Virus record (IMG/VR): IMGVR_UViG_3300037692_000441
Coordinates: 1-40,716 of that record
Strand: one strand, 5' to 3'
DNA: 40,716 bases
From: a virus
Lineage: Duplodnaviria; Caudoviricetes
This document shows, piece after piece, positions 1 through 40,716 of the stretch. The position numbers were made by a program, and so were the translations under genes. Under the pieces are notes generated by a model, which ran no database searches, had not been told where the DNA came from, and saw nothing but the letters and a program-made list of their open reading frames with translations. How positions within the stretch are numbered: position 1 is the first letter of the stretch; each line of letters starts with the position of its first letter.

Positions 1-195
1 CGCGCCGCGGAGGTACGCGCCGCCGAGGTCCGCGCCGCGGAGGTACGCGCCGCCGAGGTACGCGCCGCCGAGGTACGCGCCGCCGAGGTACGCGCCGCCG
101 AGGTCCGCGCCGCGGAGGTACGCGCCGCCGAGGTACGCGCCGCCGAGGTACGCGCCGCCGAGGTACGCGCCGCCGAGGTCCGCGCCGCGGAGGTC
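1..195. repeat. 15-bp tandem repeat array (13 units, CGCGCCGC[C/G]GAGGT[A/C])
   Basis: Directly visible; encodes A[D/Y]L[G/R]G on the minus strand. Confidence 0.97.
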
Positions 196-300
196 GGTCT
201 CGGCCTTCACGGCGGCCTCGACCGTGAGTTTCAAGGTCTCCGTCTTGAGGGAGAACAGGACACTCCCGCTGAAGCGGTGCTTGATCTCGAAGAGTTTCAC
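1..300 (-). CDS. Pentapeptide-repeat protein, 5' part (continues across the circular junction to 39935; ~319 aa)
   Basis: GTG at 300 overlaps the upstream TGA. Reads MKLFEIKHRFSGSVLFSLKTETLKLTVEAAVKAETDLRG-ADLGG-AYLGG..., a typical phage pentapeptide-protein N-terminus. Missed by the ORF track. Confidence 0.9.
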   Translation of the reverse strand, partial: MKLFEIKHRFSGSVLFSLKTETLKLTVEAAVKAETDLRGADLGGAYLGGAYLGGAYLGGAYLRGADLGGAYLGGAYLGGAYLGGAYLRGADLGGAYLRGA

Positions 301-551
301 CGCTCGCCTCCCGCTCTCCTCACCGACGGCGCATTCCCGGCCTCCACGCCCAGCGGCAGCGACGGCTGCTCCACCTCGATCTCTGCGATGAAGGCGCCCT
401 TCTGGCCGTCGGTGAGTTCGTCGACGGCGGCCTTCGTGGCGGTCCCGTCGATCTCGATGTGGAACTCTCCCCTCGCGTATTGCGTGGGGCCGTCCTTGGT
501 CTGCCGAAGCCTGTAGGACACGTTGCGGATGAACATCTTCACTCTCGCCAT
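297..551 (-). CDS. Hypothetical protein (84 aa, MARVKMFIRNV...)
   Basis: ATG at 551 with GGAGG upstream; stop overlaps the next start. Confidence 0.7.
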   Translation of the reverse strand: MARVKMFIRNVSYRLRQTKDGPTQYARGEFHIEIDGTATKAAVDELTDGQKGAFIAEIEVEQPSLPLGVEAGNAPSVRRAGGER

Positions 552-639
552 CTGGAGCCTCCTTTTCGTCTGGGGGTGAGGAGCCTTTTTACAGCCGTCA
601 CGGTTCGTCTTGCCGTCATACTTTTTCAGCCGAACGCGA

Positions 640-881
640 TTACCCCTCACGGGGTTACCCCTCACCAAACGGGAGGGGGAACCCCCCCCCGTAGGGGGGG
701 GGTTGTGTGAGGGGAAATCCAAGTAAGCGAAATACATAAGGAATATTTCCCCTCATGGGGATATTTGAGGGGTAATCGTGAGGGGTAATCGATGTATTTG
801 ATTTTATTGAGTATTTATTTCCCCTCACCGAATACCCCTCAAACGTGAGGGGTAATGAGGGGTAATCGAGATGAGGGGTAA
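640..881. promoter_or_regulatory. Putative replication origin: 11 iteron-like TGAGGGG(T/A)A copies in both orientations, AT-rich core, C9-GTA-G9 hairpin (680-704)
   Basis: Non-coding AT-rich gap directly downstream of the helicase gene. Copies start at 640, 655, 708, 746, 766, 779, 818, 832, 846, 856 and 872. Confidence 0.75.
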
Positions 882-902
882 TCGGCGCATGGGAAATAGG
901 GG

Positions 903-2036
903 TCATTCCTTGTCTCCAGTAATCTCCAACAGGGAGAAAATCCGACCGTTCCCACGCCCAATCGTTGGCCTTGACGCGATCATGTTTATAAGGGGCGATG
1001 CAGCGAACGCCACGGCGCGCTCGGCGGTTGCCTGGGAGACGTTTTTCAGCTCCTTGATCTGGGAGTAAAGTTGTTTCCCCGTCATCTCCCCACCGAAGGA
1101 TTCGATGATCTTGGAGATCTCGACGGGGGCAATGTTCGACCTCAAGAGCCTGGGGGTCCTGGTGGCGTGGATCAGGATGACGCCCTCCCTGGTGAGGTCC
1201 ATGGGAGTCGGATCCTCGAAGTTCCGAAGGGTGAAATTGAGCTGGAACTTCTCGTCGGAATCCTCCTTGGTGCGGGAGAGCATCATGGCCCCATCGACGA
1301 ACCCGTCGAGACCGGCGCCACGCAGCTCGGAGATTCCAGAGTTGATGCCGATCGACTTGCGTACGTGGTGGACCAGGAGGACGCACTTCCCCGCCTCCTT
1401 CACCCGGTCGAGGACGTCCTGGACCCGCCGCGCATCGCTGTGGGAGTTCTCGTCGCCTTCCGCGATGAACCGGTAGAGGGGATCGAGGATCACGACTTCG
1501 AAGGGCTCCACCAGCCGCATGAGAGTCCGCTCGCCGGCGTCGGTGTCGATCTTGAGCTTCCCGCCGGTGGAGAGGTATTCCATGCGCTGGAGCCCCTCCT
1601 CCTCGATCTCCGTGAAGGCGATCAGCTTCTGGAATCGTTCCCGCAGGCGCACCTCTCGCCCTTCCGCGGAGAGCAGCAGGACCTTGAAGGGGCGGGTGGC
1701 CTCGAAGCCGAGCCAGGGGCCTCCGGCGGCCGCGCACAGTCCCATCGATTTGATCGTCCAGCTCTTCATCGCCTTCGGGGGCCCGCCCAGGACGGTGGCC
1801 TCGCCCATGGCGAGAAGGCCCTCGAAAACCTCTTCAGGGGATGTGAGGGTCTCGTCCTGCAGCAGGTCCAGTACGGGTCGGGGGCGCATGTTTTCGAGGA
1901 CGACGAGCTTCGCGGCCTCCGCCTCCGTCAACGGAGGACCTGGTGCGCCGCTTCTCACCGGCCGCGGGCCGGGCAGCCTTCGGCCTACATCTTCGACCAC
2001 GTCGGTGAAGTCGTCGTCGGGAGCGTCTACACGCAT
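903..2036 (-). CDS. RepA/AAA_25-family replicative helicase with probable C-terminal winged helix
   Basis: Walker A GPPKAMKS, Walker B VILDP, LVHHVRK and LRGAG motifs. Confidence 0.8.
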   Translation of the reverse strand: MRVDAPDDDFTDVVEDVGRRLPGPRPVRSGAPGPPLTEAEAAKLVVLENMRPRPVLDLLQDETLTSPEEVFEGLLAMGEATVLGGPPKAMKSWTIKSMGLCAAAGGPWLGFEATRPFKVLLLSAEGREVRLRERFQKLIAFTEIEEEGLQRMEYLSTGGKLKIDTDAGERTLMRLVEPFEVVILDPLYRFIAEGDENSHSDARRVQDVLDRVKEAGKCVLLVHHVRKSIGINSGISELRGAGLDGFVDGAMMLSRTKEDSDEKFQLNFTLRNFEDPTPMDLTREGVILIHATRTPRLLRSNIAPVEISKIIESFGGEMTGKQLYSQIKELKNVSQATAERAVAFAASPLINMIASRPTIGRGNGRIFSLLEITGDKE

Positions 2037-2218
2037 AAATATTTCGACAATTCTTTGATCCCCTCCTCATACTCCCCTTCCGGCAATCCCTTCAGGAGCT
2101 GCTTCCCAATCTCGTATTCACGCCACGACCCGGACGCCCGCCGCAGCCCTGCTATGGCGAAATAAATGGCGAGGGGGACCTCGGGCAACGGGAGGGCCGT
2201 GACCGCCATCAGATCCAC
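2027..2218 (-). CDS. Hypothetical protein
   Basis: Tightly overlapped ORF within the operon. Confidence 0.55.
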   Translation of the reverse strand: MDLMAVTALPLPEVPLAIYFAIAGLRRASGSWREYEIGKQLLKGLPEGEYEEGIKELSKYLCV

Positions 2219-2523
2219 CCGTTAAGCGCCAGGCGCATCCGGTCCGCCTCGAGGGACCGGTACCGCAGATCCTCCGTCGTCTTCCCCCATTCCGTTCCGC
2301 GCGTCGTCCCGCAGGTGAACGCCTTGCGGACGATCACGCCGTACCGGAGGAGCTCCTGGTCGATCTCCCGGGCGCCGGGGCAGTTCCAGAGGACGAGCGC
2401 GGGAACGTCGCAAAGGCCGAATACCGTGACGGTGCCGGGGATCCGCTTCTGAACGTATTGCGTTCCGACGGGAATTCTCCGCTCGGGATCTGGGGCCGTG
2501 GATCCGCAGCAGGCGCATTTCAT
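2209..2523 (-). CDS. Cys-containing hypothetical protein (possible Zn-binding; MKCACCG...)
   Basis: ATG overlaps the upstream TGA (ATGA) with GGAGG SD; CxxC plus distal Cys residues. Confidence 0.6.
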   Translation of the reverse strand: MKCACCGSTAPDPERRIPVGTQYVQKRIPGTVTVFGLCDVPALVLWNCPGAREIDQELLRYGVIVRKAFTCGTTRGTEWGKTTEDLRYRSLEADRMRLALNGWI

Positions 2524-3062
2524 GCCAGCGCCCTCCTTTGTCCTGAGATCCGGTTGAAGTGGATTTGGCAATACGGGCCTTTCGCGCCGTGCGACAGCAC
2601 CGCCAAGCAGTCCGGGTCGGCGCAGATCCGCGGGCCGTCGCCGTGCGTCGGCTTGCGCACCGCCGCTTCCGCCCTCGCGCGGGCAATACCCTGCTTGCAG
2701 GAGGCGCACGGAATCTCCCGGCGGCTGTCGAGGAGCGTGTTCGCCACGGGCCGCATCGCCGCCTTGCGGACGGCGAGGCACACGCCGTCGTCCACGCACG
2801 GGTTGATCTCGATGTGGCGGTGTGGGGGCGATATCCTGTTGTTCACAACAGGTTCATCCGCTGTCCGTTGCGAAGACGCTACCGGCGCGGGCTGGCGAGG
2901 ATCGCGTCCGAGTGCTGCGATGACCCGGGGGAGGAAGATACGACTCGGAGCGCCCCGCTTGTTCTTCCACCTCCATACGACTACCTGTGAAAATCCCGCC
3001 TTGCGCAGGATCGCCGCGTCGGCCTCGTCGATGAAGATGGGCGGGGAGGCGCGGCGGGTCAC
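2520..3062 (-). CDS. HTH-like N-terminal domain plus Cys-rich C-terminal domain protein
   Basis: GFSQVVVWRWKNKRGAPS resembles an XRE recognition helix; several Cys pairs follow. Confidence 0.55.
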   Translation of the reverse strand: MTRRASPPIFIDEADAAILRKAGFSQVVVWRWKNKRGAPSRIFLPRVIAALGRDPRQPAPVASSQRTADEPVVNNRISPPHRHIEINPCVDDGVCLAVRKAAMRPVANTLLDSRREIPCASCKQGIARARAEAAVRKPTHGDGPRICADPDCLAVLSHGAKGPYCQIHFNRISGQRRALA

Positions 3063-3427
3063 CGCTTCGCCGCCCGATGTTTTGTTGGTTTGTTCTTTCC
3101 GTTGTTCCGGAAATTTGCTGCCGGGGAATATTTCTTTATAAGTTCTTGTTCGTGCGAAAGAGCTGATTTGTTATCGTCATGCCAACTGACTATTTCGGCT
3201 TCAAAGTAGCCATGCTCTGCGACGATCCTGAACCACTCCGGATTTCTTGCGATCGAACCTCCAATAGTAAAGGGACGGCCAGCAGTTCCCTTTCCTACAT
3301 AAAACACCTCATTGTTAACCGAGTGGGTATATACACAAACATTCGCGTACCTTAATGGCGCGCTATGCCTGTATTGAGAGAATATTCCAGGCGCACGCTT
3401 TATTTCTTGGATATCGATGCGTGTCAC
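3059..3427 (-). CDS. GIY-YIG family endonuclease (free-standing, low GC)
   Basis: VYTH...FYVGKG..GR...E..LI...N motif pattern; GTG start overlaps the upstream stop; visibly AT-richer than its flanks. Confidence 0.75.
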   Translation of the reverse strand: MTRIDIQEIKRAPGIFSQYRHSAPLRYANVCVYTHSVNNEVFYVGKGTAGRPFTIGGSIARNPEWFRIVAEHGYFEAEIVSWHDDNKSALSHEQELIKKYSPAANFRNNGKNKPTKHRAAKR

Positions 3428-3789
3428 TTCCTTTTCAGCTCCACGAGGGTCTTCGCGATCTCCGTGACCTGCTTCTCGAGCCGCTGGATCGTCAGTTCGC
3501 GCTGCGCCTGCTTCGGCACCAGGTCGCGGACGGCGAAATACTTCGCGATCATCTTCCCGCCGGTGGCGTGACGGATGAGGTCCAGCTCGTTCGCGAAGAG
3601 GTTCGCTGACGTCCCCCCAGAGAGCTTCATGGAGAGCAGCTGGATCGACATTCCGCACGCCTCGGCGATCGCTTTCGGTGGCTTGCCGCAGTTGTAGACG
3701 TCCCAGGCTGCGGCCTCTGTCGGGGTCTCGAAGTCTCGCGGATCCGGCTCGGATTTTTCTTCGAAATTTAGAGTGAGTTGTCCAGACAT
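3424..3789 (-). CDS. CII-like phage regulatory protein
   Basis: Position after cro; KAIAEACGMSIQLLSMKL HTH-like segment. Confidence 0.6.
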   Translation of the reverse strand: MSGQLTLNFEEKSEPDPRDFETPTEAAAWDVYNCGKPPKAIAEACGMSIQLLSMKLSGGTSANLFANELDLIRHATGGKMIAKYFAVRDLVPKQAQRELTIQRLEKQVTEIAKTLVELKRK

Positions 3790-3876
3790 GGCAGACCTCT
3801 TTAACGCGGCTGAAAAGAATTAAAGGTCGTTAAATCGAATCCATGACAAAAAAAGAGAGCGATGACCACCACCCCA

Positions 3877-4134
3877 TCATTCGTTGCTGGCTGCCAATCG
3901 ATCGGAGCATTCCCCGCGCCGGCCAAGAAACAGGACTTCTTCCAGGGTGATTTTCGCGGCGCCGGTGTCGTCGATGTAGCCCTTGAAAAACTCGACGATC
4001 TTGACCGCCACCTCGGGCGAAAAACTCTTGCGGTTGCCCTTGACGTCCGAAATCATCTGCTGGCTCACTCCAGTTGCATTGGCCAGCGCGGACTGGGAGA
4101 TCTTTTCCGCCGTCATCAGGTCAAACATATCCAT
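3877..4134 (-). CDS. cro: Cro-like XRE HTH regulator
   Basis: ISQSALANATGVSQQMISDV HTH; divergent from cI; GGAGGT SD. Confidence 0.8.
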   Translation of the reverse strand: MDMFDLMTAEKISQSALANATGVSQQMISDVKGNRKSFSPEVAVKIVEFFKGYIDDTGAAKITLEEVLFLGRRGECSDRLAASNE

Positions 4135-4161
4135 GGGTCACTACCTCCGTTGATGATCCTT

Positions 4162-4239
4162 TTACAACCGAGGGCGTAAACATGTCAACAACTTTTTACA
4201 ACCGTAGGATAATTGCATTGCGTACCCCGCCGGTTGTAA
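4162..4239. promoter_or_regulatory. OR-like region: three 18-bp operator-like sites (4162-4179, 4196-4213, 4222-4239) and a TTGACA -35 for cro (4183-4188, minus strand)
   Basis: Shared consensus TTACAACCGNNGGCGTAA between the divergent cro and cI genes. Confidence 0.75.
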
Positions 4240-4247
4240 ATGGATAT

Positions 4248-4949
4248 ATGCCGAAAACATTTAAGGAAATATTCTATGAAGAGTATAAAAAAAGGTTCAA
4301 GGTTCAGCGGGAAGCGGCCGCGGCGATCGGTATTTCTCAACAACAGGTTGCGAAATATCTCAAGGGAAAGGATTATCCCAAACTCGATGCCGCCGCCAAG
4401 ATTGCTGATGCCTTCGGGGTTTCAGTGGATTACCTCGCCGGTCGCTTTCCTCAAGAGTCCCCATCGCTTGCTGTGCGCGAAACAACTTCCACATACTCAT
4501 CCAAATCAAGCGGGGATCCCCGTTTACCTCAAGGGTCCGAGGCCGATTTCGTTCGCGTGCCGATCGTGGAGGCGAAGATCGCTGCGGGCCCGGCGGCGCT
4601 GGTCACCAGCGAGCAAATCATCGACGTCGCCTTCGTCCATCGCCGGATCTTGAAGAAGAAAGACCCCCGGAACCTGATCTGCACGTTCGTAAAAGGCAAC
4701 AGCATGGAGCCAATCCTCCGTGACGGCGCGATCGTGTGCATCGACACGAAGGCTCGTCCCGAAGGAAAGAAGGTGCCGCCTGGCACGATCTGGGCGGTTC
4801 GGAAGGACGACGGCGTCGTGGTGAAGTATCTCCAGATCCGTGACCACACGCTCGTCCTGGTGTCCGAGAACAAAGCGTACGACGTGGAGCTGGTCAAGGA
4901 TCCCGAGGCGATCGTCGGCCGCGTAGTGTGGGCATGGCAAAACTATTAG
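4248..4949 (+). CDS. cI: CI-like repressor (XRE HTH + S24 autopeptidase)
   Basis: QREAAAAIGISQQQVAKYL HTH; A-G cleavage site (IAAG); GNSMEP Ser and VVK Lys. Start chosen at ATG 4248 (alternative 4182). Confidence 0.92.
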   Translation: MPKTFKEIFYEEYKKRFKVQREAAAAIGISQQQVAKYLKGKDYPKLDAAAKIADAFGVSVDYLAGRFPQESPSLAVRETTSTYSSKSSGDPRLPQGSEADFVRVPIVEAKIAAGPAALVTSEQIIDVAFVHRRILKKKDPRNLICTFVKGNSMEPILRDGAIVCIDTKARPEGKKVPPGTIWAVRKDDGVVVKYLQIRDHTLVLVSENKAYDVELVKDPEAIVGRVVWAWQNY

Positions 4950-4983
4950 GCAATGTTCGACCAAGAATGTAGGATGTAGATCC

Positions 4984-5415
4984 ATGACCTGCCCAACCTG
5001 CGGGAAGCGCACCGGGAAGCTCATCATCTGGTCGCTGATCCTGTTTTTCGTCAGCGTCTTCTGCGCCGTCAAGCTCGTCTCCCCTCTTCTGAAAAATTCA
5101 CGCACCGAGGACAGGACGGTCGTGCTGCGCCAAGTTACGCTCACGGATCCCGGGCAACTCGTGAAAGACGCGCATCCGGCCTGGGACAACACCGATTGTA
5201 ATCTGGTCGCCGAAAAGAAGATCCGCTTGTTCATGGCGAAGCCCAAGGTCATCGAGGCGTGGGGATCCCCCGCGCGCGTGATCACCACGCACGACTCCGC
5301 CGAGTTCAAGAAGGAGACGTGGATCCTGTCGGGAGACCGAAAGGTCACCTTCAATCTGGTCGGGATGGTTGAGTCCTTCGAGGAACCAGGTTCCCCCTCT
5401 TCCGCTTCCCGTTAG
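4984..5415 (+). CDS. Membrane-anchored extracytoplasmic protein downstream of cI (SmpA/BamE-like motif)
   Basis: N-terminal CPTC, then a TM helix, then FMAKPKVIEAWGSP motif. Confidence 0.6.
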   Translation: MTCPTCGKRTGKLIIWSLILFFVSVFCAVKLVSPLLKNSRTEDRTVVLRQVTLTDPGQLVKDAHPAWDNTDCNLVAEKKIRLFMAKPKVIEAWGSPARVITTHDSAEFKKETWILSGDRKVTFNLVGMVESFEEPGSPSSASR

Positions 5416-5446
5416 ATTTCACACCCTTAAAAAATTTTCCCTCAAA

Positions 5447-5500
5447 ATACGCCTTCGGTTGTTTTTCTTCTTGACAACCTTACGCCTCCGGTTGTAATCT
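5447..5500 (+). promoter_or_regulatory. PL-like early promoter (TTGACA 5471-5476, TAATCT 5495-5500) with two operator-like sites (5447-5464, 5480-5497)
   Basis: Same consensus as the OR sites; lies upstream of the plus-strand early operon. Confidence 0.75.
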
Positions 5501-5544
5501 TCCTCCCACGCCCACAAATTCGGGCGACGAAGGGAGAAAAGACG

Positions 5545-5742
5545 ATGGCGATTTCGGCGTGGAAGTCGAAGCAGATCTGGGAGCCGGGAAAGTCGGTGAA
5601 GGTCGGGTTCCTCAACCTCGTGGTCGTGGAGATGGTGCCCACGCCGGGCGACGGTCTTCCTGACGCCTACATTCTTTCCTCGATGGATCGCCGGCGCACG
5701 TACCGCTTCGTTCCCCACAACGGCCTCGAGCGGCTGGATTGA
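5545..5742 (+). CDS. Small phage early protein
   Basis: First ORF after PL; GGGAG SD. Confidence 0.7.
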   Translation: MAISAWKSKQIWEPGKSVKVGFLNLVVVEMVPTPGDGLPDAYILSSMDRRRTYRFVPHNGLERLD

Positions 5743-5750
5743 AAGGAGAC

Positions 5751-5957
5751 ATGACGATGGCGATCGACAACGAAGCAACCTGCCTGAAATGCGGACGCGA
5801 TGGTAGCCGCTGCATCTGCGAGATCGAGTTCGTTCACGGCCCGGCGTACGGCGAACATCGCGGCTCCCGCCCGGGCGTCGATCCATTCTTCACCGACGCC
5901 GTGTTCAAGGAGTTCGCGCCGGATGAGGAAGCGTTGGAGGAGAAGGAGGCCACATGA
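5751..5957 (+). CDS. Small Cys-containing acidic protein
   Basis: AAGGAG SD then ATG; CxxC...CxC. Confidence 0.55.
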   Translation: MTMAIDNEATCLKCGRDGSRCICEIEFVHGPAYGEHRGSRPGVDPFFTDAVFKEFAPDEEALEEKEAT

Positions 5958-5979
5958 ACCACACAGAGGGAGGTGCCCT

Positions 5980-6276
5980 ATGACAACACCAACGCCGGGG
6001 CCGTGGAAGTTGGAACACGACTGGCAGGAGCAGCCGGGAGCGATCATCATCCTGAGTGCCGATAACCAGATAGTGGCCGATGCGTGGGCTTCTCGCGTTG
6101 AGAGGGTTGCCAATGCCCGCCTCATCGCCTCCGCGCCGGAGTTGTTGGAGGCGGCGCAATTGGTGACCGATGCATTAACTGGCTACGAAACATTCAACAG
6201 TTGGGGGAATTGGAAAATCCTGCTGGAAGCGAGAAAAGAATTGGCCGCCGCCATCGCCAAAGCGGAGGGCCGCTGA
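5980..6276 (+). CDS. Conserved phage protein of the TPGPW...ANARLIAAAPELLEA type
   Basis: Recognisable motif pair; GGAGGT SD. Confidence 0.75.
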   Translation: MTTPTPGPWKLEHDWQEQPGAIIILSADNQIVADAWASRVERVANARLIASAPELLEAAQLVTDALTGYETFNSWGNWKILLEARKELAAAIAKAEGR

Positions 6277-6588
6277 TGGACCTATTTCTTGCCGCCTTCC
6301 CGAACGCGAAGTGGCCGGAGATCCTGGCGCTCCGCGATCAGGATACCCGCGAAGGCGAAGGTGTTCCGCGCGCTGCTGCCGGGCGGGTGGATCCCGGGCG
6401 AGAAGCTGGAAGCGGCCGGCGGGGGATGGGATTTCAGAACCCGGGTCAGCCGGATCCGCGATCTCGGCGTCCCGATCGAATCCAGGGAGTCGCAGGTGGA
6501 TCGAGCCTGTCGTGAATACAACATCCCGACCGCGTTCCTGCTCGCCTATGAGGAGAAGGTGCGCGAGAAATGGAGGGCCACCGCATGA
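6276..6588 (+). pseudogene. Winged-HTH protein, apparently frameshifted near 6351-6355 (or restarting at GTG 6361)
   Basis: The GC3-rich frame switches from MDLFLAAF...QDTRE to AKVFRALL...FRTRVSRIRDLGVPIESR. Confidence 0.5.
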
Positions 6589-6734
6589 CCACCATGCAAA
6601 CCACGTTCCGACGCCTGTCCGACGCGGACCTCCGCGCGTTCCGCCCGTCGTACTTCATCGTCCGGTGGCCAGGCTGGAAGATCTTCGCGGTCATCATCCT
6701 GATTGGCGTGTGCGTCAAGTGGATCACGAAATGA
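6585..6734 (+). CDS. Small membrane protein (49 aa)
   Basis: ATGA overlaps at both ends; C-terminal hydrophobic helix KIFAVIILIGVCVKW. Confidence 0.55.
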   Translation: MTTMQTTFRRLSDADLRAFRPSYFIVRWPGWKIFAVIILIGVCVKWITK

Positions 6735-6844
6735 TTACCTTCCAGCAGGAGGCCATCCGCGTGGCCCGCACGATAGGCGACGTCATCACCGTCGCGTGGG
6801 TGGTGTTCGTGTGCGCGTGGGCGCTGGCGGGGTACTTCGGATGA
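6731..6844 (+). CDS. Small membrane peptide (37 aa)
   Basis: ATGA overlaps; VITVAWVVFVCAWALAGYFG. Confidence 0.5.
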   Translation: MITFQQEAIRVARTIGDVITVAWVVFVCAWALAGYFG

Positions 6845-7035
6845 ACGCCCGCACCGCTGCTGCGATCGACCGCCACATCATGAATCCCCCCGAGCTCGAG
6901 GAGGAGGAGCGGGAGCCGGGCGAGGACTGCGCGCGCCCTGGGCCGCGCGGTTGCGGGTCCTGTCCGGGGTGCTCCGGCTACGGCGACATGAAGTTTGAGC
7001 AGAAGCGAGACAAACAAATAGAGAGGGAGGGGTAA
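6841..7035 (+). CDS. Small Cys-rich hypothetical protein
   Basis: Translationally coupled; C..CxxCxxC. Confidence 0.55.
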   Translation: MNARTAAAIDRHIMNPPELEEEEREPGEDCARPGPRGCGSCPGCSGYGDMKFEQKRDKQIEREG

Positions 7036-7817
7036 TGCGACGACTCATGGTGCTGGATTGGAAATCGGGAAAGAACGTCGAAGACGCGAAGTTCACCGGC
7101 TACACGGAGCACCCGATGCAGGTGGCCTCGTATGCCAAGGCGTACAACCTCGAGGCCGCCGCCGCGGGGGAAGAGCTGATCACCGCCAGCGGCCTGGTCT
7201 ACCTCGACAAGGAGACGGGGCGCCCACGGTTCATCGACACGACGGATGGGATGGAGACGAACTTCGCCGCGTTCTGTGCGATCCGGGAGTATTACCGCTT
7301 GAAGGTGGAGCCGACGGTCTCCGGAGCGCGATTCTACAAGTACGGCGGCGAAAAGTTCCCATCGGTCACAACTGTCTTGGGCCAGCTCGATAAACCGGCG
7401 CTGATCCAGTGGGCGGCTAACTGCGCGGTCGAGTGCATCGAGGGCGTAATCCAGGAGATCCGGGACCCGAAGACCTCCCAGGCGCGCATCGAGCAGCTCC
7501 TCCTCGAGGCGAAGAAGAACTTCCGGGCCGTGTCGCGCAAGGCCATGGACATCGGCACCGTGATCCACAACGCCATCCAGACGCACCTGCACGGCGGCGA
7601 CCCCTCCAACCTCCTCGACGGCAACGAGGCCGCGCAGACCGGCTTCCTCGCGTTCCTCGAGTGGGCGGGGAAGGTGAAGCTCGAGGTCCTCGCGCTCGAG
7701 AAGCCGCTCTTCCACCCGGGGCTCCGTTATGCGGGCACCCCCGATTTTATCGGTCACGTCGACTTGAACAGCACCGCGGCCGTGGCCGCGGAGAAGGAGG
7801 AACTCGATGTCTTTTGA
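7035..7817 (+). CDS. PD-(D/E)XK exonuclease (phage RecB-like/MGME1-like), circularly permuted
   Basis: All motifs present but out of order: VLDWKSG and QVASY at the N-terminus; PSVTTVL, GTVIH, E and YAGTPD after them. Confidence 0.82.
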   Translation: MRRLMVLDWKSGKNVEDAKFTGYTEHPMQVASYAKAYNLEAAAAGEELITASGLVYLDKETGRPRFIDTTDGMETNFAAFCAIREYYRLKVEPTVSGARFYKYGGEKFPSVTTVLGQLDKPALIQWAANCAVECIEGVIQEIRDPKTSQARIEQLLLEAKKNFRAVSRKAMDIGTVIHNAIQTHLHGGDPSNLLDGNEAAQTGFLAFLEWAGKVKLEVLALEKPLFHPGLRYAGTPDFIGHVDLNSTAAVAAEKEELDVF

Positions 7818-8331
7818 GCTGGCTTTCCGGCCGGCGAGTAGAGAATTCTTCTTTGCCCGAGCACGGGCAAGGGATCCGCGGACGTTCGACCGGCTCATGG
7901 CCAGGGCGGACACTTCGGACCCGGAAGCCTGCTGGCCGTGCCGGGGGCTGGCGCCAAGCGCATACGGAACAATCAGTATTCAGGGGAAAAAGCACAAGGC
8001 CCACCGCGTGATGTTCGCGCTAGCTTTCGGCGACCCTTCCGCTCCGGAGGTTCGTCACGTCTGCCACAAGCCGCCGTGCTTCAATCCTCTCCACCTGAGA
8101 GGCGGAACGCACCGAGACAACATGCTCGATCGAGTTGTCGCGAACCGGGGCGGGTATCTCAAAGGTGAGTCAAACGGCCGCGCGAAGTTGACCGCCGGAC
8201 AGGTGGCGTTCATCCGGACCAGTTCCACGCCGGGGGCGGATCTCGCCCGCCAGTTCAATGTCACGAAAACCCTGATCAGTTACATCCGGAAAGGGAAACT
8301 CTGGAAACACCTCAAAGGAGGAGGCGAATAG
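7807..8331 (+). CDS. HNH homing-type endonuclease with C-terminal HTH
   Basis: CWP...YG...AHRV...RHVCHKPPCFNPLHL..GT..DN; GESNGRAKLT followed by an HTH. Confidence 0.88.
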   Translation: MSFELAFRPASREFFFARARARDPRTFDRLMARADTSDPEACWPCRGLAPSAYGTISIQGKKHKAHRVMFALAFGDPSAPEVRHVCHKPPCFNPLHLRGGTHRDNMLDRVVANRGGYLKGESNGRAKLTAGQVAFIRTSSTPGADLARQFNVTKTLISYIRKGKLWKHLKGGGE

Positions 8332-9423
8332 ATGGCAAATGTTACGTTTCGAAAAGCAGAACGTCGTAAGGCGAAGCTCCGGCTCGGGCTGGCGGGCCCG
8401 GCCGGCAGCGGGAAGACTTACAGTGCGCTCCTGATCGCCAAGGGGCTCGGCGGACGGGTCGCGATGATCGACACCGAGCACCATTCGGGAGAGCTCTACG
8501 CCGACCTGTACGACTACGACACCACGGTGATCGAGCCGCCGTTCCGGCCGGACAAGTACACGGAGGCGATCAAGGCGGCAGAGGAGGCCGGGTACGACGT
8601 CATCATCATCGACTCGCTCTCCCACGCCTGGGCCGGCGAGGGCGGACTCCTCGACATGCAGGGGAAGATCGCGGACTCGGGGAAGGGGAACAGCTACACC
8701 GCCTGGCGGTCGGTCACCCCGAAACACAACGCGCTGGTGGAATCGATGCTCCAGAGCAAGGCGCACGTGATCGGCTGTTTCCGGTCGAAACAGGATTACG
8801 TCCAGCAGAAGGACGAGAAGACCGGGAAGACCGAGATCAAGAAGGTCGGGATGGCGCCCATCTTCCGGGATGGGTGCGAGTATGAATTTTCCTGCTTCCT
8901 GGACCTGTCCCTCGACCACAATGCAACCTCTTCGAAGGACAGGACGCGGTTGTTCGACGGGACGATTTTCCAGCCTTCCGTAAAAACAGGCGAGGCGCTC
9001 ATCGAATGGCTGAACTCCGGCACCGATATCCCGGCGCCCTCCCCGCAAGCGGATCCTCAGCCCGCCGCGGCTCCTGCTCCACCCCAGGCGGCGCCGACCG
9101 CGGCCGCTCCCTCGGAGAGCGCTCCCCCGAAACCCGTCAACGGACTCCCCGGAGAGGATCCGAGCAAGGCCACGGCGCCGAAGGGCGGGGAAGAGCCGTT
9201 CCCGAACGAGATGGTCACCGACGACCAGCGCAAGAAGCTGATGGCGATGTTCAACGAGCTCGGGATCAAGAACCGGGAAACCCGGCTCTCCTGGGTGCGC
9301 ACGTGCCTCCATGCACCTTCGGTCAGCACCGTCATGGACCTCACGAAGGACCAGGCGTCGAAGGTAATCGACGCCCTCGAGCACGCCCTGGAAACCCAGC
9401 GCGCGCAGAAGAAGAGCGCGTAA
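8332..9423 (+). CDS. Sak4-like (AAA_24) recombinase/ATPase
   Basis: GPAGSGKT Walker A, IDTE, IIIDSLSHAW; located between exonuclease and ssb. Confidence 0.85.
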   Translation: MANVTFRKAERRKAKLRLGLAGPAGSGKTYSALLIAKGLGGRVAMIDTEHHSGELYADLYDYDTTVIEPPFRPDKYTEAIKAAEEAGYDVIIIDSLSHAWAGEGGLLDMQGKIADSGKGNSYTAWRSVTPKHNALVESMLQSKAHVIGCFRSKQDYVQQKDEKTGKTEIKKVGMAPIFRDGCEYEFSCFLDLSLDHNATSSKDRTRLFDGTIFQPSVKTGEALIEWLNSGTDIPAPSPQADPQPAAAPAPPQAAPTAAAPSESAPPKPVNGLPGEDPSKATAPKGGEEPFPNEMVTDDQRKKLMAMFNELGIKNRETRLSWVRTCLHAPSVSTVMDLTKDQASKVIDALEHALETQRAQKKSA

Positions 9424-9426
9424 GCC

Positions 9427-9828
9427 ATGGGCACCTACAACAGGGTAATCCTGATGGGAAACCTGACCCGGGATCCGGAGGTCAGGTTCCTGGACTCAGG
9501 GATGGCCGTGGCGTCGTTCGGCCTGGCCGTCAACCGGAAGTGGAAGAAGGACGGGGAAACGAAGGAGGAGGTCTCCTTCTTTGACTGCGAGGCGTGGGGA
9601 AAGACCGCCGAGATCTGCGGGGATTACCTCGCTAAGGGCCGTCCGGTGCTGATCGATGGTCGATTGAAACAGGAGCGGTGGGAGGACGACAACCAAAACA
9701 AGCGGCAGAAGATCAAGGTCGTGATCAACGAGGTCCAGTTCCTGGGGAAAAAGGACGAGACCCAGGAGACATCTGCAACAGAAGCCCCCGCGGCAGGTGC
9801 AACCAGCGCCGAGGAAGACGCTTTCTAA
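9427..9828 (+). CDS. ssb: Single-stranded DNA-binding protein
   Basis: NRVILMGNLTRDPE...GRL...W OB-fold; acidic tail EEDAF. Confidence 0.95.
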   Translation: MGTYNRVILMGNLTRDPEVRFLDSGMAVASFGLAVNRKWKKDGETKEEVSFFDCEAWGKTAEICGDYLAKGRPVLIDGRLKQERWEDDNQNKRQKIKVVINEVQFLGKKDETQETSATEAPAAGATSAEEDAF

Positions 9829-9928
9829 CCCTTCCCCCCGCGAGCATACGTTGCCGGGGGAACGTGCGGGCGGGCACGTAACGGCCCTGCGAGCCGCCAA
9901 TCCGTGGGGCCACGAAAAAGGAGACCCG

Positions 9929-10135
9929 ATGGAAAAGTCCGTGGTGATCGACGTCATAGGGAACGCGTACAGGGTGCAGCTGCAGGTCTGGAAGGACGAC
10001 TTAGCGGAGGACCACGGCAAGCCCGTCGTGGTCTTGGACACCGCCAGCGACAAGGAACTCGGGGAGGCGGTAAGGGGCCTCTTCCGCACCCGGCTCCGCG
10101 CGAAGAAGGAGAAGAAAGAGGAGGCGGCGGCATGA
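9929..10135 (+). CDS. Hypothetical protein
   Basis: AAGGAG SD and ATG 9929. Confidence 0.6.
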   Translation: MEKSVVIDVIGNAYRVQLQVWKDDLAEDHGKPVVVLDTASDKELGEAVRGLFRTRLRAKKEKKEEAAA

Positions 10136-10398
10136 GCAACCACGGCCCCATAGATCCGGAAATCAAGCGCCGGATGGACGCACTGGCGCGAGAATTTCGC
10201 CTCGGCCCCACGGGGCAGTTCCCGCAAGGGAAACTAACGGCCCGCGACGAAGGAGAGATCCGGGTCGCCATCGGTACCGTGGACGGAAAGGTCGTCCTGA
10301 ACTTCGGAAGCTCCGTGGCGTGGATCGGCTTCACGCCAGAACAAGCGCGGGAGATCGCGGCGGCCATGATCGAGCAGGCGAAGGAGGTAGCGTCGTGA
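10132..10398 (+). CDS. Conserved phage hypothetical protein (GPTGQFPQGKL..DEGE)
   Basis: ATGA overlap; GGAGG SD. Confidence 0.65.
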   Translation: MSNHGPIDPEIKRRMDALAREFRLGPTGQFPQGKLTARDEGEIRVAIGTVDGKVVLNFGSSVAWIGFTPEQAREIAAAMIEQAKEVAS

Positions 10399-10805
10399 GC
10401 GTCCTCATCCGGCAGGAGGGTCGTCGCTGTGACGCCCGCTGCTACAACGGCAAATCCACCACGAAGTGCCGCTGCGTCTGCGGCGGACGGAACCACGGGG
10501 GCGGCCCGGACAAGGCCGTCGAGAACAACAGGAGGCTGTTCGGCATGGAAGAGAACCGCTCCATCTACAAGATCGTCCAGAACACCCCGGGATCAACGCT
10601 CATCATCCGGGACGTCGGGCACAACGACCACCGCAGCGTCACGAACGACGCGGAGAAGGTCGTTGCCGACCTGGTCGCCTCGGGTGATCTGCCGCCCGGG
10701 CGGCGGCTTTTCTACTACGACTCCGAGGGGCAGCTCGATGAGCTGCTCGTTCGGGACGGGAAATTCGCGGGCTTCCGTCCGGGCCCGAGGGCGACCGCGG
10801 GATGA
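10395..10805 (+). CDS. Two-domain hypothetical protein (Cys/His Zn-like domain + SVTNDAE domain)
   Basis: GTG with AAGGAGG SD; CDARC...CRCVCGGRNHG followed by RSVTNDAEKVV...YYDSEG. Confidence 0.65.
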   Translation: MSVLIRQEGRRCDARCYNGKSTTKCRCVCGGRNHGGGPDKAVENNRRLFGMEENRSIYKIVQNTPGSTLIIRDVGHNDHRSVTNDAEKVVADLVASGDLPPGRRLFYYDSEGQLDELLVRDGKFAGFRPGPRATAG

Positions 10806-10978
10806 AGGAAACCAAGGTGCTTATGGTCATATGCGATCCTGTGTCGGAACCGACACTGCGAGAATTCCTGCTGCTCGGAGGCTACCGGTTCAGCACGGCG
10901 TACGTCCAAGAAGCCGAACCACCGAAAGTGGAGCTGCCGAGTGACGATTACGGCCCCGAGCTTGGAGGCGATACCTGA
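10802..10978 (+). CDS. Hypothetical protein (58 aa, MKETKVLMV...)
   Basis: Fills the gap with ATGA and TGATG overlaps. Confidence 0.5.
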   Translation: MKETKVLMVICDPVSEPTLREFLLLGGYRFSTAYVQEAEPPKVELPSDDYGPELGGDT

Positions 10979-12915
10979 TGGCCTCCCCCGTCGATCGCCC
11001 ACCCGTCGAATTCTCGGAGTTTCACCTTTTTGCGGGTATTGGGGGCGGGGCCTTGGGCGCCGCCTCCGCCCGCGCGACGTGGCTCGGCTGCTGCGGTTCC
11101 ATCCGTACGCTCGGCGGGATCGACTCCGACCCGGCCGCCTGCGCGGACTTCGAGCGGTTCACCGGGATTCCTGCGACGTGCCTGGACCTGTTCGACCGGG
11201 AGCAGTACGTCGCGTTCCACGGGAAACAACCTCCTCCGGAGTGGCGGGAAGCGACCCCCGCGGACGTCCTGCGCGCCGCCGGCGGGGTCTGCCCGGACAT
11301 TATCTTCTCATCGCCCCCCTGCAAGGGCTTCTCGGGGCTACTCCCGAGCGCCTCCGCGGGGTCGGAGAAGTACCAGGCGCTCAACCGCCTGACCACCCGG
11401 GCCGTTCGCCTCACCCTCGGGGCGTTCAAGAAGGACCCTCCCGCGGTGTTCCTCATCGAGAACGTGCCCCGGATCCGAACCCGCGGGGCGGAGCTGCTCG
11501 AGGAGATCAAGCGGCTCCTCCGTGGCCACGGCTACCGGGTCACCGACTCGGACCACGACTGCGGGGAGATCGGAGGGCTGGGCCAGCGGCGGAAGCGGTA
11601 CCTGATGATCGCCCGGAACCCGAAGAAGCTGGCGCCGTTCATCTATCAGCCGCCGAAGCGCCCCCTGAAGACGATCGGCGACGTGATCGGGCCGCTGGCG
11701 CTTCCGGACGATCCCTCGCTCGGGCCGATGCACCGGCTCCCGCGGCTTAAGTGGCTGACCTGGCTGCGGCTGGCGCTGATCCCCGCCGGCGGCGACTGGC
11801 GGGACCTTCAGAAGATCACGCCGGAAGAGTACCGGATCATTCGCACGGAATGGGGTACCACGAACAACGCCCTGACGGTGCAGCCGTGGGACAAGCCGGC
11901 GGCGACCGTCACGAGCAGCACGCGCCTTTCCGGAAGCAGCCCGGCGGCCGTGGCGGATCCACGCCTCAAGGAAAAGACCGGCTACAACGGTTCCCCCGGG
12001 CTGTACGGGGTCAACGCATGGGATGAACCGGCCAAGGCCGTCACGGGCGGGATGCGAGTCCCTTGCTCGAACACCCCCGCCGCGATCGCGGATCCGCGTC
12101 TCCCCGACTCGAAGGGCGTCTACCCGAACCGATTCAGGGTCGGCCGCTTCAACGAGCCCGCGGCCTGCATCACCGGAGACACGGATGTCCAGTGCGGGGC
12201 GCAGTCGATCGGAGACCCTCGGGTGCCGGAGAAAAGCGGTCGCCATTTCTCCCATCTGCGGGTCAACGGATGGGTCGAGCCCGGGAAGACGGTCACAGGG
12301 GCCACGCACGTCGCCAATGGTGCGCCCTCGATCGGCGATCCTCGCCTACATCACGTCCCCCGCCCGGGCGTCTACCGGATCCTCCGGATGGACGAGACGG
12401 CGCCGACGATCACCGGCGGCGCGGGTGTCGGTACCAGCAACGGCGCGCAGGCCATCGCCGACCATCGGCTCGGGTGCAAGCCGCGCAGCGGGAGCTACGG
12501 GGTGCAGGACTGGAACGAGCCCTCATCCGCGATCGTTGGCGCCGGAGACATCCATTCGGCAGCTGCTGCCGTATCCGACCCCCGGATCCCCGGCAACGAC
12601 GAGCGGCCAGACCCGCCCCCGGTGATCGTAGCCCTCGACGGGACATGGCACCGGCCGCTGACCACGCTGGAGCTGCTCGCTCTGCAGTCGTTCCCGGTCC
12701 GGTTCGCCGACGGGACACCCGTGGTGCTGGCCGGGAAGAGCGATTCGAAATGGAGAGAGCGCGTCGGAAACGCCGTCCCTCCGGATGCCTCCCGGGGGAT
12801 TCACGAGCAGATCCTCCTCGCCATGGTGCAGCACGTAGCAGGCGAGACGTACACCCTTGGGACGACGCCGGTGTGGGTGCGGAGGATCGAGAAGGAAAAG
12901 GAGGTTCGGACATGA
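10978..12915 (+). CDS. C5 DNA cytosine methyltransferase with six tandem ~42-aa repeats in the variable region
   Basis: Motif I LFAGIGG, IV SPPCKGFS, VI ENV, VIII QRRKR, IX RPLTTLELLALQSFP, X VGNAVPP. Confidence 0.9.
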   Translation: MASPVDRPPVEFSEFHLFAGIGGGALGAASARATWLGCCGSIRTLGGIDSDPAACADFERFTGIPATCLDLFDREQYVAFHGKQPPPEWREATPADVLRAAGGVCPDIIFSSPPCKGFSGLLPSASAGSEKYQALNRLTTRAVRLTLGAFKKDPPAVFLIENVPRIRTRGAELLEEIKRLLRGHGYRVTDSDHDCGEIGGLGQRRKRYLMIARNPKKLAPFIYQPPKRPLKTIGDVIGPLALPDDPSLGPMHRLPRLKWLTWLRLALIPAGGDWRDLQKITPEEYRIIRTEWGTTNNALTVQPWDKPAATVTSSTRLSGSSPAAVADPRLKEKTGYNGSPGLYGVNAWDEPAKAVTGGMRVPCSNTPAAIADPRLPDSKGVYPNRFRVGRFNEPAACITGDTDVQCGAQSIGDPRVPEKSGRHFSHLRVNGWVEPGKTVTGATHVANGAPSIGDPRLHHVPRPGVYRILRMDETAPTITGGAGVGTSNGAQAIADHRLGCKPRSGSYGVQDWNEPSSAIVGAGDIHSAAAAVSDPRIPGNDERPDPPPVIVALDGTWHRPLTTLELLALQSFPVRFADGTPVVLAGKSDSKWRERVGNAVPPDASRGIHEQILLAMVQHVAGETYTLGTTPVWVRRIEKEKEVRT

Positions 12916-13151
12916 GCCTTGCCCACAAGAAGCTCCTGCGCGAATACGGTGATCCCCACAACAACATGGCGGCAAAGGAGTTCCGGCGCGACCTTGCCCG
13001 CCTTCTCCGGGAGGTCAGGGAGGAACAGAAAGAAAAGGATGCGAAGGCGGGATACAACGAGGCTTTCGAATGCCTGAAGCGCGGAACGGATGCGAACACA
13101 AGCCAAGCAGTAGCTCAATGTGTGGCCGCCGCCATCAGGGGCCAGAAGTGA
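12912..13151 (+). CDS. Hypothetical protein
   Basis: ATGA overlap; AGGAGG SD. Confidence 0.55.
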   Translation: MSLAHKKLLREYGDPHNNMAAKEFRRDLARLLREVREEQKEKDAKAGYNEAFECLKRGTDANTSQAVAQCVAAAIRGQK

Positions 13152-13351
13152 CCCGCGCCTGCCACGAGTGCCTTTACTACGTGCTCCCCGACTGGAAGGT
13201 GGAGAACGTCGGGCGGTGCAAGTACGCGCAGGAGAGGTTCGGGCGGGAAGTGAAGCTGCCGACGGAGTACCCCGCCTGCAAGGGGTTCGCGGACAAGCTG
13301 ACCAGCCAGAAGCCGGGGAGAAAATATCAGGGAGTCAGGAGGGGAAGATGA
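13148..13351 (+). CDS. Small Cys-rich protein (CxxC...C...C)
   Basis: GTGA overlap. Confidence 0.5.
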   Translation: MTRACHECLYYVLPDWKVENVGRCKYAQERFGREVKLPTEYPACKGFADKLTSQKPGRKYQGVRRGR

Positions 13352-13452
13352 TCTCTCGCTTGGTCTGCTGGTTGAAGGGCCACTCCCTTTTCTCACTGGA
13401 GACGGTGGTCGTCTGCCGCCGATGTTTCCAGTGGTGGCGAAAGGCCCGGTAG
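13348..13452 (+). CDS. Tiny Zn-ribbon-like peptide (C..GH...CRRC)
   Basis: AGGAGG SD; ATGA overlap. Confidence 0.45.
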   Translation: MISRLVCWLKGHSLFSLETVVVCRRCFQWWRKAR

Positions 13453-13458
13453 TAGCCC

Positions 13459-13656
13459 ATGCCGAACCGCCTTCCTCCTTGCCCGTTGTGCGGCGGAAAG
13501 AAACGCCACCGACCGGAAGTATGCCCGAACGGGAAAAACCCGCCACAAGGCATTCAGAATGATTTGAATGATGTTTCCGTAAGGGATCTGCTCCCTCCCC
13601 TGCGCCGGATCGTCCAGGTCCTCGAAAGGCTGGTCCAGTCGGGGAAGGTTCCCTGA
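13459..13656 (+). CDS. Hypothetical protein (CxxC..H...C)
   Basis: Stop overlaps the xis start. Confidence 0.45.
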   Translation: MPNRLPPCPLCGGKKRHRPEVCPNGKNPPQGIQNDLNDVSVRDLLPPLRRIVQVLERLVQSGKVP

Positions 13657-13877
13657 TGCCAGAGAAGATCTTCCCCCCCTATTTGACCTTCGGCGAGGCG
13701 CAGCTCTACAGCCGGATCCCCCGGAGGCGGCTGCGCGAGCTGCTGGCCTCCGGGGAGATCCCCTCCCGGAAGTTCCCCGGCAAGGTCGTGATCGCGAAGG
13801 AGGCGATCGACCGGTACATGGCCGACGTCCCCGAGCTGCCGGAATCGGTGTTGCGGAGATTCGCCCCTGGGCGGTAG
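13656..13877 (+). CDS. xis: Excisionase-like HTH protein
   Basis: YLTFGEA...LRELLASGEIPS.K...VI....IDRY pattern; immediately upstream of the integrase. Confidence 0.75.
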   Translation: MPEKIFPPYLTFGEAQLYSRIPRRRLRELLASGEIPSRKFPGKVVIAKEAIDRYMADVPELPESVLRRFAPGR

Positions 13878-13887
13878 AATTCGCGAC

Positions 13888-14892
13888 ATGCGTGTGGAAC
13901 CCCGCCTCTGGCGTCGGTACAACGGCGTCTACTACGCCGTCCTGCCCGGCGACCAGCGGGTCTCCCTCAAATCCCGCGACAAGGACGAGGCCAAGAAGCT
14001 CTTCCACGACTTCTGCCGGAAATGGATGACCGGCAAGCTGGCCGCCCTCGAGGGGGCCAGGAACGTCAAGCTCGGGGCGTTCCGGACGGAGTACCTTAAA
14101 AGCCGCAAGTCCCGGGCCGACTCCACCCTGCGCAACGACAAGGCCGTCCTCGACCACCTGGTGGCCTCCTACGGCGTCAACCGGACCTTACGGTCCCTGA
14201 CCGTCCGGGATCTCGAACGGTTCAAGGCCGGGCTCTTGAAGGGTGTAACCGCCACCACCGTGAACGGCTACCTTCGGCACCTGCGGGGCGCGTTCGCCAC
14301 GGCGCTGCGCTGGGAGTACCTCCTCCGGAACCCGGCGACCGCCGTCCCCTTCGAGCTCGAGCCGCAGCGCGAAGCGCCCCCTGTCATCGAGGAGGTCCTC
14401 ACGGGGATCCTGTCGAAGTCCACCGCGGCGGAGAGCCGGGCCTTCCGGATCCTGCTCTACACGGGCCTACGGCCGTTCGAGCTGTGCAAGCTGACGTACG
14501 GCCATATCGTGGGCGGGGTGATCCGGGTGAAGGGGAAGCGGGGCCGGATCCGGGTGATCCCGGTCATGGGAGAGTGCAAGCAGCTCCTGGGGGAGGGGGT
14601 TCCCACCGCCCACGTGATCCCGTGGCGGCACCCGGTGACCCTGTCGCACAAGTTCCGGGTGGTGGCCACCGCGGCCGGCTACGGCAACGTCCGGCTCTAC
14701 GACCTGCGGCACACCTTCGGAACGGTCATGGTCCTGGCCGGGGTGGATCCGTTCCACGTCTCCAAGCTCATGGGCCACACGTCGCTCAGCACCACGCAGC
14801 GGTACGTGACGGTGACCCGGAAGACCCTGGAGCTGGCGGTGGGGAAGGCGGACGGGATGTTCGGGGGGACGGGGAAGAAGGGCCCCCCGTGA
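13888..14892 (+). CDS. int: Tyrosine integrase
   Basis: YTGLR, K (GKRG), YDLRHTF, LMGH and catalytic Y (TTQRY); adjacent to attP. Confidence 0.95.
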   Translation: MRVEPRLWRRYNGVYYAVLPGDQRVSLKSRDKDEAKKLFHDFCRKWMTGKLAALEGARNVKLGAFRTEYLKSRKSRADSTLRNDKAVLDHLVASYGVNRTLRSLTVRDLERFKAGLLKGVTATTVNGYLRHLRGAFATALRWEYLLRNPATAVPFELEPQREAPPVIEEVLTGILSKSTAAESRAFRILLYTGLRPFELCKLTYGHIVGGVIRVKGKRGRIRVIPVMGECKQLLGEGVPTAHVIPWRHPVTLSHKFRVVATAAGYGNVRLYDLRHTFGTVMVLAGVDPFHVSKLMGHTSLSTTQRYVTVTRKTLELAVGKADGMFGGTGKKGPP

Positions 14893-14970
14893 CGGTTCCG
14901 GGCGGCGTTTTTCTGACAGAATCCATGACAGTCCCGCGCAATTACCCGAATCGAATCAAGTGCTTGGTCC

Positions 14971-15016
14971 ATTCGTAATCAGCAGGTCGTCGGTTCAATC
15001 CCGACCGCCGGCTCCA
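14971..15016 (+). other. attP core = 3' half of a tRNA-Thr(CGT) gene
   Basis: ATTCGTAATCAGCAGGTCGTCGGTTCAATCCCGACCGCCGGCTCCA contains a CGT anticodon loop, T-arm GGTTCAATCC and a CCA end; there is no 5' half. Confidence 0.88.
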
Positions 15017-15070
15017 CGTAAATCCGGGAACTTAGCGGTATATCTGGAAATATCCCGAAAGAGCACCTAC

Positions 15071-15138
15071 GACCATCCGCGACCATCCGCGACCAAGAGA
15101 GACCATTTTGTCAGGGTTTTTATGACAAACCCCTGACA
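15071..15138. repeat. attP arm: four GACCA repeats phased at 10 bp, plus TGACA arm-type repeats/inverted repeat
   Basis: GACCATCCGC GACCATCCGC GACCAAGAGA GACCATTTTG, then TGTCAGGGTTT..AAACCCCTGACA; TGACAG also occurs twice at ~14914-14931. Confidence 0.65.
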
Positions 15139-15142
15139 GCGG

Positions 15143-15253
15143 TCACCGGAGCAGGAGCAGGACCGACCACTCCACGACGAGGGTGATCACCCCCACGATC
15201 AGCGCGAACTTCCCGGCGTAACGTCGATCGGCGCGTACGTCGTTAGCCCTCAA
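15143..15253 (-). CDS. Possible 36-aa membrane peptide (last gene of the lysis cassette)
   Basis: TTG start with purine-rich SD; FALIVGVITLVVEWSVLLLLR. Confidence 0.35.
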   Translation of the reverse strand: MRANDVRADRRYAGKFALIVGVITLVVEWSVLLLLR

Positions 15254-15515
15254 CCGGATTCCCCTTCCCAGCCTCAAAGAGCAGCCTCGCGAGTCCGGAG
15301 ACATCGATTTTTCTCCCCCCGGGGTGGTTTTCGTTATGCGCCTGGGCGAGGATCATGAAGTTCTCCGCCAGCCAGGTGAAGATCCTCTCCCCGTGGTGCA
15401 GGCGCTGTCGCATCTCCTTCTGGTTCCACCGGATCGCGGCGTACGCCGTCGCTCCCGCGGCGATCCCCCCAAACAGTCCCCCGGCGATCGTCACAATCTC
15501 GGCGGTCAGTTCCAT
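15243..15515 (-). CDS. Single-TM protein, holin/antiholin-like
   Basis: N-terminal TM helix plus amphipathic tail; in the lysis cassette. Confidence 0.55.
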   Translation of the reverse strand: MELTAEIVTIAGGLFGGIAAGATAYAAIRWNQKEMRQRLHHGERIFTWLAENFMILAQAHNENHPGGRKIDVSGLARLLFEAGKGNPVEG

Positions 15516-15601
15516 TATGCCACCCTCGGAGGAGATCCCCGGAGGAGACGCACAAGGCGATCCCCTCCGGGGTGGAAATGAGGCAGTTCGAGACCGGACA
15601 G

Positions 15602-15889
15602 TTACTGTCCGGACACTGCGGGTCCACCGCTCGGTCCTTCCGGCGAAGGTGGCGCACGGAGCAGCATCTCGTCTTTCTTCGCGCTGCCCACGGAACTGCC
15701 GAGGAAGTGCTGCACCCCCTGGCCGGCGAACGCCGTCAGCGACCCGAGGCCGATCAGGAGGTATTTCTCGTTCGCGGTGTTGACGGTGGTGAACAGCAGG
15801 ATCCCCAGGACCGCCAAAAACCCGAGCGCGAAGATGAACGCAAGGGCGGCCCCCACGGTGTTCTTGTCAACGAGGGTCTTGGTCGGCAT
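15602..15889 (-). CDS. Putative holin (2 TM)
   Basis: Two hydrophobic helices and FLGSSVGSAKKD C-terminal motif. Confidence 0.65.
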   Translation of the reverse strand: MPTKTLVDKNTVGAALAFIFALGFLAVLGILLFTTVNTANEKYLLIGLGSLTAFAGQGVQHFLGSSVGSAKKDEMLLRAPPSPEGPSGGPAVSGQ

Positions 15890-15890
15890 C

Positions 15891-16073
15891 TTACACCTCC
15901 GGGAGTTTGGTCGGGTCGAGTGTGGCGAACTCCTCCCGGACTTTCGTCAGCGCGGCTTCCAGTTGCTCCGGCGATGCCCCCGCCTCCGCCGCCAGGCGTT
16001 TCAGGTTCGCTTCCACGATCAGAAACTTCACGATCTCTCCCGCGAGCGGGACGAGCAGTTCGAGCACGGGCAT
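15891..16073 (-). CDS. Small hypothetical protein coupled to the lipoprotein gene
   Basis: MPVLELLVPLAGEIV...; overlaps the lipoprotein stop; GGAGG SD. Confidence 0.6.
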   Translation of the reverse strand: MPVLELLVPLAGEIVKFLIVEANLKRLAAEAGASPEQLEAALTKVREEFATLDPTKLPEV

Positions 16074-16447
16074 CACGCACCTCCCGCTGTTGCGACCAGT
16101 TGGTTGATGACGTTGTTGATCTCCTGTTCCCTGCCGGGAGCCGGGATCCCGCCGCCGGCGAGGATGGCGTCGAACGCCGCGATCATCGGCTTCAGCTTGA
16201 TGAGGAGCTCCCGCTTCACCCGGTAGACACGCAACTGCTCGAGCGAGAGCTTCCCCTGCTGCGCCATCGCACCCATCGCGGCGGCGTCCTCGAACTGCGC
16301 CTTGTAGGCCGACATGAAGTAGATCGACTTTTCCTTTGCGATCTGGGAGGCGGTCTTCGCGGGAGCGGTCGGTGCCGTCCCCACGGTGGCGCACCCGGCG
16401 ACGAGGACGAGAAGCAGGACGAGCAGGATGCTGCGCTTGCGGTTCAT
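16073..16447 (-). CDS. Lipoprotein (possible spanin-like lysis component)
   Basis: Basic N-terminus, hydrophobic core, lipobox LVAG-C; helical body. Confidence 0.7.
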   Translation of the reverse strand: MNRKRSILLVLLLVLVAGCATVGTAPTAPAKTASQIAKEKSIYFMSAYKAQFEDAAAMGAMAQQGKLSLEQLRVYRVKRELLIKLKPMIAAFDAILAGGGIPAPGREQEINNVINQLVATAGGA

Positions 16448-16495
16448 GTGTGCCTCCTTTTCAATCGGTTGACTGCCAGTGCATCTCGTAGATCA

Positions 16496-16852
16496 TCAGC
16501 GGACCCCGATGCCTGCGGGGTTTTTCGGATAGCCCGCGGGGGATGTCCACGAAAAAGGGGGCGAGTAGATGCTTTCCGCCCCCCTTGCCGTACGCGCCTT
16601 CATTCGGAGGGTGTGCAATACACCATGTCCATAGGGCTTCGGGATCGGAATGAACGTGTTCGTCGTCGAAGAGAGCGTTACCCCGTCCCACTCCGCGACG
16701 TAGGACACCGGCAGGTCCGCCGCCTCAATCGCCGTGTTGTCCGTGTACTGCGTCACTGGGATCCAGAACATCTCGCAATCGTTCGGGCACGCCGCCATCG
16801 CCGCCCCCGCGATCAACATCATTCCGAGAAGCAGGACGATCACCTTTTTCAT
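16496..16852 (-). CDS. Secreted beta-sandwich (Fn3-like) protein
   Basis: Signal peptide MKK...AMA; W.PVTQYTD...Y...ARTARGAES.YS pattern. Confidence 0.6.
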   Translation of the reverse strand: MKKVIVLLLGMMLIAGAAMAACPNDCEMFWIPVTQYTDNTAIEAADLPVSYVAEWDGVTLSSTTNTFIPIPKPYGHGVLHTLRMKARTARGAESIYSPPFSWTSPAGYPKNPAGIGVR

Positions 16853-16865
16853 CTTCCATCTCCTT

Positions 16866-17381
16866 TCAGGCCTTGAAATGTTCGAGCCGCGCCAGGACCT
16901 CCTTGGCGTACTCCGGGTTGTGACCGACCCCGCCCGGGCCGCCGTTGAAGGCCTCCAGCGCCGGGAACGGCTCCTTGTATCTTTTGAGGTACTTCGCCAG
17001 GTGCCGGCAGCCGTACTCCAACCCCACGGGGGGATCGCAGAGCTGCGAGAGGAACCGGCCCAGGAAGCCGTGTTCCCGAGCGACGGCGCCCATCACCTGC
17101 ATCGGCCCCCAGGACGCCTGCTGCCCCCACCACTCCGCGTCCCGCGGCACGCCCTTGTAGGCGAAGAAATCCGCCGGCGGGATCTCGGAGGCCTGCTCCG
17201 CGGGCGTGAGCTTCCGGAAGGGCCTGGACCTCAGGACGTCCCACAGGTAGCGGTACTTCGGCTCCGGGTTCCACGCCCAGGTGTCGAAGGTCGACTCCTG
17301 CTCGACGATCGCAAGGACGATCGGCCGGGGAACCGCAAAACGGTCGGCAAACGAGATGATCAGGTCGGGTTGCAGGCCCAT
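16866..17381 (-). CDS. Endolysin, SLT-type lytic transglycosylase
   Basis: AIVEQES catalytic Glu, SWGPMQVM and AFNGG motifs. Confidence 0.88.
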   Translation of the reverse strand: MGLQPDLIISFADRFAVPRPIVLAIVEQESTFDTWAWNPEPKYRYLWDVLRSRPFRKLTPAEQASEIPPADFFAYKGVPRDAEWWGQQASWGPMQVMGAVAREHGFLGRFLSQLCDPPVGLEYGCRHLAKYLKRYKEPFPALEAFNGGPGGVGHNPEYAKEVLARLEHFKA

Positions 17382-17395
17382 CGTTCCTCCAAATG

Positions 17396-17416
17396 AAAAC
17401 GGCCCCGAAGGGCCGT
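17396..17416 (-). terminator. Intrinsic terminator (ACGGCCC-TTCG-GGGCCGT-TTT)
   Basis: GC stem, UUCG loop and U tract after the tailspike gene. Confidence 0.75.
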
Positions 17417-17440
17417 AGGTTGAATTTGTACCCGATTACC

Positions 17441-19207
17441 TCAGTTGGTCAGTTGGGAGACTCTTGAATTGTAAGTATTATCCCCGCTGTTGGCCAACAG
17501 AACCTGGAGCGTCACGTTATCCGCCACGCTGTACGTTCTGGCAGGAGGCGATCCCACGGCATTATAGGTGTGCAATACCGACGCCGCCCCATAGGCAAAA
17601 GCCACCACGTCAATGAACCTCCCCGTCTTGGCGTCGTTCCATGCGCTTACTAAAACGAGGCCACCCCCGACCTCTCCGGCCCCCTGACTGTTTTCCAGAA
17701 GGGAGGCAATCGTGTTCTGGGTCGTATTATCCCCGATCAGGCCATTCGTTACTGACGCTCCCTTTAACTGATGCGTTGAATAATAGGAACTCGTCCCTTT
17801 TGATCCAACTTTTCTAAGATTCATCCCGACAGACGAATACATATCGCGCTGATAAGTGTCGTTCCCGCGATAATTAACAGTACTGTCGTCTCCACCACTA
17901 TTTCCAACCCATTCAATGTCATAATTGCTTTGCGGGGTGGGATTTGACACGGTGACAAACGTCGGATGCCCTGCCGTTATAGCGGAGAAAGTATTCCTGT
18001 ACACTTTTAATCTCCACACATTTTCATATTTAATATGACCGCCTCCATGATCAGCCCCAACGAAAGTAGTATCAGACACAAGGAAGTTCGCGAGTGGATC
18101 TCCCGGCAACCCCAACAGGGCAATATCGAAATCCGTGGCATTGTTGTCTGTCATATTGTTTTCAAAATGACAACCGACTACCCTGATTAAACTTAACGCT
18201 ATTGGAGATTGACTACCCGCAGAAACATACAATCCAGAACCTTGGTTGGACTCAAATACGGTATTGTTTACAAATTCTATTCCTGTACCCTGCCGAATAT
18301 ACGCACCGTGCTTTATTGCGACCCTGAACCTGCAATTCGAGAACGTAGTGGACGTAACAAATGTGTTGCTTATTTCCCCCATGTACAAATTATAGTAATT
18401 GGCATCAAAAGTGCAGTTATTAAACTTACTACTGACCATTGCCTCGAGCCTTAATCCATAAGAATCCGTATTGTCGAAATGTGATACGCGAACATAATCC
18501 ACGTTTAAAGAGGAGTACTCTCCGTTAGATCCAATGTACAGTCCACCCACGGGCGATCCCGCTGTAGTGGTAAGCCGGAAATTCCTTAATATCATCCCCT
18601 CGCCCTGAGAGGTGTTCACTCTTGGATTGACAGCTAAGGCAACGTTATCTCCCTGGTAGTCAAGGATGGTTCGCCAGCCTTCACCTTCGAAAATCCCCAA
18701 ACTCGAATAACGCAAACCCGCGCCGTTATATGCATAAGTTCCTATGGAAAAATGGATTGTTCCGTCGATCTCTAAAGCAGCATCAAAGGCCACCTGGATC
18801 GCCGTGGCGTTCGTAGCCGCCGCGCCGCCTCGTAAAGCACCCCACCATTCGGGATACATTTTCCCGACTTGCCCTCCGGCGAAGGAAACCGTGCCAGCCC
18901 CACTGAATGCCTGATACAGGCCAGCATTAAACGGTCCCTTTATCGTCAGCACCTTCCCCGACGACAGCACGAATCCTCCGCCGTTTTTCATGTCCAGGTG
19001 GACGTTCGCCGGAACCGTCGTGTTGTCGGTGACGCCGAGCGAAGTCGTGACGACCAGCGTCCTGCTCGAGGCCCCGATCTGCGTGAGGGCTTGCGAGAGA
19101 GTCTGGAAAGAGGCGGAACTGAGCGGCGCGAACCAGATTTGGTAGACCAGCAGGGCACAGATAGCGGTAAACGCCCCGAAAATCGAGAACAGTTTTTTGT
19201 TTTTCAT
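17441..19207 (-). CDS. Right-handed beta-helix tailspike/depolymerase-like protein with N-terminal signal/anchor sequence
   Basis: YPEWWGA...AIQVAFDA...GTY...GEG pectate-lyase-type start and parallel beta-helix repeats. MKNKK + hydrophobic stretch + SSA. Most of the gene has lower GC. GAGGTG SD before ATG 19207. Confidence 0.8.
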   Translation of the reverse strand: MKNKKLFSIFGAFTAICALLVYQIWFAPLSSASFQTLSQALTQIGASSRTLVVTTSLGVTDNTTVPANVHLDMKNGGGFVLSSGKVLTIKGPFNAGLYQAFSGAGTVSFAGGQVGKMYPEWWGALRGGAAATNATAIQVAFDAALEIDGTIHFSIGTYAYNGAGLRYSSLGIFEGEGWRTILDYQGDNVALAVNPRVNTSQGEGMILRNFRLTTTAGSPVGGLYIGSNGEYSSLNVDYVRVSHFDNTDSYGLRLEAMVSSKFNNCTFDANYYNLYMGEISNTFVTSTTFSNCRFRVAIKHGAYIRQGTGIEFVNNTVFESNQGSGLYVSAGSQSPIALSLIRVVGCHFENNMTDNNATDFDIALLGLPGDPLANFLVSDTTFVGADHGGGHIKYENVWRLKVYRNTFSAITAGHPTFVTVSNPTPQSNYDIEWVGNSGGDDSTVNYRGNDTYQRDMYSSVGMNLRKVGSKGTSSYYSTHQLKGASVTNGLIGDNTTQNTIASLLENSQGAGEVGGGLVLVSAWNDAKTGRFIDVVAFAYGAASVLHTYNAVGSPPARTYSVADNVTLQVLLANSGDNTYNSRVSQLTN

Positions 19208-19215
19208 ATCACACC

Positions 19216-19815
19216 TCACAGAGTGATCTGGCCGAACGCTGCCCACTGGCCAGGCGTTCCGGCATCAACACAGGCCCACCCGACCGGCCCCCCGATCTCG
19301 GGGGCGGTATTGAATCTTATGAATCCAAGCGCCCATGTCCCATCACTCGGAGGTCCTGTCCCCGTGTCGAACGGCATGGCGGCGCCGAGCGCCAAGGACG
19401 CGACCGCCTCGATTCCGGAGCCGTCCGCCTTGATCCGGAGGTAGTAGCCGGCAGGCGACAATGGGATCGTCAACCCAGGGAACTCCTGAAGAATCAGCGT
19501 GAGCTTGTCGGCCATTGCCTCGAGGGTTTCTTCATAGAACTGCTGCCCCGCGTTGAGATCGACCGCCTGGGTGCGCGCCGTTTCTCTTCGAAGCATGATC
19601 GTATTCCCCGCCGTGCGGCCCGAAACGAACGTCACGTTTCCACCGCCATCGCTCCCCGCGCCCGACACCGTGTAGTCGACGCCCAAGGCCAGCAACGTCC
19701 CATCGTCGTAAACCCGGAGATCCGCCGCAGCCAGGATCCGGAATGGGTACGGGAACACCGTCTGCAGTGCGGAGGCGATATAGACCTTGTAGAAAACGAG
19801 GGTCGAGACGGTCAT
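19216..19815 (-). CDS. Short tail-fibre adaptor (T7 gp17-like N-terminal anchor + GTPGxW C-terminal module)
   Basis: FPYPFRI....DLRVY...DYTV.G.G...GG.VTF...RRET...DKLTLILQE anchor; C-terminal PPSDGTW...GWACVDAGTPGQW. Confidence 0.8.
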   Translation of the reverse strand: MTVSTLVFYKVYIASALQTVFPYPFRILAAADLRVYDDGTLLALGVDYTVSGAGSDGGGNVTFVSGRTAGNTIMLRRETARTQAVDLNAGQQFYEETLEAMADKLTLILQEFPGLTIPLSPAGYYLRIKADGSGIEAVASLALGAAMPFDTGTGPPSDGTWALGFIRFNTAPEIGGPVGWACVDAGTPGQWAAFGQITL

Positions 19816-19824
19816 GGCCTGCTC

Positions 19825-21012
19825 CTATCGGGTGATATTCTGCATTTCCGCGTCGGTGAAGGCGCGGTTCCAGATGCGGAGGTCTTTGATGTGGCCGAAC
19901 AGATAGGCATGAGTGCTTCCGCCGACCTGGACGGATGCCTCAAAAGCAAAATCCCCGTTAAACGTTTTGCCGGACTGGACCGCCCCATCCAACGCCAGGG
20001 CCGCACCGACATCATCGGTATACGCGATGGCTGCTCTGTAGGTGGTTCCGTTCGCCATAGTCACACCTTCAAAATATTGCCCGTTGGCCCCCTCTCGATA
20101 GCGGAGCCTCTTCGAGCCGTCGTGGATGCAAAACGAGTTAAAGTCCGCCGGGTTGCCGACAAGGGTTATTTCATCCAGCGGCGGGAATCCGTTCGGGGTG
20201 ACGACAAGGGAAATAGATCCAAGAGTGCTCGATAGGTTCCCCGCCGTGGAGAACGTTAATATGTCGTCGTTCCTCGTCACCGCACCCGTAACAGTGGGGA
20301 TGTGGGAGGAGGGGAAGGCCCCCGCCTCCATCTGTCCGCCCCAAGCGTACACGTTGTCGCCACTCGTCACGATCCGGACGCCGGGGGTGTACGCCGCCAC
20401 GGTGAGGGTCGCCGTAACAGCGCATCGCGTCCACGTCGAAGCGTTGATCGCACAGGTCGCCCATGTCGTGCTGTCGGCGCGAACGTCCACGTCGCCGGTG
20501 CCGTCTTTCCTCTTCAGGTATACGGAGAAGGTGTACGGAACTGCGGTCCCCGTGACAGTTTGCAGAAGCGTGGAGTTGGCGTCAGTCGCCTCCAACAAGT
20601 CGGCGGTCGAGTTCCCGTCCGGCGCGACGGCATTGTCGTCGACGATCGTGATGGTCGTGGGTGCCCAGGTGGTCTTGAAGACCTCGCTTTGGAGCGCGAT
20701 ATTCGTCCTCGCCCCCTCGATCAGCGCCCCTTGGGTCTCGATGCGCAGTTGGTTCGCAGAGGCAACCGTCACCAGCCCCGTCCCCGGGTGGACGTACGTC
20801 GCCGTGTGCGTGGCGTCGTGCGCGCGGGTGAAGGTGAAGGCGCCGGTGCCGCGGAGAAGGCGCAGGGGAGACCTCGGGTCATCAAAGGGAGCCCAAAACT
20901 TGAGGTCGTAGTGCCACCACGGCGTGGCCTGATGGACCGGAGGCCCGGCCGCCGCCGGGACAGCCAGCAGGAACGCCGCCAGCAGGAGGAGGATGACGCC
21001 TGCGCGTCTCAT
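19825..21012 (-). CDS. Head-spike/fibre-like protein with LamG/concanavalin-like C-terminus and signal peptide
   Basis: FTRA..ATY...GALIEGARTN...WGGQMEAGAFPSSHIPT...TRNDD fibre motifs; GHIKDLRIWNRAFTDAEM LamG-type end; MRR-hydrophobic-AAA signal. Confidence 0.72.
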   Translation of the reverse strand: MRRAGVILLLLAAFLLAVPAAAGPPVHQATPWWHYDLKFWAPFDDPRSPLRLLRGTGAFTFTRAHDATHTATYVHPGTGLVTVASANQLRIETQGALIEGARTNIALQSEVFKTTWAPTTITIVDDNAVAPDGNSTADLLEATDANSTLLQTVTGTAVPYTFSVYLKRKDGTGDVDVRADSTTWATCAINASTWTRCAVTATLTVAAYTPGVRIVTSGDNVYAWGGQMEAGAFPSSHIPTVTGAVTRNDDILTFSTAGNLSSTLGSISLVVTPNGFPPLDEITLVGNPADFNSFCIHDGSKRLRYREGANGQYFEGVTMANGTTYRAAIAYTDDVGAALALDGAVQSGKTFNGDFAFEASVQVGGSTHAYLFGHIKDLRIWNRAFTDAEMQNITR

Positions 21013-21338
21013 CACCGGGTCTCCAGCACCTTGAACGTCCGGTCGGCGCTCTGGTTCGCCGAGGAGACGAACCGCATCGGCAGCCCGCCGAAGCAGGAGA
21101 GGCTGTCGATCCACATCGTAAACCCGCCGGTGGTCGCTGCGATCGACCAGGCCGAGCCGTCAGGCCGGTACAGCGGAACCCAGTTCGTGCCGTCGTCGAA
21201 ACTCATCTGGAGGGTCAGGCTCGTCACGTCGAGCGTCGGCACGACGATGCCGATAAGGTTCCTCCCCTCCGTCAGCCGGTGCTTCGCGGAATTGTTGTCG
21301 TCGGTGGCGATCGTGATCACGACGTCGGAGACTCGCAT
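21012..21338 (-). CDS. Small beta-rich virion (spike-base-like) protein; paralog of 30449-30874
   Basis: PT...LTLQMSFDDGT...QSADRTF; AGGAGG SD. Confidence 0.6.
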   Translation of the reverse strand: MRVSDVVITIATDDNNSAKHRLTEGRNLIGIVVPTLDVTSLTLQMSFDDGTNWVPLYRPDGSAWSIAATTGGFTMWIDSLSCFGGLPMRFVSSANQSADRTFKVLETR

Positions 21339-21363
21339 GGTGCCCTCCTTGTGGGCGGAAATG

Positions 21364-21383
21364 AAAAAGCCCCTCGAGGGGGC
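21364..21383 (-). terminator. Intrinsic terminator after the ejection-protein genes
   Basis: GCCCCCTCGAGGGGC followed by TTTTT. Confidence 0.7.
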
Positions 21384-21413
21384 CTGCGTGATGCGATCAA
21401 TGCGCGGGCGCGG

Positions 21414-24400
21414 CTACTGCCCGATGTTCAACCCCTTGAGCAGGGCGTCGGACGGGGGCGCCGCCTTCCCTGTCTGTCCCGTCTCTCCGAACTGCTCCTT
21501 GCTCTTCTCCTTGCCCGCCCGGACCTTCTGGAGTCGGTCGCTGTTCTCCGCCACCCACTGCTGCGCGAGCGCGCGGTACTGGTAGATCACCTTCTTCACG
21601 TACGCCTGCTTCGTCCCCATCGGCGCGTTCGGATCTTCGGGAAGCTCCTTGTACTCCGGCGCCTTCATCGCCGCCTTGAGGAAATCGTATGCGCCGACGT
21701 TGCCGAACTCCCCGTCCTCTTTCAGCCCATTTCCGGCGAGCTTCACCAGGAGCGTGTACTCCTTCGGCTTGAGCTCCACGCCATGCCAGGGGGAATCCTT
21801 CTCTCCAACTCCGAACAGCCCGGAGCCGCCCGGCGGCCGCCCCATGACGAACCGGGAGGGCATCGAGACCGCCATCCCGAGCCGGTTCATCTCGTCGAGT
21901 ACGGGGTCCTTCTTCGCCTCGGAGACGCGCATCGGGGAGGCGATGTCCGGTCCCAGGCGCCCCGGGCGGAGCTGCTCGCGACCGAAGATGTCGAGTCGCG
22001 CCTCCAGCTTGTCGGAGAGCCCCGGGATCCGGGCCATGATCGCGTCGACCGAGCCCCGTACATAGCGGATCTTCGGATCGACGTACGCCTGATTCGTCTG
22101 GTTTACGAGGGCCGGTACGATGGATCCGGCGAGCTGGCTGATCACCCTTCCGCCGGCACGGTCCGGATCGTTGATCGCCTCCATCCACGATCCGACCCCG
22201 GCGAGGTACGATTTCATCGAGAAGACCTGGTATCCGGCCAACGCCGAGGCCACCGCCAGGTCCTCGATGTCCTTCCCTTCCACCTCGCCCTGGTTGAACT
22301 CGTTGATGAGCGCGATGTCCGCGGCGATCCCCATGAGGGTCCCGATCGGCTCTAACCGCGACATGTCGTAATATTTCCCGCCGATGTTCAGGGAGTACGG
22401 CTGCCATCCGTCCTGGAACCAGAGCTGCCGCTGCGACCGGTTCTTCGGGCCGGAGCCGGTCATCAAGCCCGCCTGCGAGAGCACGGCCGCTGCACCCATG
22501 ATGAGAGAGCCGTTGACGAGCTTCGCCGTGGCGAGCTGCCCCGTGGCCCCGCCCCGGGCGATGTCCGCACGGACGTTCTCGGAGAGCAGCCCGAGCGGCG
22601 TACGCTCCCCAACGAACTTCATGATGTTCGTGGGCGTCCGGAAGAAGGGCAGGAAGACCTTGATCATCGGATGCGAGTTCAGGAACCGCTGCGCGGCCTG
22701 TCCCGTAGCCCCCAGCTCCTTCGTGAAGGTGGCGTAATCGGCGAACTCCGAGGCGGAGAGAACCATTTCCTCGGTGGGGCTGTCAACGAGCTCCGCAACG
22801 CGATCGCCGAACGACTTCCCGCGCAGCCCTTCCGTCGACGCCTTCCGGTACGCCTGCGCGTGGAGTTCCATCCGCTGCGCCATCCCCTTAAACAGGGCAT
22901 CCTCCGCGCCGAGGAACACCCCCGGGAGGCGGATTGCGTTCCCGAGGAAGTCCACGCCGGTTCCCAATGGGCCGGAGAGGCCGAGATTCTCCGCTGTGAT
23001 CGCCTTCCTCATCGGCTGCTGGTTCTTCGTCAGGAGGTACTCGTACTTGTCGCTGGCGAACTGGCTCTGGCCTTCCCGCAGCGTCTTCGCCGCCAGGCGG
23101 AGGCCGTCCACAATGCCCAGCACCGAGCCTTGGAGCATCGCCCCTGCCTCGCCCAGAGCCACCCCGGGTTCCTTTCCCCACGCCGGGAGGAAGGAGGCCA
23201 TCTGCCGCTCCTCGATCAGGACGGCGGCCACGGCCAGGTTGCCGGTCATGTTCGCGGCGTGGGTCTGAGGGCCAGACAGAAGCCCGTTGATCCACGCCTC
23301 GAGGAACATCTGCGGTTTCGTCGCCCGCTGCAGGGAACGCGCGAAGACCGCGAGCTGCTCGGGGGTCTCCAGCCCGAGGATCGCCTCGTTGATCGTGGCG
23401 TCGTCGACGCCCTTCTTCTTCAGCCGGGCGAGGTTCTCCGCGAACTTCGACAGCCCGGCCGCCTGGTAGTCGCCGACCTCGGTCATGATGCGGTGGGAGC
23501 CCAAGCCCCGCGCGATCGCGGCGGTGGTCGACTCCTTCTTCTCCTGGATCCGGGCGGCCAGCGCGAGCGCTGCGTCCCGGGTGCCGATGGCCTCCGCGTC
23601 CCCTTCAGACACCTTCTTCGCCTGGTCGAGGACGAACTGGCCGACCGCCCCGTGGAGCAGCCGAGTTCGGGTGATGTCCACGTCCGTCATCGGCTTGTTG
23701 TCCGGGTGACGGAGCAACTCCGGGACGGTCATCGGGTTCGCCTTCGCCTCCTCGTAGACCTTCTCCAACGTGCGGGGAGCGCCGATCGTCTCCTCGATCC
23801 GCTTCCCGTAGAGCGCGTCGACGCCGGCCATGACCTGCTTGACCGTGTCGGGGATCTCCAGCCGGTCGTAATTGATCCGCCCGGGCTTCCCCTCGATGTC
23901 GAGAGACCCGCTGGAGATGGCCGACTCGAGCTTCCCCCACTCGGCGGGCTTCACGTCGCGCTTACCTGGGATTTCAATCGAACCCCGCTCGTTCACGAGC
24001 TGCTCGGGGAGGCGCGCGCGGAGGTTCTCCGTGTACGCGGAGAGCCCTTCCTTGATCCCGAGTGCATCCACCGATCCCTTGACCAGCTTCCCCTCCTTCA
24101 CCCCCGCGTGGATCGCCTTCCCGACGCCCATCATAGCCGCCAGCCCGGCCGCCTTCGCCAAGAGGGGATCGCCGGTCTTTTCCTTCACGTACTCTTCCGC
24201 AGTCTGCGCCGCCCAGGTGAAGGGAATGAACGGGATCCCGAGTGCCTGCTCCCACTGCTGGGAGTCTTCCGTGGGGGCGCCGGCGGCCGCTGTCTTCACG
24301 GTCTCGAAGGTCTGGTCGATATGCTGCTGGAGCTCCTCCTGCACAGCGGGATCCGTGTTTCCCTCGTTCCCTCCGGAGGCCGAGACTCCCTCCATCGACA

Positions 24401-24716
24401 CATCACGTCCAGCGGAGGCCGCGGCGAGCTCTCCAGCCGCCCGGGCCGGAAAGCCGAACAGCTCGATTGCCGACCGCACTGCTCCCTTGATCATGTCGGG
24501 GACGGCCTGCTCGTTCCCGGCCTCTCCGGCGATGTTCCCGGCGGGCTTGGCTCCCTTCACGCCGCGGACGTCCACGGCAGCGGAGGGCTTCCCGGGCGTG
24601 AGGTACGGATTCGGCGCCTGATCGGCCGCCGTGATCATCTGCGGAGAATCCCCGTTGACGCCCTGGGTGTACTCGCTCTTCCAGCGGTCCAGGTACTGCG
24701 CGGAGAGGTCGCTCAT
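21414..24716 (-). CDS. Large internal virion/ejection protein (gp16-like)
   Basis: 1100 aa, helical; NGLLSGPQTH..N, PFFRTPTNI and GWQPYS motifs; last of three genes after tail tube B. Confidence 0.75.
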   Translation of the reverse strand: MSDLSAQYLDRWKSEYTQGVNGDSPQMITAADQAPNPYLTPGKPSAAVDVRGVKGAKPAGNIAGEAGNEQAVPDMIKGAVRSAIELFGFPARAAGELAAASAGRDVSMEGVSASGGNEGNTDPAVQEELQQHIDQTFETVKTAAAGAPTEDSQQWEQALGIPFIPFTWAAQTAEEYVKEKTGDPLLAKAAGLAAMMGVGKAIHAGVKEGKLVKGSVDALGIKEGLSAYTENLRARLPEQLVNERGSIEIPGKRDVKPAEWGKLESAISSGSLDIEGKPGRINYDRLEIPDTVKQVMAGVDALYGKRIEETIGAPRTLEKVYEEAKANPMTVPELLRHPDNKPMTDVDITRTRLLHGAVGQFVLDQAKKVSEGDAEAIGTRDAALALAARIQEKKESTTAAIARGLGSHRIMTEVGDYQAAGLSKFAENLARLKKKGVDDATINEAILGLETPEQLAVFARSLQRATKPQMFLEAWINGLLSGPQTHAANMTGNLAVAAVLIEERQMASFLPAWGKEPGVALGEAGAMLQGSVLGIVDGLRLAAKTLREGQSQFASDKYEYLLTKNQQPMRKAITAENLGLSGPLGTGVDFLGNAIRLPGVFLGAEDALFKGMAQRMELHAQAYRKASTEGLRGKSFGDRVAELVDSPTEEMVLSASEFADYATFTKELGATGQAAQRFLNSHPMIKVFLPFFRTPTNIMKFVGERTPLGLLSENVRADIARGGATGQLATAKLVNGSLIMGAAAVLSQAGLMTGSGPKNRSQRQLWFQDGWQPYSLNIGGKYYDMSRLEPIGTLMGIAADIALINEFNQGEVEGKDIEDLAVASALAGYQVFSMKSYLAGVGSWMEAINDPDRAGGRVISQLAGSIVPALVNQTNQAYVDPKIRYVRGSVDAIMARIPGLSDKLEARLDIFGREQLRPGRLGPDIASPMRVSEAKKDPVLDEMNRLGMAVSMPSRFVMGRPPGGSGLFGVGEKDSPWHGVELKPKEYTLLVKLAGNGLKEDGEFGNVGAYDFLKAAMKAPEYKELPEDPNAPMGTKQAYVKKVIYQYRALAQQWVAENSDRLQKVRAGKEKSKEQFGETGQTGKAAPPSDALLKGLNIGQ

Positions 24717-26083
24717 TTGCCCGCCTCATTGAGCAGCTTTTTCAAGTCTTCCGTTCCTGTCCCCTGTGGGTTCCTCACCGTCTTCCACCGGTTGGAGATG
24801 TCGGAAGCAATCTCGAACCACTTCTCGGGGGTCTTCTTGACGCGGGAGATGTACTCCTGCTCATCGGCGATCAGCTTCACGCGGATCTTGTCGGTCATGG
24901 TGTTCATGAACCCGCGGGGTACCGCCGTCCGGATGATCTCCATTCCCGTCGCCGCCCCCGGGGGCAGCTTCTGGAGGTCGTCGACTCGCGCGCGCTTGTA
25001 CTCGAGGATGTCGAGGACATCTGCGGGGTTGAGGCCCTTCTCTCCGAGAGAGGTGATCTCCTTGTCGGAATACCGGCCAGGGTTGAGGTTGATCTCCATC
25101 TTGTACGTGTTCACGATCGCAGGATTCCGGGGACCGCCTTCCCGTGATCGCGCAGCCACCTTGAGCCTCCCTTCCTTGTATCCAGCCGGGGAGATGATCG
25201 GGGTGAAGTTCGGGTCCCGCGTGGGGCCGAGGAAGGCATCGTCCAGCTGAGCGCCCGTGACGGCCCCGGCGTCGATGCCTGCAAGGAAGACGGCATCGTT
25301 TTTCTCCTGTGATTTCTTCACCTGGTGTTCCGCAACCCGCTCGTTGTGCTCCATCTGGCGGATGGCCGCCTGGTCCAGCAGGTCGACCTTTCCGATGCCG
25401 ATCCCGGCGTACGCCCCGGCCTGCTTCTTCTGGTAGTAGATGGCGGGGTTGTTCAGGATGTCCCGCTTCGCGAACCCCACCTGGACGCCCTCGAGGAAAT
25501 CGTTCTCGCTCTTGGCGCCCTCCTCCGCGGAGATGATGCCGCCCGTTACGGCAGACCGGATCGTGCCGATGCCGAGTCCGATCAGCGCGGAGGGGTCGTC
25601 CACCTTGGCCGCGCCCTCCATGGCCCCGGTGACCACGTTGGTCAGGTTCGCCTTCGAGGAGTCCACGAACAACTGGCGCTGGCGCTGCCGGGCGTGCAGG
25701 TAGCCGCTTGCCTCGATGTCCGCAAGTTGCGACGTCACCGACTTCTTGACAACGGGGTCGTTGATCCCGTCGAGGGTCTCCTGCTTGATCTTCCCGAACC
25801 CCTTGAGCCAGTTCCCTTCGTGCGTCTGCCAGTCCGGCTTTTCCTCGAGGGCGGCGTTCAGGTCGGTCACACGCTTGTGGGTGTCCAGCGTCAGCGCGGA
25901 GACATCCTGCACGCGCTGGAGTTCGTCCGCCTGAGCGCGGAACACCTGGTCGTAATCCATCGCCTCCTTGGCGAGGATCCCGAGCCCGCGAGCGGCGTCT
26001 CCGCCGAAATCCTCCGGGGTAGCCCTAGGGATGCCCGAGGAGGAGGGAGCGTCGAGCTGGGAGATGTATTCGCCGAGTTCCAT
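24713..26083 (-). CDS. Internal virion/ejection protein (gp15-like)
   Basis: Synteny and helical composition. Confidence 0.65.
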   Translation of the reverse strand: MELGEYISQLDAPSSSGIPRATPEDFGGDAARGLGILAKEAMDYDQVFRAQADELQRVQDVSALTLDTHKRVTDLNAALEEKPDWQTHEGNWLKGFGKIKQETLDGINDPVVKKSVTSQLADIEASGYLHARQRQRQLFVDSSKANLTNVVTGAMEGAAKVDDPSALIGLGIGTIRSAVTGGIISAEEGAKSENDFLEGVQVGFAKRDILNNPAIYYQKKQAGAYAGIGIGKVDLLDQAAIRQMEHNERVAEHQVKKSQEKNDAVFLAGIDAGAVTGAQLDDAFLGPTRDPNFTPIISPAGYKEGRLKVAARSREGGPRNPAIVNTYKMEINLNPGRYSDKEITSLGEKGLNPADVLDILEYKRARVDDLQKLPPGAATGMEIIRTAVPRGFMNTMTDKIRVKLIADEQEYISRVKKTPEKWFEIASDISNRWKTVRNPQGTGTEDLKKLLNEAGK

Positions 26084-26084
26084 C

Positions 26085-26561
26085 TCAGTCCCACCCGTAG
26101 ATTTTCAGTTCATCGTCCGTGAACCGCGGCTCGGACGGCCCCTTGTACCCCATCCCCGACTGCTTCGCGTAGTCGACGCCCAGGGCGCCGAGCTTGAAGA
26201 TGCCTTCCGTGAGCGCCCCCTGCTCCTTCGCCGCCCCCCCGCGGATCCTCGCCTGCGCCGTGTTCACGTTCCGCGCCGTGGTGAGCCGGGAGATGACCAG
26301 GTCCCGCTCCGCCTGCCCGGCGGCGTGCATGAGGACCTCGATGGGGCTTCCCGTAATCTCCACTCCGGAGGCTCCCGCCCGGGCGCGCATCGAAGAAAGT
26401 ACCCGGTCCCGCTTCTCGGAGATGCCCTTCTCACGGAACGATCCCGATACCAGGGCGCTCGTCATGTCCGCGCTGCCCGCGTCGATCTCCGCCTTTCCGG
26501 CTGCCCTGCCGGACTGCATCCCGAGCAGGGTCGCTCCGCCTGAGAGAAGGTAAGGCCACAT
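26085..26561 (-). CDS. Small internal virion protein (gp14-like)
   Basis: Gly/Ala-rich; RARAGASGVEITGSP motif; synteny. Confidence 0.7.
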   Translation of the reverse strand: MWPYLLSGGATLLGMQSGRAAGKAEIDAGSADMTSALVSGSFREKGISEKRDRVLSSMRARAGASGVEITGSPIEVLMHAAGQAERDLVISRLTTARNVNTAQARIRGGAAKEQGALTEGIFKLGALGVDYAKQSGMGYKGPSEPRFTDDELKIYGWD

Positions 26562-26564
26562 GGT

Positions 26565-28979
26565 CTACGCCCCCACGTCGAGATCCCCGCCCACGCACAG
26601 GATCGTCGCGGGAAGAGGGTTCTTCTGCTTGATCACGATGTCGGCCTCGGTGTCGATGCCGAGGTTCGATACCTGGATGTCTCCGGTATATGGATCCGGC
26701 GGAGACCCCAGCGGAGCCGCTCCGGTCCGGAACGGCAGCTCGTCGCCGTTCACCTCGAGGCTGCTGGTGTCAAGTAGCCGAAGGAAGATCTTCACCCAAT
26801 GCTTCAGCTTCCCGATCGTGTTGATCTTGTCGGTGGAGAACTCCTGCCGGTTCGGGATGAGTTCCGATTCGTACGGCAGCCCCACCACGACCAGAGAGGC
26901 GGCCGTGTCGAGCGTGATCTGTCCGCCGGCGACCACTTTCCCCTTGACCACGAACCCGTCCGCCAAGGCGTCGACGGTCTTTCCCTCGAGGTGCGTCAGC
27001 CCCGGGATCGTCACCGTGGCCACGCCGTCGTAGAGGATGAAGCTGTCGACGTTCGGGCGGTCCGGGTCCAGCCGCTCGATGTACCGCTTCGTGGCGCCGC
27101 CGATCGTGCGCTTAACCGCCAGCCACAGCTCATCCCGATTGTTTACCGGGTCCGGAATAACGCAGGGACTCTCCGCGCCCCCGTCGGTGTCGTGCTGATG
27201 CCAGGCGAGGACCTTCTCTTCCCGGTTGTAGGTCAGACCCAGCCACACACCGTCCGCCCGCACGGGCCAGAGGATCGATTCCGGCTCCTGCTGGTACGCC
27301 ATCTCCACGATCCCGCCCTCGGTCAGGTGATCGGCCAGCGTCGTCAGGTCGCCGGCGAGGAAGGAGTCAGAGTCGAAGGCGTACCCGATCTCCCGGATCT
27401 TGCGCCCGGCCCGCTGCACAAACAGGAGCTTGTGACCAATCCGCACGGGGGAGACATCGGCGGAGCCGTGCGTCGTCTCGTTCTTGACGTCCACGTTCGA
27501 AGGTGTTAGCGGAGAATCGCCACCACCGATGACTCGGAATTCGCTGCCGGCCGTGCCCACCAGGAGCGCCTTCGTCGGCAGCATCCAGCGCATTTCGTTG
27601 ACCTGGTTCGCCGCGATCCGGTACTCAAGCGCGTCTCCGTCGTACGGGCCGATCCCCATGTTCTCGTAATCCCCGCTCTGGCTTCCCCAGATCGTGGTGG
27701 GGAACAGCTCCGTCCCTCCCGCCATGAACCGCTGCTCGTAGAAGCAGATCGCGGACGGATAGCCGTTGGCCGCGGACCACGCCTCCGACTCGCACGTCCA
27801 GGAGCCGGGCGCCGCCGCGACGATGGGGGAGACGACCATCGGGACGAGAATTCGGGCGGAAACGACCGTGGCGGACGTGTAGGCCGTGATCTTGGCGACT
27901 CCCGAGAACATCCGGACGTACTTCCCGACATCAGAGGAGCGCCAGCCGTTCTTCGCCAGCGTCAGCGTGGCGATCGCATTGGCCGGCGAGATGAGGGACG
28001 GCGTATTGTCCGCCTGCGGGGATCCGGTCAGCAGCCACGTCCCGGCGGTCATCGGTGAACACTTCTTCCAGGTCGTGCCCGGCGCCTGCTGCGCTCCGAA
28101 CGAGGCGTCGATCGTGCATATCGCAGGATCCGCATCCAGCACCGTCACGCGCCGCACCGTCCCGGCCTGCGCTCCGCTGGTGACGTGGACGTAGTCGCCC
28201 ACCGCGAGACCGTGAACCTCGGAGTTCGTGATCACCGTCCCGCCGACGTCTGTCTGAAGCGTCCCGGGACCATCCACGACGAGCGAGGCCGCGAAGTCGT
28301 TCAAGACGTCAACGGTGACTTCCTTCCGGGAGGTGTACGCGGTGATCGACGCCAGTCCTGCCACGCGCTTTATTCCACGCCCGGCATCACCCTCGTAGAA
28401 GATATCCGCGGAGGCGTACACCTTGATTCCCTGCCCGGTGACCGCGCCAATCCCGATCGTGATCGTGCCGCCCGATGGATCCATGTCCGCTTCGTAGGTC
28501 GGAGGAGGAAGGAAGGAGATCGTGGAGAGCTGCCAACTTGTACCGTCGGCGAGAAGGCGCTGGAGCTTCCGGATCGGATGATCCCGATGGGCAATGTAGA
28601 GCACATCTGCGGACTGCGTGAACCGCAAGGACCGCAACTGCGCCTCGGTATAGGTCGTGGTCACTTCTACCGAGGTCCCGACCGGGGATTCGATCCGCGC
28701 GCCGTTCTGGTAGATCCGGATGTAGTTTTCCCCGAATTCGAGGACGTACGCCTGCTCGACCCCGTACTCGAAGGGGACCAGGCGGACGCGCTTGCTGCTG
28801 TCTTTCACCTCGGCGACGAACCGCAAGCCCCCGCGGCGGTAAGCGGGCCCCTGGGGATGCGCGATGAAGTTCCTCATCGTCCGGCAGCCGTTCTTGAATT
28901 TCTCGTAGTCGAACCGGCCGCCCAGGTGCGGGGCGAGCTCCCCCGCGTTGAACGAGGATTGGATGGGGAAGATCGGCAT
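26565..28979 (-). CDS. Tail tubular protein B / nozzle (T7 gp12-like)
   Basis: QSSFNAGEL.P...N....QG.AYRRGG, TQSADVLY, YPSAICFYEQR, FVQRAGRK and AWHQH motifs. Confidence 0.88.
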   Translation of the reverse strand: MPIFPIQSSFNAGELAPHLGGRFDYEKFKNGCRTMRNFIAHPQGPAYRRGGLRFVAEVKDSSKRVRLVPFEYGVEQAYVLEFGENYIRIYQNGARIESPVGTSVEVTTTYTEAQLRSLRFTQSADVLYIAHRDHPIRKLQRLLADGTSWQLSTISFLPPPTYEADMDPSGGTITIGIGAVTGQGIKVYASADIFYEGDAGRGIKRVAGLASITAYTSRKEVTVDVLNDFAASLVVDGPGTLQTDVGGTVITNSEVHGLAVGDYVHVTSGAQAGTVRRVTVLDADPAICTIDASFGAQQAPGTTWKKCSPMTAGTWLLTGSPQADNTPSLISPANAIATLTLAKNGWRSSDVGKYVRMFSGVAKITAYTSATVVSARILVPMVVSPIVAAAPGSWTCESEAWSAANGYPSAICFYEQRFMAGGTELFPTTIWGSQSGDYENMGIGPYDGDALEYRIAANQVNEMRWMLPTKALLVGTAGSEFRVIGGGDSPLTPSNVDVKNETTHGSADVSPVRIGHKLLFVQRAGRKIREIGYAFDSDSFLAGDLTTLADHLTEGGIVEMAYQQEPESILWPVRADGVWLGLTYNREEKVLAWHQHDTDGGAESPCVIPDPVNNRDELWLAVKRTIGGATKRYIERLDPDRPNVDSFILYDGVATVTIPGLTHLEGKTVDALADGFVVKGKVVAGGQITLDTAASLVVVGLPYESELIPNRQEFSTDKINTIGKLKHWVKIFLRLLDTSSLEVNGDELPFRTGAAPLGSPPDPYTGDIQVSNLGIDTEADIVIKQKNPLPATILCVGGDLDVGA

Positions 28980-29848
28980 CAGGCGGTCCTTTTCCACATA
29001 TAGACGACAATGTACGGTTGTAAATTGTTATGAGCCCCCCCGCCGCCGGCCGCTCCGGTGTTCAGCCCCGCCGCCTGCGATCCGCTGGCATTTGAATCAA
29101 TCCCTAATTTCAACGCACCTCCGCTGGCGCTTGCCGGGGCATTTTCCGCATGCGCGTGCGAAGGGATCTCGGCCTCGGTCAGCGTGTGAGTCTTCTCTCC
29201 GCCGGTTTCCTCTGCGGTGTCGAAATCGGCATCCCCCGCGTCCCGTCCCACGAGGACCCTGCCGGCGCCGAACGCGACCCACGTTCCGAGTCCCAGGAGC
29301 GTCGCGGGGTTCATGGCGACGACGGAGAGGAACACCGAGCCGATCGGCCACGCCCCTGAAACGTCCCCCGGAGGCCCCTGTTCCCCCTGTGGTCCCTGGA
29401 TCCCCTGGATCCCCTGATCTCCCTGCGGCCCCTGGGCGCCATCATTTCCAGCCGGACCCTGCGGACCGGGAACGGTGCTGTCCGCTCCGGCAGGACCCTG
29501 AAGTCCTTGGTCGCCCTGCGGACCTTGCGGCCCGGGAACCGTGGAATCGGCGCCCGGAGGACCCTGAGCCCCATCCGCACCAACAGGACCCTGTGCCCCA
29601 TCGTTTCCTGGTAGCCCCTGAGCACCATCGGCCCCGGGAGCGCCATCCGCTCCGGGAGGTCCTTGAGACCCAGCAGACCCGGCAGGTCCTTCCGGTCCCT
29701 GGGGACCCGGTACGGTCGATGCGGCGCCAGCGGGGCCTTCCGGCCCGGAGGGACCGTCCAGTCCTTGCGATCCGGGCTCGCCTTGAGGTCCTTGCGGGCC
29801 GATGTAGAGCTTCGCCGCCTCCCTCTGGAGTCCCGCCGGTGTGCCCAT
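28979..29848 (-). CDS. Collagen-like fibre protein with C-terminal phage tip/collar-type domain
   Basis: Long Gly-X-Y tract; WPIGSVF...NP......GTW...GRVLVG...GGEKTH...[17 protein letters not shown]. Confidence 0.85.
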
Positions 29849-30409
29849 CTACGCCCTCACGTCCGTGAATGTCGTGCACTCGGCAACTTCGGGGCTGCCC
29901 TCCTGGCCGTCGGAGGCCAGCGCGGACAGGATCTTCCCCTGGTACGCCGCCCACGCGGCGGAGACGACCTTCTCCTTCTTCGTGATCGGCATGGAGAGCT
30001 CGGCCGTCATCCGGGCGACCAGGGCGGTGCACAACCCGGCGGAATACTTGCCCGTGGCCGTCACGCGTACGGCGTACAGGACCTTCGCCGTGCTGTTGTC
30101 GCACAACAGAAGGCCGTCCTCGACCGCGAACGCCTCGTCGGGATCCTCCATCTCGAAGATCCGCAGGCAGCCGGTCGGAAGCGCGTACGCATACGACCAT
30201 CCGAACGCCGGGGCGGCCGCTTCGCGCGCCAGCGTGGCCCGCTTCTTCGCGCAGTTCCAGCGGTGCGCGGCGAGCTCATCATCCAGGACCATCGGCCAGA
30301 TCACCTTACAGATCCGCGCGCGGTCGTTGGCGTCGTCCAGACTGTTTATCGGATCGGCGCCGAGCAGCATGAGCGCCGCCGAGCAGATTTCCGTTTCGGA
30401 AGAATACAT
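29849..30409 (-). CDS. Tail tubular protein A / adaptor (T7 gp11-like)
   Basis: EICSAAL..LGA..I.SL...HRWNCA.KR..L...FGWSYAYALP..CLRI motifs. Confidence 0.85.
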   Translation of the reverse strand: MYSSETEICSAALMLLGADPINSLDDANDRARICKVIWPMVLDDELAAHRWNCAKKRATLAREAAAPAFGWSYAYALPTGCLRIFEMEDPDEAFAVEDGLLLCDNSTAKVLYAVRVTATGKYSAGLCTALVARMTAELSMPITKKEKVVSAAWAAYQGKILSALASDGQEGSPEVAECTTFTDVRA

Positions 30410-30448
30410 GGGTCCTCCGGTGAGGGGGCCTTTCGGCCCCCCCTCGGG

Positions 30449-30874
30449 TTAGTGAGGCGCCTTGGTCCCGTAGAAGGTGAAGGTTCGATCCGCGGCCTGG
30501 GCGGTGCCTGCGACAACCCGAACGTATCGCCACGCAGCGAAGTTCCCCGGGAACTCGACCACCTTGGCCGCCGTCCCCGCGGCGGAAATAGCCGCGATCA
30601 CGTTCGTTCCGTTGTTGTAGGCCATGTGGGTGTAATAGGTCGTCCCGTCCGCGCTCACTTCCACGGCGATCGTTGAAGAAGTGATCGTCGGACAGGCCAC
30701 GGAGAGAGACGTGATCCCCCTGGGCAACCGGATCCCGGCCGAATGTGTGTTGTCGGTCACTACCCCGCCGGTCATCAGCGAGGCCTGGACCATGTCCGGC
30801 TCGCCCGCCTGGGCGATTCCGGTGAAGCATGCCAGGGCGGCGAAAGCGAGAAGCACCACCATGAATTTCCGCAT
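30449..30874 (-). CDS. Spike-base-like virion-type protein with Sec signal peptide
   Basis: MRK-hydrophobic-AQA signal; EVSADGTTY...WRYVRVV.GTAQAADRTF; AGGAGG SD. Confidence 0.7.
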   Translation of the reverse strand: MRKFMVVLLAFAALACFTGIAQAGEPDMVQASLMTGGVVTDNTHSAGIRLPRGITSLSVACPTITSSTIAVEVSADGTTYYTHMAYNNGTNVIAAISAAGTAAKVVEFPGNFAAWRYVRVVAGTAQAADRTFTFYGTKAPH

Positions 30875-30889
30875 GAGATTCCTCCTTGG

Positions 30890-30919
30890 AAAAGGGAAGG
30901 GCCGCCCGAAGGCGGCCCC
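30890..30919 (-). terminator. Terminator-like hairpin after the capsid/cement genes
   Basis: GGGCCGCC-TTCG-GGCGGCCC followed by TTCCCTTTT. Confidence 0.65.
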
Positions 30920-30927
30920 GTCGGGTG

Positions 30928-31359
30928 CTACATGATGTAGTCGATGTACCCGTAGTACGTGCCGGTGGCCACGATCACATCGCCGATCACGAGCGCCGCG
31001 ATCCGCCGGTCCGCGGTCAACACGGTACCGAAGTTCAGGGCCACCGTGTTATTGAGCGCGGTGTGGTTCAGGGACGCACAGTCGAGGCCGTCCGCCAGCT
31101 CGTCGCCGCCGTCCCACCCGATGTCCAGCGTCACGCCGGCGCCGGAGAACGTCTCGTCGTTGCCCCACACGCCGCCCAAGAGCCGCGCGCCCTTGGGCAG
31201 GTCGCACAGATCGATGAGCGTTCCCACCGCCAGCCCGAGAGCCGCGTCGACGGTTCCGGAGAAATACTTCCTCCGGAGGACGCCGTCGGTGTTCCCGGAG
31301 TTCGGGACCGCCGGGACCGCGTCCTGATTCAGAACCTGATCGCTTTTCTGGTCCGCCAT
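30928..31359 (-). CDS. Capsid cement/decoration protein
   Basis: Directly after MCP; LPKGARLL...TLDIG beta-rich pattern. Confidence 0.65.
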   Translation of the reverse strand: MADQKSDQVLNQDAVPAVPNSGNTDGVLRRKYFSGTVDAALGLAVGTLIDLCDLPKGARLLGGVWGNDETFSGAGVTLDIGWDGGDELADGLDCASLNHTALNNTVALNFGTVLTADRRIAALVIGDVIVATGTYYGYIDYIM

Positions 31360-31414
31360 GAGAAAACCTCCTTCTCGTCAGGGGTCAGGGACCCGAGGTT
31401 GAAATTCAGGGGAA

Positions 31415-32284
31415 TTACTCCACGCAGTCGATCGCCAGGACCTTGCCGTCCTCGATCCGGGCCGCGCCCAGGTCGATCGAGATGGAGATCTGGTCGATGT
31501 TAGAGAGGTCGGGCCGCTTGTTGATCTGGACTTCCATTCCCTGCCCGAGCTGGAACCCCATGCCGCTCTTCACCCACGCGACGTTCCGGCGGGTGCCGGC
31601 GATCGCGCCGACGGCCAGACGCTCGGTCGGGATCCAGTTGAACCCGCAGAAGTAGACCACGCGGCCGTCCTGCAGAGCCTTCTGGTTGTAGTCGTTGTTC
31701 ACGACCTCGTCGATGTTCATGAGGTCCTCGAACTGCTCCGACCCGTACGCCCAGAAGAGCTTCTCGGTGGGGTCGACCATGTTGGCCATGAACTGCTTCT
31801 TGGCCGTGATGATCTTGTCCTTCGTGAGGCCGGTGCCGCCGGAAGCGATGAGGGCGGTCCCTCCGGCGTTGAACGCGACTTCCGTGGAACCGGTCTCGTC
31901 CTCCCAGGCGCTCCCGGTCATCGCGGCGATGATCACGTCGTCGATGGTCCGGTTGCAGGCCATGATGCCGTTCTGCTGGTAGGACGACCGGGGGTCGGAG
32001 CCGATCCGGTGGACGTCGATCGGATCGACCGGCATGTGGACGTCGTAGAAGTCCATCGTCGCCGAGCGCCGGTTGTGGATCTGGTCGGTGAGAACGGTGG
32101 GCTGGTTGCGGACGGTGCGCTTCCGCATCGAGGTCGCGGCGAGCAGGTCGAAGAACGCCCGCTTTCCGTTGAGCTTGCCGTCGTCGCGGACGGCCTCGCG
32201 GAGCAGGCTCCTCTGCTGCTGGAGGGCCAGCAGGACCCCTTCACGGTACGTCTGCCGCTGCCAAAGGGTGATTTCGTTCGCCAT
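31415..32284 (-). CDS. Major capsid protein
   Basis: LLALQQQRSLLR, R.IDDVII.A, FCGFNWI..ERL and GAARIEDGKV motifs; AAGGAGG SD before ATG 32284. Confidence 0.88.
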   Translation of the reverse strand: MANEITLWQRQTYREGVLLALQQQRSLLREAVRDDGKLNGKRAFFDLLAATSMRKRTVRNQPTVLTDQIHNRRSATMDFYDVHMPVDPIDVHRIGSDPRSSYQQNGIMACNRTIDDVIIAAMTGSAWEDETGSTEVAFNAGGTALIASGGTGLTKDKIITAKKQFMANMVDPTEKLFWAYGSEQFEDLMNIDEVVNNDYNQKALQDGRVVYFCGFNWIPTERLAVGAIAGTRRNVAWVKSGMGFQLGQGMEVQINKRPDLSNIDQISISIDLGAARIEDGKVLAIDCVE

Positions 32285-32336
32285 CGGGTAAGCCTCCTTC
32301 CGAAGTGGGTGGATCGTTTGAATCCTTCGGTCTGGG

Positions 32337-32475
32337 AGGTTGCCCGCGGAATGCGGACCTGCCCGTGACCTTGTCGCCAAGGTCCGGACCCGTGCAGGGT
32401 TGCCCGGAAGGGTGAAACGGTGGCGCCGTTGTCGGAGGCGCCGTCCCGCCGCGGACCCTCTCGGGTTCCCCGCGG
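32337..32475 (-). promoter_or_regulatory. Structured capsid mRNA leader with three bulged-stem motifs
   Basis: GG-G(C/G)A-ACC / GGU-CC modules at 32449-32475, 32384-32407 and 32337-32360. Confidence 0.6.
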
Positions 32476-32485
32476 GGCTGTCCTG

Positions 32486-33487
32486 CTATGCTTGAGCCTG
32501 GGCTCCCGTCCCGTACCGCAGCTGCTGGAGCTTGTTGACCTTCTCCACGATCTCCTTGTGCTCCGGCTTGGTGTTGTCGAAATACGCCGGATGCTTCATG
32601 AGCTTCTCGACCTCGACCTTCGCCGCCTCAGGGGTCGTGATGTCGCCGACGGACGCAACCACCCAGCCGGCCTCCTGGCTCATGAGGCCGAGACCGTAGA
32701 GCGCCTTCGCGATTCCTGGGTGGTTCCCCAGGAGCGACCCATCGGCGAGCTTCGTGATCTTCAGCATCTCCTGGAAGTCGGGGCCGAGGACCTCTGCCGC
32801 CTTCTTGGACAGAGCCATCCTCTTGTCGAATTCCATGCCCCACTCTTTGTTCAGCGTAGTTTCCGCGTTACGGCGGGAGAGCATCGTGCGTTCTGCCTCG
32901 GCGATCGTCATCTTCGCCGCGTGTTTGAAGATGTGCTCCACCTGTTTCACGTTGAGCCCCGCCTCGTAGGCCATCTGCAGGGTCGACTCCTCGAAACCCG
33001 GGTCGAGCTCCACGCCCGCGGGGAGCTGCGGCCGCTCGAACTTGTACTCCGCGGCCGATGCCGGACGCCCCATCTTGCCGTAGAACGCGGACCACTCCTC
33101 GGGTTTGGCGTCGGCCTTCGGGATCCGCACCGACTGTCCCTGGTACGACTCCAGCTCGACCAGGCTCTGGATGGCGGCCGCGGGCTCCTTGAACTTCTCG
33201 AGCGCCTTTACCGCCTTCTCATTCGTGGACAGGGCAGGGAAGAGCCCATGCCGCCAGTCGTTAGGCTGGTAGGGGTTCGTCGGAGTTCCGCCACCGTCTC
33301 CTCCTGCTCCGTCTCCCGCGCCGCCCTTATCAGCAGCGCCCCCACTTCCTGCGCCACCCTTCCCGTCCGCGCCCGCATCGCCTTGGCCGCCACCCGCTCC
33401 GCCGCCCTCGCCAGAAGCCCCACCGCCGGCACCTCCCGCGCCTCCTTCCTCGTACGTTCCGATTCCGAGCAGCCGTTTCAGGAACAT
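32486..33487 (-). CDS. Capsid scaffolding protein
   Basis: Gly-rich N-terminus; FYGKMGRP...Y, EWG..FD and LGNHP motifs; between portal and MCP. Confidence 0.82.
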   Translation of the reverse strand: MFLKRLLGIGTYEEGGAGGAGGGASGEGGGAGGGQGDAGADGKGGAGSGGAADKGGAGDGAGGDGGGTPTNPYQPNDWRHGLFPALSTNEKAVKALEKFKEPAAAIQSLVELESYQGQSVRIPKADAKPEEWSAFYGKMGRPASAAEYKFERPQLPAGVELDPGFEESTLQMAYEAGLNVKQVEHIFKHAAKMTIAEAERTMLSRRNAETTLNKEWGMEFDKRMALSKKAAEVLGPDFQEMLKITKLADGSLLGNHPGIAKALYGLGLMSQEAGWVVASVGDITTPEAAKVEVEKLMKHPAYFDNTKPEHKEIVEKVNKLQQLRYGTGAQAQA

Positions 33488-33500
33488 CCCTCACCTCCGT

Positions 33501-33526
33501 CCGGACCCCTCGAGGGGGTTGCCCGG
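33501..33526 (-). promoter_or_regulatory. Bulged-stem RNA motif abutting the scaffold Shine-Dalgarno
   Basis: mRNA CCGG-GCA-ACCCC-CUCGA-GGGGU-CCGG, followed by ACGGAGGUG. Confidence 0.55.
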
Positions 33527-33536
33527 TTGATAGATG

Positions 33537-33854
33537 CTATGTTTCCGCCGACTCCTGCTGCTTCTCCTTCGGCCCCTCCGCCTCCTCGGCGAGAAGGGTC
33601 AGGATCCGGAGAAGCACCTGGCGCCCGCCCTCGGCCACGTGCGTGCCGTACGGATCGCCGGGGACGTACGTGGAGACGTCGTAGAACTGATTCCGCAGGT
33701 CCTTGAGGACCTCCCGGCCCTCCGGAGACGTGAAGGTGATCACGTAGCACTGCCGGATCCGCTTCTCGCGGGCAGCCTTCTCGCGATGCTGGTCCTCTTC
33801 CTCCTGCAGCTGGATCGCTTCCTCGAGGCGGGGGTCGATCTGGGGGCCTCCCAC
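33537..33854 (-). CDS. Bbp19-like conserved protein between portal and scaffold
   Basis: F.SPEG..VL.DL...DPY.T...EG.RQV...I motif. Confidence 0.75.
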   Translation of the reverse strand: MGGPQIDPRLEEAIQLQEEEDQHREKAAREKRIRQCYVITFTSPEGREVLKDLRNQFYDVSTYVPGDPYGTHVAEGGRQVLLRILTLLAEEAEGPKEKQQESAET

Positions 33855-33855
33855 G

Positions 33856-35559
33856 CTACATCATCCCCGCGGCTGCCGGGAGCGCCGCCTGCTCTTCCCC
33901 GCCTTCGGCCGTAGCCTTGAGGTACGGGGCCTTGTCCTTCATCTCCTGCGCCGCCGCCAGCCGCTCGTCGATCGCCTGCTGGCGCGCCGCTGCTTCCGCG
34001 CGGCCTTTGCGGATCTGCTCGACCTCGTCCTTGCTGCGCATGACCTTCGACGGAACGCCGGACGTGTCCGCGGTGACCCACCCCATCTCGTCGAAGTTCG
34101 CGACGTCGAGCACGGTCGGATCCTGCATCTTCACCGCCGCGTCGATCCACAGGGACGCCCACCGCTCGATCGCCATGGAGTCTCCGGAGCGCTGCGCCCG
34201 GGCGAGGGGCCCCTGGTACTCGATATCGATCTGCCCGCCGCCCTCCTGGATGGCGCGCACGACCTCCGGCGGGGGCTTCGGAAGCATCCCCGCACGGAAC
34301 CGGATGCCGAAGATCCGCTTGATGAGCGGGTTGAAGAGCTCGTCCTCGAGGCGTCCCACCGTGGGACCCAGCGCACGCTGGTTCCGCTCGTCCCGGATGG
34401 TGACCTCGCGCGCCGTCATCTGCGGGCCGGAATCGGGAAGGGTGAACAGGTCGTAGTAATAGACCCGGTAGATCTTCTGCTCGAGACGGTCCTCGAGCAG
34501 CTCCGGCACCTTGAAGTCCGAGCCCATGAGCAGCGGCCTGATCGGCGGATTAAAGTGCGCGCCCCCGCCGGGAAGCGCGGTCCGGACCACGTTGATCGCC
34601 GCCGGTGTCAGGCGCACCTTCCCGATCACTCCCTGCTCAGGAACGATCAGAGGCGGCCGCATCGAGAGCGGCGCCGCCATCAGCTTCTCCTCGACCACCT
34701 TGTTCAGCGTCTTGATGTCGGGGAGCGCCGTGTCGGTAGGACCCCGTCCGTACGTCTCGCCGGCGGCCTTGCGCCACCGGGTGGTCGGGATAGGCCACTC
34801 CTGGTATCCGCTCTCCTCGAGCAGCTGCAGGGATTCGAGCTCGAAGTAGTAACAGGCGTACGGCATGTCGATCGCCAGTTGCCCACGGCCCTGTCGCCCG
34901 CCCTCCCGCGGCTCCACCACGTGCAGCACGTCGAACTTCTTGTCCTTCTCCGAGCTTTCCGCCACGCGCCGGACCTCGGCGGAGACCTTGCCCTTCCTCC
35001 ACCGATCGACAATCTGCGCGGCGGACATGGAGAGCTTCCGGTAGATCGTGTTCACCCTCCGCATGTGGTCCTCGGCGGCGCAGTAGTCGCCCACGTTGAC
35101 CGCGGTGAACCGCAAAGCGCCCGGGGAGCTCCCCGCATCCGCCAGGAGGGACGCGGTGGCGAACGCCCCCAGGTCGAGATAGTTCTCGTGGATCTCGGAA
35201 TAGAAGTTCGAGTCCGCAAGCGCGTAGTAGAGGTCCTCGGTGCACTCGTCGGCCCACTCCGCGGCCACCTTCAGGTCGTTGAGCCGGGGGTTGCGGAACT
35301 TGATCGTGAACCAGCGCATCGTGCGGTTCGTCAAGGCTCCCGCCATCGTGGAAGCCAGGATCTCGTTGGCGTGGATGGCGGTGCCGTCGAAGAGCTTCTG
35401 CGTCATCTTCTGGTACGGGGCGTACCGCCCGGCGAGGTTCGCCTTCCCGGGCATGGCATAGTCGGCGTGCTCCATCCAGCGGGAGAGCGCCGGCCACCGC
35501 TCGGTCTCGAGGTAGGCGTGCCGGTCTTTCCGCTTGACGAGTCCCGCGTGGTCGATCAT
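33856..35559 (-). CDS. Portal (head-tail connector) protein
   Basis: FDGTAI.A...LAS, SNFY, RW....GETYGRGP...ALPDIK.LN, MTAREV and IEYQGPLA.AQ motifs. Confidence 0.92.
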   Translation of the reverse strand: MIDHAGLVKRKDRHAYLETERWPALSRWMEHADYAMPGKANLAGRYAPYQKMTQKLFDGTAIHANEILASTMAGALTNRTMRWFTIKFRNPRLNDLKVAAEWADECTEDLYYALADSNFYSEIHENYLDLGAFATASLLADAGSSPGALRFTAVNVGDYCAAEDHMRRVNTIYRKLSMSAAQIVDRWRKGKVSAEVRRVAESSEKDKKFDVLHVVEPREGGRQGRGQLAIDMPYACYYFELESLQLLEESGYQEWPIPTTRWRKAAGETYGRGPTDTALPDIKTLNKVVEEKLMAAPLSMRPPLIVPEQGVIGKVRLTPAAINVVRTALPGGGAHFNPPIRPLLMGSDFKVPELLEDRLEQKIYRVYYYDLFTLPDSGPQMTAREVTIRDERNQRALGPTVGRLEDELFNPLIKRIFGIRFRAGMLPKPPPEVVRAIQEGGGQIDIEYQGPLARAQRSGDSMAIERWASLWIDAAVKMQDPTVLDVANFDEMGWVTADTSGVPSKVMRSKDEVEQIRKGRAEAAARQQAIDERLAAAQEMKDKAPYLKATAEGGEEQAALPAAAGMM

Positions 35560-35563
35560 CGGC

Positions 35564-35863
35564 TCAGTCCCCCAGCAGCGTCTTGCCGGAATCGGCAAAT
35601 CCGCCGCCGAGCGTGCTCGGGCCGCCGCCGATGATCGTGGAGGAGAACCCCTTTCGGCGTCTCGCTTTGGTCCGCTGCGCGCCCATCGCCGCCTGCTCCT
35701 CGTACTCCGCCTGGCGGATCTTCGCATCCGCTGCGGCCACTCCGGCGGCGGTTGCCTCCTGCTCCTTCTTCTTCTCCCTCGTGGTCTTCTCGCCGGCCAG
35801 CGGCTTGTAGATCGACTCCCCGACGTCGGAAATAAAACTCAGCGCACTCGATAACCAGCCCAT
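35564..35863 (-). CDS. Small virion-associated protein upstream of the portal
   Basis: RRKGFSSTI...KTLLG C-terminus, typical of the pre-portal gene in such podoviruses. Confidence 0.65.
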   Translation of the reverse strand: MGWLSSALSFISDVGESIYKPLAGEKTTREKKKEQEATAAGVAAADAKIRQAEYEEQAAMGAQRTKARRRKGFSSTIIGGGPSTLGGGFADSGKTLLGD

Positions 35864-35873
35864 CGCGTACCCC

Positions 35874-36800
35874 CTACGTCTCCGCGTCCTGCTGGAAGTC
35901 CGCGGAACGTGAGTGATTGAAGATGTCAAAATCGGTTTCAGCCCGGGTCTGCTGCTTGGCGGGTTTCCCCGTCGGCACGCCCGCGATCACCCGGGAGACG
36001 ACGTACTCGAGTGCGTTCATCAGGTGGCTGAACTCGTTCTTCGCCGGGTCGTCGTCGTACAGGCCCGACTGAGGCCGCTTCGTGCGCTGGTACCCGCCCT
36101 CGAACGCCTCGATCAGAAACCGCTCCCGGGGGTCGATCTGCAGGAACTGCCGCCCGTCGTCGGAGAGCCGCCCCAGCACCGCCTCCATCGCCTTGAAGCG
36201 GCCCGCCCACGTCACCTCGCCGAGCTGCACGTTCAGCCCGAACCCCTTCAAGTTCTCGTCCGGGTGATCCGGGGAGTTCTCGAGGATCCCCTTGCACGTC
36301 TTCTCGTCCGAATCTTTCCGGGCGTTCCCCGCGGGATCGATGTACTCCACCCATGAGAAGCCCGGGAAGAGCGGCGCGCAGTGCTCGAGCACCCGCGTAC
36401 CGAACCGCTTGATGCCCATGAACGAGTTGTTGGGCACGTAGAGACTCGGGAACACGTTCAGGTGCATCGGCGTCAGTTGGCAGATAGCAGCCGCCGGCGT
36501 CCCGCCGAAGTCCCACCCGCGCAACATCGGGATATCTTTCACGGGCGAAAGCGGCCCCGGCGCAACGTGCAGCTGCCGGCGATAAGTCAGGTAGACCGGC
36601 ATTCCGGAGCGGATCGAGAAGTCGATCTCCTGCTCCTTGCGCCAGTCGGAGGAGAGCTCACCACCCGGCACGCCCCGGAGCTTGGCCTCCTTCCACGCCC
36701 GCCCTTCCGCCGTCTCGGGATCCCGGCCCCGGAAGGCGCTGTAGTGCAGCTCGATCGACCGGATGCCGGAGGCGGTGTCCCACTTCTTGATGCCCCTCAC
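35874..36800 (-). CDS. terL: Terminase large subunit, C-terminal part (lid + RNase H-like nuclease)
   Basis: GTG overlaps the TGA of the upstream part; WRKEQEIDF...G.PVY, RGWDFG, IDPAG and SHLMNALEY motifs. Confidence 0.82.
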   Translation of the reverse strand: MRGIKKWDTASGIRSIELHYSAFRGRDPETAEGRAWKEAKLRGVPGGELSSDWRKEQEIDFSIRSGMPVYLTYRRQLHVAPGPLSPVKDIPMLRGWDFGGTPAAAICQLTPMHLNVFPSLYVPNNSFMGIKRFGTRVLEHCAPLFPGFSWVEYIDPAGNARKDSDEKTCKGILENSPDHPDENLKGFGLNVQLGEVTWAGRFKAMEAVLGRLSDDGRQFLQIDPRERFLIEAFEGGYQRTKRPQSGLYDDDPAKNEFSHLMNALEYVVSRVIAGVPTGKPAKQQTRAETDFDIFNHSRSADFQQDAET

Positions 36801-37522
36801 CCTACCGCCCCCATGGTGATCGGCGACTGGAACTCGCCCATGATGCCGAAGTCCGACGGCTCCGCGGAGGACACCGCCACGATCTTCCGCGCGCACTGCT
36901 TCGCGGCCCGGTAGGCGTTCTTGAACTCGGGCTGGAACGCCGCCTCATCGCCGAAGTAGAGGCTGACCGTGTTCGACCGGACGATGTCCCCGCCCTGGGG
37001 AACGCCCATAATCTTGCTGCCGTTGTGCCGGTAGACGATCTCCCCGAAAGCGTTGAGCCTGGGGACCTGCATCCAGAACGGCAGCCGGCCCTCGATGAAG
37101 TCGATGCGCCCGACGCCCGCCTCCTTGGCGTAGACCAGGTTAGCGGCGTCGTCCTCCTTCTTGCTCTGGATCATGCACAGCTGCGAGTCCCGGAACCGCG
37201 CCCACCAGCACAGGTACGCGCACATGAGCCACGTAACCGAAAGCTGCCGGCTCTTTGCGATGAACGTCACCGGGTGCTCGTGGATCTCCTCGAGGATCTC
37301 CACCAGTGCGGGCTCGTGCGGGAAGGGCTTGTAGGCCACCTTCTCGTCGTACTCATCCTTCGTCCACACCCACTGGAGGGGGTGCCAGATCCAGTAATAC
37401 GGGCTTTGCGCGGCCAGCGCTGCCTCGCAGGCTTGCAGCGTCGGGCTCTGATCGAGCTTGCGGGCGTATTCCGCCCACTCGCGCTCCGTGCGGCGCTCGA
37501 ACAGGGATTCGAGATCAACCAC
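36797..37522 (-). CDS. terL: Terminase large subunit, N-terminal ATPase part
   Basis: IAKSRQLSVTW Walker A-type motif, LYFGDEAAF Walker B, VSSA coupling motif; GTG start at 37522. Confidence 0.85.
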   Translation of the reverse strand: MVDLESLFERRTEREWAEYARKLDQSPTLQACEAALAAQSPYYWIWHPLQWVWTKDEYDEKVAYKPFPHEPALVEILEEIHEHPVTFIAKSRQLSVTWLMCAYLCWWARFRDSQLCMIQSKKEDDAANLVYAKEAGVGRIDFIEGRLPFWMQVPRLNAFGEIVYRHNGSKIMGVPQGGDIVRSNTVSLYFGDEAAFQPEFKNAYRAAKQCARKIVAVSSAEPSDFGIMGEFQSPITMGAVG

Positions 37523-37931
37523 CGGCTTGCTTGCCCTGCCTGGCGACGACCTCCGCGCGCATGATCTCGCGGATCTGCGCGGAGGTCTTACCGGAGAGGT
37601 CGACGTGGGCGATCGGGCCACCGCCGGGCCCGGAGTGCTCGACCCGGTTGTAGCCGTACCCGCGGTCCTTCGCGTTCGCGTTGAGCCATCCCATGGTCGC
37701 CGTAGAGTTCCCATTCCGGGACTGGGTTACCAGGAAGCCCTCGAAGAGGTCCTTGCACGACTCCTTGGCGTGCTGCACCGCCTGGGCGAACTCCGGGTCC
37801 TCTTTGATCCAGAGGTAGTACGTGTCCCTGCGGATCTTCACGGCCTTGCAGGCTGCCGTGACGTTATTGGCCTTCTTGACAAGCACGTCGAGGAAGACCT
37901 CTTTGTTGCGTGCCCTGTTGTGGTCGGTCAT
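37515..37931 (-). CDS. terS: Terminase small subunit
   Basis: NVTAACKAVKIRRDTYY.W...DPEF HTH; KDRGY..RVEHSGPGGGPI tail; directly upstream of TerL. Confidence 0.8.
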   Translation of the reverse strand: MTDHNRARNKEVFLDVLVKKANNVTAACKAVKIRRDTYYLWIKEDPEFAQAVQHAKESCKDLFEGFLVTQSRNGNSTATMGWLNANAKDRGYGYNRVEHSGPGGGPIAHVDLSGKTSAQIREIMRAEVVARQGKQAGG

Positions 37932-38068
37932 ACGATCCTCACCGCCCGCAGCTGAAAATAGTTCAGGCGCTCCTCGGAGAGAATCCGCGCCTTCTCCGTG
38001 GCGTTCGTGGCTGTAGCGACCTCAACCAGCTTCCCCGTGACCTTGTCAACGCCCACGATGCTCCACAT
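37928..38068 (-). CDS. Small hypothetical protein (46 aa), first late gene
   Basis: GAGG SD, ATG 38068, ATGA overlap with terS. Confidence 0.5.
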   Translation of the reverse strand: MWSIVGVDKVTGKLVEVATATNATEKARILSEERLNYFQLRAVRIV

Positions 38069-38139
38069 GACCTCGCGCTCCGGAAATGCAAAGGGCCAGC
38101 CGGCTCCGGATGGGAACCGCTGGCCCTTCGTGGAAATAC

Positions 38140-38169
38140 AAAAGCCCCAGGGGATTTCTCCCGCGGGGC
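38140..38169 (-). terminator. Intrinsic terminator in front of the late operon
   Basis: GCCCCGCGGGA-GAAA-TCCCCTGGGGC followed by TTTTGTATTT. Confidence 0.65.
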
Positions 38170-38244
38170 CTGGTGACAATTCTCAGTGTCTTGACAACTA
38201 CCCGGTTTTCCGGAAATCGTCAAGTATTATTTTCGCCACCCCGC

Positions 38245-38664
38245 TCAATCCTGACGCGGAAATCGGGAACATTGCCCGTGAAGATTCTGCGGACACGATT
38301 TTCGGGGGTGCAGGAGCAGCCCTCGGTGACACAGCTCCCGGACGAAATGATTGCTCGCTTTCCGCGCGCGCCGGCGCTCCCTGGGCGGGAAGTCGGCCAA
38401 GGATTGCCGCTCGATGAACAGGCGGGTCAGGTACCGGTACCGATCGTACCGGGTGAAGAGCAGATGCACCGTCTCTGGATCTCGATCGTCATCCGGCTCG
38501 GGGTGCGCGAAGCAGCGCGTCGGGCTGACGTAGATGTACCGCCACCGGTCGTACGACGCCGCTCCCTTTGGGGCGTGGTCGGGGAACGGCGCCGCCCTCG
38601 CTGCACGGCACCGCTCCCTCCACTGCACCATCGCCTGGACCGCAGAGCCCACGGATTGGTACAT
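38245..38664 (-). CDS. Basic protein, candidate late regulator/antiterminator by position
   Basis: Last gene before the late promoter/terminator region; no diagnostic motif. Confidence 0.5.
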   Translation of the reverse strand: MYQSVGSAVQAMVQWRERCRAARAAPFPDHAPKGAASYDRWRYIYVSPTRCFAHPEPDDDRDPETVHLLFTRYDRYRYLTRLFIERQSLADFPPRERRRARKASNHFVRELCHRGLLLHPRKSCPQNLHGQCSRFPRQD

Positions 38665-39233
38665 TACTCCGCGTGGAACTTCCAGCAGCGGATCTTGTCG
38701 CCGCACGGCACGTCAAGGATGGCCTGACGATCATCGGTCTCCAGGTCGATCGACACGACACCCTCGCGGATCCCGGCGATACGCAGCGCGATCGCGTCCC
38801 GCCACTTCTTCTCGCGGAAGCAGAAACTGACTCCAGCTCCGACGACGGAAACCCCGACGTCTTCCGGCTTGATGGTGCCTTGAACAATCTCCCGCAAAGT
38901 GTCCAGCGGACGGTACACTTTGAACGGTTCTTCGGTTTCACGTGGAACTTCTTCGATAGACTCTTCAGGGGGTGCAGCAGGCGCCTGACCTTCCGGCGCC
39001 ACACTCAACTCCGCCACGTCCCCGGGCTTGAGCTGCGCGATCTCCTGCTCCGTCAGCTCGCCGCCAGGCACTGCTTCGCCGGAAGCTACAGCCTCCGCGA
39101 GCTCGCCGAGGGACGGCAGCACCTCGTCGGGTTGAACCTCTCCCGCGTCCTCAGCGGCCGCCTGCAGATCCTCCGGAGGCGGCCCGCTGGTTCCTTCCTG
39201 CCCCGCCGCACCCGTGTTTTTCTTCTTCGACAT
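38664..39233 (-). CDS. Acidic low-complexity hypothetical protein
   Basis: GGAGG SD; TAATG coupling to the next gene. Confidence 0.6.
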   Translation of the reverse strand: MSKKKNTGAAGQEGTSGPPPEDLQAAAEDAGEVQPDEVLPSLGELAEAVASGEAVPGGELTEQEIAQLKPGDVAELSVAPEGQAPAAPPEESIEEVPRETEEPFKVYRPLDTLREIVQGTIKPEDVGVSVVGAGVSFCFREKKWRDAIALRIAGIREGVVSIDLETDDRQAILDVPCGDKIRCWKFHAE

Positions 39234-39375
39234 CGCCTCCTCCTTCGCTGGTTGTTGGAATCCTTCCTGCCCCGCCGCACCCGTGACATGCGGTCAACCT
39301 GTCCGCTTCCTCACCCGGCATCCGCCAGAGGAACACGCCCGTCCCCTCGCAGCGGATGCACTCGCGGTCAGGCAC
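39151..39375 (-). CDS. DnaJ-type zinc-finger small protein
   Basis: CIRCEGTG and CHGCGGAG motifs; GTG start at 39375. Confidence 0.55.
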   Translation of the reverse strand: MPDRECIRCEGTGVFLWRMPGEEADRLTACHGCGGAGRIPTTSEGGGDVEEEKHGCGGAGRNQRAASGGSAGGR

Positions 39376-39535
39376 GGCGCCACCGCCTGAACTCCGCCTT
39401 GAGCCCCCGGTACACCGCCCGCGTGCAGTGCGGATGCAGGCGGATCGGGCTGTGCCTCTCGTACCTACGCTCCGGCAGCCCTGCCGTCGCGCGCTCCGCC
39501 TCCCGCCGCAACCGCTTCGCGACACGTCCGTTCAT
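39368..39535 (-). CDS. Small basic conserved phage protein (MNGRVAKRLRR...TRAVYRGLK, 55 aa)
   Basis: Hand-translated; GAGGAG SD; below the ORF-track size cutoff. Confidence 0.6.
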   Translation of the reverse strand: MNGRVAKRLRREAERATAGLPERRYERHSPIRLHPHCTRAVYRGLKAEFRRWRRA

Positions 39536-39938
39536 GCGCTCTCCTCGCTCTGATTTCGTTCAACTCGGTCAGGAACTGCTGCACGCTTGTGGCCACGATC
39601 ATCTCGAGACCACAGGCGCGGTAGACCTTCGCCCACTCCACCTGGTCGGGCTCGAGGTCCTCGCCCGGCATCTTGCACTCGACCATCACCGCGCAGCCCG
39701 CGTCGGGAACGTAGACCGTGAGGTCCCACGTCCCCGCGGAGTGCAGCCGAAGCCACGTATCACGGCTTCCGCTCCGTGCTCCCTTCGCCATCCCCACGGG
39801 GTTCCGCTCACAGCGGAGGTGGAGCCGCCGACACACCTGCCGGATCGGCTCCATCACCTCCGAGGTCTCCCAGTTCTTCTGAACGCCAGATCCCTGACGT
39901 ACCTGCCGCGCCCAGGGGAGTTGTGTGAAGCGGGTCAC
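39465..39938 (-). CDS. VRR-NUC family nuclease / putative resolvase
   Basis: GTWDL...VECKMPG..L..DQ..W motif; GTGA overlap with the pentapeptide gene stop. Confidence 0.78.
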   Translation of the reverse strand: MTRFTQLPWARQVRQGSGVQKNWETSEVMEPIRQVCRRLHLRCERNPVGMAKGARSGSRDTWLRLHSAGTWDLTVYVPDAGCAVMVECKMPGEDLEPDQVEWAKVYRACGLEMIVATSVQQFLTELNEIRARRAHERTCREAVAAGGGARDGRAAGA

Positions 39939-40716
39939 CCCTGCGCCTCTGCCGGCGAACTCTCCGCGGCCACGGCCGGCGCCTTCGGCTCCAGCCCGAG
40001 GACCTCCCGGTACCTCGCCGCGTACTCCCCGAACTCCGCCGCCTCGAGGACCTCGAGCACGCGCAGGAAGGGCTGCCCGTGGCGCTCCTTGATCGCGTCC
40101 CAGCAGTAGCGGTGCACGGCGATCTGGCCGATCATCGCCCACTCGGCCTCCGTGAACGCCTCGATTTTCTGCTGGTAGATCAGCGCGAGGAAGAAGTCGT
40201 GGTTGTCGACGTAGGACTTCGCGCCGCCGAGGTCCGCGCCGCCGAGGTCCGCGCCGCGGAGGTACGCGCCGCCGAGGTACGCGCCGCCGAGGTACGCGCC
40301 GCCGAGGTCCGCGCCGCCGAGGTCCGCGCCGCGGAGGTACGCGCCGCCGAGGTACGCGCCGCCGAGGTACGCGCCGCCGAGGTCCGCGCCGCGGAGGTAC
40401 GCGCCGCCGAGGTCCGCGCCGCCGAGGTCCGCGCCGCCGAGGTACGCGCCGCCGAGGTACGCGCCGCCGAGGTACGCGCCGCCGAGGTCCGCGCCGCGGA
40501 GGTCCGCGCCGCCGAGGTCCGCGCCGCGGAGGTACGCGCCGCCGAGGTACGCGCCGCCGAGGTACGCGCCGCCGAGGTCCGCGCCGCCGAGGTCCGCGCC
40601 GCGGAGGTACGCGCCGCCGAGGTCCGCGCCGCGGAGGTACGCGCCGCCGAGGTACGCGCCGCCGAGGTACGCGCCGCCGAGGTACGCGCCGCCGAGGTCC
40701 GCGCCGCGGAGGTACG
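39935..40716 (-). CDS. Pentapeptide-repeat protein, 3' part
   Basis: Repeats run in frame into AKSYVDNHDFF...MIGQIAVHRYCW...AQG-stop. Confidence 0.9.
   Translation of the reverse strand, partial: YLRGADLGGAYLGGAYLGGAYLGGAYLRGADLGGAYLRGADLGGADLGGAYLGGAYLGGAYLRGADLGGADLRGADLGGAYLGGAYLGGAYLGGADLGGADLGGAYLRGADLGGAYLGGAYLGGAYLRGADLGGADLGGAYLGGAYLGGAYLRGADLGGADLGGAKSYVDNHDFFLALIYQQKIEAFTEAEWAMIGQIAVHRYCWDAIKERHGQPFLRVLEVLEAAEFGEYAARYREVLGLEPKAPAVAAESSPAEAQG
40220..40716. repeat. 15-bp tandem repeat array (33 units; the last 122 bp duplicate 1-122)
   Basis: Directly visible. Confidence 0.97.

Follow-up and report, generated by a model that had tools for sequence, protein, structure and literature searches.

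The window, by which we mean the whole stretch of 40,716 bases analysed here, is a complete-looking phage record with integrase, repressor, head, and tail genes. An earlier note on this DNA had singled out one gene as a naturally circularly permuted PD-(D/E)XK recombination exonuclease. The features of this locus, with amino acid (aa) positions counted along the exonuclease, are as follows.

7021..7032, + strand: Shine-Dalgarno-like purine-rich stretch, seen in the sequence, with similar stretches in relatives
7035..7817, + strand: exonuclease gene, a stop-free ORF of 260 aa, circularly permuted PD-(D/E)XK nuclease with the chain order called type A here
7041..7304, + strand: moved block, aa 3-90, the canonical C-terminal third with motif III (D8-x-K10), motif IV (Q29/Y33), and the C-terminal helix (profile 146-218)
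7305..7325, + strand: new linker, about aa 91-97, bridging the former C-terminal helix and the former N-terminus (unmatched segment separating the two profile hits)
7326..7763, + strand: canonical N-terminal two thirds, aa 98-243, with the RFY leader, PSVTT, the helical arch, motif Ia (H178), motif I (E222), and motif II (D237) with its strand (profile 3-144; PHROG 298)
7764..7814, + strand: new C-terminal tail, aa 244-260, ending EELDVF, predicted to be disordered (pLDDT) and overlapping the Shine-Dalgarno sequence and ATG of the next gene (DNA alignment)
7807..8331, + strand: free-standing HNH endonuclease gene at the start of the Sak4-like gene (PF13392, E 2.2e-7)
8332..9423, + strand: Sak4-like (AAA_24) ATPase/annealase whose chain order is canonical and whose C-terminal domain is ERF/RecT-like (PF13479, E 1.4e-19; PHROG 1366, 4171, 124)
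9427..9828, + strand: single-strand DNA-binding protein, SSB (PF00436, E 2.9e-34)

The ATG of the exonuclease gene overlaps the stop codon of the upstream ORF (TAATG), and the N-terminal MR[RK]L is conserved among relatives. The motifs lie where the earlier note had placed them, with DWK at aa 8-10 (nt 7056-7064), QVASY at aa 29, RFY from nt 7329, PSVTT at aa 109, GTVIH at aa 174, LEKPL at aa 221, and YAGTPD at aa 232 (nt 7728-7745); the Shine-Dalgarno sequence claimed there likewise has its counterpart in the purine-rich stretch ahead of the ATG.

Using a canonical profile built from 56 canonical-order relatives, we found that aa 3-90 match profile positions 146-218 (46.1 bits, E 2.6e-13) and that aa 98-243 match positions 3-144 (157.2 bits, E 2.7e-47). 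Both halves thus match one family profile in non-colinear order, and the C-terminal third has moved to the front, as had been claimed. When the sequence was doubled head-to-tail in silico, it aligned as a single domain over profile positions 3-218 with 203.9 bits, which shows that the blocks abut and that almost nothing was lost or repeated. The block junction falls in the turn between the motif II strand (D237) and the motif III strand (D8, K10), confirming that the new termini lie in the hairpin between the two catalytic aspartates. Accordingly, the profile match gives the motif order III-IV-Ia-I-II, versus Ia-I-II-III-IV in the canonical proteins; the same blocks are rotated within one chain with no large loss or repeat, which is the hallmark of a circular permutant. 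A profile search of the whole genome returned those two matches only, so the window carries no second, canonical copy. PHROG 298 matches aa 94-244 (E 4.3e-25) and is the top PHROG also for the other type A, type B, and canonical members. The Pfam family PF12705 (PDDEXK_1) is present in the precomputed matches of several type A relatives; in the window exonuclease it covers aa 3-88 only and scores 20.9 bits, below the gathering cut-off of 22 bits. Permuted genes fall below profile cut-offs in this way and end up annotated as hypothetical. We conclude, with near certainty, that a phage nuclease of the PHROG-298, MGME1/RecB type has here undergone a real, natural circular permutation that opened the chain between motifs II and III.

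Our relative set comprised 324 proteins including the query, and because these were picked by likeness to permuted queries and include near-duplicates, their ratios do not represent natural frequencies: 34 show the type A order of the window, 33 a second order called type B here, 256 the canonical order, and one is partial. Other permuted homologs therefore exist, while the canonical order of these 256 proteins, as of MGME1, shows that type A is not the norm of the family. At the DNA level, type A is encoded by a single ORF in ten loci (L116-L124 and L196, 37-93% identity) among L001-L202, many of which are repeated between scans. A partial type A gene in locus L125 ends at the same point. Profile scans of viral_contigs found no permuted loci, and a search of the ESM Atlas returned only PF12705 clusters. 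Hints at the host are limited to a 90%-cluster relative filed under a Deltaproteobacteria MAG and to L196, filed under bacterium UBA2219.

At the seven motif columns, H, E, D, D, K, Q, and Y are retained in all 34 type A sequences, so the complete catalytic set claimed for the permutant is indeed present. Compared with six relatives, the exonuclease has an overall dN/dS of 0.12-0.30; the moved block alone gives 0.10-0.28 and the remaining block 0.07-0.29 (the most distant pair is saturated). Variation is highest in the linker, aa 91-99 (dN 0.28-0.60). Motif conservation and purifying selection support the earlier proposal of a functional permutant and suggest that the permuted protein is very probably an active nuclease. 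The window is a metagenomic contig, and the order could in principle be an assembly artefact or belong to a dead pseudogene. A Logan contig, which may itself be the source of the window, is identical to it over 6600-8600, and a second contig from another study, at about 89% identity, covers 7068-7611 with 62 letters different. Two contigs, one from an independent study, thus span the junction at 7300-7330 at contig level. The order is shared by 34 distinct sequences from several sources and stands in the DNA of ten other loci, and the exonuclease is under purifying selection, which makes an artefact or pseudogene exceedingly improbable here and has already refuted it for the clade.

The RecB/MGME1 motifs I (Glu), II (Asp), and III (D-x-K) are represented by E222, D237, and D8/K10 in the exonuclease and are present in 34/34 type A sequences. 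Two further elements, the motif Ia histidine and the motif IV signature QhXXY, belong to the MGME1-like definition in the available text of PMC6237815 and correspond to H178 and Q29-V-A-S-Y33. According to the same text, MGME1 uses H180, E223, D238, D251, K253, Q271, and Y275 in two-metal catalysis and holds single-stranded DNA beneath a helical arch (PMC6237815). These catalytic residues correspond to the motifs of the exonuclease, and MGME1 is the only family of solved structure matched by the canonical profile (E 1e-12).

Other nuclease families were considered as well. The Cas4/AddB nucleases bind an Fe-S cluster through four conserved cysteines. No cysteine is invariant or nearly invariant in the type A and canonical alignments, which sets the exonuclease apart from the Cas4/AddB type, and it has no NCBIfam Cas4 match. 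The lambda Exo/YqaJ enzymes are toroidal exonucleases that work as a ring oligomer; none of their Pfam families is among the matches of the exonuclease at E<=1.

The AlphaFold2 model of the window exonuclease (P0001) has a mean pLDDT of 85.6, with 92-96 in the 10-residue blocks around D8, E222, and D237 and less than 50 in the tail, residues 247-260, which is predicted to be disordered. Residues 1-96 superpose on MGME1 244-336 (Z 6.0, rmsd 2.5, 90 residues aligned), a score tied with unrelated helical rows. The structure aligners used are sequential and cannot cross the permutation. Foldseek gave no match for the model at E<=0.001, with MGME1 on top. The chain is predicted by the model to fold as one domain in which D8/K10 and D237/H178/E222 meet as in MGME1. 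In canonical members the commonest spacing between the two aspartates is 12 residues, and type A proteins have 5-8 residues ahead of D(III) and 6 or more following D(II), which means that both strands are retained. Along either strand, 6-7 residues separate the cut from the aspartate, a distance of roughly 20 Angstrom if standard strand geometry is assumed, and this speaks against any direct influence of the cut on the metal site.

The exonuclease-Sak4-SSB context described earlier stands as far as the Sak4-like and SSB genes are concerned, but the HNH gene between exonuclease and Sak4 had been overlooked. Relatives with 58-93% identity lack this HNH gene, which must therefore have been acquired later than the permutation. 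Its first codons resemble the Sak4 start of the relatives (MSF), and the window Sak4 has a new Shine-Dalgarno sequence and start codon. The HNH gene looks like a recent insertion of a free-standing homing endonuclease that took over the start codons of Sak4. The last 120 aa of the Sak4-like ATPase (8332-9423) match the RecT/ERF-type PHROGs 4171 and 155. Next to the permuted exonuclease, a Sak4-like annealase is found in L116-L121 and L196 and an ERF gene upstream in L122, while L123, L124, and L125 have no recognised annealase beside it. Sak4-like neighbours with a Walker A motif have the canonical order in all cases (9/9), and a Sak4 scan of viral_contigs found nothing. Another HNH gene lies in the ERF-type module of locus L122 (6740-7123), where it overlaps the stop codon of the type A exonuclease.

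These HNH genes raise the possibility that cleavage of the DNA encoding the catalytic motifs by a homing endonuclease selected or caused a break in the hairpin, i.e., a fission, after which the halves were re-fused in reversed order. An HNH gene lies directly downstream, beside the motif II codons, in two of nine permuted loci (the window and L122). At first sight this link appeared strong (2/9 versus 0/114 canonical loci, p 0.005); however, that profile had been seeded with those two HNH genes. An unbiased PHROG scan, in which an ORF was available at 118 of the 123 loci, found an HNH-like gene directly downstream also in 3-5 of the 114 canonical loci, leaving a post hoc Fisher p of 0.04-0.08. 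In addition, the window HNH gene postdates the permutation, and neither the loci L001-L202 and L205-L219 nor five short proteins show a split form of the gene. We therefore regard a role of HNH endonucleases in the rearrangement as quite unlikely.

Several further observations concern other parts of the window. The C5 DNA methyltransferase at 10978-12915 is unusually long (645 aa) and has repeated ADPR-like segments in the middle of the protein. At 17441-19815 (- strand), a 199-aa ORF matches only the N-terminus of tail-fibre PHROGs and overlaps a 601-aa ORF without a PHROG match, possibly a tail fibre in two frames. Similarly, at 35874-37714 (- strand), the match to the terminase large subunit is limited to a 305-aa ORF that is followed by an overlapping 340-aa ORF without a PHROG match, possibly a two-piece terminase. 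The ORF at 3059-3658 (- strand) has no PHROG match at 1e-5 and contains a YVYTH...FYVGKG stretch, which we take to resemble GIY-YIG endonucleases. Finally, a small gene of 104 aa at 2209-2523 (- strand) has a 13-aa insertion compared with its homologue in L116. Around 2365-2451 (- strand), a segment weakly resembles the PSVT region; this match is at chance level (E 0.33 over 675 window ORFs), and the segment is an insertion in an unrelated small gene.

The available text of PMC5928155 reports that the Sak4 protein of phage HK620 anneals single-stranded DNA, aided by its SSB. Since the neighbours of the permuted exonuclease are a Sak4-like ATPase and an SSB, or an ERF gene in L122, end resection for annealing is its likely role: as a metal-dependent exonuclease, it would resect DNA ends, presumably 5'-to-3', for single-strand annealing by the Sak4-like protein and SSB. 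The new C-terminus offers a possible twist on this role. Ending in EELDVF, it might have been turned into an acidic tip like that of SSB, one that attracts the Sak4-like annealase and creates a new coupling. The tails of P0001-P0009 end in acidic residues and Phe like the SSB tail, which HK620 Sak4 needs (PMC5928155, available text), and the window tail is predicted to be disordered. However, the E-E-x-D-V-F pattern can be imposed by the Shine-Dalgarno sequence and start codon of the next gene, with which the tail overlaps, and the tail dN/dS of 0.14-0.72 comes from few codons. Only nine of the 34 type A sequences carry it, which is why it cannot explain the origin of the permutation. Such a co-option thus seems very unlikely.

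Type B proteins have a different order, in which an R-x-Y leader is followed by motifs II, III, and IV, the C-terminal helix, and then PSVTT to motif I. The 33 sequences, among them P0059, P0127, P0226, P0243-P0257, and P0260, are known from protein records only. In 29 of 32 cases the type B leader scores better against the canonical N-terminal strand than against the motif I strand, although selection by R-x-Y favours this outcome. A Tyr leader ahead of PSVT is found in 31/34 type A versus 2/33 type B sequences. In a type B model (pLDDT 88.7), residues 1-117 superpose on MGME1 123-335 (Z 9.9, rmsd 4.1-5.5, 110-113 residues). Because the leader resembles the canonical N-terminal strand, type B looks like a non-circular a-c-b swap, not a rotation, in which the original leader was kept and two core blocks exchanged places.

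To place the two orders, we calculated a maximum-likelihood tree of 75 rows, comprising 18 type A and 13 type B sequences thinned at 80% identity and 44 canonical sequences that are nearest neighbours or hand-picked; two partials and three duplicates were dropped, P0243-P0324 are absent, and the model for tree and AU tests was LG+G4 with no mixture. The main type A clade (99/89) also holds the canonical P0101 and P0102, the type B clade has a support of 88/97, and the type A protein P0171 sits deep among the canonical rows. The AU test rejected types A and B as one clade (p=0.023) and P0171 joined to the main type A clade (p 7e-5), with P0101 and P0102 having been put into the tested groups after the tree was seen. 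The two orders thus appear, from these sequence comparisons, to have arisen separately, giving at least two origins in the family. P0171 would represent a third, which is tentative because this protein is a singleton on a contig of 1,160 bases. A reversion of P0101 and P0102 to the canonical order from inside the type A clade was considered but found no firm backing, as a pure type A clade that leaves out these two proteins is unrejected (AU p 0.175). The two blocks of P0101 group differently in small, poorly resolved trees, so P0101 may be a mosaic. Canonical, circularly permuted, and block-swapped versions are about 40-55% identical to one another.

Permutations are explained by two standard models, duplication-deletion and fission-fusion, in the available part of PMC3320104. 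For type A, the origin would be a tandem duplication after which the outer parts were lost, a route that we consider somewhat better than even. The retained leader of type B would fit an internal duplication with two deletions. None of the 324 proteins represents a duplicated intermediate (all are at most 1.75 times the usual length); the single protein that matched at least 15 profile columns twice has an insertion. There are no repeat remnants flanking the exonuclease gene. The new chain would have survived because the old ends are near enough for a linker of about seven residues and the cut falls at the hairpin turn, 6-7 residues from each aspartate. The closeness of the old ends and the position of the cut away from the aspartates suggest that the rearrangement was close to neutral, and we lean toward a permutation that was tolerated rather than adaptive, while noting that repeated origins fit selection as well as neutrality.

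Alternatively, the rearrangement may have been an adaptive escape: the feature by which a host defence protein or an inhibitor recognises phage recombination proteins would be removed or shifted, and the enzyme would remain active. The origins in one family, at least two and possibly three, are compatible with such pressure, but it is well established that a permuted protein retains nearly the same surface. Chain order is tied to no host defence in the present data, and we know of no inhibitor or sensor of the PHROG-298/MGME1-like family. On the other hand, mutations that allow escape from AbiK map to Sak4 and Sak genes (PMC5928155, available text). Weighing these points, we consider adaptive escape unlikely, and the earlier idea that the opened hairpin changes DNA loading or evades an inhibitor found no support. 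A broader reading, which we rate only slightly higher and still doubtful, is that phage recombination modules are rewiring hot spots: this nuclease family owes its three chain orders to at least two or three events, a non-circular swap among them, and the short tandem duplications that become fixed as permutants might be made by the partner annealases themselves, under pressure from host defences that monitor recombination proteins. Overall, the best explanation, and a probable one, is a natural permutant that likely works as an end-resecting exonuclease and arose by duplication-deletion in a near-neutral manner.

The enzyme kind itself is known; new are the permuted order and the second, non-circular rearrangement in the same family. 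The literature covered by our searches holds no description of a permuted exonuclease of the MGME1-like/PHROG-298 family, nor of a natural permutation that cuts between the catalytic strands of a PD-(D/E)XK core. The three orders form a natural series for testing how permutations arise and how they affect activity, polarity, and partner binding, and they identify two places in the chain of an MGME1-like nuclease where new termini are tolerated.

Among known systems, the canonical PHROG 298 phage exonucleases (PF12705-like) are closest, sharing the family, the motifs, and the kind of recombination-module setting. In Microbacterium and Curtobacterium phages, they carry the annotation 'exonuclease' or 'Cas4 family exonuclease'. 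Over the profile columns, the canonical proteins nearest to the window exonuclease are P0101 (49% identity) and P0102 (43%), and none of 12 isolated-phage matches covers 80% of the query. The window chain differs from them in being rotated, with its termini inside the catalytic hairpin and the old termini joined. Human MGME1 (PDB 5ZYU, 8XA9) shares motifs I, Ia, II, III, and IV, and the moved block superposes on its residues 244-336, whereas it has the canonical order, is mitochondrial, and reaches about 18% identity in the aligned block; the free C-terminal tail of MGME1 lacks an equivalent here because that end is tethered in the permutant. The Hef/XPF endonuclease (PDB 1J22) is also a natural circular permutation within the PD-(D/E)XK fold, in which the available text of PMC3424549 describes the first core helix as moved to the C-terminus; in contrast, the window exonuclease is opened between two catalytic strands, and its family contains both orders. 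The permuted DNA methyltransferases resemble our case in the repeated natural permutation of one enzyme family on mobile DNA, but the available part of PMC3320104 documents duplicated intermediates for them, whereas none were found for the window nuclease family.

Follow-up and report, generated by a model that had tools for sequence, protein, structure and literature searches.

Predicted Sec-type leaders on putative outer virion proteins of a temperate short-tailed phage and a possible periplasmic step in their assembly

Late genes and their predicted leaders

The stretch of DNA analysed here (the window, 40,716 nucleotides) is a complete, temperate short-tailed phage, with an integrase at 13888-14892 (+) and a 43-nt att core at 14974-15016 (+). 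From the shape of its sequence the core is read as the 3' half of tRNA-Thr(CGT); no tRNA was called by ARAGORN in the window, nor in two att loci. On the basis of the integrase and the att core, the host is likely a member of the family of bacterium UBA2219. The late-operon and lysis genes described below, together with their leaders, lie on the minus strand (-).

Four late genes, A (30449..30874), B (19825..21012), C (17441..19207) and D (16496..16852), begin with Sec-type leaders according to an in-house Sec heuristic, which was applied to the genes of the window and to all homologue sets. The original prediction had singled out these genes, and their coordinates and N-termini agree with the sequence. 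Its claim of four such leaders is borne out by the heuristic: each has a basic n-region, a core of 10 residues without charge (mean hydropathy 2.99 in A, 3.41 in B, 2.63 in C and 3.18 in D) and small residues at -3/-1. The leaders occupy 30806-30874 (A, predicted cleavage after Ala23), 20947-21012 (B, after Ala22), 19112-19207 (C, after Ala32) and 16793-16852 (D, after Ala20); that of C, 32 aa long, is the weakest and could be a signal anchor. The scan covered 44 ORFs of the window (among the control entries two, cI and a 60-aa gene, were mis-framed and four had starts a few codons off), and only these four genes and a lipoprotein (16073..16447) pass; the holin-like gene and 4984-5415 do contain hydrophobic segments, placed later. 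The assertion that capsid, portal, ejection and adaptor proteins have no leaders holds by the same heuristic.

Starts downstream of the hydrophobic segments, which would have undermined the prediction, were looked for and rejected: the first 60 codons of B and C contain no alternative in-frame start codon, and the downstream ATGs of A and D have no clear ribosome-binding site and are not kept in homologs. A ribosome-binding site is present at the leader start of A, C and D, and the start of B overlaps the stop of the preceding gene (TGATG). Export by the Tat or lipoprotein route was also rejected, considering that a Tat consensus occurs in 1 and a lipobox in 0 of 107 leader-bearing homologs.

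The leaderless genes include those of the major capsid protein (31415..32284), the portal, or head-tail connector (33856..35559), an adaptor (29849-30409), the nozzle (26565-28979) and three ejection-type proteins (21414-26561). A cement/decoration-like protein (30928..31359; a weak match, E 0.0097), whose gene is followed by a terminator-like hairpin at 30898-30919, is leaderless as well. So is a collagen-repeat fibre with a Gp10_C tip (28979..29848), which would stay in the cytoplasm and could serve as a receptor binder.

B encodes a 395-aa head-spike fibre with a GTA_spike_fiber domain within a LamG domain. It matches the NCBIfam model GTA_spike_fiber (NF048003; E 5e-30, 105 bits against a cut-off of 36) and RcGTA Rcc01080 (6tb9_F3; E 6.5e-8). 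Its earlier description as a head-fibre/LamG protein is thereby upheld, and sequence comparison confirms B as a true head-spike-fibre homolog. About 9 residues separate the cleavage site from the folded domain, and the RcGTA-style N-terminal (Leu-Gly)n docking repeat is absent on both sides of the leader; in several homologs, P0031 and P0034 among them, the cleavage site is followed by Phe-Pro-x repeats of hydrophobic character. No close homolog was found in cultured phages, where the best matches to B are distant and A has none.

A encodes a 141-aa jelly-roll protein and is located between the cement and adaptor genes. Its 108-aa leaderless paralog A2 (21012..21338; 26% identity, E 4e-11) is a candidate cytoplasmic socket for B; the stop of A2 overlaps the start of B, and the sister phage L025 has the same arrangement. 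In L023, L026, L029, L030 and L031 the slot upstream of the fibre holds other small leader-bearing genes. The model of A (pLDDT 79.8) is a beta-sandwich, its best solved-structure matches being YomS/XepA (Z 8.8), tied with discoidin domains; a capsid chain of phage 7-7-1 scores Z 8.3. Rcc01079 is not among the listed fold or profile matches of A and A2, profile searches of both against the PDB gave ubiquitin-repeat noise or nothing, and in the comparison with the Rcc01079-type spike base phrog matches were weak and confined to 3 of 59 relatives. Thus, of the view of A as a spike base, the modelled jelly roll and the paralog beside the fibre stand and suggest a spike-base-like protein, against which no spike-base family model matches A or A2. 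A2, the leaderless adaptor described next and the Asp-Asn enrichment reported below were absent from the original prediction.

The 588-aa tailspike-like protein C has a beta-helix (PF13229, E 1.5e-7, above the cut-off) and no significant match to PDB sequences; the beta-helix of the proposed depolymerase is therefore supported, and the enzymatic function is a prediction. C has no counterpart of the N-terminal anchor of its homologs: mature C starts at a point that aligns deep inside anchor-bearing homologs, and the anchor sits in the neighbouring gene, a 199-aa leaderless tail adaptor (19216..19815). Residues 1-112 of this adaptor are a T7-type tail-fibre anchor, joined to a small domain found C-terminally in other tailspikes, with no receptor-binding body. 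Complex prediction for adaptor residues 105-199 and C residues 33-210, three copies of each, gave the discordant scores 0.03, 0.78 and 0.01 in three runs, which speak neither for nor against docking. The GC content of C is 0.50 compared to about 0.63 in A and B. In L025, another protein occupies the tailspike position; it too is leader-bearing and again follows a leaderless adaptor.

D is a 118-aa Fn3/Ig-like protein with Cys22/Cys26, encoded right after a leaderless SLT-family endolysin (16866..17381); in each of the three related loci examined, it belongs to the lysis cassette. The cassette of the window also contains the lipoprotein mentioned above, an ordinary one with lipobox Cys19, which by its position is probably spanin-like. 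D is likely exported too. Its proposed role as a virion part fits the location less well, D may not belong to the particle, and a lysis-stage periplasmic accessory is more likely.

Leaders in related phages

The comparison proposed along with the original prediction was carried out over related phages, and leaders are kept in homologs of all four genes. The leader of A is found in 11/11 homologs and in 18/18 loci (one located via the capsid gene, the remainder via mature-region patterns), that of D in 4/4 loci, three of these near-identical, and that of C in 27/47 homologs. For B, 48 of the 66 homologs at E<1e-30 have a leader versus 1 of 26 beyond that cut-off. None of the 75 core virion genes in related loci bears one. 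With A, A2 and B left out, further leader-bearing genes number 23/386 in close loci versus 17/806 in distant ones (P 0.0009). The sequence of the leader varies and its shape is kept, identity being 37% versus 60% for the mature part.

Leader-bearing forms of A mostly fall into one clade (27/32; quick tree, 119 columns) inside a mainly leaderless family listed as viral in the Atlas, which argues that they are not borrowed host secreted proteins. In the tree of B (FastTree; 8/93 rows with cut or mis-called starts left out), a leader-bearing clade of 57 rows contains 7 nested leaderless fibres; thus, the same protein occurs in both forms. In P0112, a tailspike homolog, the leader directly precedes a T7-type tail anchor (phrog_1640 positions 2-133, E 6e-36), a domain whose known job is tail binding, and a phrog_26190 domain is preceded by a leader in P0124 and P0143 and has none in P0127.

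Cysteines, Asp-Asn pairs and host chemistry

B contains the pair Cys187/Cys197. Both cysteines are present in 20 leader-bearing fibres, one in 3 and neither in 24, the leaderless counts being 5, 11 and 17; for Cys150/211 the counts are 7, 0 and 43 (kinship is uncorrected in both cases). Numerous leader-bearing forms of A contain just one cysteine. Taken together, the conservation of leaders, the rejection of Tat and lipobox signals and the covarying cysteines support well, at the level of sequence comparison, the earlier proposal of export. Among the 31 host-family genomes DsbB was found in none, and VKOR matches occur in 11, mostly partial and one full length.

Canonical N-glycosylation was rejected as the reason for export. 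N-x-S/T sequons number 93 versus 85 expected in 22 leader-bearing genes and are rich only in A (54 versus 33 expected in leader-bearing and 104 versus 80 in leaderless forms); in the B and C families they are no richer than in leaderless forms. STT3 was found in 0/31 host-family genomes, which are incomplete assemblies and for which the control rang only in archaea.

Another feature is the pair Asp-Asn, present at residue 41 of A, residues 126 and 219 of B, residue 38 of D and seven positions of C. Across 23 leader-bearing families it is the top dipeptide (57 versus 17 expected), which is not so in 171 leaderless ones. A cause at the DNA level was rejected, as the excess exists only in frame (85 versus 25 expected; out of frame 8 versus 7, reverse strand 9 versus 14). 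A general host sequon was rejected, too: a first pass over 26 host secreted proteins gave 1.00, and in two genomes of the family (108 predicted secreted proteins, 1.2 Mb) the ratio is 1.09 (G163) and 1.61 (G001, where two prophage genes raise the value) versus 0.68 in cytoplasmic proteins, a mild excess with rank 31 of 396 dipeptides.

The pairs may mark a modification site. One version of this idea, which we regard as rather unlikely, is that a periplasmic host enzyme decorates the Sec-routed parts, e.g., with a glycan, at an Asp-Asn sequon (near T-D-N-[TVA]-[VAY]), and that the parts then snap on at lysis. We lean slightly towards a structural explanation, in which proteins of this gene pool habitually use the pair for turns or for binding calcium. 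The pairs modelled in A and B lie where loops meet strands or where strands end; leaderless homologs are somewhat enriched as well (1.6x in A, where 20 of 59 rows hold the pair, and 1.5x in B), homologs of C taken together are not enriched (1.09 versus 1.20), host secreted proteins show only the values given above, and no STT3 was found in the host family. Against the structural reading, the pair is much more frequent where these folds bear a leader (A 6.3x, B 3.0x), the sites are spread across 39 columns in 34 fibres, no enrichment is seen in outer proteins that this phage makes without a leader (cement, nozzle, adaptor, collagen fibre), and the flanks are biased, with Thr before and after and never Pro after.

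Proposed periplasmic maturation and its alternatives

Tailed phages assemble their particles in the cytoplasm, and particle proteins normally have no signal peptide. Considering that leaders are found on outer parts and on none of the core particle proteins, it is likely that the host periplasm is where the outer parts are made. We presume that the leader-bearing sugar-binding parts (the fibre B, the spike-base-like A and the tailspike-like C) would be exported via Sec, cleaved, folded and modified in the periplasm, and that the core particle, with the socket-like A2 and the 199-aa adaptor, would stay leaderless in the cytoplasm. Finished particles would meet the outer parts once the inner membrane fails at lysis, and docking would follow. 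As a whole, this reading of the sequences appears moderately probable to us. Its first step, export with signal-peptidase cleavage, is very probable, and at least one docking event, B onto A2 or A and/or C onto the adaptor, is rather probable; the formation of disulfides and the timing at lysis are put forward conditionally. The benefit is likely a maturation chemistry available only in the periplasm; a second possibility is that sugar-binding or sugar-cutting parts are kept from the cytoplasm. Late docking is feasible, as P22 tailspikes can join completed heads in vitro.

The same proteins may be exported and never enter the particle, acting as soluble lysis-stage factors: the tailspike would loosen the capsule to aid release, and the fibres would serve as decoys that occupy or mask receptors. 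The model for this is XepA, which together with YomS is the top solved-structure match of A and is exported yet absent from mature PBSX particles (PMC6834076). The missing anchor of C, the place of D in the lysis cassette and the little room for a docking peptide in B agree with such a role. We consider it unlikely, though not negligible: an intact tail anchor behind a leader, as in P0112, would be of little use to a protein that stays free, the window and L025 both retain leaderless A2 and adaptor genes next to the exported ones, and the leader-bearing fibre clade also includes leaderless members. Between docking and soluble action, we favour docking. The roughly 9-residue spacer of B and its missing Leu-Gly repeat, the failure of A and A2 to match spike-base models, the XepA parallel, the lack of DsbB and STT3 matches and the mostly partial VKOR matches among the 31 host-family genomes, the single cysteine of many leader-bearing A proteins and the leaderless collagen fibre as a potential receptor binder weigh against the proposed route.

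Alternatively, the leaders could be hydrophobic docking peptides or membrane anchors, with assembly remaining cytoplasmic. In RcGTA, the base pentamer has hydrophobic pockets that bind residues 2-10 of the fibre (an Ile/Leu-Gly repeat); besides, B is translationally coupled to the leaderless A2, and the long leader of C could be an anchor. We find this quite improbable, however, as the same n-h-c architecture with small -3/-1 residues precedes four unrelated folds, a base-like protein included, Phe-Pro-x repeats lie past the cleavage site in P0031, P0034 and other B homologs, and the covarying cysteines suit an oxidising compartment. SecA/SRP would capture such leaders whatever purpose they serve. 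That the genes are lysogenic-conversion morons, i.e., secreted lectins or glycanases expressed from the prophage for host surface change or superinfection exclusion, is highly improbable. The phage is temperate, and the low GC of C suggests recent acquisition; nevertheless, the genes are co-oriented in the late operon, one of them translationally coupled, the strand that encodes A, B and C shows no promoter-like site ahead of any of the three, and leader-bearing A is mostly one clade of a mainly leaderless viral family.

Filamentous phage coat proteins and archaeal pleolipovirus spikes use host Sec signals. P22- and T7-type tailspikes and tail fibres share with our genes the beta-helix body (C) and the T7-type anchor (the adjacent gene). 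The known ones, adaptor-linked tailspikes included, are leaderless and fold in the cytoplasm, whereas here anchor and body are split and the leader is confined to the body. The known counterpart of B is the RcGTA head spike (Rcc01079 pentamer and Rcc01080 fibre, PDB 6TB9): cryo-EM has shown Rcc01080 to be a fibre of the particle, and the product of its base gene is seated on pentamers of the capsid (PMC7296036). B is a homolog of this fibre and follows the small gene A2, whose paralog A folds as a jelly roll; in contrast to RcGTA, Sec-type leaders precede B and one of the base-like paralogs, and B lacks the Leu-Gly repeat and has an added LamG domain. The RcGTA literature does not mention a signal peptide (the accessible part of PMC7296036; no match for "signal" in PMC10218006). 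Of PBSX XepA and SPbeta YomS (PDB 6i56, 6i5o), XepA is a phage jelly-roll pentamer exported before lysis; it is listed as non-classically secreted and is encoded in the lysis cassette of a Gram-positive prophage (PMC6834076, PMC1266369), whereas the leader of A is classical and its gene is flanked by cement and adaptor genes. Sec-exported endolysins also use the host Sec (PMC6834076). These endolysins, the filamentous coat proteins and the pleolipovirus spikes differ in that the viruses assemble at membranes or the protein is a lysis enzyme; none is an appendage of a cytoplasm-built tailed particle.

We found no description of leader-bearing virion appendages in the literature searched; the Tunturi paper mentions no signal peptide and contains no virion proteomics. 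The sole public precedent found is a GenBank note on gp49 of Burkholderia phage Bcep781, annotated as "possible tail fiber; possible signal peptide domain" (AF543311), whose translation begins with a Sec-type leader. It is a fibre of a cultured tailed phage, though a single gene in an unrelated phage, and no paper testing its export or incorporation was found. The docking idea is directly testable in such a phage. The Asp-Asn bias provides a specific peptide for mass spectrometry and may point to an unfamiliar modification pathway in an uncultured family; if the sequon reading were true, the virion surface would be host-imprinted and the motif would be a new one for bacterial modification. The folds belong to known families, and the novelty lies in the export route. 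If that route is real, it would explain disulfides or other periplasmic modifications on receptor-binding parts, late-operon genes with signal peptides, now often called morons or membrane proteins, would need reannotation, and tailed-phage morphogenesis would gain a further compartment and an assembly step at lysis.

The phage and its probable host

The window, 40.7 kb on a single contig, is a whole phage genome and has a terminal repeat of at least 99 bases. Pfam or PHROG matches identify its integrase, portal, capsid, adaptor, nozzle and ejection-type genes, and, judged from the sequence, the phage is temperate and of podovirus type. Its portal is only 33-39% identical to the best matches among cultured phages. 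A 43-nt att core (14974-15016, plus strand) adjoins the integrase and has exact matches in 24 of 61 genomes from the family that includes bacterium UBA2219, which we take to be the Deferrimicrobiaceae; across the UBA2219 phylum, 2 of 151 sampled genomes match exactly, both from this family. Because of these matches, and because the UBA2219 genome also contains related prophage genes, this family is the likely host. The att core occurs in two or three copies in several host-family genomes (G158:C6, G163, G137:C35), so this tRNA end seems to be a hotspot at which integrative elements stack up. Copies on the same contig lie 1.5-14 kb apart.

The large terminase is divided into ATPase-like and nuclease-like ORFs (35874-37525, minus strand), as in the related locus L001 (4724-6375). 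In locus L031 (7703-9602) a small gene separates the two halves; there and in L023 (2667-3587) a base-plus-fibre pair directly follows the second half. Read from the sequence, the early region contains an HNH-like ORF (7807-8331, plus) and a GIY-YIG-like ORF (near 3059-3340, minus); a 645-aa C5 DNA-methyltransferase-like gene (10978-12915, plus), read likewise, has several internal repeats ending D-P-R. The 143-aa gene adjoining the repressor (4984-5415, plus) encodes a possible membrane-anchored exclusion protein, which has a hydrophobic segment at its N-terminus and a single Asp-Asn. The last genes of the lysis cassette (15243-16447, minus) encode a lipoprotein, a 60-aa product (15891-16073), a holin-like protein (15602-15889) and a 90-aa product; Pfam, PHROG and NCBIfam identified no classical spanin pair in the cassette.

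Leader-bearing appendage genes

The original prediction assigned Sec signal peptides to four virion-type proteins of the late operon and none to the core particle proteins; both parts are borne out by our heuristic calls. To pass the heuristic, a protein must combine a basic n-region with an uncharged core of 10 residues and small residues at -3/-1; the core must have a mean hydropathy of 2.4 or more (2.2 or more in the analyses of Asp-Asn families, host secreted proteins, B-alignment sites and start sites). Leaders were called at supported starts in A (30449-30874, 141 aa), B (19825-21012), C (17441-19207) and D (16496-16852), all on the minus strand, and in one lysis-cassette lipoprotein among 44 window ORFs, which include two mis-framed control entries. 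None of 75 core virion gene homologs from related loci passes.

The A leader is kept in 11/11 database homologs and 18/18 loci, with a mean identity of 37% versus 60% in the mature part. A mature-only profile collected 771 relatives; 31 of the best 150 bear leaders, including 22 of the top 30. In a quick tree of the family, 27 of the 32 rows with a leader cluster together among leaderless rows, and leader gain or loss needs seven changes, at least two of them forced. The B leader was found in 48/66 close homologs versus 1/26 distant ones; eight B homologs lacking the call appear to be fragmentary or to have mis-called starts, and seven genuine forms without a leader are nested in the leader-bearing clade. 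For C the leader is present in 27/47 homologs, and for D in 4/4 loci, three of them near-identical. Relatives with other head modules have additional genes with leaders, located between their head and tail genes. With A, its paralog A2 and B excluded, leaders occur in 23/386 called genes of close loci versus 17/806 of distant loci (calls on one strand only, some spurious ORFs included), the distant passes being mostly small lysis-type proteins.

B is confirmed as a head-spike fibre (NF048003 above cut-off; RcGTA Rcc01080, E 6.5e-8) and also contains a LamG domain. In RcGTA, one fibre is described as docking via residues 2-10 on a jelly-roll base pentamer at capsid vertices (PMC7296036). A as a spike base agrees with its predicted jelly-roll fold and its position; this identity is suggested rather than proven, because the best fold matches (YomS, XepA, discoidin domains and a phage 7-7-1 capsid chain) are tied at Z 8.3-8.9. 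A2 (21012-21338, minus) is leaderless, and its gene overlaps the start of B. Phe-Pro-x repeats stand directly after the predicted cleavage site in the fibre homologs P0031, P0034, P0026, P0054 and P0073; they are candidate five-fold docking peptides comparable to the Leu-Gly repeat of RcGTA. The head fibre of a sister phage (P0042, L025:10001-11908) has an added polysaccharide-deacetylase domain, as is likewise described for the turret head of the archaeal virus HFTV1 (PMC12494034).

From the proposed beta-helix depolymerase, the beta-helix stands for C. The protein is without the N-terminal anchor of its homologs, which is found in the leaderless 199-aa tail adaptor just upstream (19216-19815, minus); the sister phage L025 has the same order, a leaderless adaptor and then a different leader-bearing tailspike. 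C has a GC content of 0.50 versus about 0.63 in neighbouring genes, apparently a sign of a recent swap, but it already has a leader and seven Asp-Asn pairs. The adaptor ends in a small C-terminal domain that recurs distally in many tailspikes (P0108, P0109, P0114, P0117, P0119 and P0127) and in a leader-bearing 264-aa protein (L105:157-951). D keeps its Fn3/Ig-like description and follows the endolysin in the window and in three relative loci. Terminator-like hairpins on the minus strand just before A (30898-30919), before A2 (21367-21385) and after C (17399-17416) may tune appendage-gene dosage inside the late operon.

The Asp-Asn motif

Asp-Asn was spotted by eye before testing, and the test is post hoc. 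A-D together contain 11 versus 3.6 expected; the other 39 window ORFs, 8 versus about 16. It is the top dipeptide (57 versus 17.4, z 9.5; runner-up z 3.8) in 23 leader-bearing families from close loci, which include A-D and a few lysis-type genes; in 171 leaderless families the ratio is 0.76. By fold, the enrichment in leader-bearing versus leaderless proteins is 6.3 versus 1.6 for A, 3.0 versus 1.5 for B and 1.09 versus 1.20 for C; thus, the motif is not general to leader-bearing tailspikes. It occurs in 20/59 leaderless A relatives.

The bias acts at the protein level, with Thr favoured on either side, and in the B alignment the pairs are spread across 39 different columns. The pattern resembles the Bacteroidetes O-glycosylation motif D-[ST]-[AILMVT]. 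The N-x-S/T sequon is not enriched where Asp-Asn flanks were analysed, STT3 was not found in the host family genomes searched, and host secreted proteins are mildly above cytoplasmic ones in Asp-Asn. In our view, the motif more probably reflects a structural turn or a calcium-binding habit than a site of modification. In the sister phages L152 (4561-6231), L179 (2390-4135) and L001 (12501-14495), a large leader-bearing gene separates the spike-base-like gene from the adaptor. All three genes are extreme in Asp-Asn: 12 versus 1.4 expected in L152, 10 versus 1.6 in L179, and nine in the L001 gene, which has CBM96 and Ig domains.

Proposed export and docking

Four unrelated folds have textbook leaders, and cysteines covary in the fibres; both make it probable that A-D are exported and their leaders cleaved. 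Counts uncorrected for kinship give, for Cys187/197, 20 fibres with both, 3 with a single one and 24 with neither among leader-bearing forms, and 5, 11 and 17, respectively, among leaderless ones; for Cys150/211, they are 7, 0 and 43. That the leader serves instead as a docking peptide or anchor seems improbable to us, and we give even less credit to the genes being a lysogenic moron.

Subsequent docking onto particles is argued for by the homolog P0112, where a leader directly precedes an intact T7-type tail anchor, by the retention of leaderless socket-like neighbours, and by a fibre family that switches forms. The main competing explanation, that the products are exported but stay soluble and off the particles, is distinctly less probable. 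Several points speak against docking: XepA is reported as exported yet absent from particles (PMC6834076), cleavage would leave B with only about nine free residues, the collagen fibre, which is leaderless, could itself bind the receptor, and searches of the host family gave no DsbB and mostly partial VKOR matches. XepA is also listed among non-classically secreted proteins (PMC1266369).

Full-text searches of a collection with few subscription papers yielded no description of Sec-exported tailed-phage appendages or of an Asp-Asn sequon; the sole public precedent found is Bcep781 gp49, whose GenBank entry notes a possible signal peptide and whose translation was confirmed to start with a Sec-type leader. 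The parts belong to known families, and the proposed export route appears undescribed. We presume, with somewhat better than even confidence, that the appendages of this phage would be exported and then docked.
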